Source: a virus
Virus record (IMG/VR): IMGVR_UViG_3300018424_007835
Coordinates: 32,001 to 96,000 of that record
DNA: 64,000 nucleotides
Reading direction: 5' to 3' (one strand)
Part shown: positions 1-64,000 of the stretch, piece by piece
Numbering within the stretch: position 1 is the first letter of the stretch
How the letters are laid out: each line of letters starts with the position of its first letter
Notes under the pieces: generated by a model
Told to the model about the DNA's origin: nothing
What the model saw: only the letters and a program-made list of their open reading frames with translations
Databases searched by the model: none
Program-made: the position numbers and the translations under genes

Positions 1-2
1 AA

Positions 3-1025
3 GACGATGAAAACGGTCGCACATCCAAGGGTTGGCACACTGGAGATGACGATAAGGATGGTCCTATGAATAGTGTGGACGCAATGTCAGAGCGAGTTGG
101 CCAGGCTCTATCGCAGGCGCTTCGTAAGCCTGTTCAGATCTTGGAAATTGATGGCGATAATGTTGTTTTCCAAACGGGAGAAGATATGGTGTGGTCCGCT
201 ACCATGTCAATGGAAAACGGACAAATGATGGTTGGCCGTCCCACTAGGGTAAAGCCAACGACGACATATACTCCTATGGGGGATGACGCTCCTCCTTCTA
301 TGATGATCAAAGACCCTGACGCAAAGGGGATTCTTGAAGACGAGTACGCCTTTGCTACTGCTAAGATTGCTGCGGCGTGGTCGATTACTTTAGGCTGCAC
401 TGGGTATCACACCCACGGTGGTGGATTTGTTCCTTGCGATACTCATGAACAATATCTTGCCGCAATCAAAAAGTTTGAAGAAAACGGCGGGGTAAATCGG
501 GGTCCTGCCCATGACGACATTTTAAATGTTGATGTTGATGAAACTAAGGGTGCAGGTACTGGCTGTTCATGTGACACCGAGGAAAAGGGTTACGGGCACA
601 GACCAAAAGAAAAGCCAGAGTACCTTAAAGACCCAATGGCCCTTCTACTCATGGCCTACAACGAGATGTTGAAGCTACGTGGGGCATCGGACCTTCGTGA
701 CGCAACACTAGCCCTCATCAGCGAAGTTGAGGGGTTTCTCACCGAAGCGCCGATGGCTCGCCCAGGAGAGCAGGGCGAAAAGACTGAAACTGGTCTGGTC
801 GTCCACGTAAAGTGCGGAGAGGCTGCCACCTTGGATCTTGGTCGTGCTTTGGGTAATCTTCCGGTTGTGGCTCGGAAAAGTGAATCCGGTGTTGATATTC
901 ACTTTACGGATGAGATGAAGGAAGAGTGGTTGATGGAGAAAGTTGCCATCGCCTTGTCGGAGCTTAAGTTCGACGTTGATATTGCAGTAACTAGACCGAT
1001 TGACACCGGTTCGGGTGTTCAGTAA
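3..1025 (+). CDS. 5'-truncated head-assembly protein, probably the C-terminal extension of the prohead protease; contains a DUF3721-like Cys/His module
   Basis: The frame of ORF 66..1025 is open back to the window edge (DDENGRTSKGWHTGDDDKDGP-M), so 66 is probably not the start. It contains LGCTGYHTHGGGFVPCDTH and xxK|G/T motifs and lies upstream of the capsid gene. No protease catalytic domain is seen in the window, so the protease link is positional inference. Confidence 0.5.
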   Translation, partial: DDENGRTSKGWHTGDDDKDGPMNSVDAMSERVGQALSQALRKPVQILEIDGDNVVFQTGEDMVWSATMSMENGQMMVGRPTRVKPTTTYTPMGDDAPPSMMIKDPDAKGILEDEYAFATAKIAAAWSITLGCTGYHTHGGGFVPCDTHEQYLAAIKKFEENGGVNRGPAHDDILNVDVDETKGAGTGCSCDTEEKGYGHRPKEKPEYLKDPMALLLMAYNEMLKLRGASDLRDATLALISEVEGFLTEAPMARPGEQGEKTETGLVVHVKCGEAATLDLGRALGNLPVVARKSESGVDIHFTDEMKEEWLMEKVAIALSELKFDVDIAVTRPIDTGSGVQ

Positions 1026-1054
1026 GCTATTCCATAGAATATACAGGAGTAACA

Positions 1055-2986
1055 ATGAGTGAAAACTTTGATGAAGATCTTCAGCGGTTTGAGGAATTGA
1101 GCGCTGCAATGGAGCCCTCTGAGGGTGATGAAAAGGGTGTGCATATGGATGAGGTCCGCAAGGGCGCTCCGTCCGTGTTTATGACTGATATTCGGTTTAA
1201 GGAGTCTTTGGAAACTGGAGACCTTCTTTCGGAAGAAGCGTTTGCTGATCTTGATGAGGATGACCAAAAGAGCTATGAGCTTGTAGAGATTCTTGATGAG
1301 AAGGGCGAAGAGCCGATGGGGTGGGCATACCGCTTTAAGGCTGATGACATCGAAGATGTTGAAGAAGCTCTTGAGGTTGAGGAAAAGACTGAGACTGATG
1401 AAGATACTGAGGTACCTGAAGAAAAGTCGGATGAACCAGAGGACTTTGAAGAGAAGACTGAAGAGGTAGAAGCTACTGAGGAAAAGGTTGATGATACATC
1501 TGACCCTGTTGCGGAACAGTTGCTCAGCAAAAGGGCTGCTGACATTTTGGCTCGCATGCGTGCCCCTATGGAGGAAGCCGTTGAGGAAGAAGAAAAGGCT
1601 CCTTCAATTTTCTTGACCGATATTCGGTTCAAGGAGATGGTAGAAGATGGTGAGCTTATTGAAGAGGAAGAATTTGCGTCTTTGGATGAAGATGCAAAGG
1701 GGGCTTTCCAGCCTGTAGATGTTTTTGAGGAAGGCACGGGTAAGGGTTACGGTATGCGGTATCGTCGCAGGAGTCCTATGGAAATTTCCGCTATGCGCAA
1801 GGGTGGAGATGACACTGGCGAAAAGGCGGCTGAGGGCGGTGACGATGCTGAGGACGTGTTTGCCTCCGCAGAGGCGGCAGAAGCACGGGCTGCTGAGCTT
1901 GGTTGCGCAGGGACGCACCGGGCTGGCGCTATGTGGATGCCTTGCGCTACTCATGATGAGTGGATGGAGTTAAGTGCTGCTGCTAAACCAGACGAACCCG
2001 AAGCTGCACCTGCTCCCGCTCCCGCTCCCGCTGCTGCCGCCCCACCGGCAGCAGGCGGAATGGCAATGCCAGCCAAGGAAGAATTCCTTTGTGGCTACCA
2101 GCGCAAGTCTGTTTCTGAATCTTGTGGTTTTTGTACAGGCGGTTGCGCATCTCAAGACGGCCTTCCAGGGCTAGCAGACATTGAAGCCCAGGTTAAGGAA
2201 GCGTACCTTAATTCTGAAATTATCGGATCTGGCTACTCATCCAACGACGACGTGTTTGTTGTTGATGTGAAGCGTGAAGATGGTTCGCTTATTGAAGTAT
2301 TTTTGACTGGCGACGGCGATGAGTTGGGGTGGCTACGTCTGAATGAGAGTTCGCTGGAAAGCAAGTCGGCTGAACCAGTTGATATTATTTCTAAAGCAAC
2401 GGCTGAAAAGCTTGCTCTGGATGCGGTTGATCAGCTAGGCTTTAAGGCTGAGGCAATGTCTATTACAGTGGATGTGTACGCTGAGCAAGATGTCTATGTA
2501 GTCGAAGCAGACTCTGAAGAGAAGAGCTTTGATGTTTTTGTTTCAGCTGACGGTAAGGTGCTTGGCTATGACGAGTACAGCTATTCTGAGCCGATGGAGT
2601 TGTCCGAAGAAGATGAGATCAAGGCGCTGGAAGCTGAGCTTGCAATTAAGCGCTTGTACTCTCGGGAGCAGCGTGAAGAAATGGCGGCCTCTGGAGAAGC
2701 TTTAGAAGATGGATCATTCCCAATTGCGGATGAAGCGGATTTAGCCAACGCAGTTCAGGCGTTTGGGCGGGCGGCTGATCCTGATTCCGCAAAAGAGCAC
2801 ATTATGAAGCGGGCCAAGGAACTGAAGCGGGAAGATATGATTCCTGAGGACTGGAAAACATCCACGGAAGAAGTCATGGAGGCTGCGCCCGCTGATGGGG
2901 CAGATGGTGAAGAAAAGGCAGCAGAAGATTTAGAGTTGCTGCGTTCACTTTTGGAGTTTGAAGAACTTGAGGGTGGCATTTCTTAA
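1055..2986 (+). CDS. Acidic modular head protein (scaffold/internal protein-like) with an internal duplicated domain, DUF3721-like module, Cys cluster, two PepSY-like folds and a C-terminal DGSFPI domain
   Basis: AGGAG SD; very Glu/Asp-rich; repeat APS(V/I)F(M/L)TDIRFKE twice; ELGCAGTHRAGAMWMPC; DVFVVDVKREDGSLIEVFL and DVYVVEADSEEKSFDVFVSADGKVL; ALEDGSFPIADEADLANAVQAFGRA. Confidence 0.6.
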   Translation: MSENFDEDLQRFEELSAAMEPSEGDEKGVHMDEVRKGAPSVFMTDIRFKESLETGDLLSEEAFADLDEDDQKSYELVEILDEKGEEPMGWAYRFKADDIEDVEEALEVEEKTETDEDTEVPEEKSDEPEDFEEKTEEVEATEEKVDDTSDPVAEQLLSKRAADILARMRAPMEEAVEEEEKAPSIFLTDIRFKEMVEDGELIEEEEFASLDEDAKGAFQPVDVFEEGTGKGYGMRYRRRSPMEISAMRKGGDDTGEKAAEGGDDAEDVFASAEAAEARAAELGCAGTHRAGAMWMPCATHDEWMELSAAAKPDEPEAAPAPAPAPAAAAPPAAGGMAMPAKEEFLCGYQRKSVSESCGFCTGGCASQDGLPGLADIEAQVKEAYLNSEIIGSGYSSNDDVFVVDVKREDGSLIEVFLTGDGDELGWLRLNESSLESKSAEPVDIISKATAEKLALDAVDQLGFKAEAMSITVDVYAEQDVYVVEADSEEKSFDVFVSADGKVLGYDEYSYSEPMELSEEDEIKALEAELAIKRLYSREQREEMAASGEALEDGSFPIADEADLANAVQAFGRAADPDSAKEHIMKRAKELKREDMIPEDWKTSTEEVMEAAPADGADGEEKAAEDLELLRSLLEFEELEGGIS

Positions 2987-2998
2987 CGAGGAGGCGTT

Positions 2999-3172
2999 GT
3001 GCGTCCTGTGGAAATTTCAGAAAGGATTGCTGAAGCTAATCAAACTCTAGCAGCACTTAATTCTAGTGCTGTAATTGGCTACCATCGGGAGCGTGAACCA
3101 GTAGAATATGTGTACGAGGGAGATAAAGTTTCGTATTTATCTCTTGATGTTAGCGAGGGCCTTGATGACTGA
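2999..3172 (+). CDS. Small hypothetical protein (57 aa, MRPVEISERIAEANQ...), not in the ORF track
   Basis: GAGGAGG SD, GTG start; fills the gap after the preceding gene; its stop overlaps the ATG at 3165 (ATGACTGA). Confidence 0.65.
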   Translation: MRPVEISERIAEANQTLAALNSSAVIGYHREREPVEYVYEGDKVSYLSLDVSEGLDD

Positions 3173-6100
3173 TATGCATGTTAAAGCTCCAGAAGTGGGT
3201 CCTAACGCTGACGCTCTCACGAGCCTCACCCGAGGACGAGGGCCTCGCCGTGGCAACCTTGAGGCGTTGTTCCGCTATTGGAGACCCATCCTCAAAAAGC
3301 CAGGTGGCTTCCGTCGTTGCGTCGTTATTTTGATGGATAACCCAAAGTTTGGTGGTAAGCCTCAGCGTATTTGTGCGTGGTTGCATCATGAGCTTACTGG
3401 CAAGTGGCCTAATGAGGGTAACCATCATGGCCGTGGCGGCCGCTCCGGTGGGGGCCGTCGCCGCCGCCGTGGTCGCCGTAAAAAGTCGTTTTCTGTCGAC
3501 ACTCTGGTGGGAAACTCCCTAAGGGAGACCGTTCGGGAGTCTAGGTCTTTGGGTGGGGTTATGTCTCAGCCTATTGATGGTCGCCAAAATGTTGTTGAGA
3601 TGAAAGCTGCCATGTTTTTGCAGCGTTATGAAAGTCATGTTTTTCCAGAAGTAGTTACAGATGTTAAGCGGGTGGGTATATTTGGTGGTTCTTCCAGACT
3701 TGCTCAGGGGGCTCAAGCTGTAGGTACCGCTATTGCCCCTGGGGATATTTCTGATGTTCGGAGTCCTGTTCGTAGCCAAATTTATGAAATGCTTACCCCC
3801 GGTTTCGGATTTAATATTCCGGGCCGCACCCCTCGCCGCCGTGGGGGTAGGGGTGCTCGTAATAAGTTTAGGTGCCCTCCTGGGTACGAGAACGGCGGAA
3901 CTTTTACTAATTCTGAGTTTAGTACTTGTGGTGCCCAAATATTAGGCATACCAAAGTTTGGGCCGGGTGCGCCGACTCTTGCTGCTGCTAGAGAGTTGGC
4001 TTCGCTTGCTAGCACTGCGGGCCTTGTTCAGGAAATTGGTGATCTTCGAAATAACTCTAATCCGCTAGATATTATTCGTGCTGCTCAGATTCCGCAGGCC
4101 CCCAAGAAGGGGTCCCCAACTCGTGCCCAGACTTCTATTGATTTTGTTCTTCAGCAATATTCTGAGTTAGATTTTCCGATTAAGGCAGTTCGTCGGGACG
4201 GTGTGATTCTAGAACCGGTTGTACCCGTTCAGCGTTTAGCGCAGATGAATGAGTTTGATGACTTAGCGGACGGTAATCTTATTGATAAGTATTCTTCAGG
4301 TGTTATTGGTGCAGAACTAGTGCCCGCTTTTAGTTCGGGGTTGAGGGCTGTGTATGTATTCATCCCTGGTGTTGGCGCTGTTAAAATTAATCGGGTAGGT
4401 GGAGAGCTGTCCCCTGAAGAGCGAGCGGGTCTACTACGAAGGTTCTCTGAAGGGATAAGCCGTGCCCCGGACATGCCTGATCCATCTGAAGATTTGAGGG
4501 CGTGGGCAGACGCTTCAAATGGCAGGTTTACAGTTGAGTTTGGCGAGGTGACCTCTAATGGGTTTAATGTTTCTGAGCCAAAGAATGAGCTTTTGCGTGT
4601 TGTGGCGGCTGGTGGGATTAAGAAGACCGTTCCACGGTGGGTGTATGAAACCTTTATGTCTCGTTCAGCCCCACGTCGTGCAAAGAATGCACCTATTTTT
4701 GAGATTGAGTCTGAAGAGAAGTCGTTAAAAGTTTTTGCGTTTGATCTTCCAACTCAGCCATTTGAGGCGGAGTTGCTAATGAGGGGCGCTCAGGCCTACA
4801 ACAAAAATATATCTACTAAGGTGGCTACGTTTAGGTCCCTTTCGTTTAAGGCTCCTTCTGCTCGTAGGATTGGCCGCACGATTGGTGAAACTGCGGGTTC
4901 GGTTGGCGGCGGCGTTTCTGCTGTTTTTGACTCTGGAGCTAATAGGTTTAGGTGCCCGCCTGGTACTCGTCATGGTGGTCGGTTTTCTGATCAGTTTGGC
5001 CGAAATTGTGGGGGTGTGGCGGGTCCTCAGGCGTTGAATCGCTTGCAACAGCTTACAAACTTTTTTCAGGAGGCGCAGTCCACTATAAATCGGTTGAACC
5101 TTTCGGGGGGTAATGGAGATCTTGATCGGGTTACGGATATACCGGAGTTGCGAGAAGCGCTAGAGGATGCTAAAGCGCAAATAGCAGAGTTTGATACTGG
5201 CGATGCTGGGATGCTTGGTCCTGGGCTTCTACAGCCAACGGAGCGTACTCCGTTGATTGGGTTGCGTTACGTTGAAATTCTTGAAAGAATGAAAGCGGAT
5301 GAGCGCCGTCGAGAGATTTTTGAAAATGTTGATTGGAACAACCTTGAAGAAGTTAGAGAATTGTTTAGTACGCTTGCAACTGTGGAGGCTGGCAGGTTAG
5401 AGGTTAATCCTCCTCAGACTCCTGGGGAGCGTAGGCGTGCGGCACTTGTTGACAATAATATTGATTTGTTTGGGGCAACTTTACAGGAGGCGGTTGGAAA
5501 AAACTTGGGAACTATTGATGCTCCTGCCCGTCCTCGCCGTGCTAGACGGGTAGAGGACCCTGATGCCGTAGATCCTTCTCCAGAGGTGCTTGAGCGGTTG
5601 CGGCAAGGTAGCGAGCTTCTACCAGGATTACGGGATCAGCTACGTCGTTATGACCAGTTCGACAATCTTCGCCCCGGCGATGAGCATCCTGACCGACCTG
5701 GGTTTTTCCTTACTGAAAATGGCGGCTTTGAAGATCGGTTTGGTAGGCCGATGCCTCTTTTGGGGGGCGGCCGTAGCGGTTCTGGGCGAACAAATGATCG
5801 GAACGCTGTAGATATTACTCCAGAGGTGCTTGAGCGGTTGCGGGAGTACGCCGATCCTGATAGTGAGCTTATGCAGCGATTCAGCGAGCAACGAAGCCGT
5901 CAAGAGATCATTGACAATCTTCGCCCCGGCGATGAGCATCCTGATTTCCCCGGCTATTATCTAGACGACAATGGTGGGTTGAGGGACCGAACTGGGAGGC
6001 CGCTACCATTGAGGGCAGGACAAGCCGACTTACCTCCACGCCGCCCCCGTGTTAATCCTAACTCTGAAGCCGGATTTGTGGAAGCTGCCCGGGCCGAGGT

Positions 6101-9100
6101 TCCTGATGGGCCAGACGCAGCGTTTGAACGTGACAAGGCTGAGTGGAAGGCACGTAAGCGGTATTGGATGCGCACTCTTGCAGAGATCGACGACTATGAT
6201 GATCGACGCTGGGTTCAGCGGTTGACAGACGAAAACTTACAGCGATACGCTGACCATTTGTCGGCGGAAGATCAGCGGGGAGACGAAATAAATAGTTTTC
6301 AGGAGAAAATGCGGGAGTTTGTTCGGGCTGAAATGGAATTTCGTGGTCTCCGACGGCCTGACGCTATTGAGCCAGGGGATCTTCCAGATGAAGCTGATGA
6401 GCAGTTTGATGTTGCCGAGTTTCAGGCAGACCTTGTTCAACGCCTTGAAGAAGGTGGGCTTGACCTGGGCAGTTTTTCGCAAGCAGAGTTGGACGACATT
6501 CTTAAAAAGCTGGACAGGGTTTTAGAGGATAATTCTGAGCCTGATGATGGAGTTGTCTGGGCGGGTATTAGAGATGCGCTCAGAGATGAGCAACGACGCC
6601 GTGATGCTCTGCGTATTGGTTCAGGCGTTGGTATTAATGAGCGATTTGATTTGAATGATCCCGATGGGGTTATTGACGCTTTAGAAGAGCTTGATGAGCG
6701 TTTGGATGTGGCGGAGGATCTCACGACCAGAAACCTTCTTGAAAGAATGTCAAACGAAGACTTAGGTTTCTACTTGCGTGCTGTTGACCGAGCAATAGAA
6801 GAGTTTGATGATATTGACTTGGCTCGTCTTAGAGATGATTTATCTCGTGAAGTCAATCGGCGCAATGGTGAAAAACCTGACACCCCTGATGTTGTGAATA
6901 AGCATTTCGATGAACTAGTCAACCGTTGGGAAGCCCTCGACGCCGGGGATATGGGGGCTCTACTATTTGCCCAGCTTTCCGATGACGACGTTGTAAAGTT
7001 CAGAAACGCCTTAGCACGATATGACGGTAATGATCCTCGGGCTGAAATGTTCCGCAGAGAGCTTGATAAAGTGTTTGAGGAGCGTTTTGGTGAAGGCGGA
7101 TCGAAACAGCATTCACATCTCCCAGGTCAAGAATTAGATGAAAAGTTTGATTTGTTTGTCTCTAAAGATATTGAAGCAGCCTTGCGGGAAATGAACGAAC
7201 GGATGTTTGCGTTCGATGATTCTGACCGTCTAGGAGTAACGCAAGAGTTCTGGGCTAGCCTATCAGATAGAGACTTAATGTTTTACGAACAGCTTATATT
7301 ACGTGCTGGTAGCGTGTTTGGTGAGGATAATTCTGAGCTGCGTTTGGTTTTGCGAGACTTCTTCACCGATATCAGGGAGGAAGTAGTTCGCAGAGGACCA
7401 AACATGGGTCGTCGCCCTGCGCCTCGTACTGACGCCCCAAGCGAAGCAGCTATTCGTAATGTGCGCAATAGGTTCCCACGTCGTGGTTTACCAGGGCGGG
7501 CTTACTGGCGGGATGAGGATTATGATAGGGGGGATGGACCTGAGCTTGATCGTCGTTTTGGTAGGTATTATGATGATGGCAGTGGGGTTCTTAATGAGCG
7601 TGGCCGTTTGGTCAATAGGGTAATTAAGGAGGATCGTGCAGAGGGTGATCTGAGGCCGGTGGATGATGACGCCCAGTTTAATCGGTTTGCTGATCCTGAG
7701 TTAGCTATACCAGCCGCCGTGGGGAACATCTTGTGGAAGCTTTCTCAGCAACTGAATGATAATCCTGAAGTGTTTGCTGCGGCGGTGTTGAACGCTTTTC
7801 AAGAGGCTGCAAATATGTTCAGAGGTGGGGTCACCGCTCGTGAGAAACTTAATCTAGACGCTTTGCGTTCCTATGTTGATAGTATTGGTGATCCGCAAGC
7901 TAAGCGGCTTGCCACTATGCGGTTAAGAAATTTCAGGGCCTTGAATGCTGCTTTGGATGCCCTTGATAGGGGTGATAACGATAGGGCACTTCGTGCTTTG
8001 GCTATGCTTAATCCTGTAGCTAGGAATAACTTGCAGCAATTGGTGGATGGTGCTCCTTCTCCTGAGGCTTTGCGATCTCCACGTCGTGTGTCGCCTGATT
8101 CGTTGGATAGGTTTACTCCTGATTTTATTGTGGACGCCGACGCTTACGATCTGAGTTTAGCTTTTGAAGAGGTCCGTGAGGCGGCTCGTAATGCACCCCC
8201 TGGCCCCCAGCGTGTTCAGGCGTTGCAGCTTTTGCGAGAGATGCGTCAAGAGTTGGCCCGCCGTCATCGTGCTGCCCGGATTATGCAGACGGATGAGGAG
8301 TATCTGGATAGGGTTATGGACCGTGCTCTTAATACGCAAATTAACAGCTTCGGTGACGCAGGGGCGTTACCTGCGGAAATGAACCGGTTGACTATTTTGG
8401 AATTGCGTGATGCCCTAGCTACCGAGCGTGGTAGGGTTGCTGACGGCACGGGTTCGATAGAGCGTGTTCAGCGCCTTGAGGCTGCGATTGCTGCTGTTAC
8501 GGACGTTTATAATGCCCAAATTGGCCGTGATGGCCGCCGCTATGAGCAGAAACTTGAAGATGCTTGGTCTGCTATTTGGGGGTCGCCTGAGGATGGTATG
8601 GTTGTGCCTCATGCTGTAGACGACGCCTCTGGGGTTGCGGAGATACTTCGCAACGACTTTGGCATTTCGTTGGAGGATTGGCCTGAGCTTCGGCGTGATT
8701 TAGCTCGCCGGATTGATGGGTTGTCGGTTGATGATTATGCCCGTTTGACGGGTGATGATAACTTGGGGCCAGAGTATTTATTGTTTAATATTGATCGTGT
8801 CTTTGAAGATGCTCGTAGGTCCGAAATTTTCGAGATGAATTTACCGCTAGCGGATCGGAGCCGTGAGGCACTGGAGGAGCGGTTGGCGTATCTTGATAAT
8901 TTCGAAATTGATGAAATTGCTAGATTGGCAAGACGCACAGAGGCACCGTCTCCTAATAGGCTCCAGCTAGATGAGCGGTTGCAGAATAATCGCAATAGAG
9001 AAATTGGTGAGCTTGAACTTGAGCTTCGCCGTCGTGGGGCTGAGCAGATGGGCAGCAATATTGAGTTTCCCGTCAACGCTGAAAATATTGGGTACGGCTG

Positions 9101-11942
9101 GATGAGCCCGGACGACTGGAACAACCTAAATGCTATGCCGACTAGAGATTTGCTTAATATGCAGCGGCGCATTTTGGCAGACAAAGAAGATACTCGGGCA
9201 TATGCCGATAAGCTTGGGGAAATTAGTGAGATTCTCGATAGACGTAACCGGTTTGGGCCGACTGAGTTGCAGCAGCCAATCCATAATCGTAGTGATGCGG
9301 CGTTGGAGAATTTGCGGAACGTTTTGTCTAGTGAATTTATTAACCGGCGTGGGATGAACCCTGGTGCAGTTTTGAGCATGCAACGTCTTCGTGATGAGGT
9401 TGATGCAGAAATTGGGCGACGTGAAGCCCGCAATCAGGTTGGCCGGGCTGTAGGTAATAATGCTGATTTAGATGGCAGGCTTGGTCAGATTGCCAGGTAC
9501 GATTGGAAAGAGGCAGCGGAGACTCGCCGGGCTAAGCGGAGGCAAAAGATTAAGGCTTTGGCCCAGCGCAGGTATGGGGATGATACGCCTTGGGACATTA
9601 CGGCCAGCGAACTGTCTTTGTTGGGTGATCGGGAAGCTGAGTCTAGAGTTCGTGCGATGTATTCTGATGGCGTTGAAATGAATGTGGGCGAGATTGAGAT
9701 TGATGGTGTAGTTTATCAGAAGATTATCCAGCCTGAAATTAATGATGTTTATATCCAGCGTGAGTCTGACACTGGCCGTATTTCGTACATTAATGCTGAG
9801 GGGGTTAATAACTTTATTTTGCGTGCTCCAGATGGCACAGAGTTTAGTGAACGAGGCTCCCCAAGTCACCTTGATGGCGGTATTGCGAGGACACTGAATT
9901 TCAAGTACAATGCCGACGGGAGGCTTTCAGCGAACAGCCACGCCTATCATAGTTATCTTGGTTTCAAAAAAACCATTGATGGGCCCAATGGGCAAAAGGT
10001 TGACTTCAGCGGCGGGGGCGCTTCTAACGAGTTTAATGACAACGCTGCCTTGTGGTATGGAGGATTGGGCATTCCTAAGTATAAGGTGTCTGCAGCGGCA
10101 GATGGGGTTGCGGTGTGGGCTCGGCATGGTTACCGTAATAGCGATTCCCGTCAAATTATTAGGCTTAACGAGAGAATGGAACTAATGCTTGAGCGGTACA
10201 ATGGCTACAAGCTGGCTAAGGGAGATGGCAGGGAGATCACCGCCGAGATGCTACAGGCGAAAGCTTTAATCAAGGACGATATCAGGGCCGCCCGCATTGA
10301 TACGATGCTTAGCGTGCATCGTGACCCCGATAGCCGTGCGGACCAGCTTCCAGCTCACCACGATTTTTTGGTGGCTCTGGATGGGCCTAATGGGGAGCGT
10401 AATGCGGTTGCGTTCCAGGCGTTCAAGGGTAGAGGGTTCAGAAGCTTTGCTATTGGAGGACCCGGACAGGATGGGGTGCCTGCAGAAGAGATAGCTGCTT
10501 TAGAAGCTGATGATCCTGACATTTTGGACAAAATGCAACAACTTGGCTATGACGACCACGGTGGTTTGTCGGGGGCACTGTTTGAGGCGGGTACTTACGA
10601 TGTTCAGGAGCTTTTCCCACGGGGATGGTTTGATGAGCCTGATCCAGCTTCTAGGCCAGAAACAATTAATCAGCGGCTGAAAACGGCTGAGCGGTGGAGT
10701 GTTAATCCTAATCGTGTTCCTTTAGATGCAAATAATGACCCGGCAGGTGCCTTGCCTTCTGTTGCGGTTGGTGCCAATGGGATTGATGATCAGGCAACTG
10801 CTGTTCAGCGGCTGCGTGATGGTGGCGACATTATGGAGATTCCTGACTTTTTCGTGGCACAGGCAATCTTTGATAATTCAGATCATCCCGGGTCAGGTCA
10901 TTGGGACCGGTCAGACGTTGTTAACGCTACGCCTCGTTATGAAGTTATTACGGGCATTCAGCGGGGGATTAACAATGCTGGTGCTGATCTGACCGATCTA
11001 CCTAGTGGTATGACTTTCTTCCGAGACTCTGAGACTGGTCAGCTGTATGGGTTCAAGTTTGCTAATGGGTATTCATTTGGTCATTATGGTGGCGCTGTTG
11101 AGGTTACTGCTCGTATGTTGCAGGAGCGGATGGGTATGCAGGCAGGTCAGATTCGTTGGGACGGCCCGATGGGTGAGGACAATAACCCGAATGTGCCTAA
11201 TCCGGGTACGACTCGTGGGTTGGTTATAGAGATGGCTCATAACTGGGTTCCTGAGGGGCGTGGTTTGGGCGATACTAATACTAATCTAAGGTTGCAGGAT
11301 GCGGACGGTTTTGGGCGCAATATAAGAGCGACTTCTGGCAATTCCAGCTATTTTGAGGGGGGAATAGTAACTGAGCCTGACGGTACTGAGGTGGCTGTGG
11401 GGCCAGTAAATTTGGAAGATATGTTCCAGATGACTTTGTTGGATATGCTGTTGGGGAACCCAGACCGGCACGAGGGAAACTTTGGGATTTATGTTGATCC
11501 TGAAACAAATGAGCAGCGTTTGGTGCCTTGGGATAATGAGGCAGGTCTGATAGGTGGTGCCAGATTCGGCCGAGGGGGCCAGGTAGAGATGGGAAGGGTT
11601 TTGCGGCAGCAGGCTATGGCAGATGGGGACCCTGCAGAGCAGATGAAGCTGCTTCAAGCTGGGGGTTATGTGAGTTCTATTCATACGGCGTTGGAGGAGC
11701 GTATTCAGAGTGATCGAGAGGGGGCTCGGGAGGCTCTTAGTGCTGTGATGGAGCGCATGGCGTTTGGTGAAGAAATCGCACGTTTGGGTGATGATATTCA
11801 AGATATGGTTTCGGATGTGGGTGACGATTTGAGTCGTGACAACCAGTGGGAATTGGCGTCTCAGTTGCTCCAGCAGCGGTATGATTGGTTGTTGGAGCAG
11901 TTTGAGTCTAATAATCTAGACTATATTTTGGATCTAATATAG
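3165..11942 (+). CDS. Giant (about 2925 aa) polyvalent head-associated protein with a GNAT-like region and a C-terminal HipA/PI3-4K-like kinase domain
   Basis: Start moved to the ATG at 3165 (GAGGG SD, coupled to the upstream small ORF). Motifs: GGFRRCV...ICAWLHHELTGKWP; two FRCPPG..GG.F....CG repeats; GGGASNEFN..KVSAAADGVAVWARHGY; LLDMLLGNPDRHEGNF..LVPWDNE. Confidence 0.7.
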   Translation: MTDMHVKAPEVGPNADALTSLTRGRGPRRGNLEALFRYWRPILKKPGGFRRCVVILMDNPKFGGKPQRICAWLHHELTGKWPNEGNHHGRGGRSGGGRRRRRGRRKKSFSVDTLVGNSLRETVRESRSLGGVMSQPIDGRQNVVEMKAAMFLQRYESHVFPEVVTDVKRVGIFGGSSRLAQGAQAVGTAIAPGDISDVRSPVRSQIYEMLTPGFGFNIPGRTPRRRGGRGARNKFRCPPGYENGGTFTNSEFSTCGAQILGIPKFGPGAPTLAAARELASLASTAGLVQEIGDLRNNSNPLDIIRAAQIPQAPKKGSPTRAQTSIDFVLQQYSELDFPIKAVRRDGVILEPVVPVQRLAQMNEFDDLADGNLIDKYSSGVIGAELVPAFSSGLRAVYVFIPGVGAVKINRVGGELSPEERAGLLRRFSEGISRAPDMPDPSEDLRAWADASNGRFTVEFGEVTSNGFNVSEPKNELLRVVAAGGIKKTVPRWVYETFMSRSAPRRAKNAPIFEIESEEKSLKVFAFDLPTQPFEAELLMRGAQAYNKNISTKVATFRSLSFKAPSARRIGRTIGETAGSVGGGVSAVFDSGANRFRCPPGTRHGGRFSDQFGRNCGGVAGPQALNRLQQLTNFFQEAQSTINRLNLSGGNGDLDRVTDIPELREALEDAKAQIAEFDTGDAGMLGPGLLQPTERTPLIGLRYVEILERMKADERRREIFENVDWNNLEEVRELFSTLATVEAGRLEVNPPQTPGERRRAALVDNNIDLFGATLQEAVGKNLGTIDAPARPRRARRVEDPDAVDPSPEVLERLRQGSELLPGLRDQLRRYDQFDNLRPGDEHPDRPGFFLTENGGFEDRFGRPMPLLGGGRSGSGRTNDRNAVDITPEVLERLREYADPDSELMQRFSEQRSRQEIIDNLRPGDEHPDFPGYYLDDNGGLRDRTGRPLPLRAGQADLPPRRPRVNPNSEAGFVEAARAEVPDGPDAAFERDKAEWKARKRYWMRTLAEIDDYDDRRWVQRLTDENLQRYADHLSAEDQRGDEINSFQEKMREFVRAEMEFRGLRRPDAIEPGDLPDEADEQFDVAEFQADLVQRLEEGGLDLGSFSQAELDDILKKLDRVLEDNSEPDDGVVWAGIRDALRDEQRRRDALRIGSGVGINERFDLNDPDGVIDALEELDERLDVAEDLTTRNLLERMSNEDLGFYLRAVDRAIEEFDDIDLARLRDDLSREVNRRNGEKPDTPDVVNKHFDELVNRWEALDAGDMGALLFAQLSDDDVVKFRNALARYDGNDPRAEMFRRELDKVFEERFGEGGSKQHSHLPGQELDEKFDLFVSKDIEAALREMNERMFAFDDSDRLGVTQEFWASLSDRDLMFYEQLILRAGSVFGEDNSELRLVLRDFFTDIREEVVRRGPNMGRRPAPRTDAPSEAAIRNVRNRFPRRGLPGRAYWRDEDYDRGDGPELDRRFGRYYDDGSGVLNERGRLVNRVIKEDRAEGDLRPVDDDAQFNRFADPELAIPAAVGNILWKLSQQLNDNPEVFAAAVLNAFQEAANMFRGGVTAREKLNLDALRSYVDSIGDPQAKRLATMRLRNFRALNAALDALDRGDNDRALRALAMLNPVARNNLQQLVDGAPSPEALRSPRRVSPDSLDRFTPDFIVDADAYDLSLAFEEVREAARNAPPGPQRVQALQLLREMRQELARRHRAARIMQTDEEYLDRVMDRALNTQINSFGDAGALPAEMNRLTILELRDALATERGRVADGTGSIERVQRLEAAIAAVTDVYNAQIGRDGRRYEQKLEDAWSAIWGSPEDGMVVPHAVDDASGVAEILRNDFGISLEDWPELRRDLARRIDGLSVDDYARLTGDDNLGPEYLLFNIDRVFEDARRSEIFEMNLPLADRSREALEERLAYLDNFEIDEIARLARRTEAPSPNRLQLDERLQNNRNREIGELELELRRRGAEQMGSNIEFPVNAENIGYGWMSPDDWNNLNAMPTRDLLNMQRRILADKEDTRAYADKLGEISEILDRRNRFGPTELQQPIHNRSDAALENLRNVLSSEFINRRGMNPGAVLSMQRLRDEVDAEIGRREARNQVGRAVGNNADLDGRLGQIARYDWKEAAETRRAKRRQKIKALAQRRYGDDTPWDITASELSLLGDREAESRVRAMYSDGVEMNVGEIEIDGVVYQKIIQPEINDVYIQRESDTGRISYINAEGVNNFILRAPDGTEFSERGSPSHLDGGIARTLNFKYNADGRLSANSHAYHSYLGFKKTIDGPNGQKVDFSGGGASNEFNDNAALWYGGLGIPKYKVSAAADGVAVWARHGYRNSDSRQIIRLNERMELMLERYNGYKLAKGDGREITAEMLQAKALIKDDIRAARIDTMLSVHRDPDSRADQLPAHHDFLVALDGPNGERNAVAFQAFKGRGFRSFAIGGPGQDGVPAEEIAALEADDPDILDKMQQLGYDDHGGLSGALFEAGTYDVQELFPRGWFDEPDPASRPETINQRLKTAERWSVNPNRVPLDANNDPAGALPSVAVGANGIDDQATAVQRLRDGGDIMEIPDFFVAQAIFDNSDHPGSGHWDRSDVVNATPRYEVITGIQRGINNAGADLTDLPSGMTFFRDSETGQLYGFKFANGYSFGHYGGAVEVTARMLQERMGMQAGQIRWDGPMGEDNNPNVPNPGTTRGLVIEMAHNWVPEGRGLGDTNTNLRLQDADGFGRNIRATSGNSSYFEGGIVTEPDGTEVAVGPVNLEDMFQMTLLDMLLGNPDRHEGNFGIYVDPETNEQRLVPWDNEAGLIGGARFGRGGQVEMGRVLRQQAMADGDPAEQMKLLQAGGYVSSIHTALEERIQSDREGAREALSAVMERMAFGEEIARLGDDIQDMVSDVGDDLSRDNQWELASQLLQQRYDWLLEQFESNNLDYILDLI
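5578..5944 (+). repeat. Internal tandem duplication (about 240-250 nt unit) in the giant gene
   Basis: Identical 26-mer at 5578-5603 and 5818-5843; identical 32-mer at 5661-5692 and 5913-5944; encodes PEVLERLR...DNLRPGDEHPD twice. Confidence 0.95.
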
Positions 11943-11957
11943 GGGAAGGGTGCAGTC

Positions 11958-12206
11958 ATGAGGCGTTACGTGTTTTTTGATAAGTTTGATAAGACTCAGA
12001 GGGGGATTCTAACCTTAGAGGATAACGGAGATTTTTCTGCTGAGCCAGCGGATATGTTGCCGTATTTTGCTGGTATGGTGCGCTGGCTGGGCCCTGATGA
12101 TAAGCCAACTTCTATATTTGATTTTGTTAAAAGTGGGTTGTATAATATGGATGTGGTTCGTCTTGCTGATGACGGAGAAATGTATTACATTGGGGAGGGC
12201 GACTGA
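11958..12206 (+). CDS. Small hypothetical protein (candidate immunity/partner of the kinase domain)
   Basis: 82-aa ORF with purine-rich SD immediately after the giant gene; function is inference. Confidence 0.6.
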   Translation: MRRYVFFDKFDKTQRGILTLEDNGDFSAEPADMLPYFAGMVRWLGPDDKPTSIFDFVKSGLYNMDVVRLADDGEMYYIGEGD

Positions 12207-12817
12207 TGTACAAGTATTATGCGCTTGCTGATGGAAACATGATAGTCGCTCGGGTTAGCGATTCGGGGGACTCCGCAGTTTTTTTCGCTAAGCGGGGTTG
12301 GCAGGACGATGTGGATGCCTTTGAGGAAACCGTAGAAGTACGGAAAGCCCGTCAAGAATCGGCTCCGTATGACGAGGCTGTTCTTAAGAATGCCTTTTCT
12401 GATTTGGTTGAGATTAGTTCAGCCCTATTTGATAGTGCCGTAGGACAAATCAACACTTTCAATCAAGAGTACGATAACAATCAAGCACAGCTTGAGGGTA
12501 TGACTGATCATGATATGGGGTTTTTTATTACTGAGTTTCCTGCACGCCGCCCACGTTTAGCTTCCTATGAGGATATTAACAAGCTGTGGACTGCTATGTT
12601 TGTGGTTTCTACGGGAGGGGGCGATGATGAAGGTGTTCGCACACCTGAGCAAACTCGTGCCGATCTAAAGGCGTTGTATTCTTTGTTGAAGAACGCTGAG
12701 AACACAAACGACGGTTCCACTATTCGTAATTTGGTTCGTTCTTTGGGTGATTTTGATACAGGTATTGTACCGGACCGTGGTTTGGTTGAGCCTGTTCAAA
12801 GGAGGGGTAATGGCTAA
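12206..12817 (+). CDS. Hypothetical protein
   Basis: 203 aa; TGATG overlap with the upstream gene, overlaps the downstream start. Confidence 0.65.
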   Translation: MYKYYALADGNMIVARVSDSGDSAVFFAKRGWQDDVDAFEETVEVRKARQESAPYDEAVLKNAFSDLVEISSALFDSAVGQINTFNQEYDNNQAQLEGMTDHDMGFFITEFPARRPRLASYEDINKLWTAMFVVSTGGGDDEGVRTPEQTRADLKALYSLLKNAENTNDGSTIRNLVRSLGDFDTGIVPDRGLVEPVQRRGNG

Positions 12818-14315
12818 GGACCCATTGGAAGATCAGACAGTTCCGACTAAAGAGATGGCAGAAGAGTTATCTCGTATTTTGGGTTGTTCGGGGGCGCATA
12901 AAATTGGCGATGATGCGTGGGGCCCGTGTGAGTCTTCATCAGATTTAAAGAGGCTTATTCGTATGGGCAATCCTGCGTTTCGTGAATGGAAGAAACGTCA
13001 GGGTAAAGGTGGGTTTGAGGACTTGTTGCGCTTGAAGGCCGTTGGTGCCCGCAAAGGAATGTTTGATACGCAGGCTGAAGCTGAAATGGCGGCTGTGCGA
13101 TTGGGTTGCTTTGGGGCACATCAGGCGGGGCAGGGGCGGTGGGCTCCTTGTGGTACTCCAGAAGAGCATAATGCTGTTCATGCTTCAGAGCCAAATGGTA
13201 GAAGGGTTTTACGGGCAGCTAAGCCTGCCCGTCGTGTTATTACTAATCCTAAGGTGTGGGAAAACTTACGGGAGCGTGGGCCGCTTCGCATAGAGACGCT
13301 ACCTGGGGGTGGTTTAGTTTCTGGTAAGGCTGCCGCATCGGATTCGTTTAAGCCCACGGCTGGTATGGTTGAGGAAGCAAAGCGGGCTTTGGATTGGCGT
13401 AAAGAGTTTGGCCGTGGGGGTACTATGGTTGGTATTGCACGGGCAAGGGACATAGCTAATGGCCGCAATTTGCCGTATGCTACGGTGAAGCGTATGAAGG
13501 CGTTTTTTGATAGGCATCAGAGTGATTCTAAAGCGGAGGGGTATCGGCCGGGGGAGAAGGGTTTTCCTTCTAATGGTCGGATTGCTTGGGCGCTGTGGGG
13601 CGGTGATGCTGGGTATACGTGGGCTAAGGCTATTGTTCGCCGGGTGGAGGGTAAAGAGAAGTCTATTTTTGATTCGATTGAAGAGAAGCGTTTCTATACT
13701 CGTAAGCGTAGGGATGAGTACGCTAAGCGTGGATGGGCGCTTCCTGATGGGTCGTTTCCGATTAGGGATGTGGGGGATTTGCGAAACGCAATTCAGGCTT
13801 ACGGGTTAGGTAAGAATCGGGCTGCAGCTAAGCGTCATATTATGAAGCGGGCGAGGGCGTTGGGGCGGACCGATTTGATTCCTGATAATTGGAAGCAGAG
13901 AGAGAAAGCTGCCCGTCGAGGCGGTGATCCTAAAACTCCAGCTAAGCCGTCTGAGCGTATATCGGGGTCTAGTAGAAATAAGCCAGGGTCAGCGTCCGGG
14001 AAACGAAACAATATTGAGTTATCTGCGGCGGTGAAGAACTCCTTAAAAGATAAGGTTAAGACACACAATGAGAAAATGCGGAGTAGCGATAAGCCCGACC
14101 GGACTGTTACGCTGGGGCGTTTAACGGCTGTTTGGCGTAGGGGTGCTGGCGCTTTTTCGCAAACGCACCGCCCGAACATGTCTAGGCAACAGTGGGCGAT
14201 GGGCAGGGTGAATGCTTTTCTAAAATTGGTGTCTAGTGGAAAACCTTCAAACCCGAAGTACACGACCGATAACGATTTGTTGCCCGAGAAGCATCCACGT
14301 TATTCTAAGGGTTGA
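12810..14315 (+). CDS. Basic modular head protein: two DUF3721-like modules, a RIAWALWGGD head-morphogenesis-associated domain, an LPDGSFPI domain and a DUF5824-like domain
   Basis: AGGAGG SD before ATG 12810. Motifs LGCSGAH..WGPC, LGCFGAH..WAPC, GRGGTMVGIARARDIA..RIAWALWGGDAG, ALPDGSFPIRDVGDLRNAIQAYG, VWRRGAGAF..HRP..QQWAMGRVNAF. Confidence 0.65.
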   Translation: MAKDPLEDQTVPTKEMAEELSRILGCSGAHKIGDDAWGPCESSSDLKRLIRMGNPAFREWKKRQGKGGFEDLLRLKAVGARKGMFDTQAEAEMAAVRLGCFGAHQAGQGRWAPCGTPEEHNAVHASEPNGRRVLRAAKPARRVITNPKVWENLRERGPLRIETLPGGGLVSGKAAASDSFKPTAGMVEEAKRALDWRKEFGRGGTMVGIARARDIANGRNLPYATVKRMKAFFDRHQSDSKAEGYRPGEKGFPSNGRIAWALWGGDAGYTWAKAIVRRVEGKEKSIFDSIEEKRFYTRKRRDEYAKRGWALPDGSFPIRDVGDLRNAIQAYGLGKNRAAAKRHIMKRARALGRTDLIPDNWKQREKAARRGGDPKTPAKPSERISGSSRNKPGSASGKRNNIELSAAVKNSLKDKVKTHNEKMRSSDKPDRTVTLGRLTAVWRRGAGAFSQTHRPNMSRQQWAMGRVNAFLKLVSSGKPSNPKYTTDNDLLPEKHPRYSKG

Positions 14316-14502
14316 GCGGTTTTGCTAGTAGTGTGATATACGTTATTTTTGGTTTTTGCGGCGCTGTAAGAGATTATTGTTAAAGTTCCCGTGGTTGCCT
14401 TTACTTTGGTGCTAGCATAATAGTTGACTGGTGTCACTGCTTTTTGGGTCGCCTGTCATTAAACAGTAAACATGTTAAACTCAAACCTTAGGAGGAATGA
14501 AC

Positions 14503-15900
14503 ATGAGTTTTGATGAGAGTCGTCTCAATGAGCTGAAGGGTGCTTTGTCTGAGAAGATGGCAGAGCAGCGTCAGATTGCTGATTCGATGCAGATTGAGGG
14601 GACTACCCTTATTGCTGACGCAGAGAAGAAGGCTGCGTTCCAGAAGAATATGGTTGACATCAAGGAAATTAAGGGTCTCATTGAGGGTCTTGGTGAGCTT
14701 GAGGAAGTTCAGAAGTGGGCTTCGGAGCCGAATCAGAAGAGCGTGGCTGCTGCGGCAGATGCGGCTGCTGATCGTCGTCCGCAGGCTTCGACTGTGGGTG
14801 GTGCCTTTTTGGATTCGCCTGAGTTCAAGGATTTGCAGGGTGGCCGAAATGGTTACACCATGCGCTCGCCTTTTGAGGTGAAGAGCCTTCTTACCAAGGA
14901 TATTCATCAAGGTACTCCTGGTGGGACCGGTTTTGCAGCCCCTGATATGTTTGGTGGAGTTGAGCGTGACGGTATTGTGCAGCTTCCGCAGCGTAGCCGC
15001 CGGGTTCGGGATCTTTTCCCTGCCCGCACGACTAATGCTGCGGTTGTTGAGTACTTCCGTCAGACCGGCTATGTGCTTAGCACCTACGGTACCGGTCGTG
15101 CAGTCACTCCTGGTACGCCGGGTGGTGACGGATGGCGTGCCGGGTTTGCGTCTGCGGCTTCGGCTTACATGGTACCTGAGCGTGATGGGAGTGAGTTTGG
15201 CATGAAGCCACAGTCAAGCCTTTCCTTTGTTGGCCGTCAGGCTCCGGTGCGCACTATTGCTCACTGGGAAGCTGCTCACCGTAATGTGTTGTCGGATGAG
15301 CCTCAGCTTCGTGGGATCATTGACAATGAGCTTCTGTACGGCCTTCGCCTTATGGAGGATCAGCAGATCCTTAATGGCGACGGCAGCGGCGACCAGCTTG
15401 ACGGTATCCTCAACGACAGCGACATTCAGGCTTATACCCACCCGAACTTCTCACCGGGCTACGCTTCGGCCGCTTCAGCGAACGAGTCCACTGACACGAA
15501 GGCTGACGCAATTCGTCGTGCGCTTACTCTCGCCTACCTGGCGAACTACGAGCCCACTGGCGTGATTGTCAACCCGATTGACTGGGAAGACATTGAGCTG
15601 ACGAAGAACAGCCAGGGCACCTACCTCCTTGCGATGTCGGTTGCTGGTGGCGCTGAGTCACGGGTGTGGCGGGTTCCCGTCATCGACACCCCTGCGATTG
15701 CTCAGGGCACGGCGCTGGTTGGTGCCTTCGGTACCGGCGCTCAGCTGTACGACCGTGAGGCGGCTTCGATCCGTATTTCGGAGAACTACGATGACTTCTT
15801 CACTCGGAACGCTATTGTTGTTCTGGCTGAAGAGCGCCTTGCCCTTGCGGTGAAGCGCCCCGAGTCGTTCGTTGCAATTACCTTAGGTGAACAACCATAA
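14503..15900 (+). CDS. Major capsid protein, HK97 fold, with N-terminal coiled-coil delta domain
   Basis: AGGAGG SD 7 nt before ATG 14503; VRDLFP, VRTIAHW, EDQQILNGDG...LDGIL, FTRNAIVVLAEERLALAVKRPESFV are typical HK97-family signatures. Confidence 0.95.
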   Translation: MSFDESRLNELKGALSEKMAEQRQIADSMQIEGTTLIADAEKKAAFQKNMVDIKEIKGLIEGLGELEEVQKWASEPNQKSVAAAADAAADRRPQASTVGGAFLDSPEFKDLQGGRNGYTMRSPFEVKSLLTKDIHQGTPGGTGFAAPDMFGGVERDGIVQLPQRSRRVRDLFPARTTNAAVVEYFRQTGYVLSTYGTGRAVTPGTPGGDGWRAGFASAASAYMVPERDGSEFGMKPQSSLSFVGRQAPVRTIAHWEAAHRNVLSDEPQLRGIIDNELLYGLRLMEDQQILNGDGSGDQLDGILNDSDIQAYTHPNFSPGYASAASANESTDTKADAIRRALTLAYLANYEPTGVIVNPIDWEDIELTKNSQGTYLLAMSVAGGAESRVWRVPVIDTPAIAQGTALVGAFGTGAQLYDREAASIRISENYDDFFTRNAIVVLAEERLALAVKRPESFVAITLGEQP

Positions 15901-15925
15901 TCGTAGTTTAACGGCTTAGAGTTTT

Positions 15926-15956
15926 GCCCCCGGGTTTCGGCCCGGGGGCTTTCTCT
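15926..15956 (+). terminator. Intrinsic terminator after the capsid gene
   Basis: GCCCCCGGG-TTTCGG-CCCGGGGGC stem followed by TTTCTCT. Confidence 0.85.
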
Positions 15957-15970
15957 ATTAGTCGTGGCTT

Positions 15971-15987
15971 TGCTATAATAGGGTATG
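15971..15987 (+). promoter_or_regulatory. Extended -10 leaderless promoter
   Basis: TGC-TATAAT-AGGGT-ATG with no SD; identical CTATAATAGGGTATG at 19903-19917. Confidence 0.75.
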
Positions 15988-16725
15988 CCAATATTTAATT
16001 TTGACGATGAAGATTCTGATGTTCCGATCCCTACGTGGACGCCCGATCAGATACAGAGCTTAGAGTCAATTAATCCTTTCTATGTACCTGGCATCGTTAA
16101 CCTGTTAAAGTTTTTAGTTCACGAAAAAGGAACTTTGCTGGACAGCGTGCTTGATTTAACTTTTGTTTTACATTCTGTTGCCAACATGGATAATAGCGAC
16201 TACACACTTAGCAGGACAGACGGTCTTGTTGCTATTGCGAGTGAGTTTTGTTTGATTGACTGTCTGTATGACGGATCGGTTTTAGCAGGAATTGAGATGT
16301 TAGATAACGCTGTACTGTTTTTGGCTTTGAACGATCAAGCAAATTTTGCTTTGGAAGCGGCAGTTTGCTTAAAAGACAAAAACTCCTCAATCATGCAAAC
16401 ATCGGCTGTGCTACCGTCACTTTCGCTGTTTGGGCATTGGGAAGAATTTGCGTCAACGGTACTCGCTTGCCTATTGACAAATGCTTCCACATCTAGTAAA
16501 ATGTCTACACTGTTTAAAGTGATCAAACATCTAGACATTGGAGTGAACTCAGAAATAGAGTTTGTTGACCACATAAGAAAGCTGTGTGCGGTTAATCTGC
16601 TGTCCTTAAACATATCCGAAAGTAGTGATGCTGTAGTAAGCATTAATCACCAACCCGCAGGGCTGTTTCTTCTATTTTCGAACCAAGAAAAACTGGCTAG
16701 ACGTTTAGCGGAGTTGTCCATCTGA
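15985..16725 (+). CDS. Hypothetical protein (independently expressed, moron-like)
   Basis: 246-aa ORF between a terminator/leaderless promoter and the RNR gene; visibly more A-rich than its neighbours. Confidence 0.65.
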   Translation: MPIFNFDDEDSDVPIPTWTPDQIQSLESINPFYVPGIVNLLKFLVHEKGTLLDSVLDLTFVLHSVANMDNSDYTLSRTDGLVAIASEFCLIDCLYDGSVLAGIEMLDNAVLFLALNDQANFALEAAVCLKDKNSSIMQTSAVLPSLSLFGHWEEFASTVLACLLTNASTSSKMSTLFKVIKHLDIGVNSEIEFVDHIRKLCAVNLLSLNISESSDAVVSINHQPAGLFLLFSNQEKLARRLAELSI

Positions 16726-16841
16726 TAACTTTTTTGGACAACTGGTCTTTTCACAATAACTTGACTACTTACCGTTAGCACTGCCCGTTAGAATACAAGA
16801 ACCATCATTTTTACGAAGACATATATTTAGGAGGATTCGCC

Positions 16842-19709
16842 GTGTCTTTTCTCATCTCAGACGATCATGCCAACTCTTACGCCGACAAGATGCCACCTTG
16901 GGGATTCAACGGTTTAGGGTACGTTACTTATAAACGGACGTATGCACGCCCGATTTTTTTGAATAACTCCGATGTTATTGAACGGACAGAGGAGTGGCAT
17001 GAGACTGTGCAGCGGGTCGTTAACGGGGCCCAAGACATTGGCGCACAACTGTCTGAGGATGAGGCTATTCGTCTTTATGATTATCTTTTCAATTTGAAGG
17101 GCAGCGTTGCTGGACGTATGCTGTGGCAGCTGGGCACTCCGAACAACAAGCGTTTGGGTGGGGATAGTTTGGTGAATTGCCTTGGGGGTGAAACTGAGGT
17201 TGTTACTCGGGAGGGCATTAAGCGAATTGATGACCTAGCTGCTATTGGTTATGCTACGGTTATGACTGATTATGGTAAGTGGGTTAATGCTGATATCCGA
17301 AGCTTCGGTGAGCAGCGGCTTGCTGAAATCGTGCTTCGTCGTGGGAAGCAGGTAAAAACTGTTCGTGCTACCGCTGAGCATCGGTGGATTGTTCGTGGTA
17401 AGAACGGTCGGGAAGAGTTCTTTACTGAGTCTTTGCGACCGGGAATGAAGCTTGTTAGCATAAAAGGGCAAGGCACACATACTGCTGATATGAGCAACGA
17501 TGGTGTTCGTGCTGGTCTAGTTTACGGTGACGGTACGGTTTATAACACGGGCGCTCGTGCGTTTGTTGCTAATGCTGATCTTGCAGAGCTTGAACATTTT
17601 TTCCTTGATTACAAGTCAAGTGAAAGTGAGCACGGTGCGACTTTCTACGGCCTTCCACGGTCTTATAAAGCTTCCCCTGATTACAATGAGTTCCGTGGTT
17701 ATTTGTACGGTTGGCTCGCAGGGTATTTTGCTGCTGACGGGTATGCTCGTGATGGGAAGGGCGCTCAGTTGAATAGCACCAATATTAACTCGTTGCGTGC
17801 CGCCAAGGACGTTGCGACTATTATTGGTGTTGCTACTGGCCCTATTTACGAACAAAATCGTATCAGCAATCTTACCGGCAAGGAGAGCACCATTTATACT
17901 TTGCCGCTCCATATTGAAGATCCAGAGTTTTTCCTTTTGTCGAAGCATCGTGGAGATTTTGTGGGGCGTGCCAGCGTTGCTGATTGGAAGGTTGAGTCCG
18001 TTGGGGAGTATGGTGCTCCTGAGCCTGTTTTCTGTGCGGTTGTCCCTGAGACACACACGTTCGCTTTGTCCGATAATCTACTAACCGGGAATTGCTGGTT
18101 TGTGGATGTGCAGAAGCCTACCGACTTTTCGTGGGCAGTTGAAAGGCTCATGTTGGGCGGTGGGGTTGGTTTCTCGTGTGATAAACCTGAGCGTCTTGGT
18201 GTGGTGCGGTCTGCGTGGGTGGATCGTGTAGATGCTGATGATTCTGATTTCATTGTGCCTGATACCCGTGAGGGGTGGGGTGAAGTCATTCGTAAGGTGT
18301 TTGAGTGCTACTTGGGTGATGATGACAATCCACGTAAGATGACTTATGCTACTCATTTGATCCGCCCTGCTGGTGTTCCTATTAAGACTTTTGGTGGCAC
18401 TGCTTCTGGTCCCGATATTCTTATTTCTGGTATTGAGAAGATTTGCAAGGTACTTGATGGGGCTATCGGCCGTACGATGACTTCTGTTGAGGTTCTTGAC
18501 TGTATGAATATTATTGGGTCAATTGTTGTCGCTGGTAATGTTCGTCGTTCGGCGGAGATTGCTGTTGGTAGTCTGGATGATGAAGAGTATCTGATGGCGA
18601 AGCGGTGGGACCTTGGCAATATTCCAATTGAGCGGGCGATGTCGAATAATACTGTTTTTGTCAATGAGTATCAGATGCAGAATATGCCTCAGCTTGTTTG
18701 GGAAGGCTATGAGGGAAACGGGGAGCCTTACGGGTTTTTCAATCTTGAGGCTTCACGTAAGTTTGGGCGCATGGGTGAGGTTCGTCCCGATTACAGTATT
18801 GTGGGTGTGAATCCTTGTGCGGAGATTCCGTTGGCTAACCGTGAGTCTTGTAATCTGTCGGAGATTTTTTTGCCGATGATTGATTCTCGGGAGGAACTGG
18901 TTGACCTTACGCTGCTGCTTTATAAGGTTCAGAAGGCAACAGCAGCTTTGTCGTATCTTGATCCTGCGTCGGATAAGATCACTTCTAAGAACATGCGGCT
19001 GGGTCTCGGGGTTACCGGGGTTGCTCAGGCGTTGGATAAGGTTGAGTGGCTGGATCAGGCGTATGTGAAGTTGCGTGAGTTTGATATTGATTGGTCGGCT
19101 GAGCGAGGTTGGCCTGAGTCTATTCGCCTTACCACGATTAAGCCGTCTGGTACGCTCAGCTTGCTGCCTGGTGTGACTCCTGGGGTGCATCCTGGTTTCT
19201 CTCAGTATTTTGTGAAGCGGATGCGTATGGCTGCCACGGATGTGCTTGTTAACTATTGCCGCAGTAAAGGTTTCCACGTTGAGCCTTTGCGTAACTTTGA
19301 TGGTTCTGAGGATGACCGTACCGTGGTGGTGGAGTTCCCTTGTGCGTTCCCTGAGGGTACTGTGCTTGCTGAGAATATGTCGGCGGTAGAGCAGATGGAT
19401 TTGGTGCGTAAGCTGCAAAGGTTGTGGGCTGATAACTCGATTTCGGTAACCGTGTACTACCGTAAGGAAGAGCTTGAGGAGATTAAGGCGTATCTTGCGG
19501 AGTACTGGTCTGAGATGAAGTCGGTTTCGTTCCTTTTGCACAGCGAGCATGGTTTTGATCAGGCTCCGATGGGCGAGCTTACGCTTGAGGAGTATGTGGC
19601 CATGTTGGCGGCTACGACTCCTCTGGGGGAGAAGTTGTCAGGGTCAACGATGATGTCGGACGATGACCTAGACGACTCTTGTGCTACAGGGGCGTGTCCC
19701 GTTAGATGA
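16842..19709 (+). CDS. nrdJ: Class II (adenosylcobalamin-dependent, monomeric RTPR-type) ribonucleotide reductase containing an intein
   Basis: KRTYAR, GRMLWQLG, SLVN|CWF, GNVRRSAEI, NPCAEI, CNL, TIKPSGT and C-terminal CATGACP; AGGAGG SD with GTG start. Confidence 0.93.
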   Translation: MSFLISDDHANSYADKMPPWGFNGLGYVTYKRTYARPIFLNNSDVIERTEEWHETVQRVVNGAQDIGAQLSEDEAIRLYDYLFNLKGSVAGRMLWQLGTPNNKRLGGDSLVNCLGGETEVVTREGIKRIDDLAAIGYATVMTDYGKWVNADIRSFGEQRLAEIVLRRGKQVKTVRATAEHRWIVRGKNGREEFFTESLRPGMKLVSIKGQGTHTADMSNDGVRAGLVYGDGTVYNTGARAFVANADLAELEHFFLDYKSSESEHGATFYGLPRSYKASPDYNEFRGYLYGWLAGYFAADGYARDGKGAQLNSTNINSLRAAKDVATIIGVATGPIYEQNRISNLTGKESTIYTLPLHIEDPEFFLLSKHRGDFVGRASVADWKVESVGEYGAPEPVFCAVVPETHTFALSDNLLTGNCWFVDVQKPTDFSWAVERLMLGGGVGFSCDKPERLGVVRSAWVDRVDADDSDFIVPDTREGWGEVIRKVFECYLGDDDNPRKMTYATHLIRPAGVPIKTFGGTASGPDILISGIEKICKVLDGAIGRTMTSVEVLDCMNIIGSIVVAGNVRRSAEIAVGSLDDEEYLMAKRWDLGNIPIERAMSNNTVFVNEYQMQNMPQLVWEGYEGNGEPYGFFNLEASRKFGRMGEVRPDYSIVGVNPCAEIPLANRESCNLSEIFLPMIDSREELVDLTLLLYKVQKATAALSYLDPASDKITSKNMRLGLGVTGVAQALDKVEWLDQAYVKLREFDIDWSAERGWPESIRLTTIKPSGTLSLLPGVTPGVHPGFSQYFVKRMRMAATDVLVNYCRSKGFHVEPLRNFDGSEDDRTVVVEFPCAFPEGTVLAENMSAVEQMDLVRKLQRLWADNSISVTVYYRKEELEEIKAYLAEYWSEMKSVSFLLHSEHGFDQAPMGELTLEEYVAMLAATTPLGEKLSGSTMMSDDDLDDSCATGACPVR
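17178..18092 (+). mobile_element. Intein with LAGLIDADG homing endonuclease (305 aa)
   Basis: Starts CLGGETEV; block B TAEHRW; motifs AGLVYGDG and LAGYFAADG; ends LLTGN followed by +1 Cys; removal restores N-CWF of RTPR. Confidence 0.92.
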
Positions 19710-19752
19710 CCTAAAGCTGTTGTATTATAGCCTTAAAAGTTGCGGCGGGTTG

Positions 19753-19901
19753 CACCTTGACGGTATAGAGTATTTTTGTACCGGCAAGGTGACTAACCCC
19801 CTAAGGAGGATGATTGTGGATATCGGTTAAGGTGCCGGTAACCGATAAGGCGATCAAGTATCTGAGCGGGGTTCGGTCTCTTGCACCGGGCCCCGCTTCT
19901 T
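19753..19901 (+). ncRNA. Putative structured intergenic RNA with SD-led minigene and terminator
   Basis: Hairpin 19753-19791; TAAGGAGG at 19802-19809 then GTG GAT ATC GGT TAA; hairpin 19821-19847; terminator hairpin 19865-19897. Confidence 0.4.
19865..19901 (+). terminator. Intrinsic terminator
   Basis: AGCGGGGTTCGGT...ACCGGGCCCCGCT followed by TCTT. Confidence 0.7.
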
Positions 19902-19914
19902 CCTATAATAGGGT

Positions 19915-20280
19915 ATGAACTCTATGCGGGATTTCCATAAGGCTAAGCTGCATGTGGATTTGCAGTATTTGGCGGATATGATTGAAACTGTAGGGCTTTC
20001 AGAGACAGCTCCCATTGCAGATGATGGGGCTGTCTCTTTGTCGTATGGGCTTGCTTTAATCTGTGGTGCTAGGGCTAAGCCGTTCGTAGATGCCTTTCCC
20101 TACTGGTTGGAAGAGGTCCCTGCCGGGTATCGCTCACGGTTCTGCGCTTGCTGGGATGCTTTAGAGTTTGAGTTTGGTGAAGACATTGTGGTGTGGTCTG
20201 ATAATGCGGGAACGTCGGAGACTGTGAGGCGTATACGCAGTTTGGCGAAAGAGATTGAACATTTCAAATTGTCCTCTTGA
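19915..20280 (+). CDS. Hypothetical protein (leaderless)
   Basis: 121 aa; TATAAT at 19904-19909, 5 nt before the ATG. Confidence 0.7.
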   Translation: MNSMRDFHKAKLHVDLQYLADMIETVGLSETAPIADDGAVSLSYGLALICGARAKPFVDAFPYWLEEVPAGYRSRFCACWDALEFEFGEDIVVWSDNAGTSETVRRIRSLAKEIEHFKLSS

Positions 20281-20305
20281 CATCTTACCGCATATCGACT
20301 AAGAT
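20277..20305 (+). promoter_or_regulatory. Sigma70-type promoter, leaderless
   Basis: TTGACA-N17-TAAGAT, ATG 6 nt downstream. Confidence 0.8.
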
Positions 20306-20311
20306 ACGTGT

Positions 20312-20698
20312 ATGAACCACACCGCACGTTGGAATCAGTATTATACAGCTTTGCTGCAGTACAAGAGCAGGTATGGTGATGCTAAAGTCCCAAGTGGGCA
20401 CGTTGAATTTTTGGATTCTGGTGTTCCTTTGAATTTGGGCAATTGGGTTAGCTACATGCGGACACGATACAAGCAGGGTTTGTTGTCGGCTGAGCGTGTT
20501 GCTTTGCTGGAAAATATTTCATCTTGGAGTTGGGGGCCTGTGCGTCCTGGCCCGAAGTCAAAGGAAGTGGTGATTCAGCGGAATAGCGACATTGTGTGGT
20601 TGCGAGAGCATGAGGGTATGGCGTTGGAACAAATTGCCAAACGGTACAATCTATCTCGTCAACGTGTGTACCAAATAGTAAAGGAGAATAAGTTATGA
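20312..20698 (+). CDS. Helicase-associated (HA) domain plus C-terminal HTH DNA-binding protein
   Basis: WNQYYTALLQYKSRYGDAKVP..LGNWVSYMR..GLLSAERVALLE..WSW (HA); LEQIAKRYNLSRQRVYQIV (HTH). Confidence 0.8.
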   Translation: MNHTARWNQYYTALLQYKSRYGDAKVPSGHVEFLDSGVPLNLGNWVSYMRTRYKQGLLSAERVALLENISSWSWGPVRPGPKSKEVVIQRNSDIVWLREHEGMALEQIAKRYNLSRQRVYQIVKENKL

Positions 20699-21003
20699 GT
20701 AGTGTTAATCCCGCCGCTGAAGCAGAATGGGAAAAAGTATTGAATAAGCTTTCGCAGGAAAACAAGCAAGGAAACTTGATTGTCACAACAGCTTCTGCGA
20801 TTTTTGCGATCTCGCTTGTGTCTGGCATATTGGCGTTTGCCGCTATGCTGGTGAATGCGGCGGTTCTTAGGGCGTGGCCGACGATTACCGTAGCCAGTCC
20901 GGGTATTGGTTACAGCGACGCTTTTATTATTTCGTCGGCAACTCTGGTTGCTTCGATGATGTTTTCAGCGACGTTGAGCGCTGTGAAGCGAGGGTCGCTG
21001 TGA
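20695..21003 (+). CDS. Small membrane protein (two hydrophobic segments)
   Basis: ATGA overlap; hydrophobic stretches TASAIFAISLVSGILAFAAML and AFIISSATLVASMMFSA. Confidence 0.65.
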   Translation: MSSVNPAAEAEWEKVLNKLSQENKQGNLIVTTASAIFAISLVSGILAFAAMLVNAAVLRAWPTITVASPGIGYSDAFIISSATLVASMMFSATLSAVKRGSL

Positions 21004-21509
21004 GTAGTACGACGACTGCTTCTGTGGACAGCCGTGTAGGAACCTGGGATGCTGCTGCACTGACGCATATTAATTATGTTTGGTATGGTCATCGCCCCGG
21101 GTTTCTCGCAAAGCCTCTCCTTGTGGATATTCGCATGCATGAGGACTATCTTATTGACACCTATTTCACTTTGGGGAAGGAGTTGACAGACAGCACTGAG
21201 TGGATTAGGTTGGCGCAGCTTGCATTGGAGTGTCGACCCGAACTTGATTCTGATTTTGTTTGGCGAACTTTGTGCAGTAAGCAGAATGATTATGGGCCCG
21301 ATAACATTGCCCGTTTTTCCCATAAGGGCCTCATTTTGAGGCTCCACGATAAGGTTGCTCGTTTAGAAAATCTGGTAGCTAATAATCGTGCGGCTACGAA
21401 TGAGCCGGTGGAGGACACGTATATGGACATTATTGGCTATTCGATTATTGGTTTGATGTTGTTAGATGGGAGTTTCTTTTTGCCTATGGGATACTCCTGG
21501 CAGGAGTAA
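21000..21509 (+). CDS. Nucleotide-modification-associated domain 1 (DUF1599, MazG-like) protein
   Basis: KQNDYG...LRLHDKVARLENL...NEPVEDTYMDIIGYSII; GTGA overlap start at 21000. Confidence 0.8.
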   Translation: MSSTTTASVDSRVGTWDAAALTHINYVWYGHRPGFLAKPLLVDIRMHEDYLIDTYFTLGKELTDSTEWIRLAQLALECRPELDSDFVWRTLCSKQNDYGPDNIARFSHKGLILRLHDKVARLENLVANNRAATNEPVEDTYMDIIGYSIIGLMLLDGSFFLPMGYSWQE

Positions 21510-21569
21510 ACGAAAGCTCGCCTCCTAATGCGGTAATATATTGTAGAAGATAGGTTTAAGGAGGCAAGT

Positions 21570-21719
21570 ATGCCAGAGCCAATTGATATTGATGATACAG
21601 AGATAGATGTTTCCGATTTGCCGTCTAGACCTCGCCGCCCTCGCCGTCGTCGCCGTGGAGGTGGCCGAGAGGCCCTTGCTCGTGCCATCAACAGCATCCG
21701 CCGACGCCGTCAACGGTAA
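21570..21719 (+). CDS. 49-aa bipolar peptide, acidic N-terminus and Arg-rich C-terminus (not in ORF track)
   Basis: TAAGGAGG SD; MPEPIDIDDTEIDVSDLPSRPRRPRRRRRGGGREALARAINSIRRRRQR. Confidence 0.75.
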   Translation: MPEPIDIDDTEIDVSDLPSRPRRPRRRRRGGGREALARAINSIRRRRQR

Positions 21720-21753
21720 TTTTAGTTTGTCTTAGCAAGATTGGTAGTTAGGT

Positions 21754-22401
21754 ATGGCGTTAATTACGGTAAGTGACATTGTTACATACATGGACATTTC
21801 GTTCACTAACACTCAAGAAGATGCAGCCGAAATTGTGATTGAAGGGCTGCAGGCTGAACTTGAGGCATACCTTCGACGCCCTATTGAGCAACAGTCGTTT
21901 ACTGAGACGTATAGAATTCCTGATCAGAGCCGAGGTGTTCCTAGTAACCAGTATCACTTTAACTATTCCACGGTTCCTGAGATTGACTCCCCGATGTCTT
22001 CTGGCGTCTACCGGTATCCTAGATTTTATACTCTGTATCTAAACAGTAGCCCGGTTATTTCGGTGTCGTCGGTTAGTCGCACAGCGTCTTCTCCTACGGC
22101 GTCTGCTGTGGCGTTGGTTGCAGAGACTGATTATATTGTTAGGGACTTTGGTATTGATTTGTATGATGTGTTTTCAAATGACCGTATAACGGTCACGTAT
22201 ACGGCTGGGCTGGATGGGGCGAACATTAAGGTGTTTAAGTTGTTAATGTTGCGTGCGGCTACCCGGGAAATGCAGAACATGCATGATGACGTGGTTGGCT
22301 TGAAGGACTTAACAACCCGTAATGTTGCGCCGATGGAGACAGGTTTTACTGAGCGGGAGCTTATGAGCATAAAGAAGTACCGCCGAGTGAGGGTGTCGTA
22401 G
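21754..22401 (+). CDS. Head-to-tail adaptor
   Basis: MALITVSDI..ELEAYLRRPIEQQSFTE..SPVISVSSV..ITVTYTAG pattern of gp6/gp15-like connectors. Confidence 0.75.
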   Translation: MALITVSDIVTYMDISFTNTQEDAAEIVIEGLQAELEAYLRRPIEQQSFTETYRIPDQSRGVPSNQYHFNYSTVPEIDSPMSSGVYRYPRFYTLYLNSSPVISVSSVSRTASSPTASAVALVAETDYIVRDFGIDLYDVFSNDRITVTYTAGLDGANIKVFKLLMLRAATREMQNMHDDVVGLKDLTTRNVAPMETGFTERELMSIKKYRRVRVS

Positions 22402-22402
22402 T

Positions 22403-22918
22403 ATGGCGACAAGCACGAAAATAGATGTTGATACGAAGAGGCTGCGAATTTTTTTTGCGCAGATGATACGGCGTAGTAGCAACTTTTCACCAGTTTTTAC
22501 GAAGGCGCTGCGAGACATTGAGAAGGAAGAAGCTAGACATTTTGCAAGTAGGGGCAGTGGGACGTGGCCTCCCCTTGCTGCTTCCACTAGGGCTCAGAAG
22601 CGGCGAGAGGGTTTCCAAGCGGATCTTCTGCAGCGCACGGGAGCGTTGCGTGATAGTTTGGTATCGGGAGGCCCTGGTGGGGTTCGTAATCTTACCCCAA
22701 AGACAATGGAGTTTGGTACTAGCGTAGAGTACGCTGGGTACCATTTTCATGGGGCACAGAAAGGCAACTGGCGGCTGCCAGTTAGAAATCCTTTGGTCCG
22801 GGCTGAAACTTTTGCCAATAGCGTTGCTCAGGATACTGGTGGGTGGATTGTTTATGGTAAAGGGTGGCAGGAAAAGCGGGCGGCTTCAGCGGTTCGTAAT
22901 TTGAGCGATATTCTCTAG
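22403..22918 (+). CDS. Phage virion morphogenesis (neck, Mu gpG-like) protein
   Basis: WPPLAAST..LLQRTGALRDSL..FGTSVEYAGYHFHG..LPVR. Confidence 0.8.
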   Translation: MATSTKIDVDTKRLRIFFAQMIRRSSNFSPVFTKALRDIEKEEARHFASRGSGTWPPLAASTRAQKRREGFQADLLQRTGALRDSLVSGGPGGVRNLTPKTMEFGTSVEYAGYHFHGAQKGNWRLPVRNPLVRAETFANSVAQDTGGWIVYGKGWQEKRAASAVRNLSDIL

Positions 22919-22934
22919 GATCGGAGGTTGACAA

Positions 22935-23810
22935 ATGATGTCAGGTCCTCGCCTAGCTAAGGCGTATGTATCTAATTATTTGGCTAATGATCTTCCGTCA
23001 CGGCTTATCACATATCGGAATCATTGGGGGTTGAGCAGTTCTCAGCTTCCTTCACCGGTTCGCTATTTTACATACGAGCCGTTTGCTTTGGACAAGTGGC
23101 CTACAGTTATTACTGTGGTTATGAATACGGCCAGTGTTCGGCGGGATGGTTATGAGGTTGATGCTGATCCGTCGTTCAGGGTTACTTACAATATGCGCAC
23201 TTACATTTGGGCCCGAGATGGTGGTGCCCAAGTTGTTACTGAACAGCGTGACAATCTGACTACTGTTGTTAGGGAAGCTTTGATGGATGGGCCGTCGTTG
23301 TCGGCTTATGATTCTGGGGTTCCGTGTTACCCGAAGATTGATGAAAGTACGATTAGAGAAGAGTTTTCTGATCTTACTCTGATTAAAGGGGAGCGTCTTT
23401 TGGCGGGGGGCTACGTTTCGTATGACTTAGCTCTTGAAGAAATTGTGGACCATGACGCTTTGGGGTTTGTGCAAACGCATGAGAATACGGTGTCTAAGCT
23501 GCCTGTTACACCGAATGCACCCACTAATGTTATTGCGGTTGCTGGGGATACTCAGATAACTTTGGGGTGGACAGAGTCTACATGGAATGGGGGGGTCTAT
23601 GAGATTACTGGGTTTAATATTCAACAAAGCACGGATTCTGGTGCGACGTGGAGTACTGTGGTGGCTGATACCGGCAATACTGATCCTGTGTATACCGTTA
23701 CTGGGTTGACTAATGGGACTTCGTATTTGTTCCGTCTGGCTTCTGTGAATGCGGCGGGGGTAGGAGCGTATTCTGCATCGTCGCTGGCGAAGGTGCCCAC
23801 GGCAGGATAG
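22935..23810 (+). CDS. Tail terminator/completion-like protein with C-terminal fibronectin type III domain
   Basis: Position after neck genes; PNAPTNV..GDTQITLGW..YTVTGLTNGTSYLFRLASVNAAGVG is an FN3 consensus. Confidence 0.7.
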   Translation: MMSGPRLAKAYVSNYLANDLPSRLITYRNHWGLSSSQLPSPVRYFTYEPFALDKWPTVITVVMNTASVRRDGYEVDADPSFRVTYNMRTYIWARDGGAQVVTEQRDNLTTVVREALMDGPSLSAYDSGVPCYPKIDESTIREEFSDLTLIKGERLLAGGYVSYDLALEEIVDHDALGFVQTHENTVSKLPVTPNAPTNVIAVAGDTQITLGWTESTWNGGVYEITGFNIQQSTDSGATWSTVVADTGNTDPVYTVTGLTNGTSYLFRLASVNAAGVGAYSASSLAKVPTAG

Positions 23811-23819
23811 GATATAGTT

Positions 23820-26800
23820 ATGGCAGCTATTCCTGGCCGCTGGGGCGGTCTTCGTTCAGAACCTTATAAACCTAATCCGCCTGATGCTGACCTTGATGGC
23901 ATCATTCAGGAGCAGACGTTGTGGGAGCGCCCTAAGGGGTTTGTTTTTGCGATGGTGGATGCTGCTGGTAGGTTGGCTGAGGTTGCGGATGGTGCTGATC
24001 ACCCGCCTGGGGTTGATGTGTTTAGGCAGAATTTTGTGTTGGCGAGGCGTGGCGATAACGGTGTGTTGGAGCGTGTTGATAATGCTCCGAGGCCGTCGTG
24101 GGATCGGGATGATTTGTCGGCCCGGGATAGGTTTGGTACGGTGGGTGATAGGCTTGGGACTATTGCTAGCCCGAAGTCTCCTTATGTGCCGATGGCTGCG
24201 GAGGTTGTTGATCCGCCGATTGATCGGCGGGCTGAGTTACGTAAGAGGTATCCTGGTATTTCTGATGCCGGGTTGGAGATGATGTTGTGGGAGCCCACGG
24301 ATGATCCTGATGAGATTGATAGGCGGCTTGGGTTTATTGAGGATTTGTATGGTGAGGATGTTTCTACGAATTTGAGGCAGTTTTTGGATGGGGTTCCGCC
24401 GGGGGATCGGGTTGATGCTGATTTTTCTGAGATGGCCGATGATCTTCCTGAGGAACCTTTTTATGTTACTGTTTTTGATGATAATTTGGGGGATTATCCA
24501 ACTGATGATGAGGGTGTGCCCGTTTTTGATCGCCGTATTGAAGATGTTGTGTATGCGTTTCGGACGCCATCGGAGGCCGCTGCGGTGTGTCCGCTTCCGG
24601 GTGCTGGTATAAATGTTGCTAGTGGTATGCCTGCTGGTTTGCGTGTGAAGCAGGAGGAGGGGGAGAAGTCGGGCTCGGGCTGTGGCCCCGGGGTGCGGCT
24701 CGGCAGGGGGGCTGCGCTAGCTGAGGCTTTTGCCCTACTCCCTGATGATAATACGGGCGATGTTCGGCTTCCCGCCGATGTAGCTGCGATGGATGCCCAG
24801 GATGCAGCTGAACAGGCGGGGGACCGTGGGCATGCTCTGCGACATTTGATTGATAAGTATAAAAGGGCGCACGCTAACAGGCAGGGGGAGGCAACGGATA
24901 AGCTTATTGGAGACATGAGCGACGACAAGGTTGCCCTGGAGATACTTCGGGAGTGGCAGCAGGACGAAAGGAATCTAAAAAAGCTTAAGGATATATTTGG
25001 CGAAGATATGACCTGGGACCTTTTTGAGGAGATGGCGGCTAGCCAAATTGATGAGCTTTTTGAAAATGAGGAGTTTACAAACCTACTGAAATCTGAAGAG
25101 ATCCAAAATTACTACAACCACGCCCGCATGTCGTTGCGGTATAGGGTGTCAGTGCTTAGACATATGGTGCGGGAGACCAGGAGGACATCTGAAGAGGAGG
25201 GCCGCTGGGCGGGGGTGAAGAAGTTTGCGAGCATGATAGCGGTGATGTCAGCCAGGGATGACTGGGAGAACAATATGCGCAGAGCTAATGCGCTGGCTGA
25301 TCTTTTGAGTAGGGACAAACCCTTTGAAGTTAGTGTTGATCGTCTTATGGCTCACACTCTTGCAAATGATGGCAGGGGGTTGCCCGGCTTGGGTACAAAC
25401 TCTACACTTCAGCAGAGAGTTGATGCGATTCACGAGTTTTTATTGAAGGCGTATAAGGATAACCCAGAGGGACTCGCTGAAGCCAACGCCATGTTGGATG
25501 AGTTGATAGGAAAACTAAACGAGGTAAGTGAAGATGTTAGAATCGAATTAACTCGGGATGGAGATGGTGCCCCGAAGTTGTTGATAAAAAGACGAAACGA
25601 GGTAAGTCGAGTTTTCGAAGAGATTGATGGTGCCCCTCACAGCAAGGACCGTCCCTTGGAAACCCTTCCGAAAGGTTTCTCTTTTGAGAGCTTGAGGAAG
25701 CATCTAGATGTTTTAACGGACGAGCAGCGTGTGAGACTAGTGGTTCAGCCTAGCGCCTGGAGCAACGAAGGCGAAGAAGAAGCGGTGGACATACCTACTT
25801 TGGAGGCGTTGATAAACTTGCATTTGACTAGCAGCTCCGGTGCCGGGTCGATTCGGGCCGGTGGCGGGTCGGGCAATATTATTGGGGCGTTGGAAATTTT
25901 TTATGGCCATAAAACTATAGACGAGTTGTCTGGCCCTAAAACTGATGCGTTTTTTTGGTCGTTGTTTAGTGACGAGGTTAAGCGGCGGGGTGCTGTGGAT
26001 ACGCATGTACTGGTCGGGATGATTGATCCAAATCGGGTGCTTACTTTCATTTTTCACAAGGATAGCGGAAAAGACCGATTAAATATTGCGCCGGAGGGGT
26101 CAGATGTCAAGATTCCGTTTGATCCTGATAACATAGATTGGCAAAATGCTTACAAGGCTAAGTATGGTGGAGATTTCGAAAAGATTGATGGTGGGTGGAG
26201 GTGGGTGCCTACTGCGGGACCGAGGGAGAAAGGTGCGGAGTTTGTAGAAGGCGAGGCGTACATTGACTTTGTGAAAAAAGACGATAACTGGGCTATGCGT
26301 GGCACTGCCCCTGCTCTGCGGGCGGAGGGGAGCGGCACGGGCAGGGCTGGCTTTAAGAACATGATTAGAGGCGGCTCCGATGTACGGATAGAGGGTCTAG
26401 AGGGTGAAAAGTTGTCCAGTGATCGGGGATGGTCTTATACCCTAGAACGGGTGCTAGAGCAGACTGCGGAGAAGCATAACGTTTCTCCTGAAGTTTTGCA
26501 GGCAGCTATTTGGGAGTACATCCGAACTCGTAGATCTGAAGTTGTGATGGTCGAGGGTGGTTTTGATTATCCGATTAGGTCAGACCCTCATAATGCTGTA
26601 CGAACTAACACTTACCTTACTGCTCCATCTGATTTAGTTAGGCGGTTTCCTAGACTTAGAACTAGGTCATCCCACGGCCCTAAGGGCGATCTGCAAAGCA
26701 AAGATATTTTGTGGCGTAGGGCAGAGCTTACGACAAGGGGTGTAATAGGTGAGCCTCTGACGGATGAGGATGTTCGTTTCCAAAGGCTGCTCAGTGTTTT

Positions 26801-29747
26801 AACTGAAGACGACATAAGAGTACTAGCCAAGTTGCGTGACCGCCGAAGAGGCTCGGATATCAACTACCCCCTCGGGAAGGACCGCCAAGTTGACTATGAA
26901 GCGATGGGATTGTCGCCGGGTCTCAAGCAGCTACTGGAGGATGATCCTGCCGTCGTGGGCCTCCTCGATGAGACGCTCATAATGTTTAACCCTGATGAGA
27001 AGTATGTTGATCGAAACGGGGTCGAACACACTGGCGTGGAGGTTGTAATTGCCATGCTAAAAGAACACCCCCCAAACACATTTCCCGTTGGGGAGGGGGG
27101 GCTAGGGTACGTACATGTGCATACGGATGTACCTGAAGGTGAGGGCTGGTCAGCAGTTACTGATGAAGATGATAATATTCTAGGGTATTTACGTACGGCC
27201 GACATTGCATGGTTAGAGAAGGCTCGTGTTTTAACTAGGTCTTGCGGTAGTCCCATAAACGAGTCATCGGCGTTTAGGGGCATTGAGCTAAAAGATAGAG
27301 CAGGGAGTAGTAGCTGTAATATTGTGTTCGGCGGGCTCCCTAGCGGTTTGCGTATTTCTCCACACTCTGAGGTTGCTGTCCCTGAAAATTTTGCTGATAT
27401 GTCCCCTGAGGCTGCAGACGTAGTCGCCCATAATATTTTGGCTGGGAGAGATAGGTCAGAGTGGGGTGCCGAGACCCGTCTCAGTAGGGTGGGACTGTTC
27501 CAAGAGCACCCTCAGCATCGGGGTTTTTATTTGGGGGAAGACGGAAACTTTTACGATGCTTCAGACAACATGCTGGCCGATGATGGAGACATTGTGCCGT
27601 CACCGGAGTTTTTGGAAGAGAGCGATAGGGCGCTGCGTGCCCTTTCTGAAGGTATTAGAAAGTTCGATGCCGATGCCGCTAAGCGTGCTTCTCAGCGCCA
27701 GGACAGATTGTACGGGTCTAGTTCTGATGAGCCTGAGGCGTCACCTGAACTTATAGGTCAGTTGCGGGTGGCTGAAGCGATAGGTGATAATTTTGTGGCG
27801 AGCGTTAGAGAAATGGATGACCGGTATCGGGAACGAGTGGAACGGCCCGATGGCCGTGGTCAGTTTGTTTACGATCTTGACGAAGCGGCAAGGCGGGAGA
27901 AAATTAGAGAGATAGAAGAGGCGAGAGAGCAGTTCTCTCAGTCTCTGCAAAAGTTTTTTGATGAAGAGCGCCGTTACGATCCTGATAATCCTCCTACTGT
28001 TTTTATGAACACACGGTCTGTGGCTGCCCGTGAAGGGGCGCAACGTAGAAGTGGGGGCCGCCCACTCACTGAGGCTGAGGCACTAGAAGAGGCCGACAGG
28101 TATAGAGATATTTTTAAAGAAAGCCAGACAGCCTTGGATGAGCAGGCGAAGCGGAGTGAGGAGTGGCGCAATTCGGAGCGGCCTATGTTTATGGGACCTG
28201 ACCGTTCCTATTGGTCCACGTCGAATATTGATTCTTTATCTGACTCTGATAGGGCAAGTAGGCGTTCTGATATTCAAGAGGGTCTCGATAATCTTTGGGG
28301 GGAGTATGGGACCGGCAAGGGTGGAGATGTCACGCAAAGAGTGGGGGACAGCGGCGGAGCTTACTTCCAACCCCCTTCAGATAAAGCGCCGGAAGAGTTA
28401 CTGTCTACGTTTGCTAGCGAAAAGACTAGTGTCTTAGAGGAGCAGCTTCGCACCGGCCGCCGCCGCACCGCAGGTGGAGAAGTTGAAATGTCTGACGCTG
28501 ACCGCCGGGAAGCACAAACTATTCTCGACTATTTGAAAAACACTTCCCCAGAGCAGCAGAAGAAAGATATTGTAGATTTCTTACGCAGAAATGTTGAAGA
28601 TGAAGACACCGTTGTTGCCTGGCGTGCCAGCCCACAGACTATTGGTCTTGTCGCTGAGGATGGACGAATTAAGACTACGCACGAGTTGGAGTTTAGTCGC
28701 CCAACTGGGAGAACACGAGCAGACGACGTTGGTGCCACTAGCCCACCGACGATGCGTAGAGCATACGAAACTTCCATAGGGATTCCTGTTGATACCCCAG
28801 ATGATGAACGTCCGGTTTCTGGGCTGGTTTCTTACGGTCCCCGCCGCCGTAGGGCTGCTGCCGATATTCTTGCTCAGCGTCAGGCTGAGTTGACTCCAGA
28901 AGAGTTTGCTCTGTATGATGTGCGCTCCGACCCATTGTACATGCAGGCAGTTAGTGGTGCGGCGGAAGATTACGGCACAGCTATGGTGGAGTTTAAGCGT
29001 GACACGAATAGGAATGCCACGTTTGTTATCGGTGACTCTTTGAATATTGGTGGTGTTCCTGCTGGTATGGAGAATGCTTCTGATGAGGAGTTGTTGCGGA
29101 TGGTGTTTGATGACACGTATCGGAATGCCCCTAATTCTGCTGATGTGACTTCGCATGACCGGTTTATGGAGATGATGATTTTGGGTCGGGATGAGGCGCT
29201 TGGTGAGGGTTATGCGGGGTCTTGGCGGTTGCCTGATTCTAAGGTGGGCCGGGATTCGGGTTATCATGAGGCTCTTTTGCCTGGTGGTAGTGGTATTGCT
29301 GATGTGGAGACTGTGTTTTTGGATGGGCAGTATAATACGCAAGTTCCTGGCTACCGTAGTGGTCGGCCTTCTTTGGAGGTGTTGCAGGAGCAGGACCGGT
29401 GGATGAGCTTGATTCCTGACGAAGAACGTGATATGCTAGAGGAGATAGTTCGACTTAGAGGTGCTGATAGTTCCGAGGTGCAGTCTGCGTTAAATGCGTG
29501 GAAGCAGCTTCTTAACCAGTTTGATGAGTCTGAGAGTCGTAGGGAAATAGAGGAGACGTTAAAGAAATTGAATCAGGACTTGAAAATTCAGTGGCTTGAA
29601 AATAGGGGTGTAAGTTTGGAGCGCCGTATTGCCGCTGCTAAGGAACGTCTGGGCACTGATGATCCTATTGATCTTCTTATGCGACGTAATTTGGAAAAGC
29701 TGTTAGAGGGTATTCGTAAGCAACACGCAAACCTGCTTGGGCGTTGA
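23820..29747 (+). CDS. Large (1975 aa) polyvalent protein with an HhH-glycosylase-like (DUF7178-like) region and a C-terminal DUF3626/ADP-ribosyltransferase-like domain
   Basis: N-terminal PDADLDGIIQEQTLWERP; IAVMSARDDWENN..GPKTDAFF..AVDTH..LQAAIW; RPVSG..YGTAMVEFK..TFVIGDSLN..YHEALLPG; TAGGAT-N6-ATG leaderless start. Confidence 0.65.
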   Translation: MAAIPGRWGGLRSEPYKPNPPDADLDGIIQEQTLWERPKGFVFAMVDAAGRLAEVADGADHPPGVDVFRQNFVLARRGDNGVLERVDNAPRPSWDRDDLSARDRFGTVGDRLGTIASPKSPYVPMAAEVVDPPIDRRAELRKRYPGISDAGLEMMLWEPTDDPDEIDRRLGFIEDLYGEDVSTNLRQFLDGVPPGDRVDADFSEMADDLPEEPFYVTVFDDNLGDYPTDDEGVPVFDRRIEDVVYAFRTPSEAAAVCPLPGAGINVASGMPAGLRVKQEEGEKSGSGCGPGVRLGRGAALAEAFALLPDDNTGDVRLPADVAAMDAQDAAEQAGDRGHALRHLIDKYKRAHANRQGEATDKLIGDMSDDKVALEILREWQQDERNLKKLKDIFGEDMTWDLFEEMAASQIDELFENEEFTNLLKSEEIQNYYNHARMSLRYRVSVLRHMVRETRRTSEEEGRWAGVKKFASMIAVMSARDDWENNMRRANALADLLSRDKPFEVSVDRLMAHTLANDGRGLPGLGTNSTLQQRVDAIHEFLLKAYKDNPEGLAEANAMLDELIGKLNEVSEDVRIELTRDGDGAPKLLIKRRNEVSRVFEEIDGAPHSKDRPLETLPKGFSFESLRKHLDVLTDEQRVRLVVQPSAWSNEGEEEAVDIPTLEALINLHLTSSSGAGSIRAGGGSGNIIGALEIFYGHKTIDELSGPKTDAFFWSLFSDEVKRRGAVDTHVLVGMIDPNRVLTFIFHKDSGKDRLNIAPEGSDVKIPFDPDNIDWQNAYKAKYGGDFEKIDGGWRWVPTAGPREKGAEFVEGEAYIDFVKKDDNWAMRGTAPALRAEGSGTGRAGFKNMIRGGSDVRIEGLEGEKLSSDRGWSYTLERVLEQTAEKHNVSPEVLQAAIWEYIRTRRSEVVMVEGGFDYPIRSDPHNAVRTNTYLTAPSDLVRRFPRLRTRSSHGPKGDLQSKDILWRRAELTTRGVIGEPLTDEDVRFQRLLSVLTEDDIRVLAKLRDRRRGSDINYPLGKDRQVDYEAMGLSPGLKQLLEDDPAVVGLLDETLIMFNPDEKYVDRNGVEHTGVEVVIAMLKEHPPNTFPVGEGGLGYVHVHTDVPEGEGWSAVTDEDDNILGYLRTADIAWLEKARVLTRSCGSPINESSAFRGIELKDRAGSSSCNIVFGGLPSGLRISPHSEVAVPENFADMSPEAADVVAHNILAGRDRSEWGAETRLSRVGLFQEHPQHRGFYLGEDGNFYDASDNMLADDGDIVPSPEFLEESDRALRALSEGIRKFDADAAKRASQRQDRLYGSSSDEPEASPELIGQLRVAEAIGDNFVASVREMDDRYRERVERPDGRGQFVYDLDEAARREKIREIEEAREQFSQSLQKFFDEERRYDPDNPPTVFMNTRSVAAREGAQRRSGGRPLTEAEALEEADRYRDIFKESQTALDEQAKRSEEWRNSERPMFMGPDRSYWSTSNIDSLSDSDRASRRSDIQEGLDNLWGEYGTGKGGDVTQRVGDSGGAYFQPPSDKAPEELLSTFASEKTSVLEEQLRTGRRRTAGGEVEMSDADRREAQTILDYLKNTSPEQQKKDIVDFLRRNVEDEDTVVAWRASPQTIGLVAEDGRIKTTHELEFSRPTGRTRADDVGATSPPTMRRAYETSIGIPVDTPDDERPVSGLVSYGPRRRRAAADILAQRQAELTPEEFALYDVRSDPLYMQAVSGAAEDYGTAMVEFKRDTNRNATFVIGDSLNIGGVPAGMENASDEELLRMVFDDTYRNAPNSADVTSHDRFMEMMILGRDEALGEGYAGSWRLPDSKVGRDSGYHEALLPGGSGIADVETVFLDGQYNTQVPGYRSGRPSLEVLQEQDRWMSLIPDEERDMLEEIVRLRGADSSEVQSALNAWKQLLNQFDESESRREIEETLKKLNQDLKIQWLENRGVSLERRIAAAKERLGTDDPIDLLMRRNLEKLLEGIRKQHANLLGR

Positions 29748-29756
29748 GGTGTCTAG

Positions 29757-30164
29757 ATGAAAAATAATCCGCCGCACAATTATTATCCGTTGGCTTTTAA
29801 CGATGACGAAGTATTGTTGTTTGACGCAGATAGTTACGCAAAGAATGGTTCGTTAAAGGGCATGCTTGTTGGTTTGAGCGATGTTCGGCAGGTTCGTCAT
29901 ATCAGCATGTTTTTGTCACATGTGCCGGGTATGTTTTTTGTTAAACATCCGTTGGCCCAATTTTTCAATGTTGATTTGTATGCAAGTGAGGGTATTCCTG
30001 AAGAGTTGTTTACTGAGGATCTTCCCGAGATTCGGCTGGAGCGTGTATCGAAGTTTTTGAAGAACTTTTTGAATAAGATAGGGGTTTCGGTGGATGGGGA
30101 ACCGTTTGAGTTTAGGCGACCTATTGAAGATTCTAGGGTTGATAGTGAGATTGAAAGTTTGTAG
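29757..30164 (+). CDS. Hypothetical protein (candidate immunity protein)
   Basis: 135 aa; GAGG SD overlapping the stop of the large gene. Confidence 0.65.
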   Translation: MKNNPPHNYYPLAFNDDEVLLFDADSYAKNGSLKGMLVGLSDVRQVRHISMFLSHVPGMFFVKHPLAQFFNVDLYASEGIPEELFTEDLPEIRLERVSKFLKNFLNKIGVSVDGEPFEFRRPIEDSRVDSEIESL

Positions 30165-30178
30165 AAAGGTAATTTGTG

Positions 30179-30346
30179 ATGGCACCGCATAAAAAGTTTA
30201 CATTAGAAAGTGGCACTGAAGTTTCTGTTGATCGGCTTATTGCCGACAGCCTTGTGCGCCCTCGGGCTAGTTGGCCCATTCCAGAGGCAATGACGGAGAA
30301 TGCGCAGGTAGAGTTGTGGAAGAGAGCCCGGTATGCCGAAGTATAG
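30179..30346 (+). CDS. Small hypothetical protein (55 aa, MAPHKKFTLESG...), not in ORF track
   Basis: GAAAGG SD; fills the gap and overlaps the next start. Confidence 0.55.
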   Translation: MAPHKKFTLESGTEVSVDRLIADSLVRPRASWPIPEAMTENAQVELWKRARYAEV

Positions 30347-30554
30347 AAAGATCACAGGTGGTGGTAAAACTTACGTAGAAGCGATTCCTGCATGGCAGCA
30401 AGATTGGGAAAATCACGAGCTAGATCAGTGGGATGATGTTTATCGTGGGTTTGAACAGTGGGAAATTCTAGACCTAGTAGAAGAGTATCCTGACGCTACC
30501 CCCGACGAGTTAAAAGAAATGGCGTTGGCTGCACGAGAAAACGATTCCGACTGA
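30333..30554 (+). CDS. Small acidic hypothetical protein
   Basis: 73-aa ORF overlapping the upstream small ORF. Confidence 0.55.
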   Translation: MPKYRKITGGGKTYVEAIPAWQQDWENHELDQWDDVYRGFEQWEILDLVEEYPDATPDELKEMALAARENDSD

Positions 30555-30674
30555 TAGTTCCATCCATATTCCGTCGTTGCATGGTAACATAATACTTGAC
30601 AGAGCAGACTTTCGTCTGGCCCTCAGGGCAAGTCAATACGTATTGATATCGACAACGAAAATTGGAGGCTAAAA

Positions 30675-32225
30675 ATGCCGGGAATTAATGTCACCACTGC
30701 AGTACGCACTGGTCCTGTCGGCACTACGGACATCGTATCAGGTCAGGCGTTCATGATTGGTGCAACAGAGCGAGGGCCGGTGGATGAGCCGCTTTTGCTT
30801 AGGTCTTTTCAGGACTACACCACGTATTATGGTAACTATCAGGCTAATTCGCTGTATATGCATGCGAAGACTTTTTTTGATGAGGGTGGTTCTCGTTTGT
30901 ATGTGCGTAGGGCGCATGCGGGTACGGCGGCTTCAGCAACGGTTGGTTCGCTTGCTTTGAATGACAGCGCATCGTCTGCGACTATGATTGTGGAGGCTAA
31001 GACTCCGGGTCCGTGGTCGGCTAATTTGACTGTTCAGGTGCAGAACAATAGTGATGATAGCAATATTGCTGCTGGTTCGTTTAGGATTTTGATTCGTCTT
31101 GATGGTGAGCTTCTTTTGTCGACTCGGGATTTGGTTGATGTGAGTGATGCTATTAATGTGATTAATTCTTCGTCTGTTAATCATTTGATTGAGGCTTCTG
31201 ATGATGTTACTTCTTCTAACAACCCTGATTCGCTGGCGGCGACTGCGCTTTCTACAGGTGTAGCTCCTGCTCCTACTGATACTACGATTGCCGAGGATTT
31301 GGTGGGCACCTCTGCGGGGGCAGTTTCCCGGTATGGGGATGGGGCGTTTAGCCCAAATTTGAAGAGTGGTGCCGTTTTGGCTCCTGAGAATGGTGTGACT
31401 GCTGTTTGGGCTGCTCTGCGTGATCATGCTGTGGCGAATAATCGTATTGCGATTTGTGATTTCAGCTCGGGCGACTCAGCTGCTACTGCTCGTTCGGCTG
31501 CGGCAGCCTATTATAGTGATTCGAGTGCGCACTATATGGCGTTCTACTGGCCTTACGTAAAGGTTCCCGTTCCTAACTCTTCCGAGTTGGCTACTGGCAC
31601 TTCGGCCCTGATCGGTTCCACTTTGACTATCGCCCCGTCTTCATATGCGGCTGCTGCGAGGGCACGGGCGGTTCAGGAAGCCACTGGACCTTGGCGTGCG
31701 GGTGCCGGTCAGATTTCTTCGGCTAAGACGATCACTGCGTTGGCTCAGGATGTGACGGCGGCAACGGGTGATATTATGGACAACGCCAGGGTTAATGCTT
31801 TGCGTAAGGTTGGCACTTCTATTCGGGTGTATGGTGCCCGCTCTGTGTCAAATGATGAAACGAACTGGCGGTACATCACTCAGCGAGACACCCTTAACTA
31901 CATTACGGTTGGGGTTGCGGACCGAATGGAACAGTACCTGTTTGAAACGGTTGACGCACGAGGAAATCTTTTCGGACGAATTCGTGGTGCGATTAAGGCG
32001 TTCCTTGAGCCCATTCGGGTTGCGGGTGGTCTTTTTGAAGCCTACGATGATGATGGTGTGTTGCTTGATCCTGGCTACAATGTTACGGTCAACAGCACTA
32101 ATAACCCGACTAGCCAGCTTGCCACCGGCCTTGTTAAGGCTGATGTTGGTGTGCGTGTGTCTGGTGTGGCGGACCTTATCAATATTACGATTACTAAGAG
32201 TAATTTGTCGGCCCCTGTTATCTAA
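30675..32225 (+). CDS. Tail sheath protein
   Basis: MPGINV, GATERGP, FFDEGGSRLYV, FYWPYVKV, VNALR..IRVYGARS..WRYI. Confidence 0.93.
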   Translation: MPGINVTTAVRTGPVGTTDIVSGQAFMIGATERGPVDEPLLLRSFQDYTTYYGNYQANSLYMHAKTFFDEGGSRLYVRRAHAGTAASATVGSLALNDSASSATMIVEAKTPGPWSANLTVQVQNNSDDSNIAAGSFRILIRLDGELLLSTRDLVDVSDAINVINSSSVNHLIEASDDVTSSNNPDSLAATALSTGVAPAPTDTTIAEDLVGTSAGAVSRYGDGAFSPNLKSGAVLAPENGVTAVWAALRDHAVANNRIAICDFSSGDSAATARSAAAAYYSDSSAHYMAFYWPYVKVPVPNSSELATGTSALIGSTLTIAPSSYAAAARARAVQEATGPWRAGAGQISSAKTITALAQDVTAATGDIMDNARVNALRKVGTSIRVYGARSVSNDETNWRYITQRDTLNYITVGVADRMEQYLFETVDARGNLFGRIRGAIKAFLEPIRVAGGLFEAYDDDGVLLDPGYNVTVNSTNNPTSQLATGLVKADVGVRVSGVADLINITITKSNLSAPVI

Positions 32226-32237
32226 GGAGTATTTTAA

Positions 32238-32687
32238 ATGGCTAAAGCAACTCAGAGGCAAATTGTCGGAGAAATTGCTCCGGTTCTAGATGTCCCAGGG
32301 CATTCCCCGGGGCCTCCTTTTCCGAAGTACTTTGCGACCGTAAGCGGCGGTGAGATTAGCGCTGCTGTTGAGAAAGTTTACGACGGTAATAGCACGTTCC
32401 CTGAGGTGCTTTGTGCTCCTTCAGAGATTGGCGATATTACTGTTAGTAAGTTTTACGACCCTGACGAGGACGCATCGAGGCTTAATCGGCTTCGGCAGCT
32501 TGTTGGTATGACTTATTATGATGTGAAGGTGTACACGCTGAATTGCGATTTGAAGGAACCGGGTTCGGAGCGGGTGTATGCGAAGGCGCTGCTTGTTGGG
32601 CTTACTGAGCCTGATGGTGATGCTTCGTCGGGTGCCCCGGCTTCGTATTCGTTGACTTTCTCAATCAGTACTGTGGCCGCTGCCTGA
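32238..32687 (+). CDS. Tail tube protein
   Basis: 149 aa directly after the sheath; FATVSGGEI..GDITVSK; TAAGGAG SD. Confidence 0.85.
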   Translation: MAKATQRQIVGEIAPVLDVPGHSPGPPFPKYFATVSGGEISAAVEKVYDGNSTFPEVLCAPSEIGDITVSKFYDPDEDASRLNRLRQLVGMTYYDVKVYTLNCDLKEPGSERVYAKALLVGLTEPDGDASSGAPASYSLTFSISTVAAA

Positions 32688-32719
32688 TATAGGTAGATAA
32701 TCATATACAATTGAAAATT

Positions 32720-32762
32720 TCCCATCTTGGCTGAGAGTGTTTTTGGCTGGGTGGGATTTTTT
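32720..32762 (+). terminator. Probable intrinsic terminator after the tube gene
   Basis: TCCCATC...GGTGGGA stem (G-U rich) followed by a T run. Confidence 0.6.
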
Positions 32763-32770
32763 CTGTTTAC

Positions 32771-32799
32771 TTGACGTGTGCCCAGGATTTCTGTATGAT
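32771..32799 (+). promoter_or_regulatory. Sigma70-type promoter
   Basis: TTGACG-N17-TATGAT. Confidence 0.75.
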
Positions 32800-32860
32800 A
32801 CTGGTATGCCCGGTACGCTTTGTCTGCTTACCGTTTTATATGAAAGAGGTATCAAAGATC

Positions 32861-33391
32861 ATGAGTATGAGTGATGACATTTTAGAGGTTCCTTCTTCTG
32901 TGGGTGTCGTTAATCCTCCGACTGCGACACCGGCCCCGCCTACCCGAGGGTTGACGGTTTTGGATCAGTTGAAGGAAGAGATCGCTAGGGAAGTTACTCG
33001 GGACGACATTTTTATTAATGTGCCTGAGCGTAAGGGTGTTACTGTTTCGTTTTCCCCAAATATTGCCAATGAGCAGTTGAAGGCGTGGCGGCGTAATGCT
33101 ACTAATCGGAAGACCGATGAAATGGATTCGGTTAAGTTTGCGTGTTACGTGGTTGGGCAAACGGTGACTGGTATTTATTTTAATGATGAGCTTGTGCTTG
33201 ATGAGCAGGGTAACGCTGTTACGTTTGCTTCTCCGGTTATGATGGAGATGACGAGGACGGATCGGCCTCTTCCTGATGCTATTCGTGCATTTTATGGGAT
33301 TGACCCACATTTGGAGGCTGTTGCTTTGAAGATTTTGGATTATGCGGGTTATGGTGAAGATGTTGATGATGAGGACCCTACGAGGGGCTAG
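32861..33391 (+). CDS. Tail assembly chaperone (G)
   Basis: Between tube and tape measure; ends ...DEDPTRG; start probably 32861 or 32867 rather than 32771. Confidence 0.8.
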   Translation: MSMSDDILEVPSSVGVVNPPTATPAPPTRGLTVLDQLKEEIAREVTRDDIFINVPERKGVTVSFSPNIANEQLKAWRRNATNRKTDEMDSVKFACYVVGQTVTGIYFNDELVLDEQGNAVTFASPVMMEMTRTDRPLPDAIRAFYGIDPHLEAVALKILDYAGYGEDVDDEDPTRG

Positions 33392-33582
33392 TTGCGGAGT
33401 TAGCAAGTGATGTTCGCATCATTTCTGCTGCTCGGCTAGCCGAGGCGTTTTCTACTGATCCTTTGCAAATTTTGGATTGTGATTACCATGAGTGGTTGAT
33501 CCGTATTGCGGTTGCAAAAGCTTTAGCTAAGGATCGTGCGGATCAGGACAGAAAACGCCGTAATGTTAGTGGTGGCTACTGA
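33373..33582 (+). CDS. Tail assembly chaperone extension (T), probably reached by -1 frameshift
   Basis: The -1 frame is open across the G stop (GPYEGLVAELASDVRIISAARLAEAF...GGY) with no ATG; canonical G/GT position. Confidence 0.7.
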   Translation, partial: GPYEGLVAELASDVRIISAARLAEAFSTDPLQILDCDYHEWLIRIAVAKALAKDRADQDRKRRNVSGGY

Positions 33583-33647
33583 TCTGGGGCCAGGAATTTC
33601 TGTAGAATAACTACAGATGTTCCTGGCCTTAGTTTTTGTGAGGAAGT

Positions 33648-36600
33648 ATGGCTGCTGAAGAAAAAGTCATAATTAGGGTTGAAATAGACTCCGATATTAA
33701 CAATGACCTGCTTAGCATTGAACGACGCCTGAAGCGGCTTGAGGGTCGCCAGAAGGAGTTTAATCGTACTTCAGGAAAAACGGATGACAGGCTTCAGAGT
33801 ATTGCTAAAAACAGTCGTGGTGTTGCGAAGCACTTAGACGAAGCGGCCGAAGCGACGCAAAAGCTTGATAAGAACACGAATCGGGTTAATCGTCGTTTTG
33901 GTGTTATGCGATCTGCGCTGCGGTCGGTTATTTCTCCTTTGCGAAAATTCATTACCACATTAAGTAAGATTTCTTTTATTGCCTTAGCGGGCCAGGTTGG
34001 GTTGTTTGCTGCTGCTTTAGTGGGTGTCAAGGTGGCGCTATTAACAGGTAGAGCGGCTGTTAGTTTGTATAACACTGCGTTGAAAGGGTTGTCAGTTACT
34101 GCTGCTTCTGTGGTTTCAGGTTTGGCGGTGGCTGCCGCCGCAATTAGGCAGTTTTCTGAAGTTCAGATGGCAGCCAATTTTGGGGGCGGGGCGGCAGGCC
34201 GAACTGCTGCTGCTCGACTTAGCCGTGGTGTAACCTCACAAGTACGGGGGCTTCTCGGCTCGGAGAACACAGCGGCTATTGTTGGTGCTCTTGCCCGTGG
34301 GGGTGTGCGTGGAAATCAGAATGCTCTCATCAGGCAGTTGTTTAATATTACTGGGGGTGACGGTGCGGCGGCTCAGGCTATTGCACAGGCTTTAGCTGGC
34401 AAGGATGTGCGTCAGGCCCAGAGAGCTGTTGAAGGAGCGGCAGGCTTTCAACAGGGGTCGATGAAGGGGATGAATTTTGACTCTATGGCTGCCCTGCGTC
34501 AGTTTGTTGCAGGTGGTGGGGCTACTGCTGAAGGGTTTTCTTCGCTGGGTGACGACATGGCCCGCTCATTCATTGGCACCATTAAGACAGAATTTGCTGG
34601 TGTTGTTGGGTTGTTTGCTGATATGGGTGAACCGCTTCTTGGCCCGTTCCGTGACGCTTTTGTTCAAATATCCAGAATCATTAAAAGTGATTTGATGGGT
34701 ATGATGCAGATCATACAACGGTTTGGGGCGGAGTCGTTTGCCCCCACGTTGGTGACTATTATTGACAAGACGAGTGAGTTTATTCGCAGTAATATTGTCA
34801 ATAATTTGCAAGATGTGGAGCAGATGGGTAAGAACTTTGTGGAGTTCTTCCGTAATGTGCGTGATTTTTTTGGTGGAATTGGTGATGCTTTACGTGCGAT
34901 GGAGCCTGCTGCGAATGTTGTGATTGATATGTTTAGGGCTATGGGTGGGGCGGCTGGTGGGCGTGGGTTGTTTAGGGAGTTTAGGGATTTGATTGTTGAG
35001 AATGCTGAGGCGTTTGAGAATTTTGGTGCGGGTATCGGTAACGTTATTGGGGCTGTTTTTGATTTGTTGAAGGGCGGCCAGGCGGGGTTCTTTAATAGTT
35101 TGGATCGCATATCTGCGGTTTTGAATACGGTTGCGTCTGAGTTGGTTCCGGCTATTGGTGAGATTTTGAATGCGATAACTCCTGCGTTGGAGAAGTTGCC
35201 TGATTTGGTTTCGGCAATTGCTGATGGTTTGGAATTGATTGCGCCTCCGATTGAGTTGTTGGCTAATGCTGTGGCTATGTTGGTTCAGGTTTTGGGGGGG
35301 ATGGGCGGCATTGGTGGGTTGTTGGCGCTGGGTGGCTTTGGGGCGTTTAGGAGCTTTAGGGGAGAAGCGCAGCGGAGAGGGATGACCAACCGGATGCTTC
35401 TTCAAGAAAGGCAAAGGAATTTCAGACGGAACGGTGGATTTAGGGGGCTCGTGCGAAGCCAGGGCCTCGGTGGGGTCACCTCTGCAATGGGAATGACGGG
35501 GATCGGTCTGGGGCTTACGGCTGTGAGTGGGGCGTATGAAAGTGGTAGTACTTCTATGGGCACATTAGGTGGTGCGGCCGGTGGGGCAATGCTTGGTTTC
35601 TCTATTGCTGGCCCTCTTGGTGCTGCCGCTGGGGCTTTAATTGGGGGTATTGCAGGGTACCTTGCAGGGAAGGCGGGTCAGGCCAAGATTGCTGAGGCGA
35701 CAGCGACGGCAATGCAAGAACACATCGGGAGCTTACGACTAATAGGCACTCCTGGGGCACTGACGATTGTGGAAACAAAGCAGGCGATTACTGATTTAAG
35801 CACACACCGGGATATTATTTCCCGGGCTAGGCAGAATCCTGGGATAGAGGATCTTAGGCAAGTTGCGGAAGATATGCGTACCACGACTGACGGCATAGAC
35901 TTAGCTAGTGCGTTAGACACTACTTTTGCTGGCCCGGAGGTAGCTCTTGAAGCAGCTCTGGTGGCCGCAGAGTTTGGCACGACGAACGGTGGGGTTGACA
36001 TTCGGACTGAGCATATGAAAAGAGCGCAGATAATTATGGGGCAACGGGCGCAGATGGCGGGCGGTGGCCCGGGGGGTTTGACTGGTGGCATAGGTGCTAC
36101 CCTGATCGAGGGGGAGTTCTACCAGGAAGTGCTTAGGTCGGCTGAGATGCTGAAGACCTTTGACAGCCCAGAGTGGAGCGAACTGACAGGTACCCTGCAA
36201 GAGCTAGGTATTATTGGGGAGCACTTTGATGATGAAGAAATATATAAGAATTTACCGCAATACTTGGAGGAGGCCGATGCGGCAATCGGTCGCCTTGAGC
36301 AAAATGTTAGAAACTTTGATAGTAATGTAGGTATGTTGCAAAGCACGCTAGGGCTGACCTCAGAAGCGGTTCAAAGTCTAGCTGCTGATTTAGGGATAAA
36401 TCTACAAGGAAGGCTAGACCAACAAGGTACAGCTTTGCTGATGCAGGCTGCGCTTAATCCAATGGACCGCAATCAGACGTTTTTGCCTGATCTTTCCACG
36501 TCTGCTTTGGGGGTGCAGGAGAGGAACGCTACGGCTAGTGCCATGCTTGAGGCTATTGCTGGGGCAGAGGCAGGCGATCTTAATACGGGTATGATTTCGG

Positions 36601-37340
36601 ATGCGATTCAGGCGTTTGCTGCGTATGAGATTGCTTTGGGTAATTCGCCTGATTTGGCTGCTCTTTCTGGTGTTTTTGAGTTGGAGGAGAAGCTACCTCA
36701 GCTTACTGGTGGGGATCCTGAGAAGGAACGTATTCTTCGGGGGCAGATTGAGTCGGCGTATGGGTCGACGTTCCGTCAGATGGAGGAGGAGTATGGTATA
36801 GATGCGGGTAGGCTTCGTACAATTTACGACGAGGCTGGGGGTGGGAGCCGTGGTATTACAGCGCTGGATACTACGCTGGATCAGCGCAAAGATTTTATGG
36901 ATGCGATTGCTGGTACTGGGGGGATGGCATTTAAGGAGAGAATGTCGGTTCTGGACGAGGCGTCGGGCGGTGAATTGTATAAGAGTCGCTCACTTCAAGA
37001 TGCATTCCTGAACAACTTAGCTACGGAGGGCCGGATGCAGGCTGAACGAGCTTTGCAAGGTGGGACTAGCCTTGCAGACGTAATTGACGCTGCAGCGGGG
37101 CAACAATATGGTGAATTTGATCAGCAGCAGTTTATGACCGACTTTATTTCTATGGAGGCTCCGTTGGATTTAGCACGAAACGACCTGTTATCAAATATTA
37201 AAGCTGCCATAGATATGACGACAGAGGCAGTCAACGGGATTAACGTGTCTGACCCAGAACGAGGAGGGACAGTCACCGGGATTATAGGTGGTTCGATAGG
37301 CGCTAAGGTCGGTGCTGGCTCGATGAGGCGCTTACCTTAG
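33648..37340 (+). CDS. Tape measure protein
   Basis: 1230 aa, Ala/Gly-rich and helical with GAAGGAMLG..GPLGAAAGALIGG stretch, after the chaperones. Confidence 0.9.
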   Translation: MAAEEKVIIRVEIDSDINNDLLSIERRLKRLEGRQKEFNRTSGKTDDRLQSIAKNSRGVAKHLDEAAEATQKLDKNTNRVNRRFGVMRSALRSVISPLRKFITTLSKISFIALAGQVGLFAAALVGVKVALLTGRAAVSLYNTALKGLSVTAASVVSGLAVAAAAIRQFSEVQMAANFGGGAAGRTAAARLSRGVTSQVRGLLGSENTAAIVGALARGGVRGNQNALIRQLFNITGGDGAAAQAIAQALAGKDVRQAQRAVEGAAGFQQGSMKGMNFDSMAALRQFVAGGGATAEGFSSLGDDMARSFIGTIKTEFAGVVGLFADMGEPLLGPFRDAFVQISRIIKSDLMGMMQIIQRFGAESFAPTLVTIIDKTSEFIRSNIVNNLQDVEQMGKNFVEFFRNVRDFFGGIGDALRAMEPAANVVIDMFRAMGGAAGGRGLFREFRDLIVENAEAFENFGAGIGNVIGAVFDLLKGGQAGFFNSLDRISAVLNTVASELVPAIGEILNAITPALEKLPDLVSAIADGLELIAPPIELLANAVAMLVQVLGGMGGIGGLLALGGFGAFRSFRGEAQRRGMTNRMLLQERQRNFRRNGGFRGLVRSQGLGGVTSAMGMTGIGLGLTAVSGAYESGSTSMGTLGGAAGGAMLGFSIAGPLGAAAGALIGGIAGYLAGKAGQAKIAEATATAMQEHIGSLRLIGTPGALTIVETKQAITDLSTHRDIISRARQNPGIEDLRQVAEDMRTTTDGIDLASALDTTFAGPEVALEAALVAAEFGTTNGGVDIRTEHMKRAQIIMGQRAQMAGGGPGGLTGGIGATLIEGEFYQEVLRSAEMLKTFDSPEWSELTGTLQELGIIGEHFDDEEIYKNLPQYLEEADAAIGRLEQNVRNFDSNVGMLQSTLGLTSEAVQSLAADLGINLQGRLDQQGTALLMQAALNPMDRNQTFLPDLSTSALGVQERNATASAMLEAIAGAEAGDLNTGMISDAIQAFAAYEIALGNSPDLAALSGVFELEEKLPQLTGGDPEKERILRGQIESAYGSTFRQMEEEYGIDAGRLRTIYDEAGGGSRGITALDTTLDQRKDFMDAIAGTGGMAFKERMSVLDEASGGELYKSRSLQDAFLNNLATEGRMQAERALQGGTSLADVIDAAAGQQYGEFDQQQFMTDFISMEAPLDLARNDLLSNIKAAIDMTTEAVNGINVSDPERGGTVTGIIGGSIGAKVGAGSMRRLP

Positions 37341-37356
37341 ATTGAGGTAATTTATT

Positions 37357-38295
37357 ATGGCTAATAAATTTGTAGCGAAAAGAGTTTTATCTGCCTCTAC
37401 CGGGCAGACTTCTAACCCGTTCAGGACCATTAATCCTCCTGAACGGGCTAGGTTGTCCGTTAAAGGGGATGGAAATAAGTATCTTCCGAAAGAGTATACG
37501 CCACAAACCGAACGTCCTATTATTACGCCACCCAGTAGGACACCTGGCGTGATAACGAGGATAGAGAACTTGCCCCAGACCCTGTCGAATGCCAGGGCCT
37601 CATGGCCGTCTGGTAGACGTGCAGTGTACACAACGGACGCTTTGGGGCGTAAAGTGGTTGCTTCAAATGTTGCGAATGTAGGCCCCATGACAAAAGTTCG
37701 GGCGGCGGAGTCTTTGACATTAGATAGTATTTTTGTTGAGTTTCCGTTCGGGCCGCAGGACTTGCAACACAGTTCCCACGCTGCTCGTATTCAGCAAGTT
37801 CAAAGGCCCGGTTTGCCCCCGTTGCTGGTAACAGAAGGCAGGTCGTTGCGGGTGTGTTCGTTTAGTGCTACTATAGCTAAGCGGGGTGGCGGCACTGACG
37901 CTGCGCTTGTTGAAGGTATTTTGGAGAATTTGTCGCTGATGGCAGAAAACGGTGTCACATTAGAATTTGAGTACGGTTTCAGCAAACTTGACTACGATTG
38001 TGTTATGACAAATTTGACGATGACAGATAGGTATAGGGACCAGAATGGTTATGTTACTCGGGCGGAGGTTTCGATTACGTTAACTGAACGTCCGAGGTTT
38101 AATGCGGATGTTAGGGTTTTGAAAGCAGTGTTTAAGTCTGATGATTTGACTGCTGGTATTCCTGATGGGTCAGGCAACGACAAGGTGATTGACCTAGATC
38201 CGAGAATTCAGGCTGACTCAAACTTTCGGAAGAAGACGTTTGGCGAGGAGAGACTTAGCCCAGAGCGAGCCGCTGAGCTGGTTGGGCTCCTATAG
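37357..38295 (+). CDS. Tail tube initiator/baseplate-tube protein
   Basis: After TMP; FPFGPQD..VQRPG..CVMTNLTM..RAEVSITLTE resembles myovirus tube-initiator proteins. Confidence 0.6.
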   Translation: MANKFVAKRVLSASTGQTSNPFRTINPPERARLSVKGDGNKYLPKEYTPQTERPIITPPSRTPGVITRIENLPQTLSNARASWPSGRRAVYTTDALGRKVVASNVANVGPMTKVRAAESLTLDSIFVEFPFGPQDLQHSSHAARIQQVQRPGLPPLLVTEGRSLRVCSFSATIAKRGGGTDAALVEGILENLSLMAENGVTLEFEYGFSKLDYDCVMTNLTMTDRYRDQNGYVTRAEVSITLTERPRFNADVRVLKAVFKSDDLTAGIPDGSGNDKVIDLDPRIQADSNFRKKTFGEERLSPERAAELVGLL

Positions 38296-38303
38296 GAAAT
38301 TGT

Positions 38304-39491
38304 ATGTCTACATATCTTGAAGCACTTACAGTTGGGGAAGTTGACGACGAAACCCAAATTGACATACGATCACACGTAATATCAATGCAATATGACTTAA
38401 CTTCGAATCAGGTTAGCCAGCTCGACCTACAATTATATGACGAAGACTTTCGAATGCACAACAGCAACTACTTTATGGTAGGCCGGAGAATTGGGTTTAA
38501 CGGAGTTGCGTTTGAAATAGCGGCAGTATCTTTATCTTTCGGCAACATTTCAACTGTTAAAGTCACAGCACGCAGTCAGGCAATGCAGGAAATGCGCAGA
38601 GATAAGCGCACACAGACGTGGAACAAAGTAAGCCCATCGCAGGTTGCTGCAGATATTGGTGCCGCTTTGGGGATGCAACTTTTTATTGAACCTTCCCCTC
38701 AGGTGCCTACCATTACTAAAGAAAAATCTGAGAATCAAGAAGAATCTTCATACGATATGTTGCAGCGACTTGCCCGAGAGTTAGAGTACTTATTTTTTGA
38801 AGCCCATAACACCCTGTTTTTTACATCACCAGAATTTTTGTTGGATCAACAGGCGGCGGGTGGTAATCAGATTGAACTCAAGGTTGGCGCAGCTGAAACC
38901 CAGTCCGATAAATGGCCGGTGTCTACAATTTCGCTTCGCAGAACCGCAGACGGTTCTGCAGCCGCCACTTTTTCGGCGTCACTTATTAAAACTGTGGGAT
39001 CAGTAAGCTTGTTCCCGGGCACGGTTGTTGTGTTTAGTGGGGCGTCAACATTTAATCAAATGCGCTTTATTCTTGAGCGGGTGTCGTTTGATGCAACAGA
39101 GTCTGGGCTTGTAAGCATTTCGGGGTCAACCCCTGAGGATGCTGAAGAAATGTTTTGTATACTACAAACCTTTGAACCAGGCTCTACTGGTCAATGTGTT
39201 GGCCGCATCCAACAGGCGGTTAACGCTAACGAAACAAACGTTTGGGACGCTGACACTACCCGGCAGGTGGCGAGTTTCCAATCTCTTAATGGACTCCCCC
39301 AGGACGGAACGTGGGGGGCAGATGATTGGGCGATGATTAAGGGAGATTACGAGAAGCCCCCTCGCCCAGCTGGGACTAAACGACGAAGGCGTAATCCGAC
39401 GGATTGGTCGGTTATTGATTTCCCGCCGCTTGATCCTGCCCCACCGCCCCCTCCCCCCCGATACGCCCCAGTTCCGGTTGCCTTCTATTAA
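38304..39491 (+). CDS. Baseplate hub (gp27/gpD-like) with C-terminal peptidoglycan-binding domain
   Basis: ESSYDMLQRLARELEYLFF; GSTGQCVGRIQ..VASFQSLNGLPQDGTWG (PG_binding_1). Confidence 0.75.
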   Translation: MSTYLEALTVGEVDDETQIDIRSHVISMQYDLTSNQVSQLDLQLYDEDFRMHNSNYFMVGRRIGFNGVAFEIAAVSLSFGNISTVKVTARSQAMQEMRRDKRTQTWNKVSPSQVAADIGAALGMQLFIEPSPQVPTITKEKSENQEESSYDMLQRLARELEYLFFEAHNTLFFTSPEFLLDQQAAGGNQIELKVGAAETQSDKWPVSTISLRRTADGSAAATFSASLIKTVGSVSLFPGTVVVFSGASTFNQMRFILERVSFDATESGLVSISGSTPEDAEEMFCILQTFEPGSTGQCVGRIQQAVNANETNVWDADTTRQVASFQSLNGLPQDGTWGADDWAMIKGDYEKPPRPAGTKRRRRNPTDWSVIDFPPLDPAPPPPPPRYAPVPVAFY

Positions 39492-39524
39492 TGGCATTCT
39501 GTATGATAAGGGAGAGGTGCTAAT

Positions 39525-42500
39525 ATGGTACGACGAACTTCACACAACACTTCTTATTCGACTGGAGTGACCCGCCCTAGTGGTTTTTACAATGCAGTGG
39601 TTAAAGCTGTAGGCACGGGGGACAATCCTACCGTTTCTGTGACTATTCCACGTATTGGTTTGAATAATATTTACGAAAATGTTCCCGTAATTGGGAATAC
39701 TCCTGTCGTGGGTGACAACATTCATGTGGGGTTTATAGAAGGTAGTTCTTCTGCCCCGGTTGCGATTTCTGTACGTAATAACACAGTATATTTTTCTGAT
39801 TCAGCGCCTGACGTTGCTTTGGTGGGGGATTTATGGCATCGGCTTTCTGATGGTAATTTGTTTGTTTATTACAATGATGGCGATACGCTGCAGTGGGTAG
39901 AGCTGGTTAATGGTATGGGTGTCACGGTGGCAGTAGACCCGCCTGATGATCCTTCCAATTTGGATTTATGGTTAAATTTGACTACGTCGGTGTTGTCTGT
40001 TTATTATGATGATGGTACTAGTTCCCAGTGGTTAAAGGTGGGGCCATCTGCAGCATATACTTTGCCTTTAACTGATGGTTCATCAGGTCAAGTTTTGAAG
40101 ACTGACGGTTTGGGTAACGTTTCGTGGCAAGTTGATGCGGGGGCATCAGCGAGCCCTTCGGGAGTCGACGGTGCAATCCAGTTCTCCGCTGGGGGACTGT
40201 TTGGTTCTGATGAGAACAATTTGTTTTGGGATGATGCCAACAACCGGCTGGGGGTCGGAACTAATACCCCTTCGGTAGAGTTAGAGGTTGATGGGTCGAT
40301 TGTTGCGACGCACATTGAGGCAGAGTTTGATGGGCCAAGTATTGTTGCGATTAAGAATACGTCCGGTAGCACTATACCAAAAGGTTCTCCCGTTTATGCT
40401 ACTGGTTCGGTGGGAGCGTCGGGTGCTGTTGAGGTTTCTGCAGCTAGGGCTGACAATGCGGGGAACATGCCCGCTTTAGGGGTTACCAACACGGAGCTGA
40501 ATCATAACGATCTCGGCCACGCAGTTGTTTTGGGTGTCATACGTGGTATGAATACTTCTTCGTTCAGTATAGGCGCTACTTTGTATGTTGCCCCTACGGG
40601 CGGGTTAACAGATGTTAAACCTGTAGCCACGGCTACACACCTTATCCAGAATATAGGTAAGGTCATTAGGGTGGATGGGTCGACCGGTGAGATTCTTGTG
40701 TCTGGGTCGGGCCGCACGAATGATGTCCCTAATTCGTTTTCCACGTCGGGTAACGTTTCTGTGGGTGGCGATCTGGATGTGGCTGGTAATATTACTCTTT
40801 CGGGTTCGATCAATAGTGGTGCGGCTGGTGCTGATGGGTCTGTGCAGTTTGCTTCTAGTGGGGCGCTTGCGAGCGATAACGCCAATTTTTATTGGGATGA
40901 TACGAACAACCGGTTGGGGCTTGGTACGAGCAGCCCTGCTGAGTTGCTGCACGTTGTTACTGCTTCGGGGGCGGCGTATCTGCGGCAAGATAATGGTACG
41001 GCAACAACTTATCTTGGCCCTGACTCTGCTAACACTGGATCGTTTGGTACTTCAACCACACACGATGTTCGGTTTCTTACAGACAATACGGAGCGTGTGC
41101 GTATTGATTCGTCGGGCAATGTTGGCATCGGCACGACCAGCCCGACTGCTCACAGCGCACAGGTTTTGCACTTGAATGGTTCTGGCACTTCTGCGGCTCT
41201 TAAAGTGACAAATAGTACGACTGGCGCTACTAACGACGACGGATTAGATATTGCTGTTTCTGGAGACGTTGCTTACATTATCCAACGTGAAGCGGCGGAC
41301 TTGCAGTTTCATACTGCGGGCACCCAGCGCATGGTTATTGACAGTTCTGGCAATGTCGGTATAGGCGAGACTGCTCCCCACCGCCCGCTCGTTGTCAATG
41401 ATTACTCGGCTTCTGCTAGCAGCTTCCCGGTACATGTGGCCAACGGTGTTGATGGAGGCGGCGGCGTTCTCAACCAGGAGGCGGGTATTTGGTTTTCAAC
41501 CGGTTCTTCTACCGCCACCACCCGAGGTGCTTATATTTCCGCTAAGAACACTAATGGTGGCGGTAATGCACACGATCTTATCTTCGCCACAAGCGCTAAT
41601 ACTAGTTTTCCTGCGGAGCGTATGCGCATTGACAAGGAGGGCAATGTCGGCATCGGCACGAGCAGCCCTACTTACCAGCTTTCACTCTATAACCCGAGTT
41701 TGGGCACAACGATTGGCGACGAAAAGGCGGCGATCCGAGTTCATACCACAACTGCTAACGACGATTTTTTGGACATAAAAAAACGACGCTGGGCCGCCAG
41801 CAGCAGCTGGCAGTCGAGTGAGTGGCGCATCCAGGCGACAGTCGACTCTACTAAAATGGGTTACATTTCGTTTAATAATCCAAACTATGGCCTGTCGTTC
41901 GGAACTACAGATGTCGAGCGTATGACGATTCAACAGTCTGGGGCTGTGACTGTCACATCCTCTCAAAACAACGCCGCAGGCTCTGTGTTCAAGGTCATCA
42001 ACACGTACACGAACGACGGTCACGTTGTCATGAACATCACTCATGGCAACGCCACCCCGTCATCATCCGGTGGGTGGATTCGGTTTGATGATGTAAGCGG
42101 CAACCAGCATGGGCTGCTGCAGGGAGATGGCGGAGGTATCAACCTGTTCTCAGCTTCGGATCAGCGCATCAAGACCGCAATCGTGGACGCTGACAAGGAC
42201 GCCTCGGTGGCGGTCATCAAAGCCCTTCAGGTTCGGGACTTCATGTGGGACGAGGACGGTGACGGCCTCAAAGATGAGCCAGGGCACGGCTTCATCGCAC
42301 AGGAAGTAGCTCAGGTTCTCCCCTCTGCCGCCCCCGGCGACCCCGAGGGAATGGAGCCTTGTTGGAGATGTGAAGCCTGCACGGCTGAGGAGAACGCAGA
42401 ACTGAGCGACGAAGAACTTCTCGCCGTTTGTATCACGCCGAAGATCAAGGTGATGTGCCTGTCGATGGAGCGGATGATCCCTGATCTGGTGGCCGCTTTG

Positions 42501-42542
42501 CAGAACGCTCTAGCCCGTATCGAAGCATTAGAGGCTAACTAG
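39525..42542 (+). CDS. Central spike (gp5/gpV OB-fold) fused to fibre repeats and a C-terminal peptidase S74 intramolecular chaperone
   Basis: GFYNAVV..VSVTIPR..PVVGDNIHVGFIEG..PV; RIDSSGNVGIG-type repeats; SDQRIK..GFIAQEV..ALQNALARIEALE. Confidence 0.8.
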   Translation: MVRRTSHNTSYSTGVTRPSGFYNAVVKAVGTGDNPTVSVTIPRIGLNNIYENVPVIGNTPVVGDNIHVGFIEGSSSAPVAISVRNNTVYFSDSAPDVALVGDLWHRLSDGNLFVYYNDGDTLQWVELVNGMGVTVAVDPPDDPSNLDLWLNLTTSVLSVYYDDGTSSQWLKVGPSAAYTLPLTDGSSGQVLKTDGLGNVSWQVDAGASASPSGVDGAIQFSAGGLFGSDENNLFWDDANNRLGVGTNTPSVELEVDGSIVATHIEAEFDGPSIVAIKNTSGSTIPKGSPVYATGSVGASGAVEVSAARADNAGNMPALGVTNTELNHNDLGHAVVLGVIRGMNTSSFSIGATLYVAPTGGLTDVKPVATATHLIQNIGKVIRVDGSTGEILVSGSGRTNDVPNSFSTSGNVSVGGDLDVAGNITLSGSINSGAAGADGSVQFASSGALASDNANFYWDDTNNRLGLGTSSPAELLHVVTASGAAYLRQDNGTATTYLGPDSANTGSFGTSTTHDVRFLTDNTERVRIDSSGNVGIGTTSPTAHSAQVLHLNGSGTSAALKVTNSTTGATNDDGLDIAVSGDVAYIIQREAADLQFHTAGTQRMVIDSSGNVGIGETAPHRPLVVNDYSASASSFPVHVANGVDGGGGVLNQEAGIWFSTGSSTATTRGAYISAKNTNGGGNAHDLIFATSANTSFPAERMRIDKEGNVGIGTSSPTYQLSLYNPSLGTTIGDEKAAIRVHTTTANDDFLDIKKRRWAASSSWQSSEWRIQATVDSTKMGYISFNNPNYGLSFGTTDVERMTIQQSGAVTVTSSQNNAAGSVFKVINTYTNDGHVVMNITHGNATPSSSGGWIRFDDVSGNQHGLLQGDGGGINLFSASDQRIKTAIVDADKDASVAVIKALQVRDFMWDEDGDGLKDEPGHGFIAQEVAQVLPSAAPGDPEGMEPCWRCEACTAEENAELSDEELLAVCITPKIKVMCLSMERMIPDLVAALQNALARIEALEAN

Positions 42543-42613
42543 TGGCTATTAAATTCTACGATTCGCCATCCGTAAGCGATACCTATATTGTTGTGGCGGC
42601 TGACAGCGGTTGA
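42542..42613 (+). pseudogene. Truncated remnant of a fibre-type gene
   Basis: GTG overlapping the upstream TAG; MAIKFYDSPSVSDTYIV resembles the N-termini MSINFPDYPSIGQTYT, MAVSLPSDPVNGATYT and MPISLPSNPSDGQTYT. Confidence 0.55.
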
Positions 42614-42671
42614 TGTTTCGTTCACCCGCCTGAACTCAGCTTTGTATAGAATAATCCTTGGAGGTGCTATA

Positions 42672-43736
42672 ATGTCTATCAATTTTCCTGATTATCCAAG
42701 CATAGGGCAAACATACACTTTGGGTGCAACATGGCGGTGGGATGGCAGCACGTGGAGTGTAGTTTCTCGCTCATCGGGCGATGGGTCCAGCAGCGATGTA
42801 GAGACTTTTGTGGCGAGCGCTGCCCCTACTGATGTTTCGGAGGGGGCGTTTTGGTTTGACACAGTGAATAAGTCGCTTTCTGTTTATTACAACTCTGCTT
42901 GGGAGGCTGTTGGGGGTGAAGGGGCACCTGTGGCTTTGATTCAGGAATCAGTGCCGGTCGGGACAGCGGCTGGCGAGGTGTGGTTTCAACCATCTTCTGA
43001 AACAGTTTTTGTTTATTCGGGCACCACGTGGTCGGCCGCCAATAACGGTGTAAGTGTTACGGCTTCCCAGACCGCACCGTCTCCTGCCTCTGAAGGAGAT
43101 TTATGGTTTGACAGCGTCACCGCTGATTTATTTTTGTATTTTGAACCCCAGGGACAGAGCGGCCAGTGGTTACAAGTCGGTGGAAACGTTCTGGCGTCAG
43201 TGACCACTCAAGAGACTACTCCCCTCTCTGCTTCTGAAGGAGATTTGTGGTTTCAAAGCTCTTCTGGTTCGCTGTTTGTCCGGTATACCGGTGCGTGGAT
43301 AGAAGTTGCTGGTGAAGCCCTGCCTCTAATACGGGATATTGATGGTGACACGTTGATTCAGGTTGAGGAGGGCCCTGATGAAGATGTCATTCGTTTTGAC
43401 ACTGCGGGTTCTGAGCGGATGACAATTGACGCAGGTGGGGCAGTTGCGATTGTAGGTACCGCTTCGATTGGAGGCTCCGCTTCGCTTTCGGGGGGAGTTA
43501 CAATTGGGTCTGGTGGGACAGAGTTCACATTACCCACTGTGGATGGGACAGAGAATCAGGTTTTGAAAACTAACGGTAGCGGCGCTGTTTCTTGGGTTGA
43601 CAGAGATCTAGTTACGGTAAATCATGGGAGCACTGCTACCACCGCTCGTCCGACGGGTGTAGATAAAGTGCTGTGGATTGGTACCGCTGACCCGACTAAT
43701 AAAGCGACCGGCGATATTTGGTTGGATTTAACATGA
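42672..43736 (+). CDS. Tail fibre/structural protein with repeated G(D/E/A)xWF modules
   Basis: GGAGG SD; EGAFWFD, AGEVWFQ, EGDLWFD, EGDLWFQ repeats; DIDGDTLIQVEE..DEDVIRFDTAGSERM. Confidence 0.75.
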   Translation: MSINFPDYPSIGQTYTLGATWRWDGSTWSVVSRSSGDGSSSDVETFVASAAPTDVSEGAFWFDTVNKSLSVYYNSAWEAVGGEGAPVALIQESVPVGTAAGEVWFQPSSETVFVYSGTTWSAANNGVSVTASQTAPSPASEGDLWFDSVTADLFLYFEPQGQSGQWLQVGGNVLASVTTQETTPLSASEGDLWFQSSSGSLFVRYTGAWIEVAGEALPLIRDIDGDTLIQVEEGPDEDVIRFDTAGSERMTIDAGGAVAIVGTASIGGSASLSGGVTIGSGGTEFTLPTVDGTENQVLKTNGSGAVSWVDRDLVTVNHGSTATTARPTGVDKVLWIGTADPTNKATGDIWLDLT

Positions 43737-44212
43737 GAATACTGGTTTTTATTGGAAGTGACATAGCAGAAGATAATTGGAACTATGGTGATATAATTTC
43801 GGTGCATCCTGATAACCACCGGTTTGGTAACTACGAATCCTTAGAGGTGTGGGTTGCTGGGGGAGGGGCACCAGAAGAGTTCCCTTCTGCCAATATGGGA
43901 ATTATAGACTTACCCGGTGAGCCCGCTGATGTGAACTTAATGGATGCAGCGTTCTACGAAACGGGGGCAGTGGCGTTTAAGCGTGGGTGGTCATTGAATT
44001 TAAAAAATTTGAGCCGTACAAATTCTGAAAAACTGAACAGTTTGGGTGGGCATATTGTGTTGTCTCGGGGGGAGGGACGTAGGTTAATTTCTCGTAAGAC
44101 TGACGGTCAGCGGCTTCCTCCACGGCTAGAGTCTGATGATGGTGAAAAACATCGTTTTGCTGATACTGAAGTTGGGGTGGCTCCGCCTGGACTTAGGGGC
44201 AGACATGGCTGA
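43733..44212 (+). CDS. Hypothetical protein (possible fibre assembly partner)
   Basis: ATGA overlap with the upstream fibre gene. Confidence 0.6.
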   Translation: MRILVFIGSDIAEDNWNYGDIISVHPDNHRFGNYESLEVWVAGGGAPEEFPSANMGIIDLPGEPADVNLMDAAFYETGAVAFKRGWSLNLKNLSRTNSEKLNSLGGHIVLSRGEGRRLISRKTDGQRLPPRLESDDGEKHRFADTEVGVAPPGLRGRHG

Positions 44213-45464
44213 AATTGTGAGGACAATTGGTTCGGGTAGGGATTATAGCACGATTGCGGCTTGGGAGGCCGGAAACACTACTGACGGCTGGGACACTAGT
44301 ACTGCTAACACCGATATTTGGAAGGGTGTTATTATGGACGCTTCGGCGTTTGATGAGAGGGTTGTTATTTCTTCAACGAATGGTACTAGGTCGTCTTCAA
44401 GTTATCAGTGGTTGACGGTTGATCCGTCTGTTAGGCATGCTGGGGTGCCTGGGGGTACGAATTATGCCAGATTAGACTCTAGCGCTATGAGTAGGGTCAT
44501 TCAAATTCAGGACGACTATTTTCGTCTTAGTAATTTGGAAATAATAGGTACAGCGACCGATTCTGGTGGTTCTACTATTCTGAGCGCTGTGGCCGTAGAA
44601 GCAAATAATGTTTTGGTTGAGAAATGTATGATTTGGCAGAAGAATGGACAGTCCTACTCTACCACTAGAGAGTATTATGGTATAAGCACTTTTGGTATGG
44701 GCCAGGGCGAGGTGCTCTCTATTGATAATTGTTTGATTTTTGGTTGGAGTAAAGCGGGTATAATGGACCGGGATGGGGATGCTCTTACTTTGAACATAGA
44801 CTACTGTACTGTTTGTTTGAACGGTGACGGTGACCTTTACTCATCGTATACAGGCAACTTGGGCACAAGTTTTTCTAGTGGCACCCACTCTACCTATAAC
44901 CTGTATAATAATTGTTTTGCAGGACTTGGGGGCGTATTTCATGGGCAGACACGGAACGGATCGCTCGATTGGGAGGTATACAATCAAAGCAATACGTCAA
45001 CTGGTGATTATGCCGGTAGCCACAACGGGGTGACTTCTAGTGGGCTGGTGGAAATCGGCACAGAGAACAACTCAAACTCGATGTCAAACTGGGTGTATGC
45101 GGCCGGGGGAGTGTCCACTTCTACCGCTTCAACTGCTTTCATTTTCACAGATCTTACATTTGACGCCAACGACGACCCTTCTTCGATAGATTTTACACCG
45201 GTTAATCATGCTAACAATGCGCTTCTTTCCGCTGGAACAAACCGCATAGGTAGCGAGCCGGATAGTCGTCAAGACTTCGCTGTAGATTTGGCCGGTAATA
45301 CCCGTAGTGAGTCAAACACCGATTTGGGTGCAATAGTTCTGGTAACCGCCACGGTTTCTGATAGATTTAAGTTTTATAGCAACAACGCATGGTCGGGGGT
45401 TAAACCAATGAAATATTGGAATGGTACCCAGTGGCAGACTGTTTCCAACACTACTGCTGCATAA
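44205..45464 (+). CDS. Parallel beta-helix (pectin-lyase-like) tailspike/depolymerase-like protein
   Basis: TIGSGRDYSTIAAWEA; stacked NVLVEKCMI, LSIDNCLI, LNIDYCTV and YNLYNNCF rungs; DLAGNTR..DLGA. Confidence 0.7.
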   Translation: MAEIVRTIGSGRDYSTIAAWEAGNTTDGWDTSTANTDIWKGVIMDASAFDERVVISSTNGTRSSSSYQWLTVDPSVRHAGVPGGTNYARLDSSAMSRVIQIQDDYFRLSNLEIIGTATDSGGSTILSAVAVEANNVLVEKCMIWQKNGQSYSTTREYYGISTFGMGQGEVLSIDNCLIFGWSKAGIMDRDGDALTLNIDYCTVCLNGDGDLYSSYTGNLGTSFSSGTHSTYNLYNNCFAGLGGVFHGQTRNGSLDWEVYNQSNTSTGDYAGSHNGVTSSGLVEIGTENNSNSMSNWVYAAGGVSTSTASTAFIFTDLTFDANDDPSSIDFTPVNHANNALLSAGTNRIGSEPDSRQDFAVDLAGNTRSESNTDLGAIVLVTATVSDRFKFYSNNAWSGVKPMKYWNGTQWQTVSNTTAA

Positions 45465-45507
45465 TTTTCAGTAAAATAGTTGTAGTCGTCAGTTTAGGGA
45501 GTTTGTT

Positions 45508-46986
45508 ATGGCTGTGAGTTTACCTAGCGACCCGGTTAATGGGGCAACCTATACTTCAGGGTCGTCTACGTGGAGGTGGGATGGTTCGGTGTGGCGGCTG
45601 CAGACTACTGGGGTTGCTCCGCTTCCCACTGGGGCGATTACGTTAGATGATACAGGATGGTCTAATCTTAGTGGAACCAATCCGCAGACTGCTTTGAACT
45701 CTGTAGATTATCTTTTAAACGCTGCGAAGTCGGCTCTAGAGGACGCTAAAGAAAGTGCCAGGGTGTCAAATCCTGCTCACAAACTTTTTGTTGAAACAGT
45801 GACTTCGGATATTACTATTGATGCTTCTTTCTTTACAAGCAGAGGGCTGTCGTCGGTTCCTACGACACACATTTTGTCGTTGAGGTTAATTAATTCAGCA
45901 ACTGCTGCGTTGTCTATCAACTGGGGCGCAAATATTAAAGATGTGGGCCGGGTGGCACGCCCTACGTTGCTTGGGATAAATAATGTTGAAGATTTTGTGC
46001 TGTGGACGTACGACGGTGGGACGAATTGGGATATGGCTTACACTGCTGATAGCTCTGTCGGTGTCGGTTTACAGATTGCACCACCTGCGAGCGCCGCACC
46101 GCCTCCAACCGAATTTGCACCGGCCCCGCCATCGGTTGTGTATTCTAAGGGGTTTGTGAATACTATATTTGGTGACGAAAATAATGCTTTAACGGTTGAT
46201 TTCACTGGGGTACCTTATCAGGTGGGTGATTTGTTGCTTGTGGTGACGCAGGCAAACGCTAATCGTATGAATCCGATAGTAGGGACCAACGGGTATTTTC
46301 CTGCGGATGTGAGCGCAGATTCTGACAACGATGGGTTTGTGTCTAACTTTTCGTCAAGTTGGCAAACTTTTGTTAATACAACCTCTACCAGAAGTGCAGA
46401 TGTGGGTATGTTTGTGTTTTATTTGAAAGTTGAGGGTAAACATTTGCCGGGTGGCAGTGATGCGTTGGGGGAGCAGACATGGGCGACGTTGAATCCGGCG
46501 GGCAGTCGGTGTTATGGTGTTGTTGTTGTGCGTGGGCAGAACGGCGGTTTCAGCCCTGAGACGGCTCCTCACCGGTTGAACCATCAAAACTTCGCCAGTA
46601 ACTATACGCAGTATGTGAACCGGACTATGGTTGGGGAAAGTGTTGCGCATGCTGAAAATAGTTTACTTATTTGTGTGACTGGTTTTTTTGCGAGGGGTGA
46701 CCTTAACACGACTGCAACCTATGACCCCAACGATGATTACCCGACGCCGAGGTTGGATGCTGTTACGAGTGATGGCTTTGATCAGCTGACCACGCCTTCT
46801 GGGATGACTAAAGCCTACATGACTGGCGTAATCGACAACCCTGGTAATAAACTAAGGAATGTGCAAAAATTGTCTTGGCAACAGTACACGGCTGCGGGAA
46901 ATACTGGTGATAAGACTTGCACTAATCTTACTGCTACTAATTCTTTTAATGATGCTGTTACTGTTATGATTAGTATTCCTGCTTAG
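45508..46986 (+). CDS. Receptor-binding/fibre-like virion protein, paralog A
   Basis: Shared N-terminal motif; LWTYDGG, GDLLLVV, VVRG and LRNVQKL shared with the next gene. Confidence 0.65.
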   Translation: MAVSLPSDPVNGATYTSGSSTWRWDGSVWRLQTTGVAPLPTGAITLDDTGWSNLSGTNPQTALNSVDYLLNAAKSALEDAKESARVSNPAHKLFVETVTSDITIDASFFTSRGLSSVPTTHILSLRLINSATAALSINWGANIKDVGRVARPTLLGINNVEDFVLWTYDGGTNWDMAYTADSSVGVGLQIAPPASAAPPPTEFAPAPPSVVYSKGFVNTIFGDENNALTVDFTGVPYQVGDLLLVVTQANANRMNPIVGTNGYFPADVSADSDNDGFVSNFSSSWQTFVNTTSTRSADVGMFVFYLKVEGKHLPGGSDALGEQTWATLNPAGSRCYGVVVVRGQNGGFSPETAPHRLNHQNFASNYTQYVNRTMVGESVAHAENSLLICVTGFFARGDLNTTATYDPNDDYPTPRLDAVTSDGFDQLTTPSGMTKAYMTGVIDNPGNKLRNVQKLSWQQYTAAGNTGDKTCTNLTATNSFNDAVTVMISIPA

Positions 46987-47037
46987 TGGGTGTAGTTGTG
47001 GTAGAATATATTTGGATTTACAGTTTGAGGTAGCAAT

Positions 47038-48537
47038 ATGCCAATTTCTTTACCGTCTAACCCTTCTGATGGGCAAACTTATACTTTTGATTCAAAGACT
47101 TGGTCGTACAGCGCCGCCGCTGGTGTTTGGAAGAAGATTCGTGCGGCAGCCCCAGATTTATCAGGGGGGACTGTCAGTTTGGACGCTAACAACTGGGGTA
47201 CTTTACAGGGCGGTACTTTGCAGCAAGTGCTGGACAGCATAGACACCGCTATAGGCACAATTAATACTGATATATCCAATGGAGTTACAGTCCAAGCTGC
47301 GGTCCCTTCGATGTTATATAAAGCGGTTAATGCATCAGTTGTAGTTGATAATGCGTTTTTAGATGGTTTAGGATTAACTACTATCCCACAAATGCATATG
47401 CTTACTTTAAGGCTGGCTAACTCTAGTGGGTCTGGATGGTCTGTTAGCTACGATTCATCAATTAGTGATATTGGTTCAACAGCTGCCCCGACGAGCGTGG
47501 CCAACGACAGTTCACACGATTTCTTATTGTGGACTTATGATGGCGGGTCGTCATGGAACATGATGTATATTTTGCTGTCTGATCTGAATACGGGTGCTAC
47601 GACGGCGATTAGTGTTGAGCCTACTACTGTGGCACCGTATTTGGTTTATTCTCAGATTCAGCATTATTCGGGCCAATCTGGTGCTAGTACGTCGGATGTA
47701 ATTGATTTTGATAGTGTGCATTTCTTGAATCAATCCGGTGTGTTGCAGCAGGGTGATTTGCTTTTGGTTGTGTATCAGGGCACGGGTGCTTATTTGAATA
47801 CGGACAGAGTTACAGCACCTGCCGGGTGGACACAGTTGTTTGGTTTTGCCGAGGATGCGATTATTTCTGCCGAGGAACCACCTGGACCTGGTGATGATGG
47901 CGGTTCCTCGGATGATGAAGATGATTATTCTGTCCAAATGATTGCGTATTATCGAGTTGTTGGAGCAAACGATCCTGGCAATTTAGGCACACATACGTGG
48001 TCTACCGACAATGGTACCGGTAGTCGACTTTTATCGTTGGCTGTTGTACGTGGGGCGGATACGACGAGTATCCCTACTTACACCACGAATGTTGAGTCGT
48101 TTTCTACTTTCAAGGGCAATACTACTAACAACGATATTTGGAATGGGGATGGGGATAGTGGGGCTGGTGCAGCGTCGAACTCCCCAACTGCTACTACTGC
48201 AACGCTTTCGGCTGATAGTGTTTCTTATTCTGCTAATAGTTTGGTTTTGGGGTATTTTGGGTATTTTAATAAAGGTAACTCGGCCACCCAGCCTCAAATG
48301 CAACCGAAGGTTGACATGACTGATTTTTTGTCGACGCCCGCAGGGATGATTTCTCATGGGATAGAGGGCACCCCGGGGGCGGAGTCGGGCAATAGTTTGC
48401 GACATGTGCAGAAGCTTGTGTCTCAGACATATAGTGGCTTAGCGGGGGGGTCTACTGGGGCTAAGACTAGTTCAACTAAAGAACCTGCCGATACGTACAA
48501 TAACGGTTTTAGTGCTTTAATTGTTATTCCTAGTTGA
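47038..48537 (+). CDS. Receptor-binding/fibre-like virion protein, paralog B
   Basis: Colinear similarity to 45508..46986 (LWTYDGG, GDLLLVV, VVRG, LRHVQKL). Confidence 0.65.
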   Translation: MPISLPSNPSDGQTYTFDSKTWSYSAAAGVWKKIRAAAPDLSGGTVSLDANNWGTLQGGTLQQVLDSIDTAIGTINTDISNGVTVQAAVPSMLYKAVNASVVVDNAFLDGLGLTTIPQMHMLTLRLANSSGSGWSVSYDSSISDIGSTAAPTSVANDSSHDFLLWTYDGGSSWNMMYILLSDLNTGATTAISVEPTTVAPYLVYSQIQHYSGQSGASTSDVIDFDSVHFLNQSGVLQQGDLLLVVYQGTGAYLNTDRVTAPAGWTQLFGFAEDAIISAEEPPGPGDDGGSSDDEDDYSVQMIAYYRVVGANDPGNLGTHTWSTDNGTGSRLLSLAVVRGADTTSIPTYTTNVESFSTFKGNTTNNDIWNGDGDSGAGAASNSPTATTATLSADSVSYSANSLVLGYFGYFNKGNSATQPQMQPKVDMTDFLSTPAGMISHGIEGTPGAESGNSLRHVQKLVSQTYSGLAGGSTGAKTSSTKEPADTYNNGFSALIVIPS

Positions 48538-48550
48538 AAGATTGTGATAT

Positions 48551-50398
48551 ATGCCTACTCGTCCCGTAGTAAATTATCAAACAACAACCGGCGACACTTC
48601 TTTTGGATCGGATGCCAATTACAATGACAAGGGCCGTAAAGATACCACTTCGTGGTATGGTTTTGATTCGAATAATACTCTAGTTTTACGGGACAGCTCT
48701 CTGGAAATTCAGACACATTTATTAGAACGGGGTATGGTTAATGACGCTATGACGCTTGTGACAGCGACGGCCACACACAGTGACCCGAATTGGAACGGGT
48801 CCCAGTCTACTGGTGTAGGGTTAAAAGCTGATCCGTTGGTTGTTCCAGGTGCTGAGTCTGGGCATTATCATCACTTTATTGGTAACATTTTCACAAAAGA
48901 TGATGATGTAAATAATTTGTTGGCCTCTAATAATAGTCAGGTGCGCTACGAAGAAGGTAGTGGGGTTCACCGGTATATTGACAATCCTCGGGGTGGGTGG
49001 CCCGCTAGAACGTTGCATCAAAATTCGCCGACCGACCCGGTTGAAGTGGTGGGACATTTTCCTGGGGTTTGGTTCCCTACTCCGTTTTGGAGGGGGAAAC
49101 CGGTAAAGATTGCTGACGCTAAGTCAGTCTATTACACCAGGCAGAGGTTTTATCCTGAAGATGCCAGATTGGTGGCGCTTCCTTCCGGCGCAGGATGGGT
49201 GTCGTTTAACATGCACCTCGCCCATTCTGGAGGGCCGGGCGGCTGGAGACTAAGTGTTCGGGGTCCTGATTGGTTTGATTTGGAGAACTTGCACTTTGGG
49301 CCATTTCCCAATCGACCGCCCGAGGAAGGTGGTGGGGCGTGGACGACGTTCCAACAGGATGTTGGTGGTGTGGGGTTTGGTAACACGAAGCCAAATAAGC
49401 CGACGGCGTTTTGGACTCCGCAGGTTCAAGCATATTTAGGATTTTTTTGGCCTAATGGTATTGGCCCTGATAACCCTGATTGGAATGACGAGCCTTTAAG
49501 CTACAAAGACGAAACTGGTACTAACCCGGGGCTCGGGTATGCGGCCGGGGTCAGGGGAGCCGCAGATAGTCGATGGACGTATGGTATGCCGAAGCAGATG
49601 TCGGGGATGCCCCGGGTTCCTTTTCATATGGATTACATTTCTGCTCATGGAAGTTCTTTTAATCAGTATGCCACAGTGCCCGCTAGATCAACAAAAAGGG
49701 ATAAGATAACCATACAAAGACGTACATACCAAATTGTGCAGAATCCGTTGGGAAATACCATTCAATTTTCGGGTTACACTTCGCAATCTAGTATTCCTAA
49801 TATAGACAATTTTATGCAAGACCTCATAGATAGGTCTTTAAACAATAATATTTTTGGTTTAGGGTCGTCGCACTCGACAGGTTTACATAAGTGGGAAGGC
49901 GTTATTGCTACAGGTAATGCGGAAACTTTACCCCCCTCATCTATTCCAGAAGTGGACGAGGGGGAGGAGGAGGACGGTGATTTAGAGGCACCGCCATTGT
50001 CGGTTCGTATTCTACAGAAAAGCATAGACGGGTTAACAGTAAAGCTTGATTATGTGTTAAGCATTACGGTCCGTAGTCAAGTTCGCTTAGATTGGAATTT
50101 TGGTGACGGTAAAACACAGAGTGTGGCTGATGGTTCTGGCACCATAGAACATACGTATGCCCAACTGGGCACCTATACTGTTAAGTTGACTGTAACAGAT
50201 TTGAACGATGCAACTGTTACAACTTCAGATGAATTAACGATTGAGTTAAAACGGGCCCCTGCGTTGGTATCTAGTAGTGCGGGAGGTGGCCTAGCCAATC
50301 CTGTAGCATTGCTGATGGCTGTGGCTACTGGCGGGGTTGATGGACAGCGAAAGGCAGTTCAGTTTGGCAGCGATGCAGATGCAACCGCACATATGTAG
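48551..50398 (+). CDS. DUF1996-like protein with C-terminal PKD domain
   Basis: DPLVVPG..HYHHFIGN and FHMDYI; WNFGDG..IEHTYAQLGTYTVKLTVTD (PKD). Confidence 0.6.
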   Translation: MPTRPVVNYQTTTGDTSFGSDANYNDKGRKDTTSWYGFDSNNTLVLRDSSLEIQTHLLERGMVNDAMTLVTATATHSDPNWNGSQSTGVGLKADPLVVPGAESGHYHHFIGNIFTKDDDVNNLLASNNSQVRYEEGSGVHRYIDNPRGGWPARTLHQNSPTDPVEVVGHFPGVWFPTPFWRGKPVKIADAKSVYYTRQRFYPEDARLVALPSGAGWVSFNMHLAHSGGPGGWRLSVRGPDWFDLENLHFGPFPNRPPEEGGGAWTTFQQDVGGVGFGNTKPNKPTAFWTPQVQAYLGFFWPNGIGPDNPDWNDEPLSYKDETGTNPGLGYAAGVRGAADSRWTYGMPKQMSGMPRVPFHMDYISAHGSSFNQYATVPARSTKRDKITIQRRTYQIVQNPLGNTIQFSGYTSQSSIPNIDNFMQDLIDRSLNNNIFGLGSSHSTGLHKWEGVIATGNAETLPPSSIPEVDEGEEEDGDLEAPPLSVRILQKSIDGLTVKLDYVLSITVRSQVRLDWNFGDGKTQSVADGSGTIEHTYAQLGTYTVKLTVTDLNDATVTTSDELTIELKRAPALVSSSAGGGLANPVALLMAVATGGVDGQRKAVQFGSDADATAHM

Positions 50399-50436
50399 TG
50401 TGTATCCTACTGTGGGGTAGTTAATATATTCACAAC

Positions 50437-50464
50437 TTGACATTTACCTGCCACGTGCTAGACT
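50437..50464 (+). promoter_or_regulatory. Sigma70-type promoter
   Basis: TTGACA-N16-TAGACT with TG extension. Confidence 0.65.
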
Positions 50465-50501
50465 AATTCAATGCTTCAAAAACATAGCGGAAGGGGACAT
50501 T

Positions 50502-50879
50502 ATGTTTGCAGAGCTTGTAGTAGCCTGGATTTTAATGATGAACGCCAGAACTCCATGTGAGACCTCTGAGCAGTGTGAAACTTACATTCGCCCATACGTG
50601 GAGTTTGTTTTTGAAGACCACCCGGTCACCACCGCTGAAGCTGCGGTACAAGTGGCGTGGTGCGAGTCTCGTTGGAAACCGTGGGCTAGAAATAGGCACA
50701 GTACAGCCACTGGCCTTTTTCAGTACCTGTACGGCACCTGGCACGCTGAAGCCCACTATTGGGGGTGGGATGAGTTGTCTGATCCGTCGCACAGGTTTGA
50801 TCCCGTTCTGATGACGAACCTGACTTATAAGGTTGTGGAGCGTGATAATGGTTGGCGGCAGTGGCAGTGTAAGCCTTAA
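50502..50879 (+). CDS. Lysozyme-like/SLT lytic transglycosylase
   Basis: VAWCES..ATGLFQY..TW..GWRQW; short hydrophobic N-terminus. Confidence 0.8.
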   Translation: MFAELVVAWILMMNARTPCETSEQCETYIRPYVEFVFEDHPVTTAEAAVQVAWCESRWKPWARNRHSTATGLFQYLYGTWHAEAHYWGWDELSDPSHRFDPVLMTNLTYKVVERDNGWRQWQCKP

Positions 50880-50945
50880 TTGCTGGCCACGCCTGTGCTT
50901 TTGGTGTAAACTATTATTGAATATTGTTTATCCGAAAGGACTTTT

Positions 50946-51953
50946 TTGATGGCTACTTACACCGGTTATGATCGCACTGCTCGTGCTAAGAGGGCGGGCA
51001 TGGAAATGCTCGTTGATCTTATTGAGGCGTATTTTGGTTTGTGGAATAATGGTACGCTTGTTGTGCGCAATATGCGTGGCAAGTCTAAGCCAAGTGTTCA
51101 TTCGACCGGTAGGGCTGCTGATGTGTCGTGGCGGGGCGGCAACTATCGTGGTACTGGTAATTACGCTGATTGTGAGAAGCTGTGTGACTTTTTGACCGAG
51201 AATGCCGAGGAGCTTGGCATTGAGTTGCTGCTTGATTACTGGCCACGACCTCACGGGCGTGGGTGGAGGTGCGACCGGAATGCTTGGCGTACCTACACTA
51301 GCCATGCAATGAGTGGGTCGCCGGGTGGCGACTGGCTTCATTTCGAAATTAGCAATGAGCATGCGGATGACGCCCAGCATTATGTTGATGTTTTCCAGCG
51401 GCTGCTTGGTGATCCCCCGAAGGCGATTAAGACTCCCCCTGCAAGAAAGACTGCTCGCAAGCCTGCTGGTAAGGACCCTTGGTTGCAGGTGGGGTCGAAG
51501 GGAGATCAAGTCAAGGAAATTCAGGCCGTGGTTGGGGTTGAGGCGGATGGTGCTTTCGGTCCGCTTACCGAGGCGGCGGTGAAGAAGTGGCAGGCTGAGC
51601 ACGATTTGTTTGTAGACGGAATTGTCGGGCCCGATACGTACAAGGCTATGACTGATCCTAGCACTGCTGTGGTTGCGGATGATGGACCGTCTGCGGCAGA
51701 CAAGGTAGAGGATAGGACTGAGGCGGCTCCTACCCCCGCCCCGGCCCCTGCCCCCGAGTATCCTGGGCGCCCTATCCGCAATGGGTGGCGGGGCGATGTA
51801 GTGAAAGCCATTCAAGCTAAGGTTGGTGCTCAGCCGGTCGACGGGTTCTTTGGCCCCAAGACACACGGAGTTATTGTAAACTGGCAGACGGCCAATGGCC
51901 TACGTCAAGACGGTGTTGTCGGTCCGCTTACCTGGGCAAAGATGTTTGGGTAA
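50946..51953 (+). CDS. Endolysin: M15-like Zn peptidase with peptidoglycan-binding domains
   Basis: SVHSTGRAAD..WLHFE (H-x6-D...H); two PG_binding_1 regions (DGAFGPLTEAAVKKWQ..DGIVGP and DGFFGPKT..DGVVGPLTW); PAPAPAP linker. Confidence 0.85.
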   Translation: MMATYTGYDRTARAKRAGMEMLVDLIEAYFGLWNNGTLVVRNMRGKSKPSVHSTGRAADVSWRGGNYRGTGNYADCEKLCDFLTENAEELGIELLLDYWPRPHGRGWRCDRNAWRTYTSHAMSGSPGGDWLHFEISNEHADDAQHYVDVFQRLLGDPPKAIKTPPARKTARKPAGKDPWLQVGSKGDQVKEIQAVVGVEADGAFGPLTEAAVKKWQAEHDLFVDGIVGPDTYKAMTDPSTAVVADDGPSAADKVEDRTEAAPTPAPAPAPEYPGRPIRNGWRGDVVKAIQAKVGAQPVDGFFGPKTHGVIVNWQTANGLRQDGVVGPLTWAKMFG

Positions 51954-52324
51954 TGGCCGAAGGGCTTGAGTACTTTTACAAAGCAAAAGTTGATAGAGTT
52001 GTAGACGGCGACACTATTGATTTTATCGTTGATCTTGGTTTTAGTGTTTTTCATAAAATACGAGTTCGTCTGTATGGTGTAAATACGCCGGAATCCCGAA
52101 CAAAAGACTTACAGGAAAAAGCTTTGGGTCTCGCAGCAAAAGAGTATGTAGATGACTGGTTCGATGGCTGTTCTAATGTTTTTATACAGACCTTAAAAGA
52201 CAGCGGTGGTAAGTATGGCCGTATTTTAGCGTATGTGTACGCTGATGACGCTAAGACGGCTTGTTTGAATACGCAGATTATTGACGCTGGCCACGGTGTT
52301 GAGTACTTTGGTGGCAAGCGTTAG
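51953..52324 (+). CDS. Thermonuclease (SNase) family nuclease
   Basis: RVVDGDT..RVRLYGVNTPE..KYGRILA. Confidence 0.9.
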   Translation: MAEGLEYFYKAKVDRVVDGDTIDFIVDLGFSVFHKIRVRLYGVNTPESRTKDLQEKALGLAAKEYVDDWFDGCSNVFIQTLKDSGGKYGRILAYVYADDAKTACLNTQIIDAGHGVEYFGGKR

Positions 52325-52325
52325 A

Positions 52326-52354
52326 TTGACAGGCGTTACGGTGTTTGCTATACT
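52326..52354 (+). promoter_or_regulatory. Sigma70-type promoter, leaderless
   Basis: TTGACA-N17-TATACT, ATG 6 nt downstream at 52361. Confidence 0.85.
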
Positions 52355-52360
52355 ACGGGT

Positions 52361-52897
52361 ATGGTACAAGTAAACAGTGGTCTTATCGGCAAACCTTGGG
52401 CAAACCCTCTTGACAGAACAAAGGATGCTGTCAATACCTTGATTAAACAGGGTGGTGTTATTTCAACCGACCCTAAAAGTCCGCTGTATCCTTCGCTAGT
52501 ACAAATGTCTAAAGCAGGCTTTCTGGAGCACGATATCGACGCTGGAGTTTTTCGGTGCGGCCCAGAGTTTGAAGACCTACTAATATCATTATCAAAGTCT
52601 AATTCTACTTACGCTGAAGCGTTGGCCCATTATCGTGACATGGTTCGCAGCATGATGATTGACACCGCCGCACACAGCACCACGGCATCCGAGATGGAAA
52701 AGTTAGGCAGCAGCGCTCATCGTATGCTTTTTTTAGCCAACGAGCTACAAGACTTAAAAGATAGAATCTCCGCCCTTGAGTCAGGCATTTCCAGTTTGCG
52801 AGAGACCACTAAAATGATGCAGACCGAAATGGCCGAAATGGACGTTTCGCTGGCGGCGGCAGAGTCGGCGGTGTTTGGTGAGAATTCTGACAGCTAA
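52361..52897 (+). CDS. Hypothetical protein with C-terminal coiled coil
   Basis: 178 aa; heptad pattern LQDLKDRISALESGISSL. Confidence 0.7.
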   Translation: MVQVNSGLIGKPWANPLDRTKDAVNTLIKQGGVISTDPKSPLYPSLVQMSKAGFLEHDIDAGVFRCGPEFEDLLISLSKSNSTYAEALAHYRDMVRSMMIDTAAHSTTASEMEKLGSSAHRMLFLANELQDLKDRISALESGISSLRETTKMMQTEMAEMDVSLAAAESAVFGENSDS

Positions 52898-53135
52898 CGC
52901 CAGAGTACTCCTTATGGTGCTTGAAAATCCTGACATGACTCAGAAGCAGATCGCTGACGAACTTGGCATGCGCTTCCAGCATGTTTGGCGTGCGTTAGAC
53001 CGCCTCGTCAAAGAAGGCGTCCTTCGCAAAGAACGGACAAACCGTCGCACATATTTTTATGCCGCACCAGGCTTTGCGGAATTAGAAGACATCCGACGGC
53101 TGCAGGCTTGCATTTCTGCGTCGAGTGTGATATAA
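52875..53135 (+). CDS. Winged HTH (MarR-like) DNA-binding protein
   Basis: VLLMVLENPDMTQKQIADELGM..VWRALDRLVKEGVLRKER..RRTYF. Confidence 0.8.
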   Translation: MVRILTANARVLLMVLENPDMTQKQIADELGMRFQHVWRALDRLVKEGVLRKERTNRRTYFYAAPGFAELEDIRRLQACISASSVI

Positions 53136-53136
53136 T
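53108..53136 (+). promoter_or_regulatory. Sigma70-type promoter, leaderless
   Basis: TTGCAT-N17-TATAAT, ATG at 53144. Confidence 0.75.
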
Positions 53137-53143
53137 GTCTACT

Positions 53144-53908
53144 ATGACAGCACCAAAAATACTGTATTATGACATTGAGACAGCACCTAACTTGAGCTAC
53201 GTTTGGGGCCAGCACGAACAAAACGTGATTGAGCACGAGCGAGAGTGGTATATGCTCTGCTTCGCCTACCGGTGGGAGCATCAGAAAAAGACTCAGGTTG
53301 TGGCGCTGCCCGACTTTGCGGATACGTACAAGAAGGACCCAGAGGACGACATGCAGGTTGTTCTTTCTTTGTGGGGCCTGCTCAACGAAGCTGATGTTGT
53401 GGTTGCCCATAATGGTGACCGCTTTGATCTTCGCAAGGCCAATGCACGTTTCGTTGCCCACGGTTTGGGACCGGTGTCTCCTGTGCGCCAGATTGACACT
53501 TTGAAAGTTGCCAGGAAGTACTTCATGTTCAATTCTAACAAACTTGACCATCTTGGGCAGCATCTTGGTTTGGGCCGTAAGGTGAATACTGGAGGGTTTG
53601 AGACGTGGGCGGGTTGCATGCGTGGCGACATGAAGATGTGGAAGCTGATGACAAAGTACGCTAAGCAGGATGTAGATTTGTTGCGCAGCGTTTATTTTGA
53701 GCTTCGCCCGTGGATGACTGACCACCCTAACTTTAATGTGTACAACGGCGGAAGTTCCTGCCCGACTTGCGGTTCTGATGATATCGAACCTAGTGGGTAC
53801 AAGTATACGCAGGTTGCGACCTATCAGCAGTGGCTCTGCGCAGATTGTGGTGCATGGTCTAAGAGCCGTTTGGCTGAATCCGTTGAAGCCCCAGAGATCA
53901 CGCCATGA
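53144..53908 (+). CDS. RNase H-like (DEDD) 3'-5' exonuclease with C-terminal Zn ribbon
   Basis: ILYYDIET, AHNGDRFD, YAKQDV; CPTCG..CADCG; start reassigned from 52985. Confidence 0.85.
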   Translation: MTAPKILYYDIETAPNLSYVWGQHEQNVIEHEREWYMLCFAYRWEHQKKTQVVALPDFADTYKKDPEDDMQVVLSLWGLLNEADVVVAHNGDRFDLRKANARFVAHGLGPVSPVRQIDTLKVARKYFMFNSNKLDHLGQHLGLGRKVNTGGFETWAGCMRGDMKMWKLMTKYAKQDVDLLRSVYFELRPWMTDHPNFNVYNGGSSCPTCGSDDIEPSGYKYTQVATYQQWLCADCGAWSKSRLAESVEAPEITP

Positions 53909-54153
53909 TGTACGACTCAGATTCTATTGAAGACGATTTATATGAGCAGGCCCCTGACAAGTTGTATACGTCTAGGGACCGTCAAACGTGGTATGCGTGT
54001 TATGATGACGAGTTGTGTTTGTTGACAAATGCTGGCGGGGAGCTTAAAGCTTACTGCTATGATTCGAAGCCAGAGTATCGTGATATTCGTTCTAAGATTA
54101 TTGAAGCTTACAACTTGAGGCGGTCGAAGGTTATTGAGTATGAAGAATATTGA
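53905..54153 (+). CDS. Hypothetical protein
   Basis: 82 aa, ATGA overlap. Confidence 0.6.
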   Translation: MMYDSDSIEDDLYEQAPDKLYTSRDRQTWYACYDDELCLLTNAGGELKAYCYDSKPEYRDIRSKIIEAYNLRRSKVIEYEEY

Positions 54154-56083
54154 TGAGTATTCTATAACTCTGTTTGATGACTGGTTGCATGAGAATCGTA
54201 ACGATACCGCCGACTTGGGTAATGTAACGCTTGTTCGCTCTGATGAGCAGTTTGGCGATTTTAGTGACTGGCTGCTGAAGGGCAAGCGCCCCCTGGCCTA
54301 TGACATTGAGGCTAGCGGCCTTGATACTTATTCTCCGCACTGGGTTATTAAGTCTATTCAGTGGGGTGACTGTGATGACGCTTGGGTGTTCATTTGGGGC
54401 GATCCCTGGTTTCAGCGGTCTATTGACATTGTCATGGAACGCACGGATTATCGGCTGCTTGCCCATAATGCCACCTTTGATGCGTTGGGGCTGGATCGTC
54501 ATGGGCACGTTGATGCCCTTGATATTTTGGCTAGAACTTTTGATACGAAGATTTTGTCACATTTGGCTGATCCGAGGAGCCGGGTTGAGGGTGGCGTAGG
54601 GCATGGTCTGAAGAACTTGGCTGCGCATCATGTTGATAAGTCGGCACCGGATTCTGACGCTGCTTTGAAGCAGATCTTCAAGGAGCATAAGTGGTCTAAC
54701 AAAGAGGGGTGGAAGAACATTCCTGCGGCTCATCCCACGTTGGTACAGTATGCTGGTATGGATGTTATTCTGACTGCCCGTCTTTTCCCTAAGCTTCGTG
54801 ATGAGATTAAGCGGAAGACAATGGATCATTTGGTTAAGTATGAGCATCAGATTTTGATGCTGGTCGCTGCTATGGAGCGTCGGGGTATGCGTATTGATAT
54901 TGATTATGCCCGTAAGCTGATTCGTGACATGACTGTGGATGAGAAGAACCATATTGAGATTGTTCAGGGCTTGGGTGTTGAGAATCATAATGCCACTAAG
55001 GATGTGGCTGAGGGGCTTCGCTCTTTGGGGGTGCGCCTAACTGAGGTTACGCCGACTGGTGCAACTAAGGTTGATAAAACTATTTTGGATGAGATTCGTG
55101 CGGATGAGTCTGCTGATCCTCGTGCCCGCATGCTGGCGGAGTCTGTGACGGCTGCGAAAAACTCCGCAAAGTGGCGTGATTCGTATGTTACTGCTTCATT
55201 GGAGACAATGGACGCCAATGGCCGGGTTCATCCGAAGATCAATAGTTTGCAGGCCCGTACTGGGAGGATGTCAATAAATAACCCACCGTTGCAGCAGCTG
55301 CCCTCTGGGGGGGATGCTATACGTCGTATGTTTTTGGCTGAGGAGGGGTGCCGTATGGCATCTATTGACTTTTCAGGCGTGGAGCTTCGTGTTCTTGCTG
55401 CACTATCTCAAGATCCGGTTATGCTGAAGGTTTTCAGCGAGGGGCTAGATTTGCACCAAACCACCGCTGACAGCACGGGCGTGTCTAGGAAGGTCGCCAA
55501 GACGGTTAATTTTGGCAAGGTGTATGGTGCTGGGCCCAAGACCTTGGCACGTCAGTCTGGGTTGAGCGTGGAGGATGCTCAGAAGGTGTGTGACCTTTTT
55601 GATGACACTTACAAGGGTGTGACCTCGTTTGCCCATCAGCTAGCCTTCCCCATCAAGAAAGGTGAGCGAACTTTTGTAGTTACCCACACTGGTAGGAAGC
55701 TTCCTGTGGATGCTGAGCGACCATATGCGGCTTTGAACTACTGTATCCAGTCTACTGCCCGTGATGTGTTGGGTCGTGCTATGATTAAAGTACACGAGGC
55801 GGGGTTGTGGGATTATGCGGTACTCCCGATCCACGATGAGATTCTGTTTTCCTTCCCCGAGAAGGACGCTGAGGAGTTGTGCCGTCAAGCTGGGGTTGTC
55901 ATGGAGATGGTTTTAAAGGATGTGCATATTTCGACTGAACCTGACCTGGGGGGAGGGTCGTGGGGTACGTTATATACAGCGGGTGAGCACGAGGTGATTG
56001 AGTTGACCGATCAGGATCGCATGAAGTACGGCGACACTCATCTTGTTGAACATTTGTTTACGTCACCTAAGTTTGAATTTTGA
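54140..56083 (+). CDS. polA: Family A DNA polymerase (3'-5' exonuclease + polymerase, no 5'-3' exonuclease)
   Basis: YDIEASG, HNATFD, YAGMD; TGRMS..PPLQQLP; motifs DFSGVELR, RKVAKTVNFGKVYG, IHDEI. Confidence 0.95.
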   Translation: MKNIDEYSITLFDDWLHENRNDTADLGNVTLVRSDEQFGDFSDWLLKGKRPLAYDIEASGLDTYSPHWVIKSIQWGDCDDAWVFIWGDPWFQRSIDIVMERTDYRLLAHNATFDALGLDRHGHVDALDILARTFDTKILSHLADPRSRVEGGVGHGLKNLAAHHVDKSAPDSDAALKQIFKEHKWSNKEGWKNIPAAHPTLVQYAGMDVILTARLFPKLRDEIKRKTMDHLVKYEHQILMLVAAMERRGMRIDIDYARKLIRDMTVDEKNHIEIVQGLGVENHNATKDVAEGLRSLGVRLTEVTPTGATKVDKTILDEIRADESADPRARMLAESVTAAKNSAKWRDSYVTASLETMDANGRVHPKINSLQARTGRMSINNPPLQQLPSGGDAIRRMFLAEEGCRMASIDFSGVELRVLAALSQDPVMLKVFSEGLDLHQTTADSTGVSRKVAKTVNFGKVYGAGPKTLARQSGLSVEDAQKVCDLFDDTYKGVTSFAHQLAFPIKKGERTFVVTHTGRKLPVDAERPYAALNYCIQSTARDVLGRAMIKVHEAGLWDYAVLPIHDEILFSFPEKDAEELCRQAGVVMEMVLKDVHISTEPDLGGGSWGTLYTAGEHEVIELTDQDRMKYGDTHLVEHLFTSPKFEF

Positions 56084-56156
56084 GGCGAGATTACTCCCAC
56101 AATTTGAAGTTTAAACACAAAATTTGTTAATTACTCACAAAAGTGCTGGCAAATAC

Positions 56157-56185
56157 TTGCAATTTGTCCAGAAGTGTAGTATACT
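56157..56185 (+). promoter_or_regulatory. Sigma70-type promoter of the sigma factor gene
   Basis: TTGCAA-N17-TATACT with AT-rich upstream region. Confidence 0.75.
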
Positions 56186-56256
56186 TACTACTTATTCCCC
56201 CACCAAATCAGACTCGTGTCGCATATACACGCAGTCTTTAACATAAAGGAGCAATA

Positions 56257-57183
56257 GTGACAGGGTACGTTAATAGTTCCAAGCACCGGATTCTCAGCCG
56301 AGATGAAGAAGTCGTTCTGGGGCGTGCGGTACGAGCAGGACTAGCTGCCGACAAGAAACTTAATCATTCCCATATTGAGGGCATCCAGTTGACTTATCTT
56401 GAGCGCCGGAAGTTGAATGCCGACATTAAGGAGGGGAAGCGGGCCAAAGACACCTTTGTTACGCACAATCTTCGGTTGGCGATGGACACGGCAGCAAAGT
56501 ACGCTCGCTCCCAAAGCCGTCTAGAGTACGAAGATCTTATTCAAGAGGCCACGATTGGTTTAATGCGTGCGGTAGATAAGTTTGATCCCGAGAAGGGCTT
56601 CAAGTTCTCCACGTATGCGACATGGTGGTGCCGCCAAGCTTGTCAGCGGGCTATTGCTAACTTTGGGCGGGCTATACGGCTTCCCATGCATGTTGAAGCT
56701 GATGTGCGGAAGTTGGCGGCGGTGGTTGATGAGTTCAGCACCAGGCAGCATGGCTTTAGCCGAGAGGACATTGCGGACCATTTGGATTGGGATCTTGACC
56801 ACTTGGATGACATTTGGCACCATATGGAAAACAGCAGGCTGGAATCTTTGGATAATCCTCTTTCGGAGGATAGTTCGGTAACTCATGCGGACACGTTGGT
56901 GGATTACGATCAGACGCCTGTTGACGAGGAGGGGATTAGGGCTAGTTTCGCCACTGATATCTTGAAGGCGTTGTCAGTGCTGCCTGAGCGTGAGTATAAG
57001 GTGCTGATGCTTCACCACGGTTTGGGTGATAGTCCTGAGGCTATGACGTTGCAGGCTATTGGTGATATGATGGGTTTGACGAGGGAGCGTGTTCGGCAGC
57101 TTGAGGCTAAGGCGATTGCCAGGTTGAGGCATCCTTCGTCTGGTGTTGCTTGGGCGTTTACGGAGGCTTCTGAGGAAGTTTGA
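56257..57183 (+). CDS. RpoD/SigA-like sigma-70 factor
   Basis: NLRLA, DLIQEATIGLMRAVDKFDPEKGFKFSTYATWW, IRLPMH, TRERVRQLEAKA..LRHP. Confidence 0.93.
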   Translation: MTGYVNSSKHRILSRDEEVVLGRAVRAGLAADKKLNHSHIEGIQLTYLERRKLNADIKEGKRAKDTFVTHNLRLAMDTAAKYARSQSRLEYEDLIQEATIGLMRAVDKFDPEKGFKFSTYATWWCRQACQRAIANFGRAIRLPMHVEADVRKLAAVVDEFSTRQHGFSREDIADHLDWDLDHLDDIWHHMENSRLESLDNPLSEDSSVTHADTLVDYDQTPVDEEGIRASFATDILKALSVLPEREYKVLMLHHGLGDSPEAMTLQAIGDMMGLTRERVRQLEAKAIARLRHPSSGVAWAFTEASEEV

Positions 57184-57189
57184 GGGTTT

Positions 57190-57272
57190 GCCCCTGTGGC
57201 GAAATTGGCAAACGCAGCGGACTCAAAATCCGTGGCCCGTTGGGCTTGTGGGTTCGATTCCCACCAGGGGTA
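57190..57272 (+). tRNA. tRNA-Leu(CAA), CCA not encoded
   Basis: Acceptor GCCCCTG/CAGGGGT; D-loop TGGCAAAC; anticodon arm GCGGA-CTCAAAA-TCCGT; long variable arm; GGTTCGATTCC T-arm; discriminator A. Confidence 0.92.
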
Positions 57273-57277
57273 CAAAT

Positions 57278-57306
57278 TTGACATTCTAATGGTAGTGTGT
57301 TATACT
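57278..57306 (+). promoter_or_regulatory. Sigma70-type promoter
   Basis: TTGACA-N17-TATACT with TG extension. Confidence 0.85.
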
Positions 57307-57325
57307 TGTCGGGTAAAGGAGCGTT

Positions 57326-57847
57326 GTGAATATTTTTTTTGTAGATGAAAATCCTGTTGTTGCTGCTCAAAGTTTGTGTGACAAGCATCAAGGTAAAATG
57401 CTTGTAGAGAGTGTGCAAATGATGGTGTCTGCTTTGCGTAGGCATGGTGCTGCGGATGCAGATGTTCCGTTGACTGCTAAGGGGACTCCACATAAAGGGG
57501 GGTATGCTAATCATCCAAGTACTCGCTGGGTCGGTGATTCTTTAAGCAACTTTACGTGGTTGTTTGATCATTCTGTTGCTCTTGCTGATGAGTTTGCTCT
57601 TAGGTTTGGTAAGGAACATGCTTGTGCTCGCCAACTAGATGCTGTGCGTGCTTCAGCTTGTATGGTGCCGGATGTTCCGATGACGGCTGTGCCGTTGTGT
57701 GTTGGCGATGAGCTGCATGCCAAGTACGGCACCACGGCTGTTTTGTCGGAAGCAGTTGACATTTATCGTGAATTCTATATAATAGACAAAGCCAGTTTCG
57801 CTAAATGGTTGAAAGGTCGTCCTTCTCCTGATTGGTGGAATTGTTAA
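57326..57847 (+). CDS. Pyrimidine-dimer DNA glycosylase (DenV)-like protein
   Basis: MNIFFVD..P..AAQSLCDKH..KM..E..QM; NHPSTRWV; YREFY..DK..W. Confidence 0.75.
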   Translation: MNIFFVDENPVVAAQSLCDKHQGKMLVESVQMMVSALRRHGAADADVPLTAKGTPHKGGYANHPSTRWVGDSLSNFTWLFDHSVALADEFALRFGKEHACARQLDAVRASACMVPDVPMTAVPLCVGDELHAKYGTTAVLSEAVDIYREFYIIDKASFAKWLKGRPSPDWWNC

Positions 57848-57876
57848 TCTTAATGTATTAGGAGGTACTACAAAGT

Positions 57877-58077
57877 ATGGAAACCAATATTAATGTAGAC
57901 TTGCAAGCGGTTATCGCTGATTTGCTTGACCAAATTAAGCGTCTTACTGGGGACAATGCTGTTCTTCGTACCGTTGTTAGGCAGATGCAGCAGGAAGAAG
58001 AAGCTAAGGCTGCTCAAGTTTCCGCCGTTTCCCCAGACGCAGCAGAGGCCCCAAAAGGTCGAGCTAAGGCGAGCTAG
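57877..58077 (+). CDS. Small coiled-coil protein
   Basis: AGGAGG SD; VIADLLDQIKRLTGDNAVLR. Confidence 0.7.
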   Translation: METNINVDLQAVIADLLDQIKRLTGDNAVLRTVVRQMQQEEEAKAAQVSAVSPDAAEAPKGRAKAS

Positions 58078-58117
58078 TTACGCCCCCTTCGATGTATAAT
58101 ATACGTAAGGAGGGATC

Positions 58118-58462
58118 ATGGCTGCTGGTTCATACGACATGACCTGCGAGCAGGGCACAACTTTTATAAGGACGCTAACTGTCAAAAATCCAGATGGGTC
58201 ATTAAGAGACTTTACGGATTTTACCGGCAGGATGCATGTGCGTCGCAGGATTACTGATATTACACCAATTATAGAGCTGACATCAGAGAATGGGCGGTTG
58301 TCTTTAAACTCTGATGGTCAGATTGTTGTGAGTCTATCTGCGTCTGAGACAGCAGCCATGACCGATGGCGGTGTGTATGATTTAGAAATAGAAAACTCCA
58401 CTGGAGATGTCGAGCGGGTCATAGAAGGCCAGTTTAATTTCAAATTTGAGGTTACAAGATAA
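58118..58462 (+). CDS. Small beta-sandwich virion protein (BppU-N/LtfC-like)
   Basis: YDMTCEQGTTF..D(F)T.FTGRMHVR..GQIVVSLSASET..GVYDLEI..RVIEG pattern common in tail-associated proteins. Confidence 0.6.
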   Translation: MAAGSYDMTCEQGTTFIRTLTVKNPDGSLRDFTDFTGRMHVRRRITDITPIIELTSENGRLSLNSDGQIVVSLSASETAAMTDGGVYDLEIENSTGDVERVIEGQFNFKFEVTR

Positions 58463-58686
58463 TGTTTAGTTATGAAGCAGATACAACGCTTAAGGCAGCT
58501 TGGTCAACAATTGTTGAGCTACAGGAGCAGGTGTTAGACTTGAAGTCTAAGCTTATAGTTGCGGAGCAGGTGGTAAAAGAGTTAGTTTACTCAGAGGCAC
58601 AGGTTGAGCAATTCCCGCAGGAGCAGACGGAAGGTACGGAGAGTGTGCCTTTCCCCGCAGATGCTGATGTTACAGCACTTGACTGA
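58462..58686 (+). CDS. Hypothetical protein
   Basis: 74 aa, TAATG overlap. Confidence 0.6.
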   Translation: MFSYEADTTLKAAWSTIVELQEQVLDLKSKLIVAEQVVKELVYSEAQVEQFPQEQTEGTESVPFPADADVTALD

Positions 58687-58689
58687 GTT

Positions 58690-59019
58690 ATGCAGGAATT
58701 AAATTGGAACAAAGACGGCCATCGTTTACTGTTAAACATAAACAAATCGTCGCTTGATGTGGCCCCCGGCATTTGCCCAAATGGTGCAAGTGAGGGGGCC
58801 GCTTGCTATCATAGAGGCATTCAATCTTGCTTGGTTAACCACTTTATAAATGTGTTTGGATTAGAAACCAACACAGGCACCGTGGCCGCTTCAGACATTA
58901 TTGAGATTGCTTGGTGCAGCGAAGGCAATGAATGGGACATTGATTTGGTGGAGTTTTTAATGATACCAGTTAATGACCCACATTTTCATGATTGGTACAT
59001 AGGTATAACCAGCGAGTAG
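58690..59019 (+). CDS. Hypothetical Cys-containing protein
   Basis: 109 aa, in operon. Confidence 0.6.
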   Translation: MQELNWNKDGHRLLLNINKSSLDVAPGICPNGASEGAACYHRGIQSCLVNHFINVFGLETNTGTVAASDIIEIAWCSEGNEWDIDLVEFLMIPVNDPHFHDWYIGITSE

Positions 59020-59076
59020 TTGAAGAACCCTTCATAATTTCGGTAGACTTTATATGAAGGTATTTTTGGAGGAACC

Positions 59077-59382
59077 GTGGCTGAGTATGTGCTTTCGCAT
59101 CCTTTTAGAATTGACAATGATAACGGTCGCCCTGCGACTGTCTATTCGGATTCTGCAACTTACAAAGCTGAGCAGATTAATTCTATCATTCGCACAGAAA
59201 AAGATGAGCGGCCTCTGTTGGACCGTTTTGGAATGAATGATCCCACGTTCCATAGGTTTGACGCAGCAGAGTTTTTGTCGACGGTTCGACGTTTTTACGA
59301 TCAGGAAGAGTTGCTTATCACGGATATAAAAGTTAAGTCTGTCAGTGGCGTGGACGCTGATGTGTTGATTGAGTTTGAGTGA
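59077..59382 (+). CDS. Baseplate wedge protein, gp25/gpW-like
   Basis: LSHPFRI..IIRTEKDERPL..FGM; GGAGG SD; precedes the J-like gene. Confidence 0.75.
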   Translation: MAEYVLSHPFRIDNDNGRPATVYSDSATYKAEQINSIIRTEKDERPLLDRFGMNDPTFHRFDAAEFLSTVRRFYDQEELLITDIKVKSVSGVDADVLIEFE

Positions 59383-59389
59383 GGTTGCT

Positions 59390-60985
59390 GTGGCTAATTC
59401 CCCTGATGTAAGTATTTATAAGGATCTTACTATTTTTGATGAAGATCCTGTGGCGATCCTTAACACTATTCTTGAAGGTGGGCGGGCGTTGCTGCCAAAC
59501 TGGTCACCGCAGGCGGGGCAGATTGAAGTGGTCCTTGCTGAAATTTTCGCAGACCGCTCCGCTCAGGTTGTGGCCGGGATTAATAGGCTACCGTCTGCGA
59601 CTGCTGAGGTCCTGCTTCAACTGTTCGGTCTGACCCGCAGCGACGGCACCAAGGCTACCGCTAGCATAAATATTGTACAAAGCGCACTAAACACGGCGCT
59701 GCCAGCAGGGACAGAGTTTCTGTACGTTGATGCGGTGACTAATATTTCTTACATTTACACATTGGACGAGGATTTTATTGCTTCTGCGGCTAATGTTGCC
59801 CAAGCAGCCGCTGTAACGGCTTTGGACATTGGGCAGTCGTACAATGTTTCCACTGGTGGCGGCCCGTTGTCACTTCTTACGAGCAGCCCCACGTTTGTTT
59901 CGGCAGTTTTTAGCACGGACCCTTCTGGGGGTTTAAACGCTGAAACAGACGCAGAGTATTTTGACCGTGGTGTTGCGTTGCTTGCTAGTTATACAACTGC
60001 GACGACTACTGCAAATCAAATTAAGAATTATGTGGGGACGAATAAGTCGTATGCTTATCGTGTTGCTGCTTATAATCGCAGGAAGTATAGGGATCGGGAT
60101 ACGACTTCTTCTTCGTATGGTGTTCATGATGGTTATGTTTTGGTTGCTGTGGCCGGGCAGACTGATGTTGCTAGTGCAGCGGCTACTGAGGTGGTGGTGT
60201 CGGCCTCTGATTTGTTTGATTTGCATACGTCTTTAGAGGAGCGCACTCCTTCTGGTTTGTCGGTTGAGGTGATGTCTGCTGAGTTGGCGAAGGTGCATGT
60301 TACGGCGTCTGTGAAAGCGTTGGATGGTTATACTTTTAGTTCTGTTAAGGCTGCGGTTGAGGCTGCGTTGCAGGACTATCTTTCTCCTAATTCTTGGGAT
60401 TGGGAAAATCAGCGTGTCCGCCGGAATGAGATTATTTCTACGATTGATGCGGTGGAGGGTGTTGATTATGTTGATACTTTGTCTATGGACGCTGTTTCTG
60501 CTGTTGGGTCTAGTAATGTTGGGTATTACGACGTTTCGGGTGGAACAAGAACTACGGTGTCGCTGACGACTTCGGGTGTTACCGATGGGACATATGAGGC
60601 GGGCGACCTTGGTTTTTATTATGTGGATGCTCGAACCGGGCCCCCGGTGATTTATAAATTTGTGAATACGGGGCAGGTTACTGTTACGGGCGGAGCGGCT
60701 ACTGCTATCTTTGAGGCGGTGGCTGAGGGTATTAATTATAATGAGAGTGCTAACGGTGGCAAAGTTGATCGTACGGCGACGCTTATTGGTACGGGAACTG
60801 CTGCTGCAGCCCTTGGTACTGCGAGTGTGGCTGCCACCTCGTTCTTTGCTGGGGGTAGCGATAACATCAACCAGTTTACAGTTTTGAACAATGCTTCTCC
60901 GACAGCGAATGTTTCGACAGATATTGTTTTACGTAACTTAGGTACGCTGGTGACGTATGGTACGTTGACAATTACTGAGGCGTGA
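59390..60985 (+). CDS. Baseplate J-like wedge protein
   Basis: LPNWSP..LFGLTRSDGTKAT..LPAGT..GGLNAETDAEY..LQDYLSP..IISTIDAVEGVDYV. Confidence 0.85.
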   Translation: MANSPDVSIYKDLTIFDEDPVAILNTILEGGRALLPNWSPQAGQIEVVLAEIFADRSAQVVAGINRLPSATAEVLLQLFGLTRSDGTKATASINIVQSALNTALPAGTEFLYVDAVTNISYIYTLDEDFIASAANVAQAAAVTALDIGQSYNVSTGGGPLSLLTSSPTFVSAVFSTDPSGGLNAETDAEYFDRGVALLASYTTATTTANQIKNYVGTNKSYAYRVAAYNRRKYRDRDTTSSSYGVHDGYVLVAVAGQTDVASAAATEVVVSASDLFDLHTSLEERTPSGLSVEVMSAELAKVHVTASVKALDGYTFSSVKAAVEAALQDYLSPNSWDWENQRVRRNEIISTIDAVEGVDYVDTLSMDAVSAVGSSNVGYYDVSGGTRTTVSLTTSGVTDGTYEAGDLGFYYVDARTGPPVIYKFVNTGQVTVTGGAATAIFEAVAEGINYNESANGGKVDRTATLIGTGTAAAALGTASVAATSFFAGGSDNINQFTVLNNASPTANVSTDIVLRNLGTLVTYGTLTITEA

Positions 60986-60997
60986 TGGGGGGCGTGA

Positions 60998-63900
60998 ATG
61001 CCACTTAGAAATTTTAATCTTCTTAGTGCTAATCAACGTTCTTTTGGTACCGATGCTGGGTCTGACTTAGGTGGGTGGGCTTTAAGGTCGGGGGCGGCTA
61101 CTGTTGGGCGGCTTTTGGATGCGGGTGCGTATAATACGTATATTCCGGGGGATGAGTTCTCGGATGTTTACGTTAATAATTTGTTGTTTGTTCGTCCCAC
61201 TTCGGCGTCGGCTGATGTTGTTATTGAATCTCCTTTTTTGACTGTTACGCCGGGTAATGTTTATTTGGTGAGCATGGCTATTGGGTCCCTGCTTCCTAAA
61301 ACGGCGACTATTCGTATGGAATTTTACGGAACGGCTTCTACGCCTGCTGCTTCGGCGGCGGAGGGGAGCGCTGTGGCTTCTGCTGCTATTAGTACTAATA
61401 GCATTATTTTACCGTTTCAGAGGATTTATAATAGTAATGAAACTTTGTCAGATGGTGTTTGGTCCTTAAGTACTGAACCGTTGGCCAAAGTGACAATCAC
61501 GTTTGAGTCGCCTGCGGCGTCTGGGGACTTTTTCACTATTTTTGATCCTTTTGTAACAGAGGATGATCTTGCGCTGTCTGGTAATCTTTCTGGTTTAGCG
61601 TATTCGGATATGCCTAACTTTATGCAGGTGGATGATAAAAATATTAACGATCTGCTCGGGGCTCGGGGGGCACAGGCGCTAAGTTTTCCTTTAAAACGTT
61701 TCACAGAGTCGTTGTATCGACCTGTGGATTTGGTGGCTGCGGAGGCTTTAGAATTTGAGTACGTTCGACCTATTGCGGGTACTGAAAGTAAGTCTAAGCT
61801 TACTGATCCCGACACTGCCGCTTTGGGGTACCTGCCGTGGCTTGCGAGCGTTACTGGTACAACTCTTTTAACGATTGCTGGTGGAGGTATTTCTCCTTGG
61901 GCGGCGCTTGAACAAAATGATGAGGACAGAAGTGGAGACCCAGGGGAGTGGGCGGACATAGAGGCAGTTGGCAATTGGAAGGACCTAGAGGGAGTGGGTG
62001 ATGGGTTTTTTGATAACATTAAAGTCTTCAGGGATTTGATTCGCACAGGGTTCACTGGGATAAACTCGGGGCGCCCTGATACAATTGCGTCGTTTTTACA
62101 AACAGTTGTTGGTGCCGCTGAGTTTACTCCGGTCATAAAAAATAATGATAGAGACAACCCTTTCCTTGTTGAAGTTTTGGTTGACCCCGCAACTGACCTT
62201 GGTGGGACTTTCATTAAAGACTATACAGACTTTGGATTGTCTGCTGGCGCTAATTCATCAACAACTGGTAGTGTTGTGGACTCCGGTCGAGGATCTTTGG
62301 ACTTCAGTAAGCTGGTCTATCCGGCGACGCATTCTAATAATGATGCGACTGGTGCGGTTACTTATGGTAGAAGCTTTGTATCTGATGCGGATGGGTTCGC
62401 CCGCCATTTACGTCTAGTCCCTGGTGCTGCTGGGGCAGCGTCGGCGGTGCCAGAATTAGGCGGCGGTATTGCTGACGCACACTACACTGCAGGGGCTGCG
62501 TATGTGTACGGTAATACCGGCCCAACCAGCTACGGGTCAGTGACGGCATCTGTAACGGCGGTGCCTTTTGGCGGTTCCGGCAATACGCTTTCTTTGGGTG
62601 GGGTGCAGACTGAGTACGAGCTTATTTTTGTTCTTTCCGACATTACTCTTCCTACTGCGTCCATTGATGCAGCAGGCTCAGGCGGCAACACCCCCGCAGA
62701 TTGGCTTTACCGAGAAAAACGTTTGTTAGCGTGTGGTACAGACAGCGGCGGTAACGGCAACGATTGGGCCGTCTACCTTGTTTCAGGGTCTACGGGTGCT
62801 GCCGATAACCAAACTAGATTGATGCTTATTGACGGATATAACAACGTTGGGGCCACAAACTACGCTGTTTCTGATCCCATTGATTTCGGGGTAATCAGCA
62901 GTCGAGGAGATGTCGTTCTTCGGGTTAAGCGGTCTGCAGTTGAGTCAGCCTCGGCAACAGCTACTTTCTACGCACAGTCGTCTATTTATGATGACTGGGA
63001 TACTCATCAGGTTGGCGAGGTTGTGTTCCAGCCAACTTCTGCGGCAGTAGTCGCACCCGACACAAATGGCGCAATTCAAATTCTTGGGGAGTTAAACTCT
63101 AACGACAACTGGGCTGACGCAGTTCCGGTCTCTTGCAGCGTTAAGCGATTTATGTTTTTCAAGGAGTTAATTAGTTTCGCTGGGGAATCGGCCACCTCTT
63201 CGGCTGCGCACGCCTATTTTAATGGAGGATCAGCTACTAACTTTGGCGTGTACTCGTATACCCCCACGCTTGATATTGATTTCTCAGGTAGAGGTATTTA
63301 CGACAGTTCGTTCACGCTTTCGGATTATGTTGATGGTAGGCGTTCTGGGTTAACGAATACTGTGACCGTAACAGTGAATGAAGCGGCGACGAACGGGTTG
63401 GATGTGTTGGCGTTCCGTAACACTGGGACGGACTACTGGTACTATGGTACTGCTGCACCGTCTATTGCGGGTGACACTTTGACCATTGATGGTCTTTCTA
63501 ATAGTACGGCGTACAGAGTTGTGCCGACTATTGTTAACACTGGTACTGGTGCCACGTCCACTTCAGACTTTACTGATTTCACCACAGACGGCAGTGGCGT
63601 GCTTACTCTTTCAGCTTCGGCCGCTTATGTTGGGGTATCAGCCCTTTACGGAGGCATTACAGCTTCAGCTATTGAAGTGCAACCTAGTGGCGGTGGGACA
63701 GCTCTTGCCCGTTTCTTGCCTACAACTATTGCCGCAAGTGCCACAAGCGGGCCGGATAGCATTAACAGCAACAACACATGGACACTGACTCGTGCGTTCC
63801 CCGCTTCTTCAATTGCCTACGCACCAAGCCAGATTATCAACAGAGACTTTTTACATGTGTACGAAGGTGGCCCCACTTTCAACAACTGCCCCAAGATTGA

Positions 63901-64000
63901 AGTGTACAGTGATTTTTCTGTGCTGCTACAGTGTCGGCGTTTCTGGACAGCCTCCACTGGCACGGAATTCGACATTCTCCGCATCGAAACCAACGAAGTG
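60998..64000 (+). CDS. 3'-truncated large baseplate/tail protein with P2 gpI-like motif (absent from ORF track)
   Basis: ATG at 60998 (MPLRNFNLLS...); frame consistent at several spot-checked points to the window end; LTDPDTAALGYLPWLASVTG near 61800. Confidence 0.75.
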   Translation, partial: MPLRNFNLLSANQRSFGTDAGSDLGGWALRSGAATVGRLLDAGAYNTYIPGDEFSDVYVNNLLFVRPTSASADVVIESPFLTVTPGNVYLVSMAIGSLLPKTATIRMEFYGTASTPAASAAEGSAVASAAISTNSIILPFQRIYNSNETLSDGVWSLSTEPLAKVTITFESPAASGDFFTIFDPFVTEDDLALSGNLSGLAYSDMPNFMQVDDKNINDLLGARGAQALSFPLKRFTESLYRPVDLVAAEALEFEYVRPIAGTESKSKLTDPDTAALGYLPWLASVTGTTLLTIAGGGISPWAALEQNDEDRSGDPGEWADIEAVGNWKDLEGVGDGFFDNIKVFRDLIRTGFTGINSGRPDTIASFLQTVVGAAEFTPVIKNNDRDNPFLVEVLVDPATDLGGTFIKDYTDFGLSAGANSSTTGSVVDSGRGSLDFSKLVYPATHSNNDATGAVTYGRSFVSDADGFARHLRLVPGAAGAASAVPELGGGIADAHYTAGAAYVYGNTGPTSYGSVTASVTAVPFGGSGNTLSLGGVQTEYELIFVLSDITLPTASIDAAGSGGNTPADWLYREKRLLACGTDSGGNGNDWAVYLVSGSTGAADNQTRLMLIDGYNNVGATNYAVSDPIDFGVISSRGDVVLRVKRSAVESASATATFYAQSSIYDDWDTHQVGEVVFQPTSAAVVAPDTNGAIQILGELNSNDNWADAVPVSCSVKRFMFFKELISFAGESATSSAAHAYFNGGSATNFGVYSYTPTLDIDFSGRGIYDSSFTLSDYVDGRRSGLTNTVTVTVNEAATNGLDVLAFRNTGTDYWYYGTAAPSIAGDTLTIDGLSNSTAYRVVPTIVNTGTGATSTSDFTDFTTDGSGVLTLSASAAYVGVSALYGGITASAIEVQPSGGGTALARFLPTTIAASATSGPDSINSNNTWTLTRAFPASSIAYAPSQIINRDFLHVYEGGPTFNNCPKIEVYSDFSVLLQCRRFWTASTGTEFDILRIETNEV

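Follow-up and report, generated by a model that had tools for sequence, protein, structure and literature searches.

The first minutes of infection are decided by proteins that phages bring into the cell together with their DNA, and few of them are known outside model phages. The N4 virion RNA polymerase is a precedent for a very large protein that is carried in the capsid and enters the host with the DNA. Polyvalent proteins are very large multi-effector phage proteins whose genes lie among virion genes and for which packaging and injection have been proposed; they also occur in conjugative elements, and kinase and GNAT domains are among their listed parts (Iyer, Burroughs, Anand, de Souza, Aravind 2017; PMC5512222). 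T4 Alt is a precedent for an enzymatic protein that is carried in the capsid and enters the host with the DNA, and MuF-domain polymorphic toxins combine a head-associated N-terminal part with variable C-terminal tips and a downstream immunity gene (PMC5512222). In the HipBST system, the small separate protein HipS inserts in the active site and thereby neutralises the HipT kinase (Baerentsen et al. 2023, PMC10627512).

Here, we describe a 2925-residue head-module protein encoded in the 110-kb genome of an uncultured phage. The window is the whole stretch of 64,000 nucleotides that was analysed (positions 32,001 to 96,000 of IMG/VR record IMGVR_UViG_3300018424_007835). We lean towards the view that this giant protein is a modular, head-associated cargo carrier whose cargo is exchangeable, and that the 82-aa protein encoded downstream is the cognate partner of its kinase. 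The host of this phage is probably an actinobacterium, because the genome carries whiB.

Gene order and reading frames

The head module runs from portal, MuF (247 aa) and S78 prohead protease to the 643-aa acidic protein and the giant gene, which is followed in order by the genes for the 82-aa, 203-aa and 501-aa proteins and the major capsid protein (Table 1). The earlier note had described an ORF of about 2925 aa within the head operon, and it does lie there, 3' of the prohead protease gene and 5' of the capsid gene. Flanking head genes on both sides of the giant gene are kept in about 80 loci. The complete ORF spans 3108..11942 (2944 aa); translation probably starts at the ATG at 3165, since GAGGG lies 6-7 nt 5' of it, the N-termini of relatives align from this position and the database copy P0002 also has 2925 aa. 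Residue numbers of the giant protein (e.g. Asp2786) are counted from the ATG at 3108. The stop of the conserved 57-aa ORF overlaps the giant-gene ATG by 8 nt, and in about 50 related loci, which include every cargo type, jackhmmer recovered this ORF immediately 5' of the giant gene.

Downstream, 15 nt separate the stop of the giant gene from the start of the 82-aa gene, the junction between the 82-aa and 203-aa genes reads TGATG, and the 203-aa gene overlaps the gene for the 501-aa protein by 8 nt. A GGAGG-like site precedes each of these three starts, and the coupling of the small genes is as the earlier note described it. Every motif was also found where it had been placed, including the Arg run (aa 115-126), the GGGAS...VWARHGY segment (aa 2300-2342, nt about 10010-10133), GINN (aa 2620), YGFK (2647), AVEV (2663) and WDNE (2808). 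The xxK|A/S sites are likewise present and represent candidate cleavage sites.

Table 1. Positions of the giant gene, its domains and its neighbours in the window
Feature	Position	Strand	Remarks
643-aa acidic DUF3721 protein	1055..2986	+	conserved neighbour 5' of giant gene
Conserved 57-aa ORF	2999..3172	+	GTG start, GAGGAGG upstream; not listed in the earlier note
Giant gene	3165..11942	+	2925 aa, about 327 kDa
Conserved 'chassis' domain (front end)	3165..5462	+	about 766-780 aa; 32-57% identity across 80 fetched loci
N-terminal Cys/His module	3189..3428	+	GRGPRRGNLE...RC...CAWLHHE.TGKWPNEG; invariant alignment columns; phrog_6439 E 1.9e-5
Gly/Arg-rich basic tract	3429..3485	+	conserved K-S at end (alignment)
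Acidic variable middle	5463..9224	+	18-24% Asp+Glu, no Cys; conserved in closest relatives only
GNAT-like domain (weak, model)	9585..10637	+	model pLDDT 83.8; long curved beta-sheet
PI3/4K–HipA-superfamily kinase (model)	10662..11939	+	helical C-lobe reaching protein end; model pLDDT 82
Catalytic loop NPDRHEGN	11457..11480	+	aa 2784; Asp2786, His2788, Asn2791; partners Lys2650, Glu2665, Asp2809
82-aa protein	11958..12206	+	small-protein family seen only 3' of kinase-bearing genes
203-aa protein	12206..12817	+	directly 5' of 501-aa head gene in every case; co-occurs with GNAT-like domain
501-aa DUF3721/DUF5824 protein	12810..14315	+	conserved neighbour, downstream side
Major capsid protein, HK97 type	14497..15900	+	PF05065 E 2e-41; phrog_10

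Searches with the whole protein returned no family from Pfam (E<=0.1) or NCBIfam (E<=0.01), and self-BLAST found no internal repeat at E<=1e-3. PADLOC gave a single match, the short kinase-loop PDC-M03A (E 3.7e-10), and the two matching PHROGs families are both without known function. Neither megablast of the giant gene against GenBank phages nor tblastn of the 766-aa front end against 50,697 GenBank phage records produced a match, and the seven matches in GTDB genomes all lie on MAG contigs from mixed phyla and so give no clue to the host. In RNA libraries, contigs of >=99% identity span positions 2900-16000 completely in one salt-marsh run, and three further runs cover this region in part. 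Depth was several-fold greater over the capsid gene; DNA carry-over is possible, and the contigs give no transcript levels and are uninformative on transcript ends.

A front end shared with prohead-protease proteins

The conserved front end recurs in 424 IMG/VR stretches, an extensive natural collection of related carriers. All six Cys of the giant protein lie in this domain, where they are arranged as three C-x17-C pairs that include two RCPPG...GG.F...CG motifs. In L040 and L042-44, the domain forms a stand-alone gene of 545-570 aa. The Cys/His module formed by its first ~90 aa is 45-71% identical to regions located behind the PF04586 protease domain in over 80 protein clusters, where the first 80-120 aa of the front end recur, and is common to internal regions of HK97-family prohead-protease proteins. 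This common module links the front end to prohead proteins, as the N-terminal Cys/His motifs had suggested. None of the Pfam families covers the module among the proteins scanned, and its occurrence here is an initial hint at the function of this conserved element, which many prohead-protease proteins contain. The acidic middle region that follows the front end matched no Pfam or NCBIfam family.

Cargo domains of the giant protein

The last ~425 residues were modelled as a two-lobed kinase fold with a complete set of catalytic residues, in line with the kinase that the earlier note had read from the C-terminal motifs. Among structural matches in VIA, PI4KIIalpha 4pla (Z 14.8, rmsd 4.3 over 259 aa), CotH 5jda (Z 14.1) and CtkA 3akj (Z 12.4) ranked above HipA 4pu3 (Z 11.4), HipT 7ab3 (Z 10.5) and HipA 5k98 (Z 10.2), which are themselves clear matches, and nearly all of the 29 chains at Z>=8 are kinases. 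Foldseek placed CtkA (probability 1.0), PI3K and PI4KII on top and also matched HipA. The catalytic set (Lys2650, Glu2665, Asp2786-Arg-His2788, Asn2791 and Asp2809) is formed by residues that are in the majority in 24-32 of the 34 aligned relatives, and the kinase is thus intact in its catalytic residues. In the clade L029-L039, by contrast, Asp, His, Asn and Asp of this set are no longer present.

The kinase is not a member of the HipA family. HipA-specific families (HipA_C and the N-terminal subdomains) were not matched in Pfam or NCBIfam at E<=0.1 and 0.01, respectively, and the PDB sequence match to HipA is confined to the catalytic loop, at E about 1. The kinase of the window itself matched no Pfam family at E<=0.1, PF00454 included; homologous stretches in the relatives P0017 and P0065 scored 29.1 and 33.7 bits against PF00454, for which the cut-off is 27.1 bits. 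Membership in the HipA family was rejected on the unmatched HipA profiles, the PF00454 matches of relatives and the ranking of PI4KIIalpha, CotH and CtkA as best structural matches, and the modelled kinase is placed in the PI3/4K–HipA superfamily, outside the HipA family.

The model of the preceding domain weakly suggests a divergent GNAT-like fold. Its GGG loop (aa 2302-2304) stands directly before a helix (model residues 266-281), followed by a DG..VW.R.GF strand-helix; in GNATs, the acetyl-CoA pyrophosphate loop is expected between beta4 and alpha3. Across the family, the third Gly (2304) hardly varies, and the leading Q/R of Q/R-x-x-G-x-G/A is not conserved. When the domain was folded alone, the best VIA Z of 6.0-6.1 fell under the caution line of Z 8; about 35 of the top 50 rows were GNAT acetyltransferases, and BPI/Aha1-type sheets scored level with them. 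Foldseek returned weak rows for Hat1, NatD, KKT23 and GmvT (best E 0.011), and the GNAT toxins TacT, AtaT and GmvT also appear as weak fold matches. None of the 23 members of the family matched an acetyltransferase Pfam family at E<=1, and a PDB profile search with the family yielded no acetyltransferase. Hence the segment reported as a GNAT-like motif is present and has a weak fold likeness to GNATs, but sequence profiles do not match.

Exchange of cargo and downstream small genes

In relatives, the front end is joined to a PF00454 kinase, NUDIX, sigma70_r4/HTH, pentapeptide plus Fic, or no cargo. The front-end tree (FastTree) groups L011, which has NUDIX cargo, with the kinase-bearing L023/L024, and the cargo-less L040 with the kinase-bearing L021, both with support of 1.0. 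Downstream small genes change along with the cargo between such tree neighbours. The joint exchange of C-terminal cargo and small genes among relatives, which the earlier note had put forward as a check, was thus observed, and cargo and small genes up to the next head gene appear to behave as one swappable cassette. Few independent lineages are available, so the co-occurrence of cargo and small genes could in part reflect shared descent.

The 82-aa family, recovered by jackhmmer seeded from L009, comprises 20 loci (about 8 lineages), each time 3' of a kinase gene, and is absent from kinase-less complete loci even at E<=10, as counted within the 80 loci that were retrieved with the front end. 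It is missing from five kinase-bearing lineages (L021, L046, L065, L069, L073), and it is retained in the clade L029-L039 with the degenerate kinase. Pro35 and an SG[FY]SY motif are conserved. The family profile found only a spurious summed match to BurrH repeats in the PDB, and the ESM Atlas held no usable neighbour of the 82-aa protein (TM below 0.5 by query).

Co-folding of the kinase with the 82-aa protein, a prediction from alignments built for this analysis, gave ipSAE values of 0.88, 0.87 and 0.84, compared with 0.00 for the best of three controls. Of 80 solved complexes, 58 reached this mark, as did 2 of 110 mismatched pairs. Agreement between runs is 83% of contacts or higher, and the partner has a pLDDT of at least 87. 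The interface is predicted at model residues 746-752, 611-612 and 769-773 (catalytic loop, Lys strand and Asp region) and buries the catalytic loop with more than 110 confident contacts. Contacted are the Gly-rich loop, the strand of Lys2650, the DRHxxN loop and the region around Asp2809. The 82-aa protein is thus predicted to plug the catalytic cleft of the kinase; solved HipS-HipT is a like complex, so the high score may in part stem from the predictor having learned that structure.

Contrary to what had been proposed, the 203-aa gene does not go with the kinase. L050 has the kinase and the 82-aa gene only and lacks both the GNAT-like domain and the 203-aa gene, whereas L027/L030 have the GNAT-like domain and the 203-aa gene only and lack the kinase and the 82-aa gene. 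This double dissociation indicates that the 203-aa gene tracks the GNAT-like domain. The ESM Atlas contained no structural neighbour of the 203-aa protein (TM below 0.5 by query).

Proposed function and alternative explanations

In the reading that we favour, the front end of about 780 residues would be a conserved head-assembly component of an uncultured aquatic phage lineage that directs the giant protein into the prohead. A long acidic linker would then lead to the cargo, i.e., a kinase with intact catalytic residues preceded by a divergent GNAT-like domain, and the protein may be packaged and subsequently ejected into the host. Packaging is suggested by the gene position and by the module common to protease proteins. 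In the producing cell, the 82-aa protein would keep the kinase silent, much as HipS blocks HipT. A bolder version, which we put forward as possible rather than probable, is that a widespread aquatic phage lineage, wholly uncultured, uses one conserved head-core protein as a carrier into which different cargo directed at the host can be plugged (kinase, acetyltransferase-like, NUDIX, sigma-70 region 4/HTH, Fic) and that each cassette brings its own small lock. The 82-aa family would then represent a novel type of plug for the active site of PI3/4K–HipA-type kinases, parallel to HipS in function and unrelated to it in sequence, and the 203-aa protein would be the lock of the GNAT-like domain.

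It is unlikely, in our judgement, that the giant protein is an internal head scaffold or core that is never delivered, with its enzymes acting late in the producing cell or prohead, e.g. on proteins of phage or host during assembly, before the protein is degraded by the prohead protease or left in the capsid. Its gene does lie among scaffold-like acidic DUF3721 proteins beside the S78 protease, its N-terminal module is common to protease proteins that act inside proheads, the conserved K-S and K-A dipeptides after the basic tract resemble HK97-type cleavage sites, and the front end of L040 exists without cargo. However, the exchanged domains (sigma-70 region 4/HTH, Fic, NUDIX, kinase) are typical host-directed effectors without an obvious role in capsid building, and fast cassette exchange suits conflict better than assembly. 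The architecture resembles that of a polymorphic toxin, in which a constant N-terminus serves for delivery, the C-terminal tip varies and a small gene follows directly 3', and the cargo could accordingly be read as an anti-competitor weapon that is freed at lysis or superinfection and accompanied by classical immunity proteins. TacT, AtaT and GmvT among the weak GNAT fold matches would fit such a weapon, but the gene sits in the head module, a secretion or lysis-linked signal is absent, and sigma-70 region 4/HTH cargo is regulatory rather than toxic; we regard this explanation as very improbable.

The earlier note had the small genes neutralise the enzymes during assembly; the position of the 82-aa protein in the kinase cleft, as predicted, agrees with this, but its retention beside a dead kinase argues against a pure neutralising role, and the 203-aa gene is independent of the kinase. 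We give little credence to the alternative that the small genes encode assembly chaperones, adaptors, cargo substrates or clade-specific head proteins co-inherited with the cargo. It would account for the persistence of the 82-aa family beside catalytically dead kinases, for the unlikeness of both small proteins to known antitoxins and for the constant position of the 203-aa gene next to the 501-aa head gene, whose start it overlaps. A substrate, an option for which the SG[FY]SY motif of the 82-aa protein can be cited, would also occupy the kinase cleft; the predicted interface, with its many confident contacts, exceeds that of a usual transient substrate. The cargo-less L040 lacks both small genes, which argues that they are not core head genes. 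The carrier reading with cognate partners makes the 82-aa family a candidate new inhibitor family for atypical kinases, and since one front end is joined to varied enzymes and regulators with matching partners, the pairing of partner and cargo is testable by expression and pull-down.

Comparison with known systems

Like polyvalent proteins, the giant protein combines at least two effector-type domains (GNAT-like and kinase) in one head-module polypeptide. It differs from them in having no LPD-type or other Pfam signature domains and in its 780-aa front end, which is without a Pfam family or a match in the searched GenBank phages. The kinase of polyvalent proteins is a truncated Ser/Thr/Tyr kinase without C-lobe (PMC5512222), whereas that of the giant protein is PI3/4K–HipA-like and has a full helical C-lobe. 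It shares the DRHxxN catalytic loop with PI4K type II alpha, CotH and CtkA (4pla, 5jda, 3akj), at 9-14% sequence identity; its substrate may be lipid or protein. The N4 virion RNA polymerase and T4 Alt have no homology to the giant protein.

With MuF toxins, the giant gene has in common a head-associated N-terminus, a variable enzymatic tip and a small gene directly 3'; here, however, MuF (PF04233) is a separate 247-aa upstream gene, and the carrier domain is unrelated to it. HipBST differs in that its toxin is free, whereas the kinase described here is the tip of a 327-kDa head-module protein; a HipB-like repressor is absent, and the 82-aa protein showed no sequence similarity to any PDB chain. 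On the other hand, the kinase model matches HipT 7ab3 at Z 10.5, and the 82-aa protein is predicted to contact the catalytic and Gly-rich loops of the kinase.

Genomic context and gene structure

The window spans positions 32001-96000 of one virus contig of 109.7 kb, whose completeness CheckV estimates at 74%. Within the flagged region, the longest reading frame (3108..11942) would encode 2944 aa. Translation of the giant gene probably begins at the ATG at 3165: GAGGG precedes it by 6-7 nt, the alignment of the relatives' N-termini begins at this methionine, and the database copy P0002 has 2925 aa. Motif residue numbers below count from the ATG at 3108 (minus 19 for the 2925-aa protein). The motifs listed in the earlier note are all present where it had placed them, and the translational coupling it had proposed for the small genes is borne out: the 82-, 203- and 501-aa genes are tightly coupled, with start/stop overlaps and GGAGG-like sites. 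The 57-aa ORF has a strong GAGGAGG site, and its stop overlaps the ATG of the giant gene. It has no family match and is kept upstream of the carrier gene in ~50 related loci with any cargo.

Features of the virus contig in and upstream of the window, in window positions unless marked G000:C1 (whole contig)
Feature	Position	Strand	Remarks
Large terminase, intein-bearing	upstream of window; G000:C1:25309-28782	(-)	clear LAGLIDADG homing-endonuclease matches; weaker intein-splicing and Hint matches
Portal	upstream of window		PF04860
MuF protein, 247 aa	upstream of window		PF04233
S78 prohead protease, 516 aa	after MuF gene		DUF3721 motif at its end
Acidic DUF3721 protein, 643 aa	1055-2986	(+)	after prohead protease
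57-aa ORF	2999..3172	(+)	between 643-aa and giant genes; not in the earlier note's list
Giant gene, 2925 aa	3165..11942	(+)	after 57-aa ORF
Front end of giant gene	3165-5462	(+)	contains the cysteine pairs
82-aa gene	11958..12206	(+)	after giant gene
203-aa gene	12206..12817	(+)	after 82-aa gene
DUF3721/DUF5824 protein, 501 aa	12810-14315	(+)	after 203-aa gene
Capsid gene	after 501-aa gene		HK97-type
Class II ribonucleotide reductase	16842-19709	(+)	weak LAGLIDADG match, E 0.012, below Pfam cut-off
1975-aa ORF	23820-29747	(+)	second very large ORF in the window

An actinobacterial host is suggested by a whiB gene in the virus genome, whose match exceeds the Pfam cut-off. Salt-marsh and freshwater metagenomes also contain this DNA. 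RNA-library contigs of at least 99% identity span the entire 2900-16000 stretch in one run and portions of it in three others, with several times higher depth over the capsid gene; these contigs are consistent with expression in nature, short of proof. Contigs of four RNA libraries all start at 14437-14450 (47-60 nt upstream of the capsid ATG), where depth rises several-fold, which weakly suggests that a transcript of the capsid gene starts there.

A conserved front end with variable cargo

A search among giant-size proteins returned 44 relatives (1769-4807 aa), all of which have residues ~20-785 in common at 34-57% identity; the C-terminal 700-900 residues are shared by only some of them. The front end is encoded in 424 IMG/VR stretches, 80 of which were fetched for locus comparison. 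Across these loci the flanks are kept on both sides, with the 643-aa protein and the 57-aa ORF before and the 501-aa protein and the capsid gene after. The front end also stands alone as a 545-570-aa gene in loci L040 and L042-44, in L040 directly followed by the 501-aa gene. It has no Pfam or NCBIfam family and no tblastn match in 50,697 GenBank phage records; among 185,579 species genomes it matched only seven times, each time on a MAG contig, and these come from mixed phyla. The front end contains every one of the six cysteines in the 2925-aa protein, arranged in three C-x17-C pairs with an exact spacing of 18 residues (52/70, 237/255 and 597/615, from the ATG at 3165), and the last two pairs sit inside repeated RCPPG...GG.F...CG motifs.

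Searching with a profile of the front end gave 322 proteins. Beyond the full-length relatives, >80 clusters match its first 80-120 residues only (45-71% identity), a GRGPRRGNLE...CAWLHHE.TGKWPNEG module often accompanied by the basic tract, and in the proteins of these clusters the module is placed after an N-terminal Peptidase_S78 domain. Gene order aside, this association with protease proteins is the strongest evidence here for placing the front end inside the prohead, short of proof of packaging. The 643-aa and 501-aa proteins share DUF3721 motifs and a DGSFPI...DL.NAI.A.G...HI.KRA..L motif; DUF3721, which also ends the prohead protease, and the shared motif may represent a common prohead-targeting or protease-docking element.

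According to precomputed and new Pfam scans, the cargo of relatives includes PI3_PI4_kinase, NUDIX, sigma-70 region 4 with HTH, and pentapeptide repeats with Fic. In locus L027 (7565-18160 (+)), a 3532-aa relative has two sigma-70 region 4 matches, HTH matches and a weak poly(A)-polymerase head-domain match behind the same front end, suggesting transcription-directed cargo.

The kinase and GNAT-like domains

The earlier note had read the C-terminus as a HipA-like kinase; fold and catalytic set stood, membership in the HipA family did not. The best Foldseek matches of the kinase-region model (residues 2040-2944, 34-row alignment, mean pLDDT 82.4) were CtkA (E 7e-4, probability 1.0), class I PI3Ks, PI4KIIalpha, VPS34 and HipA. 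Structural alignment of model residues ~490-905 (VIA-align 2) ranked PI4KIIalpha (4pla, Z 14.8, 259 aa, rmsd 4.3), CotH (5jda, 14.1) and CtkA (3akj, 12.4) above HipA (4pu3, 11.4) and HipT (7ab3, 10.5); since the VIA alignments take in the helical tail, the tail is part of the C-lobe. The family alignment showed that the window protein keeps the beta3 Lys2650, alphaC Glu2665, D-R-H 2786-2788, Asn2791 and Asp2809. A Pfam scan of the window protein gave no kinase or other match, its best PDB sequence matches (HipA and CtkA) cover the catalytic loop only at E about 1, and homologous stretches in relatives reach the PF00454 gathering score. Based on structure matches, catalytic residues and these Pfam results, we place the domain within the PI3/4K–HipA superfamily and outside the HipA family, as a probably active kinase. 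In one clade (L029, L031-L035, L037-L039) the kinase is a separate ~900-aa ORF (about 14760-17470 in L029) that has lost the catalytic Asp, His and Asn and the metal-binding Asp and is, judged from its sequence, a pseudokinase. The 82-aa and 203-aa partners persist in this clade, together with an additional acidic ORF of ~75 aa.

The GNAT-like motif of the earlier note falls in aa 2260-2470, the most widely shared cargo block. In the model, GGG 2302-2304 directly precedes a helix, the GNAT pyrophosphate-loop position, followed by a strand and an invariant DG..VW..GF segment. The sole non-kinase matches to this part of the large model were the GNATs KKT23, Elp3, NatD and PA3270 (Z 6.4-6.6). Folded alone (pLDDT 83.8), the domain had no Foldseek match at E<=0.001, and weaker rows included Hat1, NatD, KKT23 and the GmvT toxin. 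Its best VIA score was Z 6.1, with GNATs in ~35 of 50 rows, including the TacT and AtaT toxins, and BPI/Aha1-type sheets tying at the top. No acetyltransferase turned up when 23 members were scanned with Pfam or in a profile search of the PDB. A very divergent GNAT-like fold is therefore plausible from weak fold likeness (Z ~6), but sequence matches to acetyltransferases are lacking.

Small partner genes and their exchange with the cargo

When the 82-aa protein and the kinase domain (aa 2519-2944), each given as an alignment, were co-folded, ipSAE was 0.88, 0.87 and 0.84 against 0.00 for the best of three controls. In the calibration of the tool, 58 of the 80 solved complexes and 2 of the 110 mismatched pairs attained this mark, numbers that apply only roughly here, where our own alignments were used. 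Runs agreed in at least 83% of contacts, with partner pLDDT of at least 87. The predicted interface joins the Gly-rich loop region (2614-2624), Lys2650 and its neighbour, the Pro2785-Asn2791 loop and Trp2808-Leu2812 to the invariant Pro35 and a conserved SG-aromatic motif (residues 58-65) of the partner. The model thus supports the 82-aa protein as a putative ligand of the catalytic cleft. HipS inserts a Trp into the HipT active site (PMC10627512), a functional precedent for this placement; the solved HipS-HipT complex may also have helped the predictor.

By tblastn and phmmer the 82-aa protein looked orphan. Many relatives nevertheless have, behind the giant gene, an ORF of 67-127 aa that shows the same pattern, and a jackhmmer search started from the L009 ORF rather than the window's own recovers the window protein (E 7.5e-23). 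The family (HMM, E<=10) occurs in 20 loci of about eight lineages, always 3' of a kinase-bearing ORF, and in no complete kinase-less locus (NUDIX loci, sigma-type L027/L030, cargo-less L040, pentapeptide/Fic L076/L078, L063); five kinase-bearing lineages lack it (L021, L046, L065, L069, L073). The 203-aa family, found in 22 fetched loci and 22 database clusters without annotation, always adjoins the 501-aa gene and is present only with the GNAT-like block. Locus L050 has the kinase and the 82-aa gene, and neither the GNAT-like block nor the 203-aa gene; L027/L030 have the latter two and neither of the former. In loci with NUDIX cargo, three unrelated small genes take their place. A FastTree of the front end (midpoint-rooted, one domain, few independent lineages) places NUDIX-cargo L011 with kinase-cargo L023/L024 and cargo-less L040 with kinase-cargo L021 (SH-like support 1.0 each); in these few lineages, cargo and accessory genes have therefore been exchanged or lost together between conserved flanks. 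The joint swap anticipated in the earlier note holds for the 82-aa gene and the kinase, but the 203-aa gene follows the GNAT-like block.

Taken together, the giant protein would be a carrier associated with the head, with cargo that can be exchanged and with cognate partner proteins, of which the 82-aa protein would lock the kinase. That the head-module protein is packaged, that it is then ejected, and that binding of the cleft means inhibition are each inferred. Retention of the 82-aa family in the pseudokinase clade calls for caution against a pure immunity model. The carrier with lock follows the same logic as the polyvalent proteins described by Iyer et al. (PMC5512222), from which it differs in the carrier domain, the kinase type and the paired small proteins.
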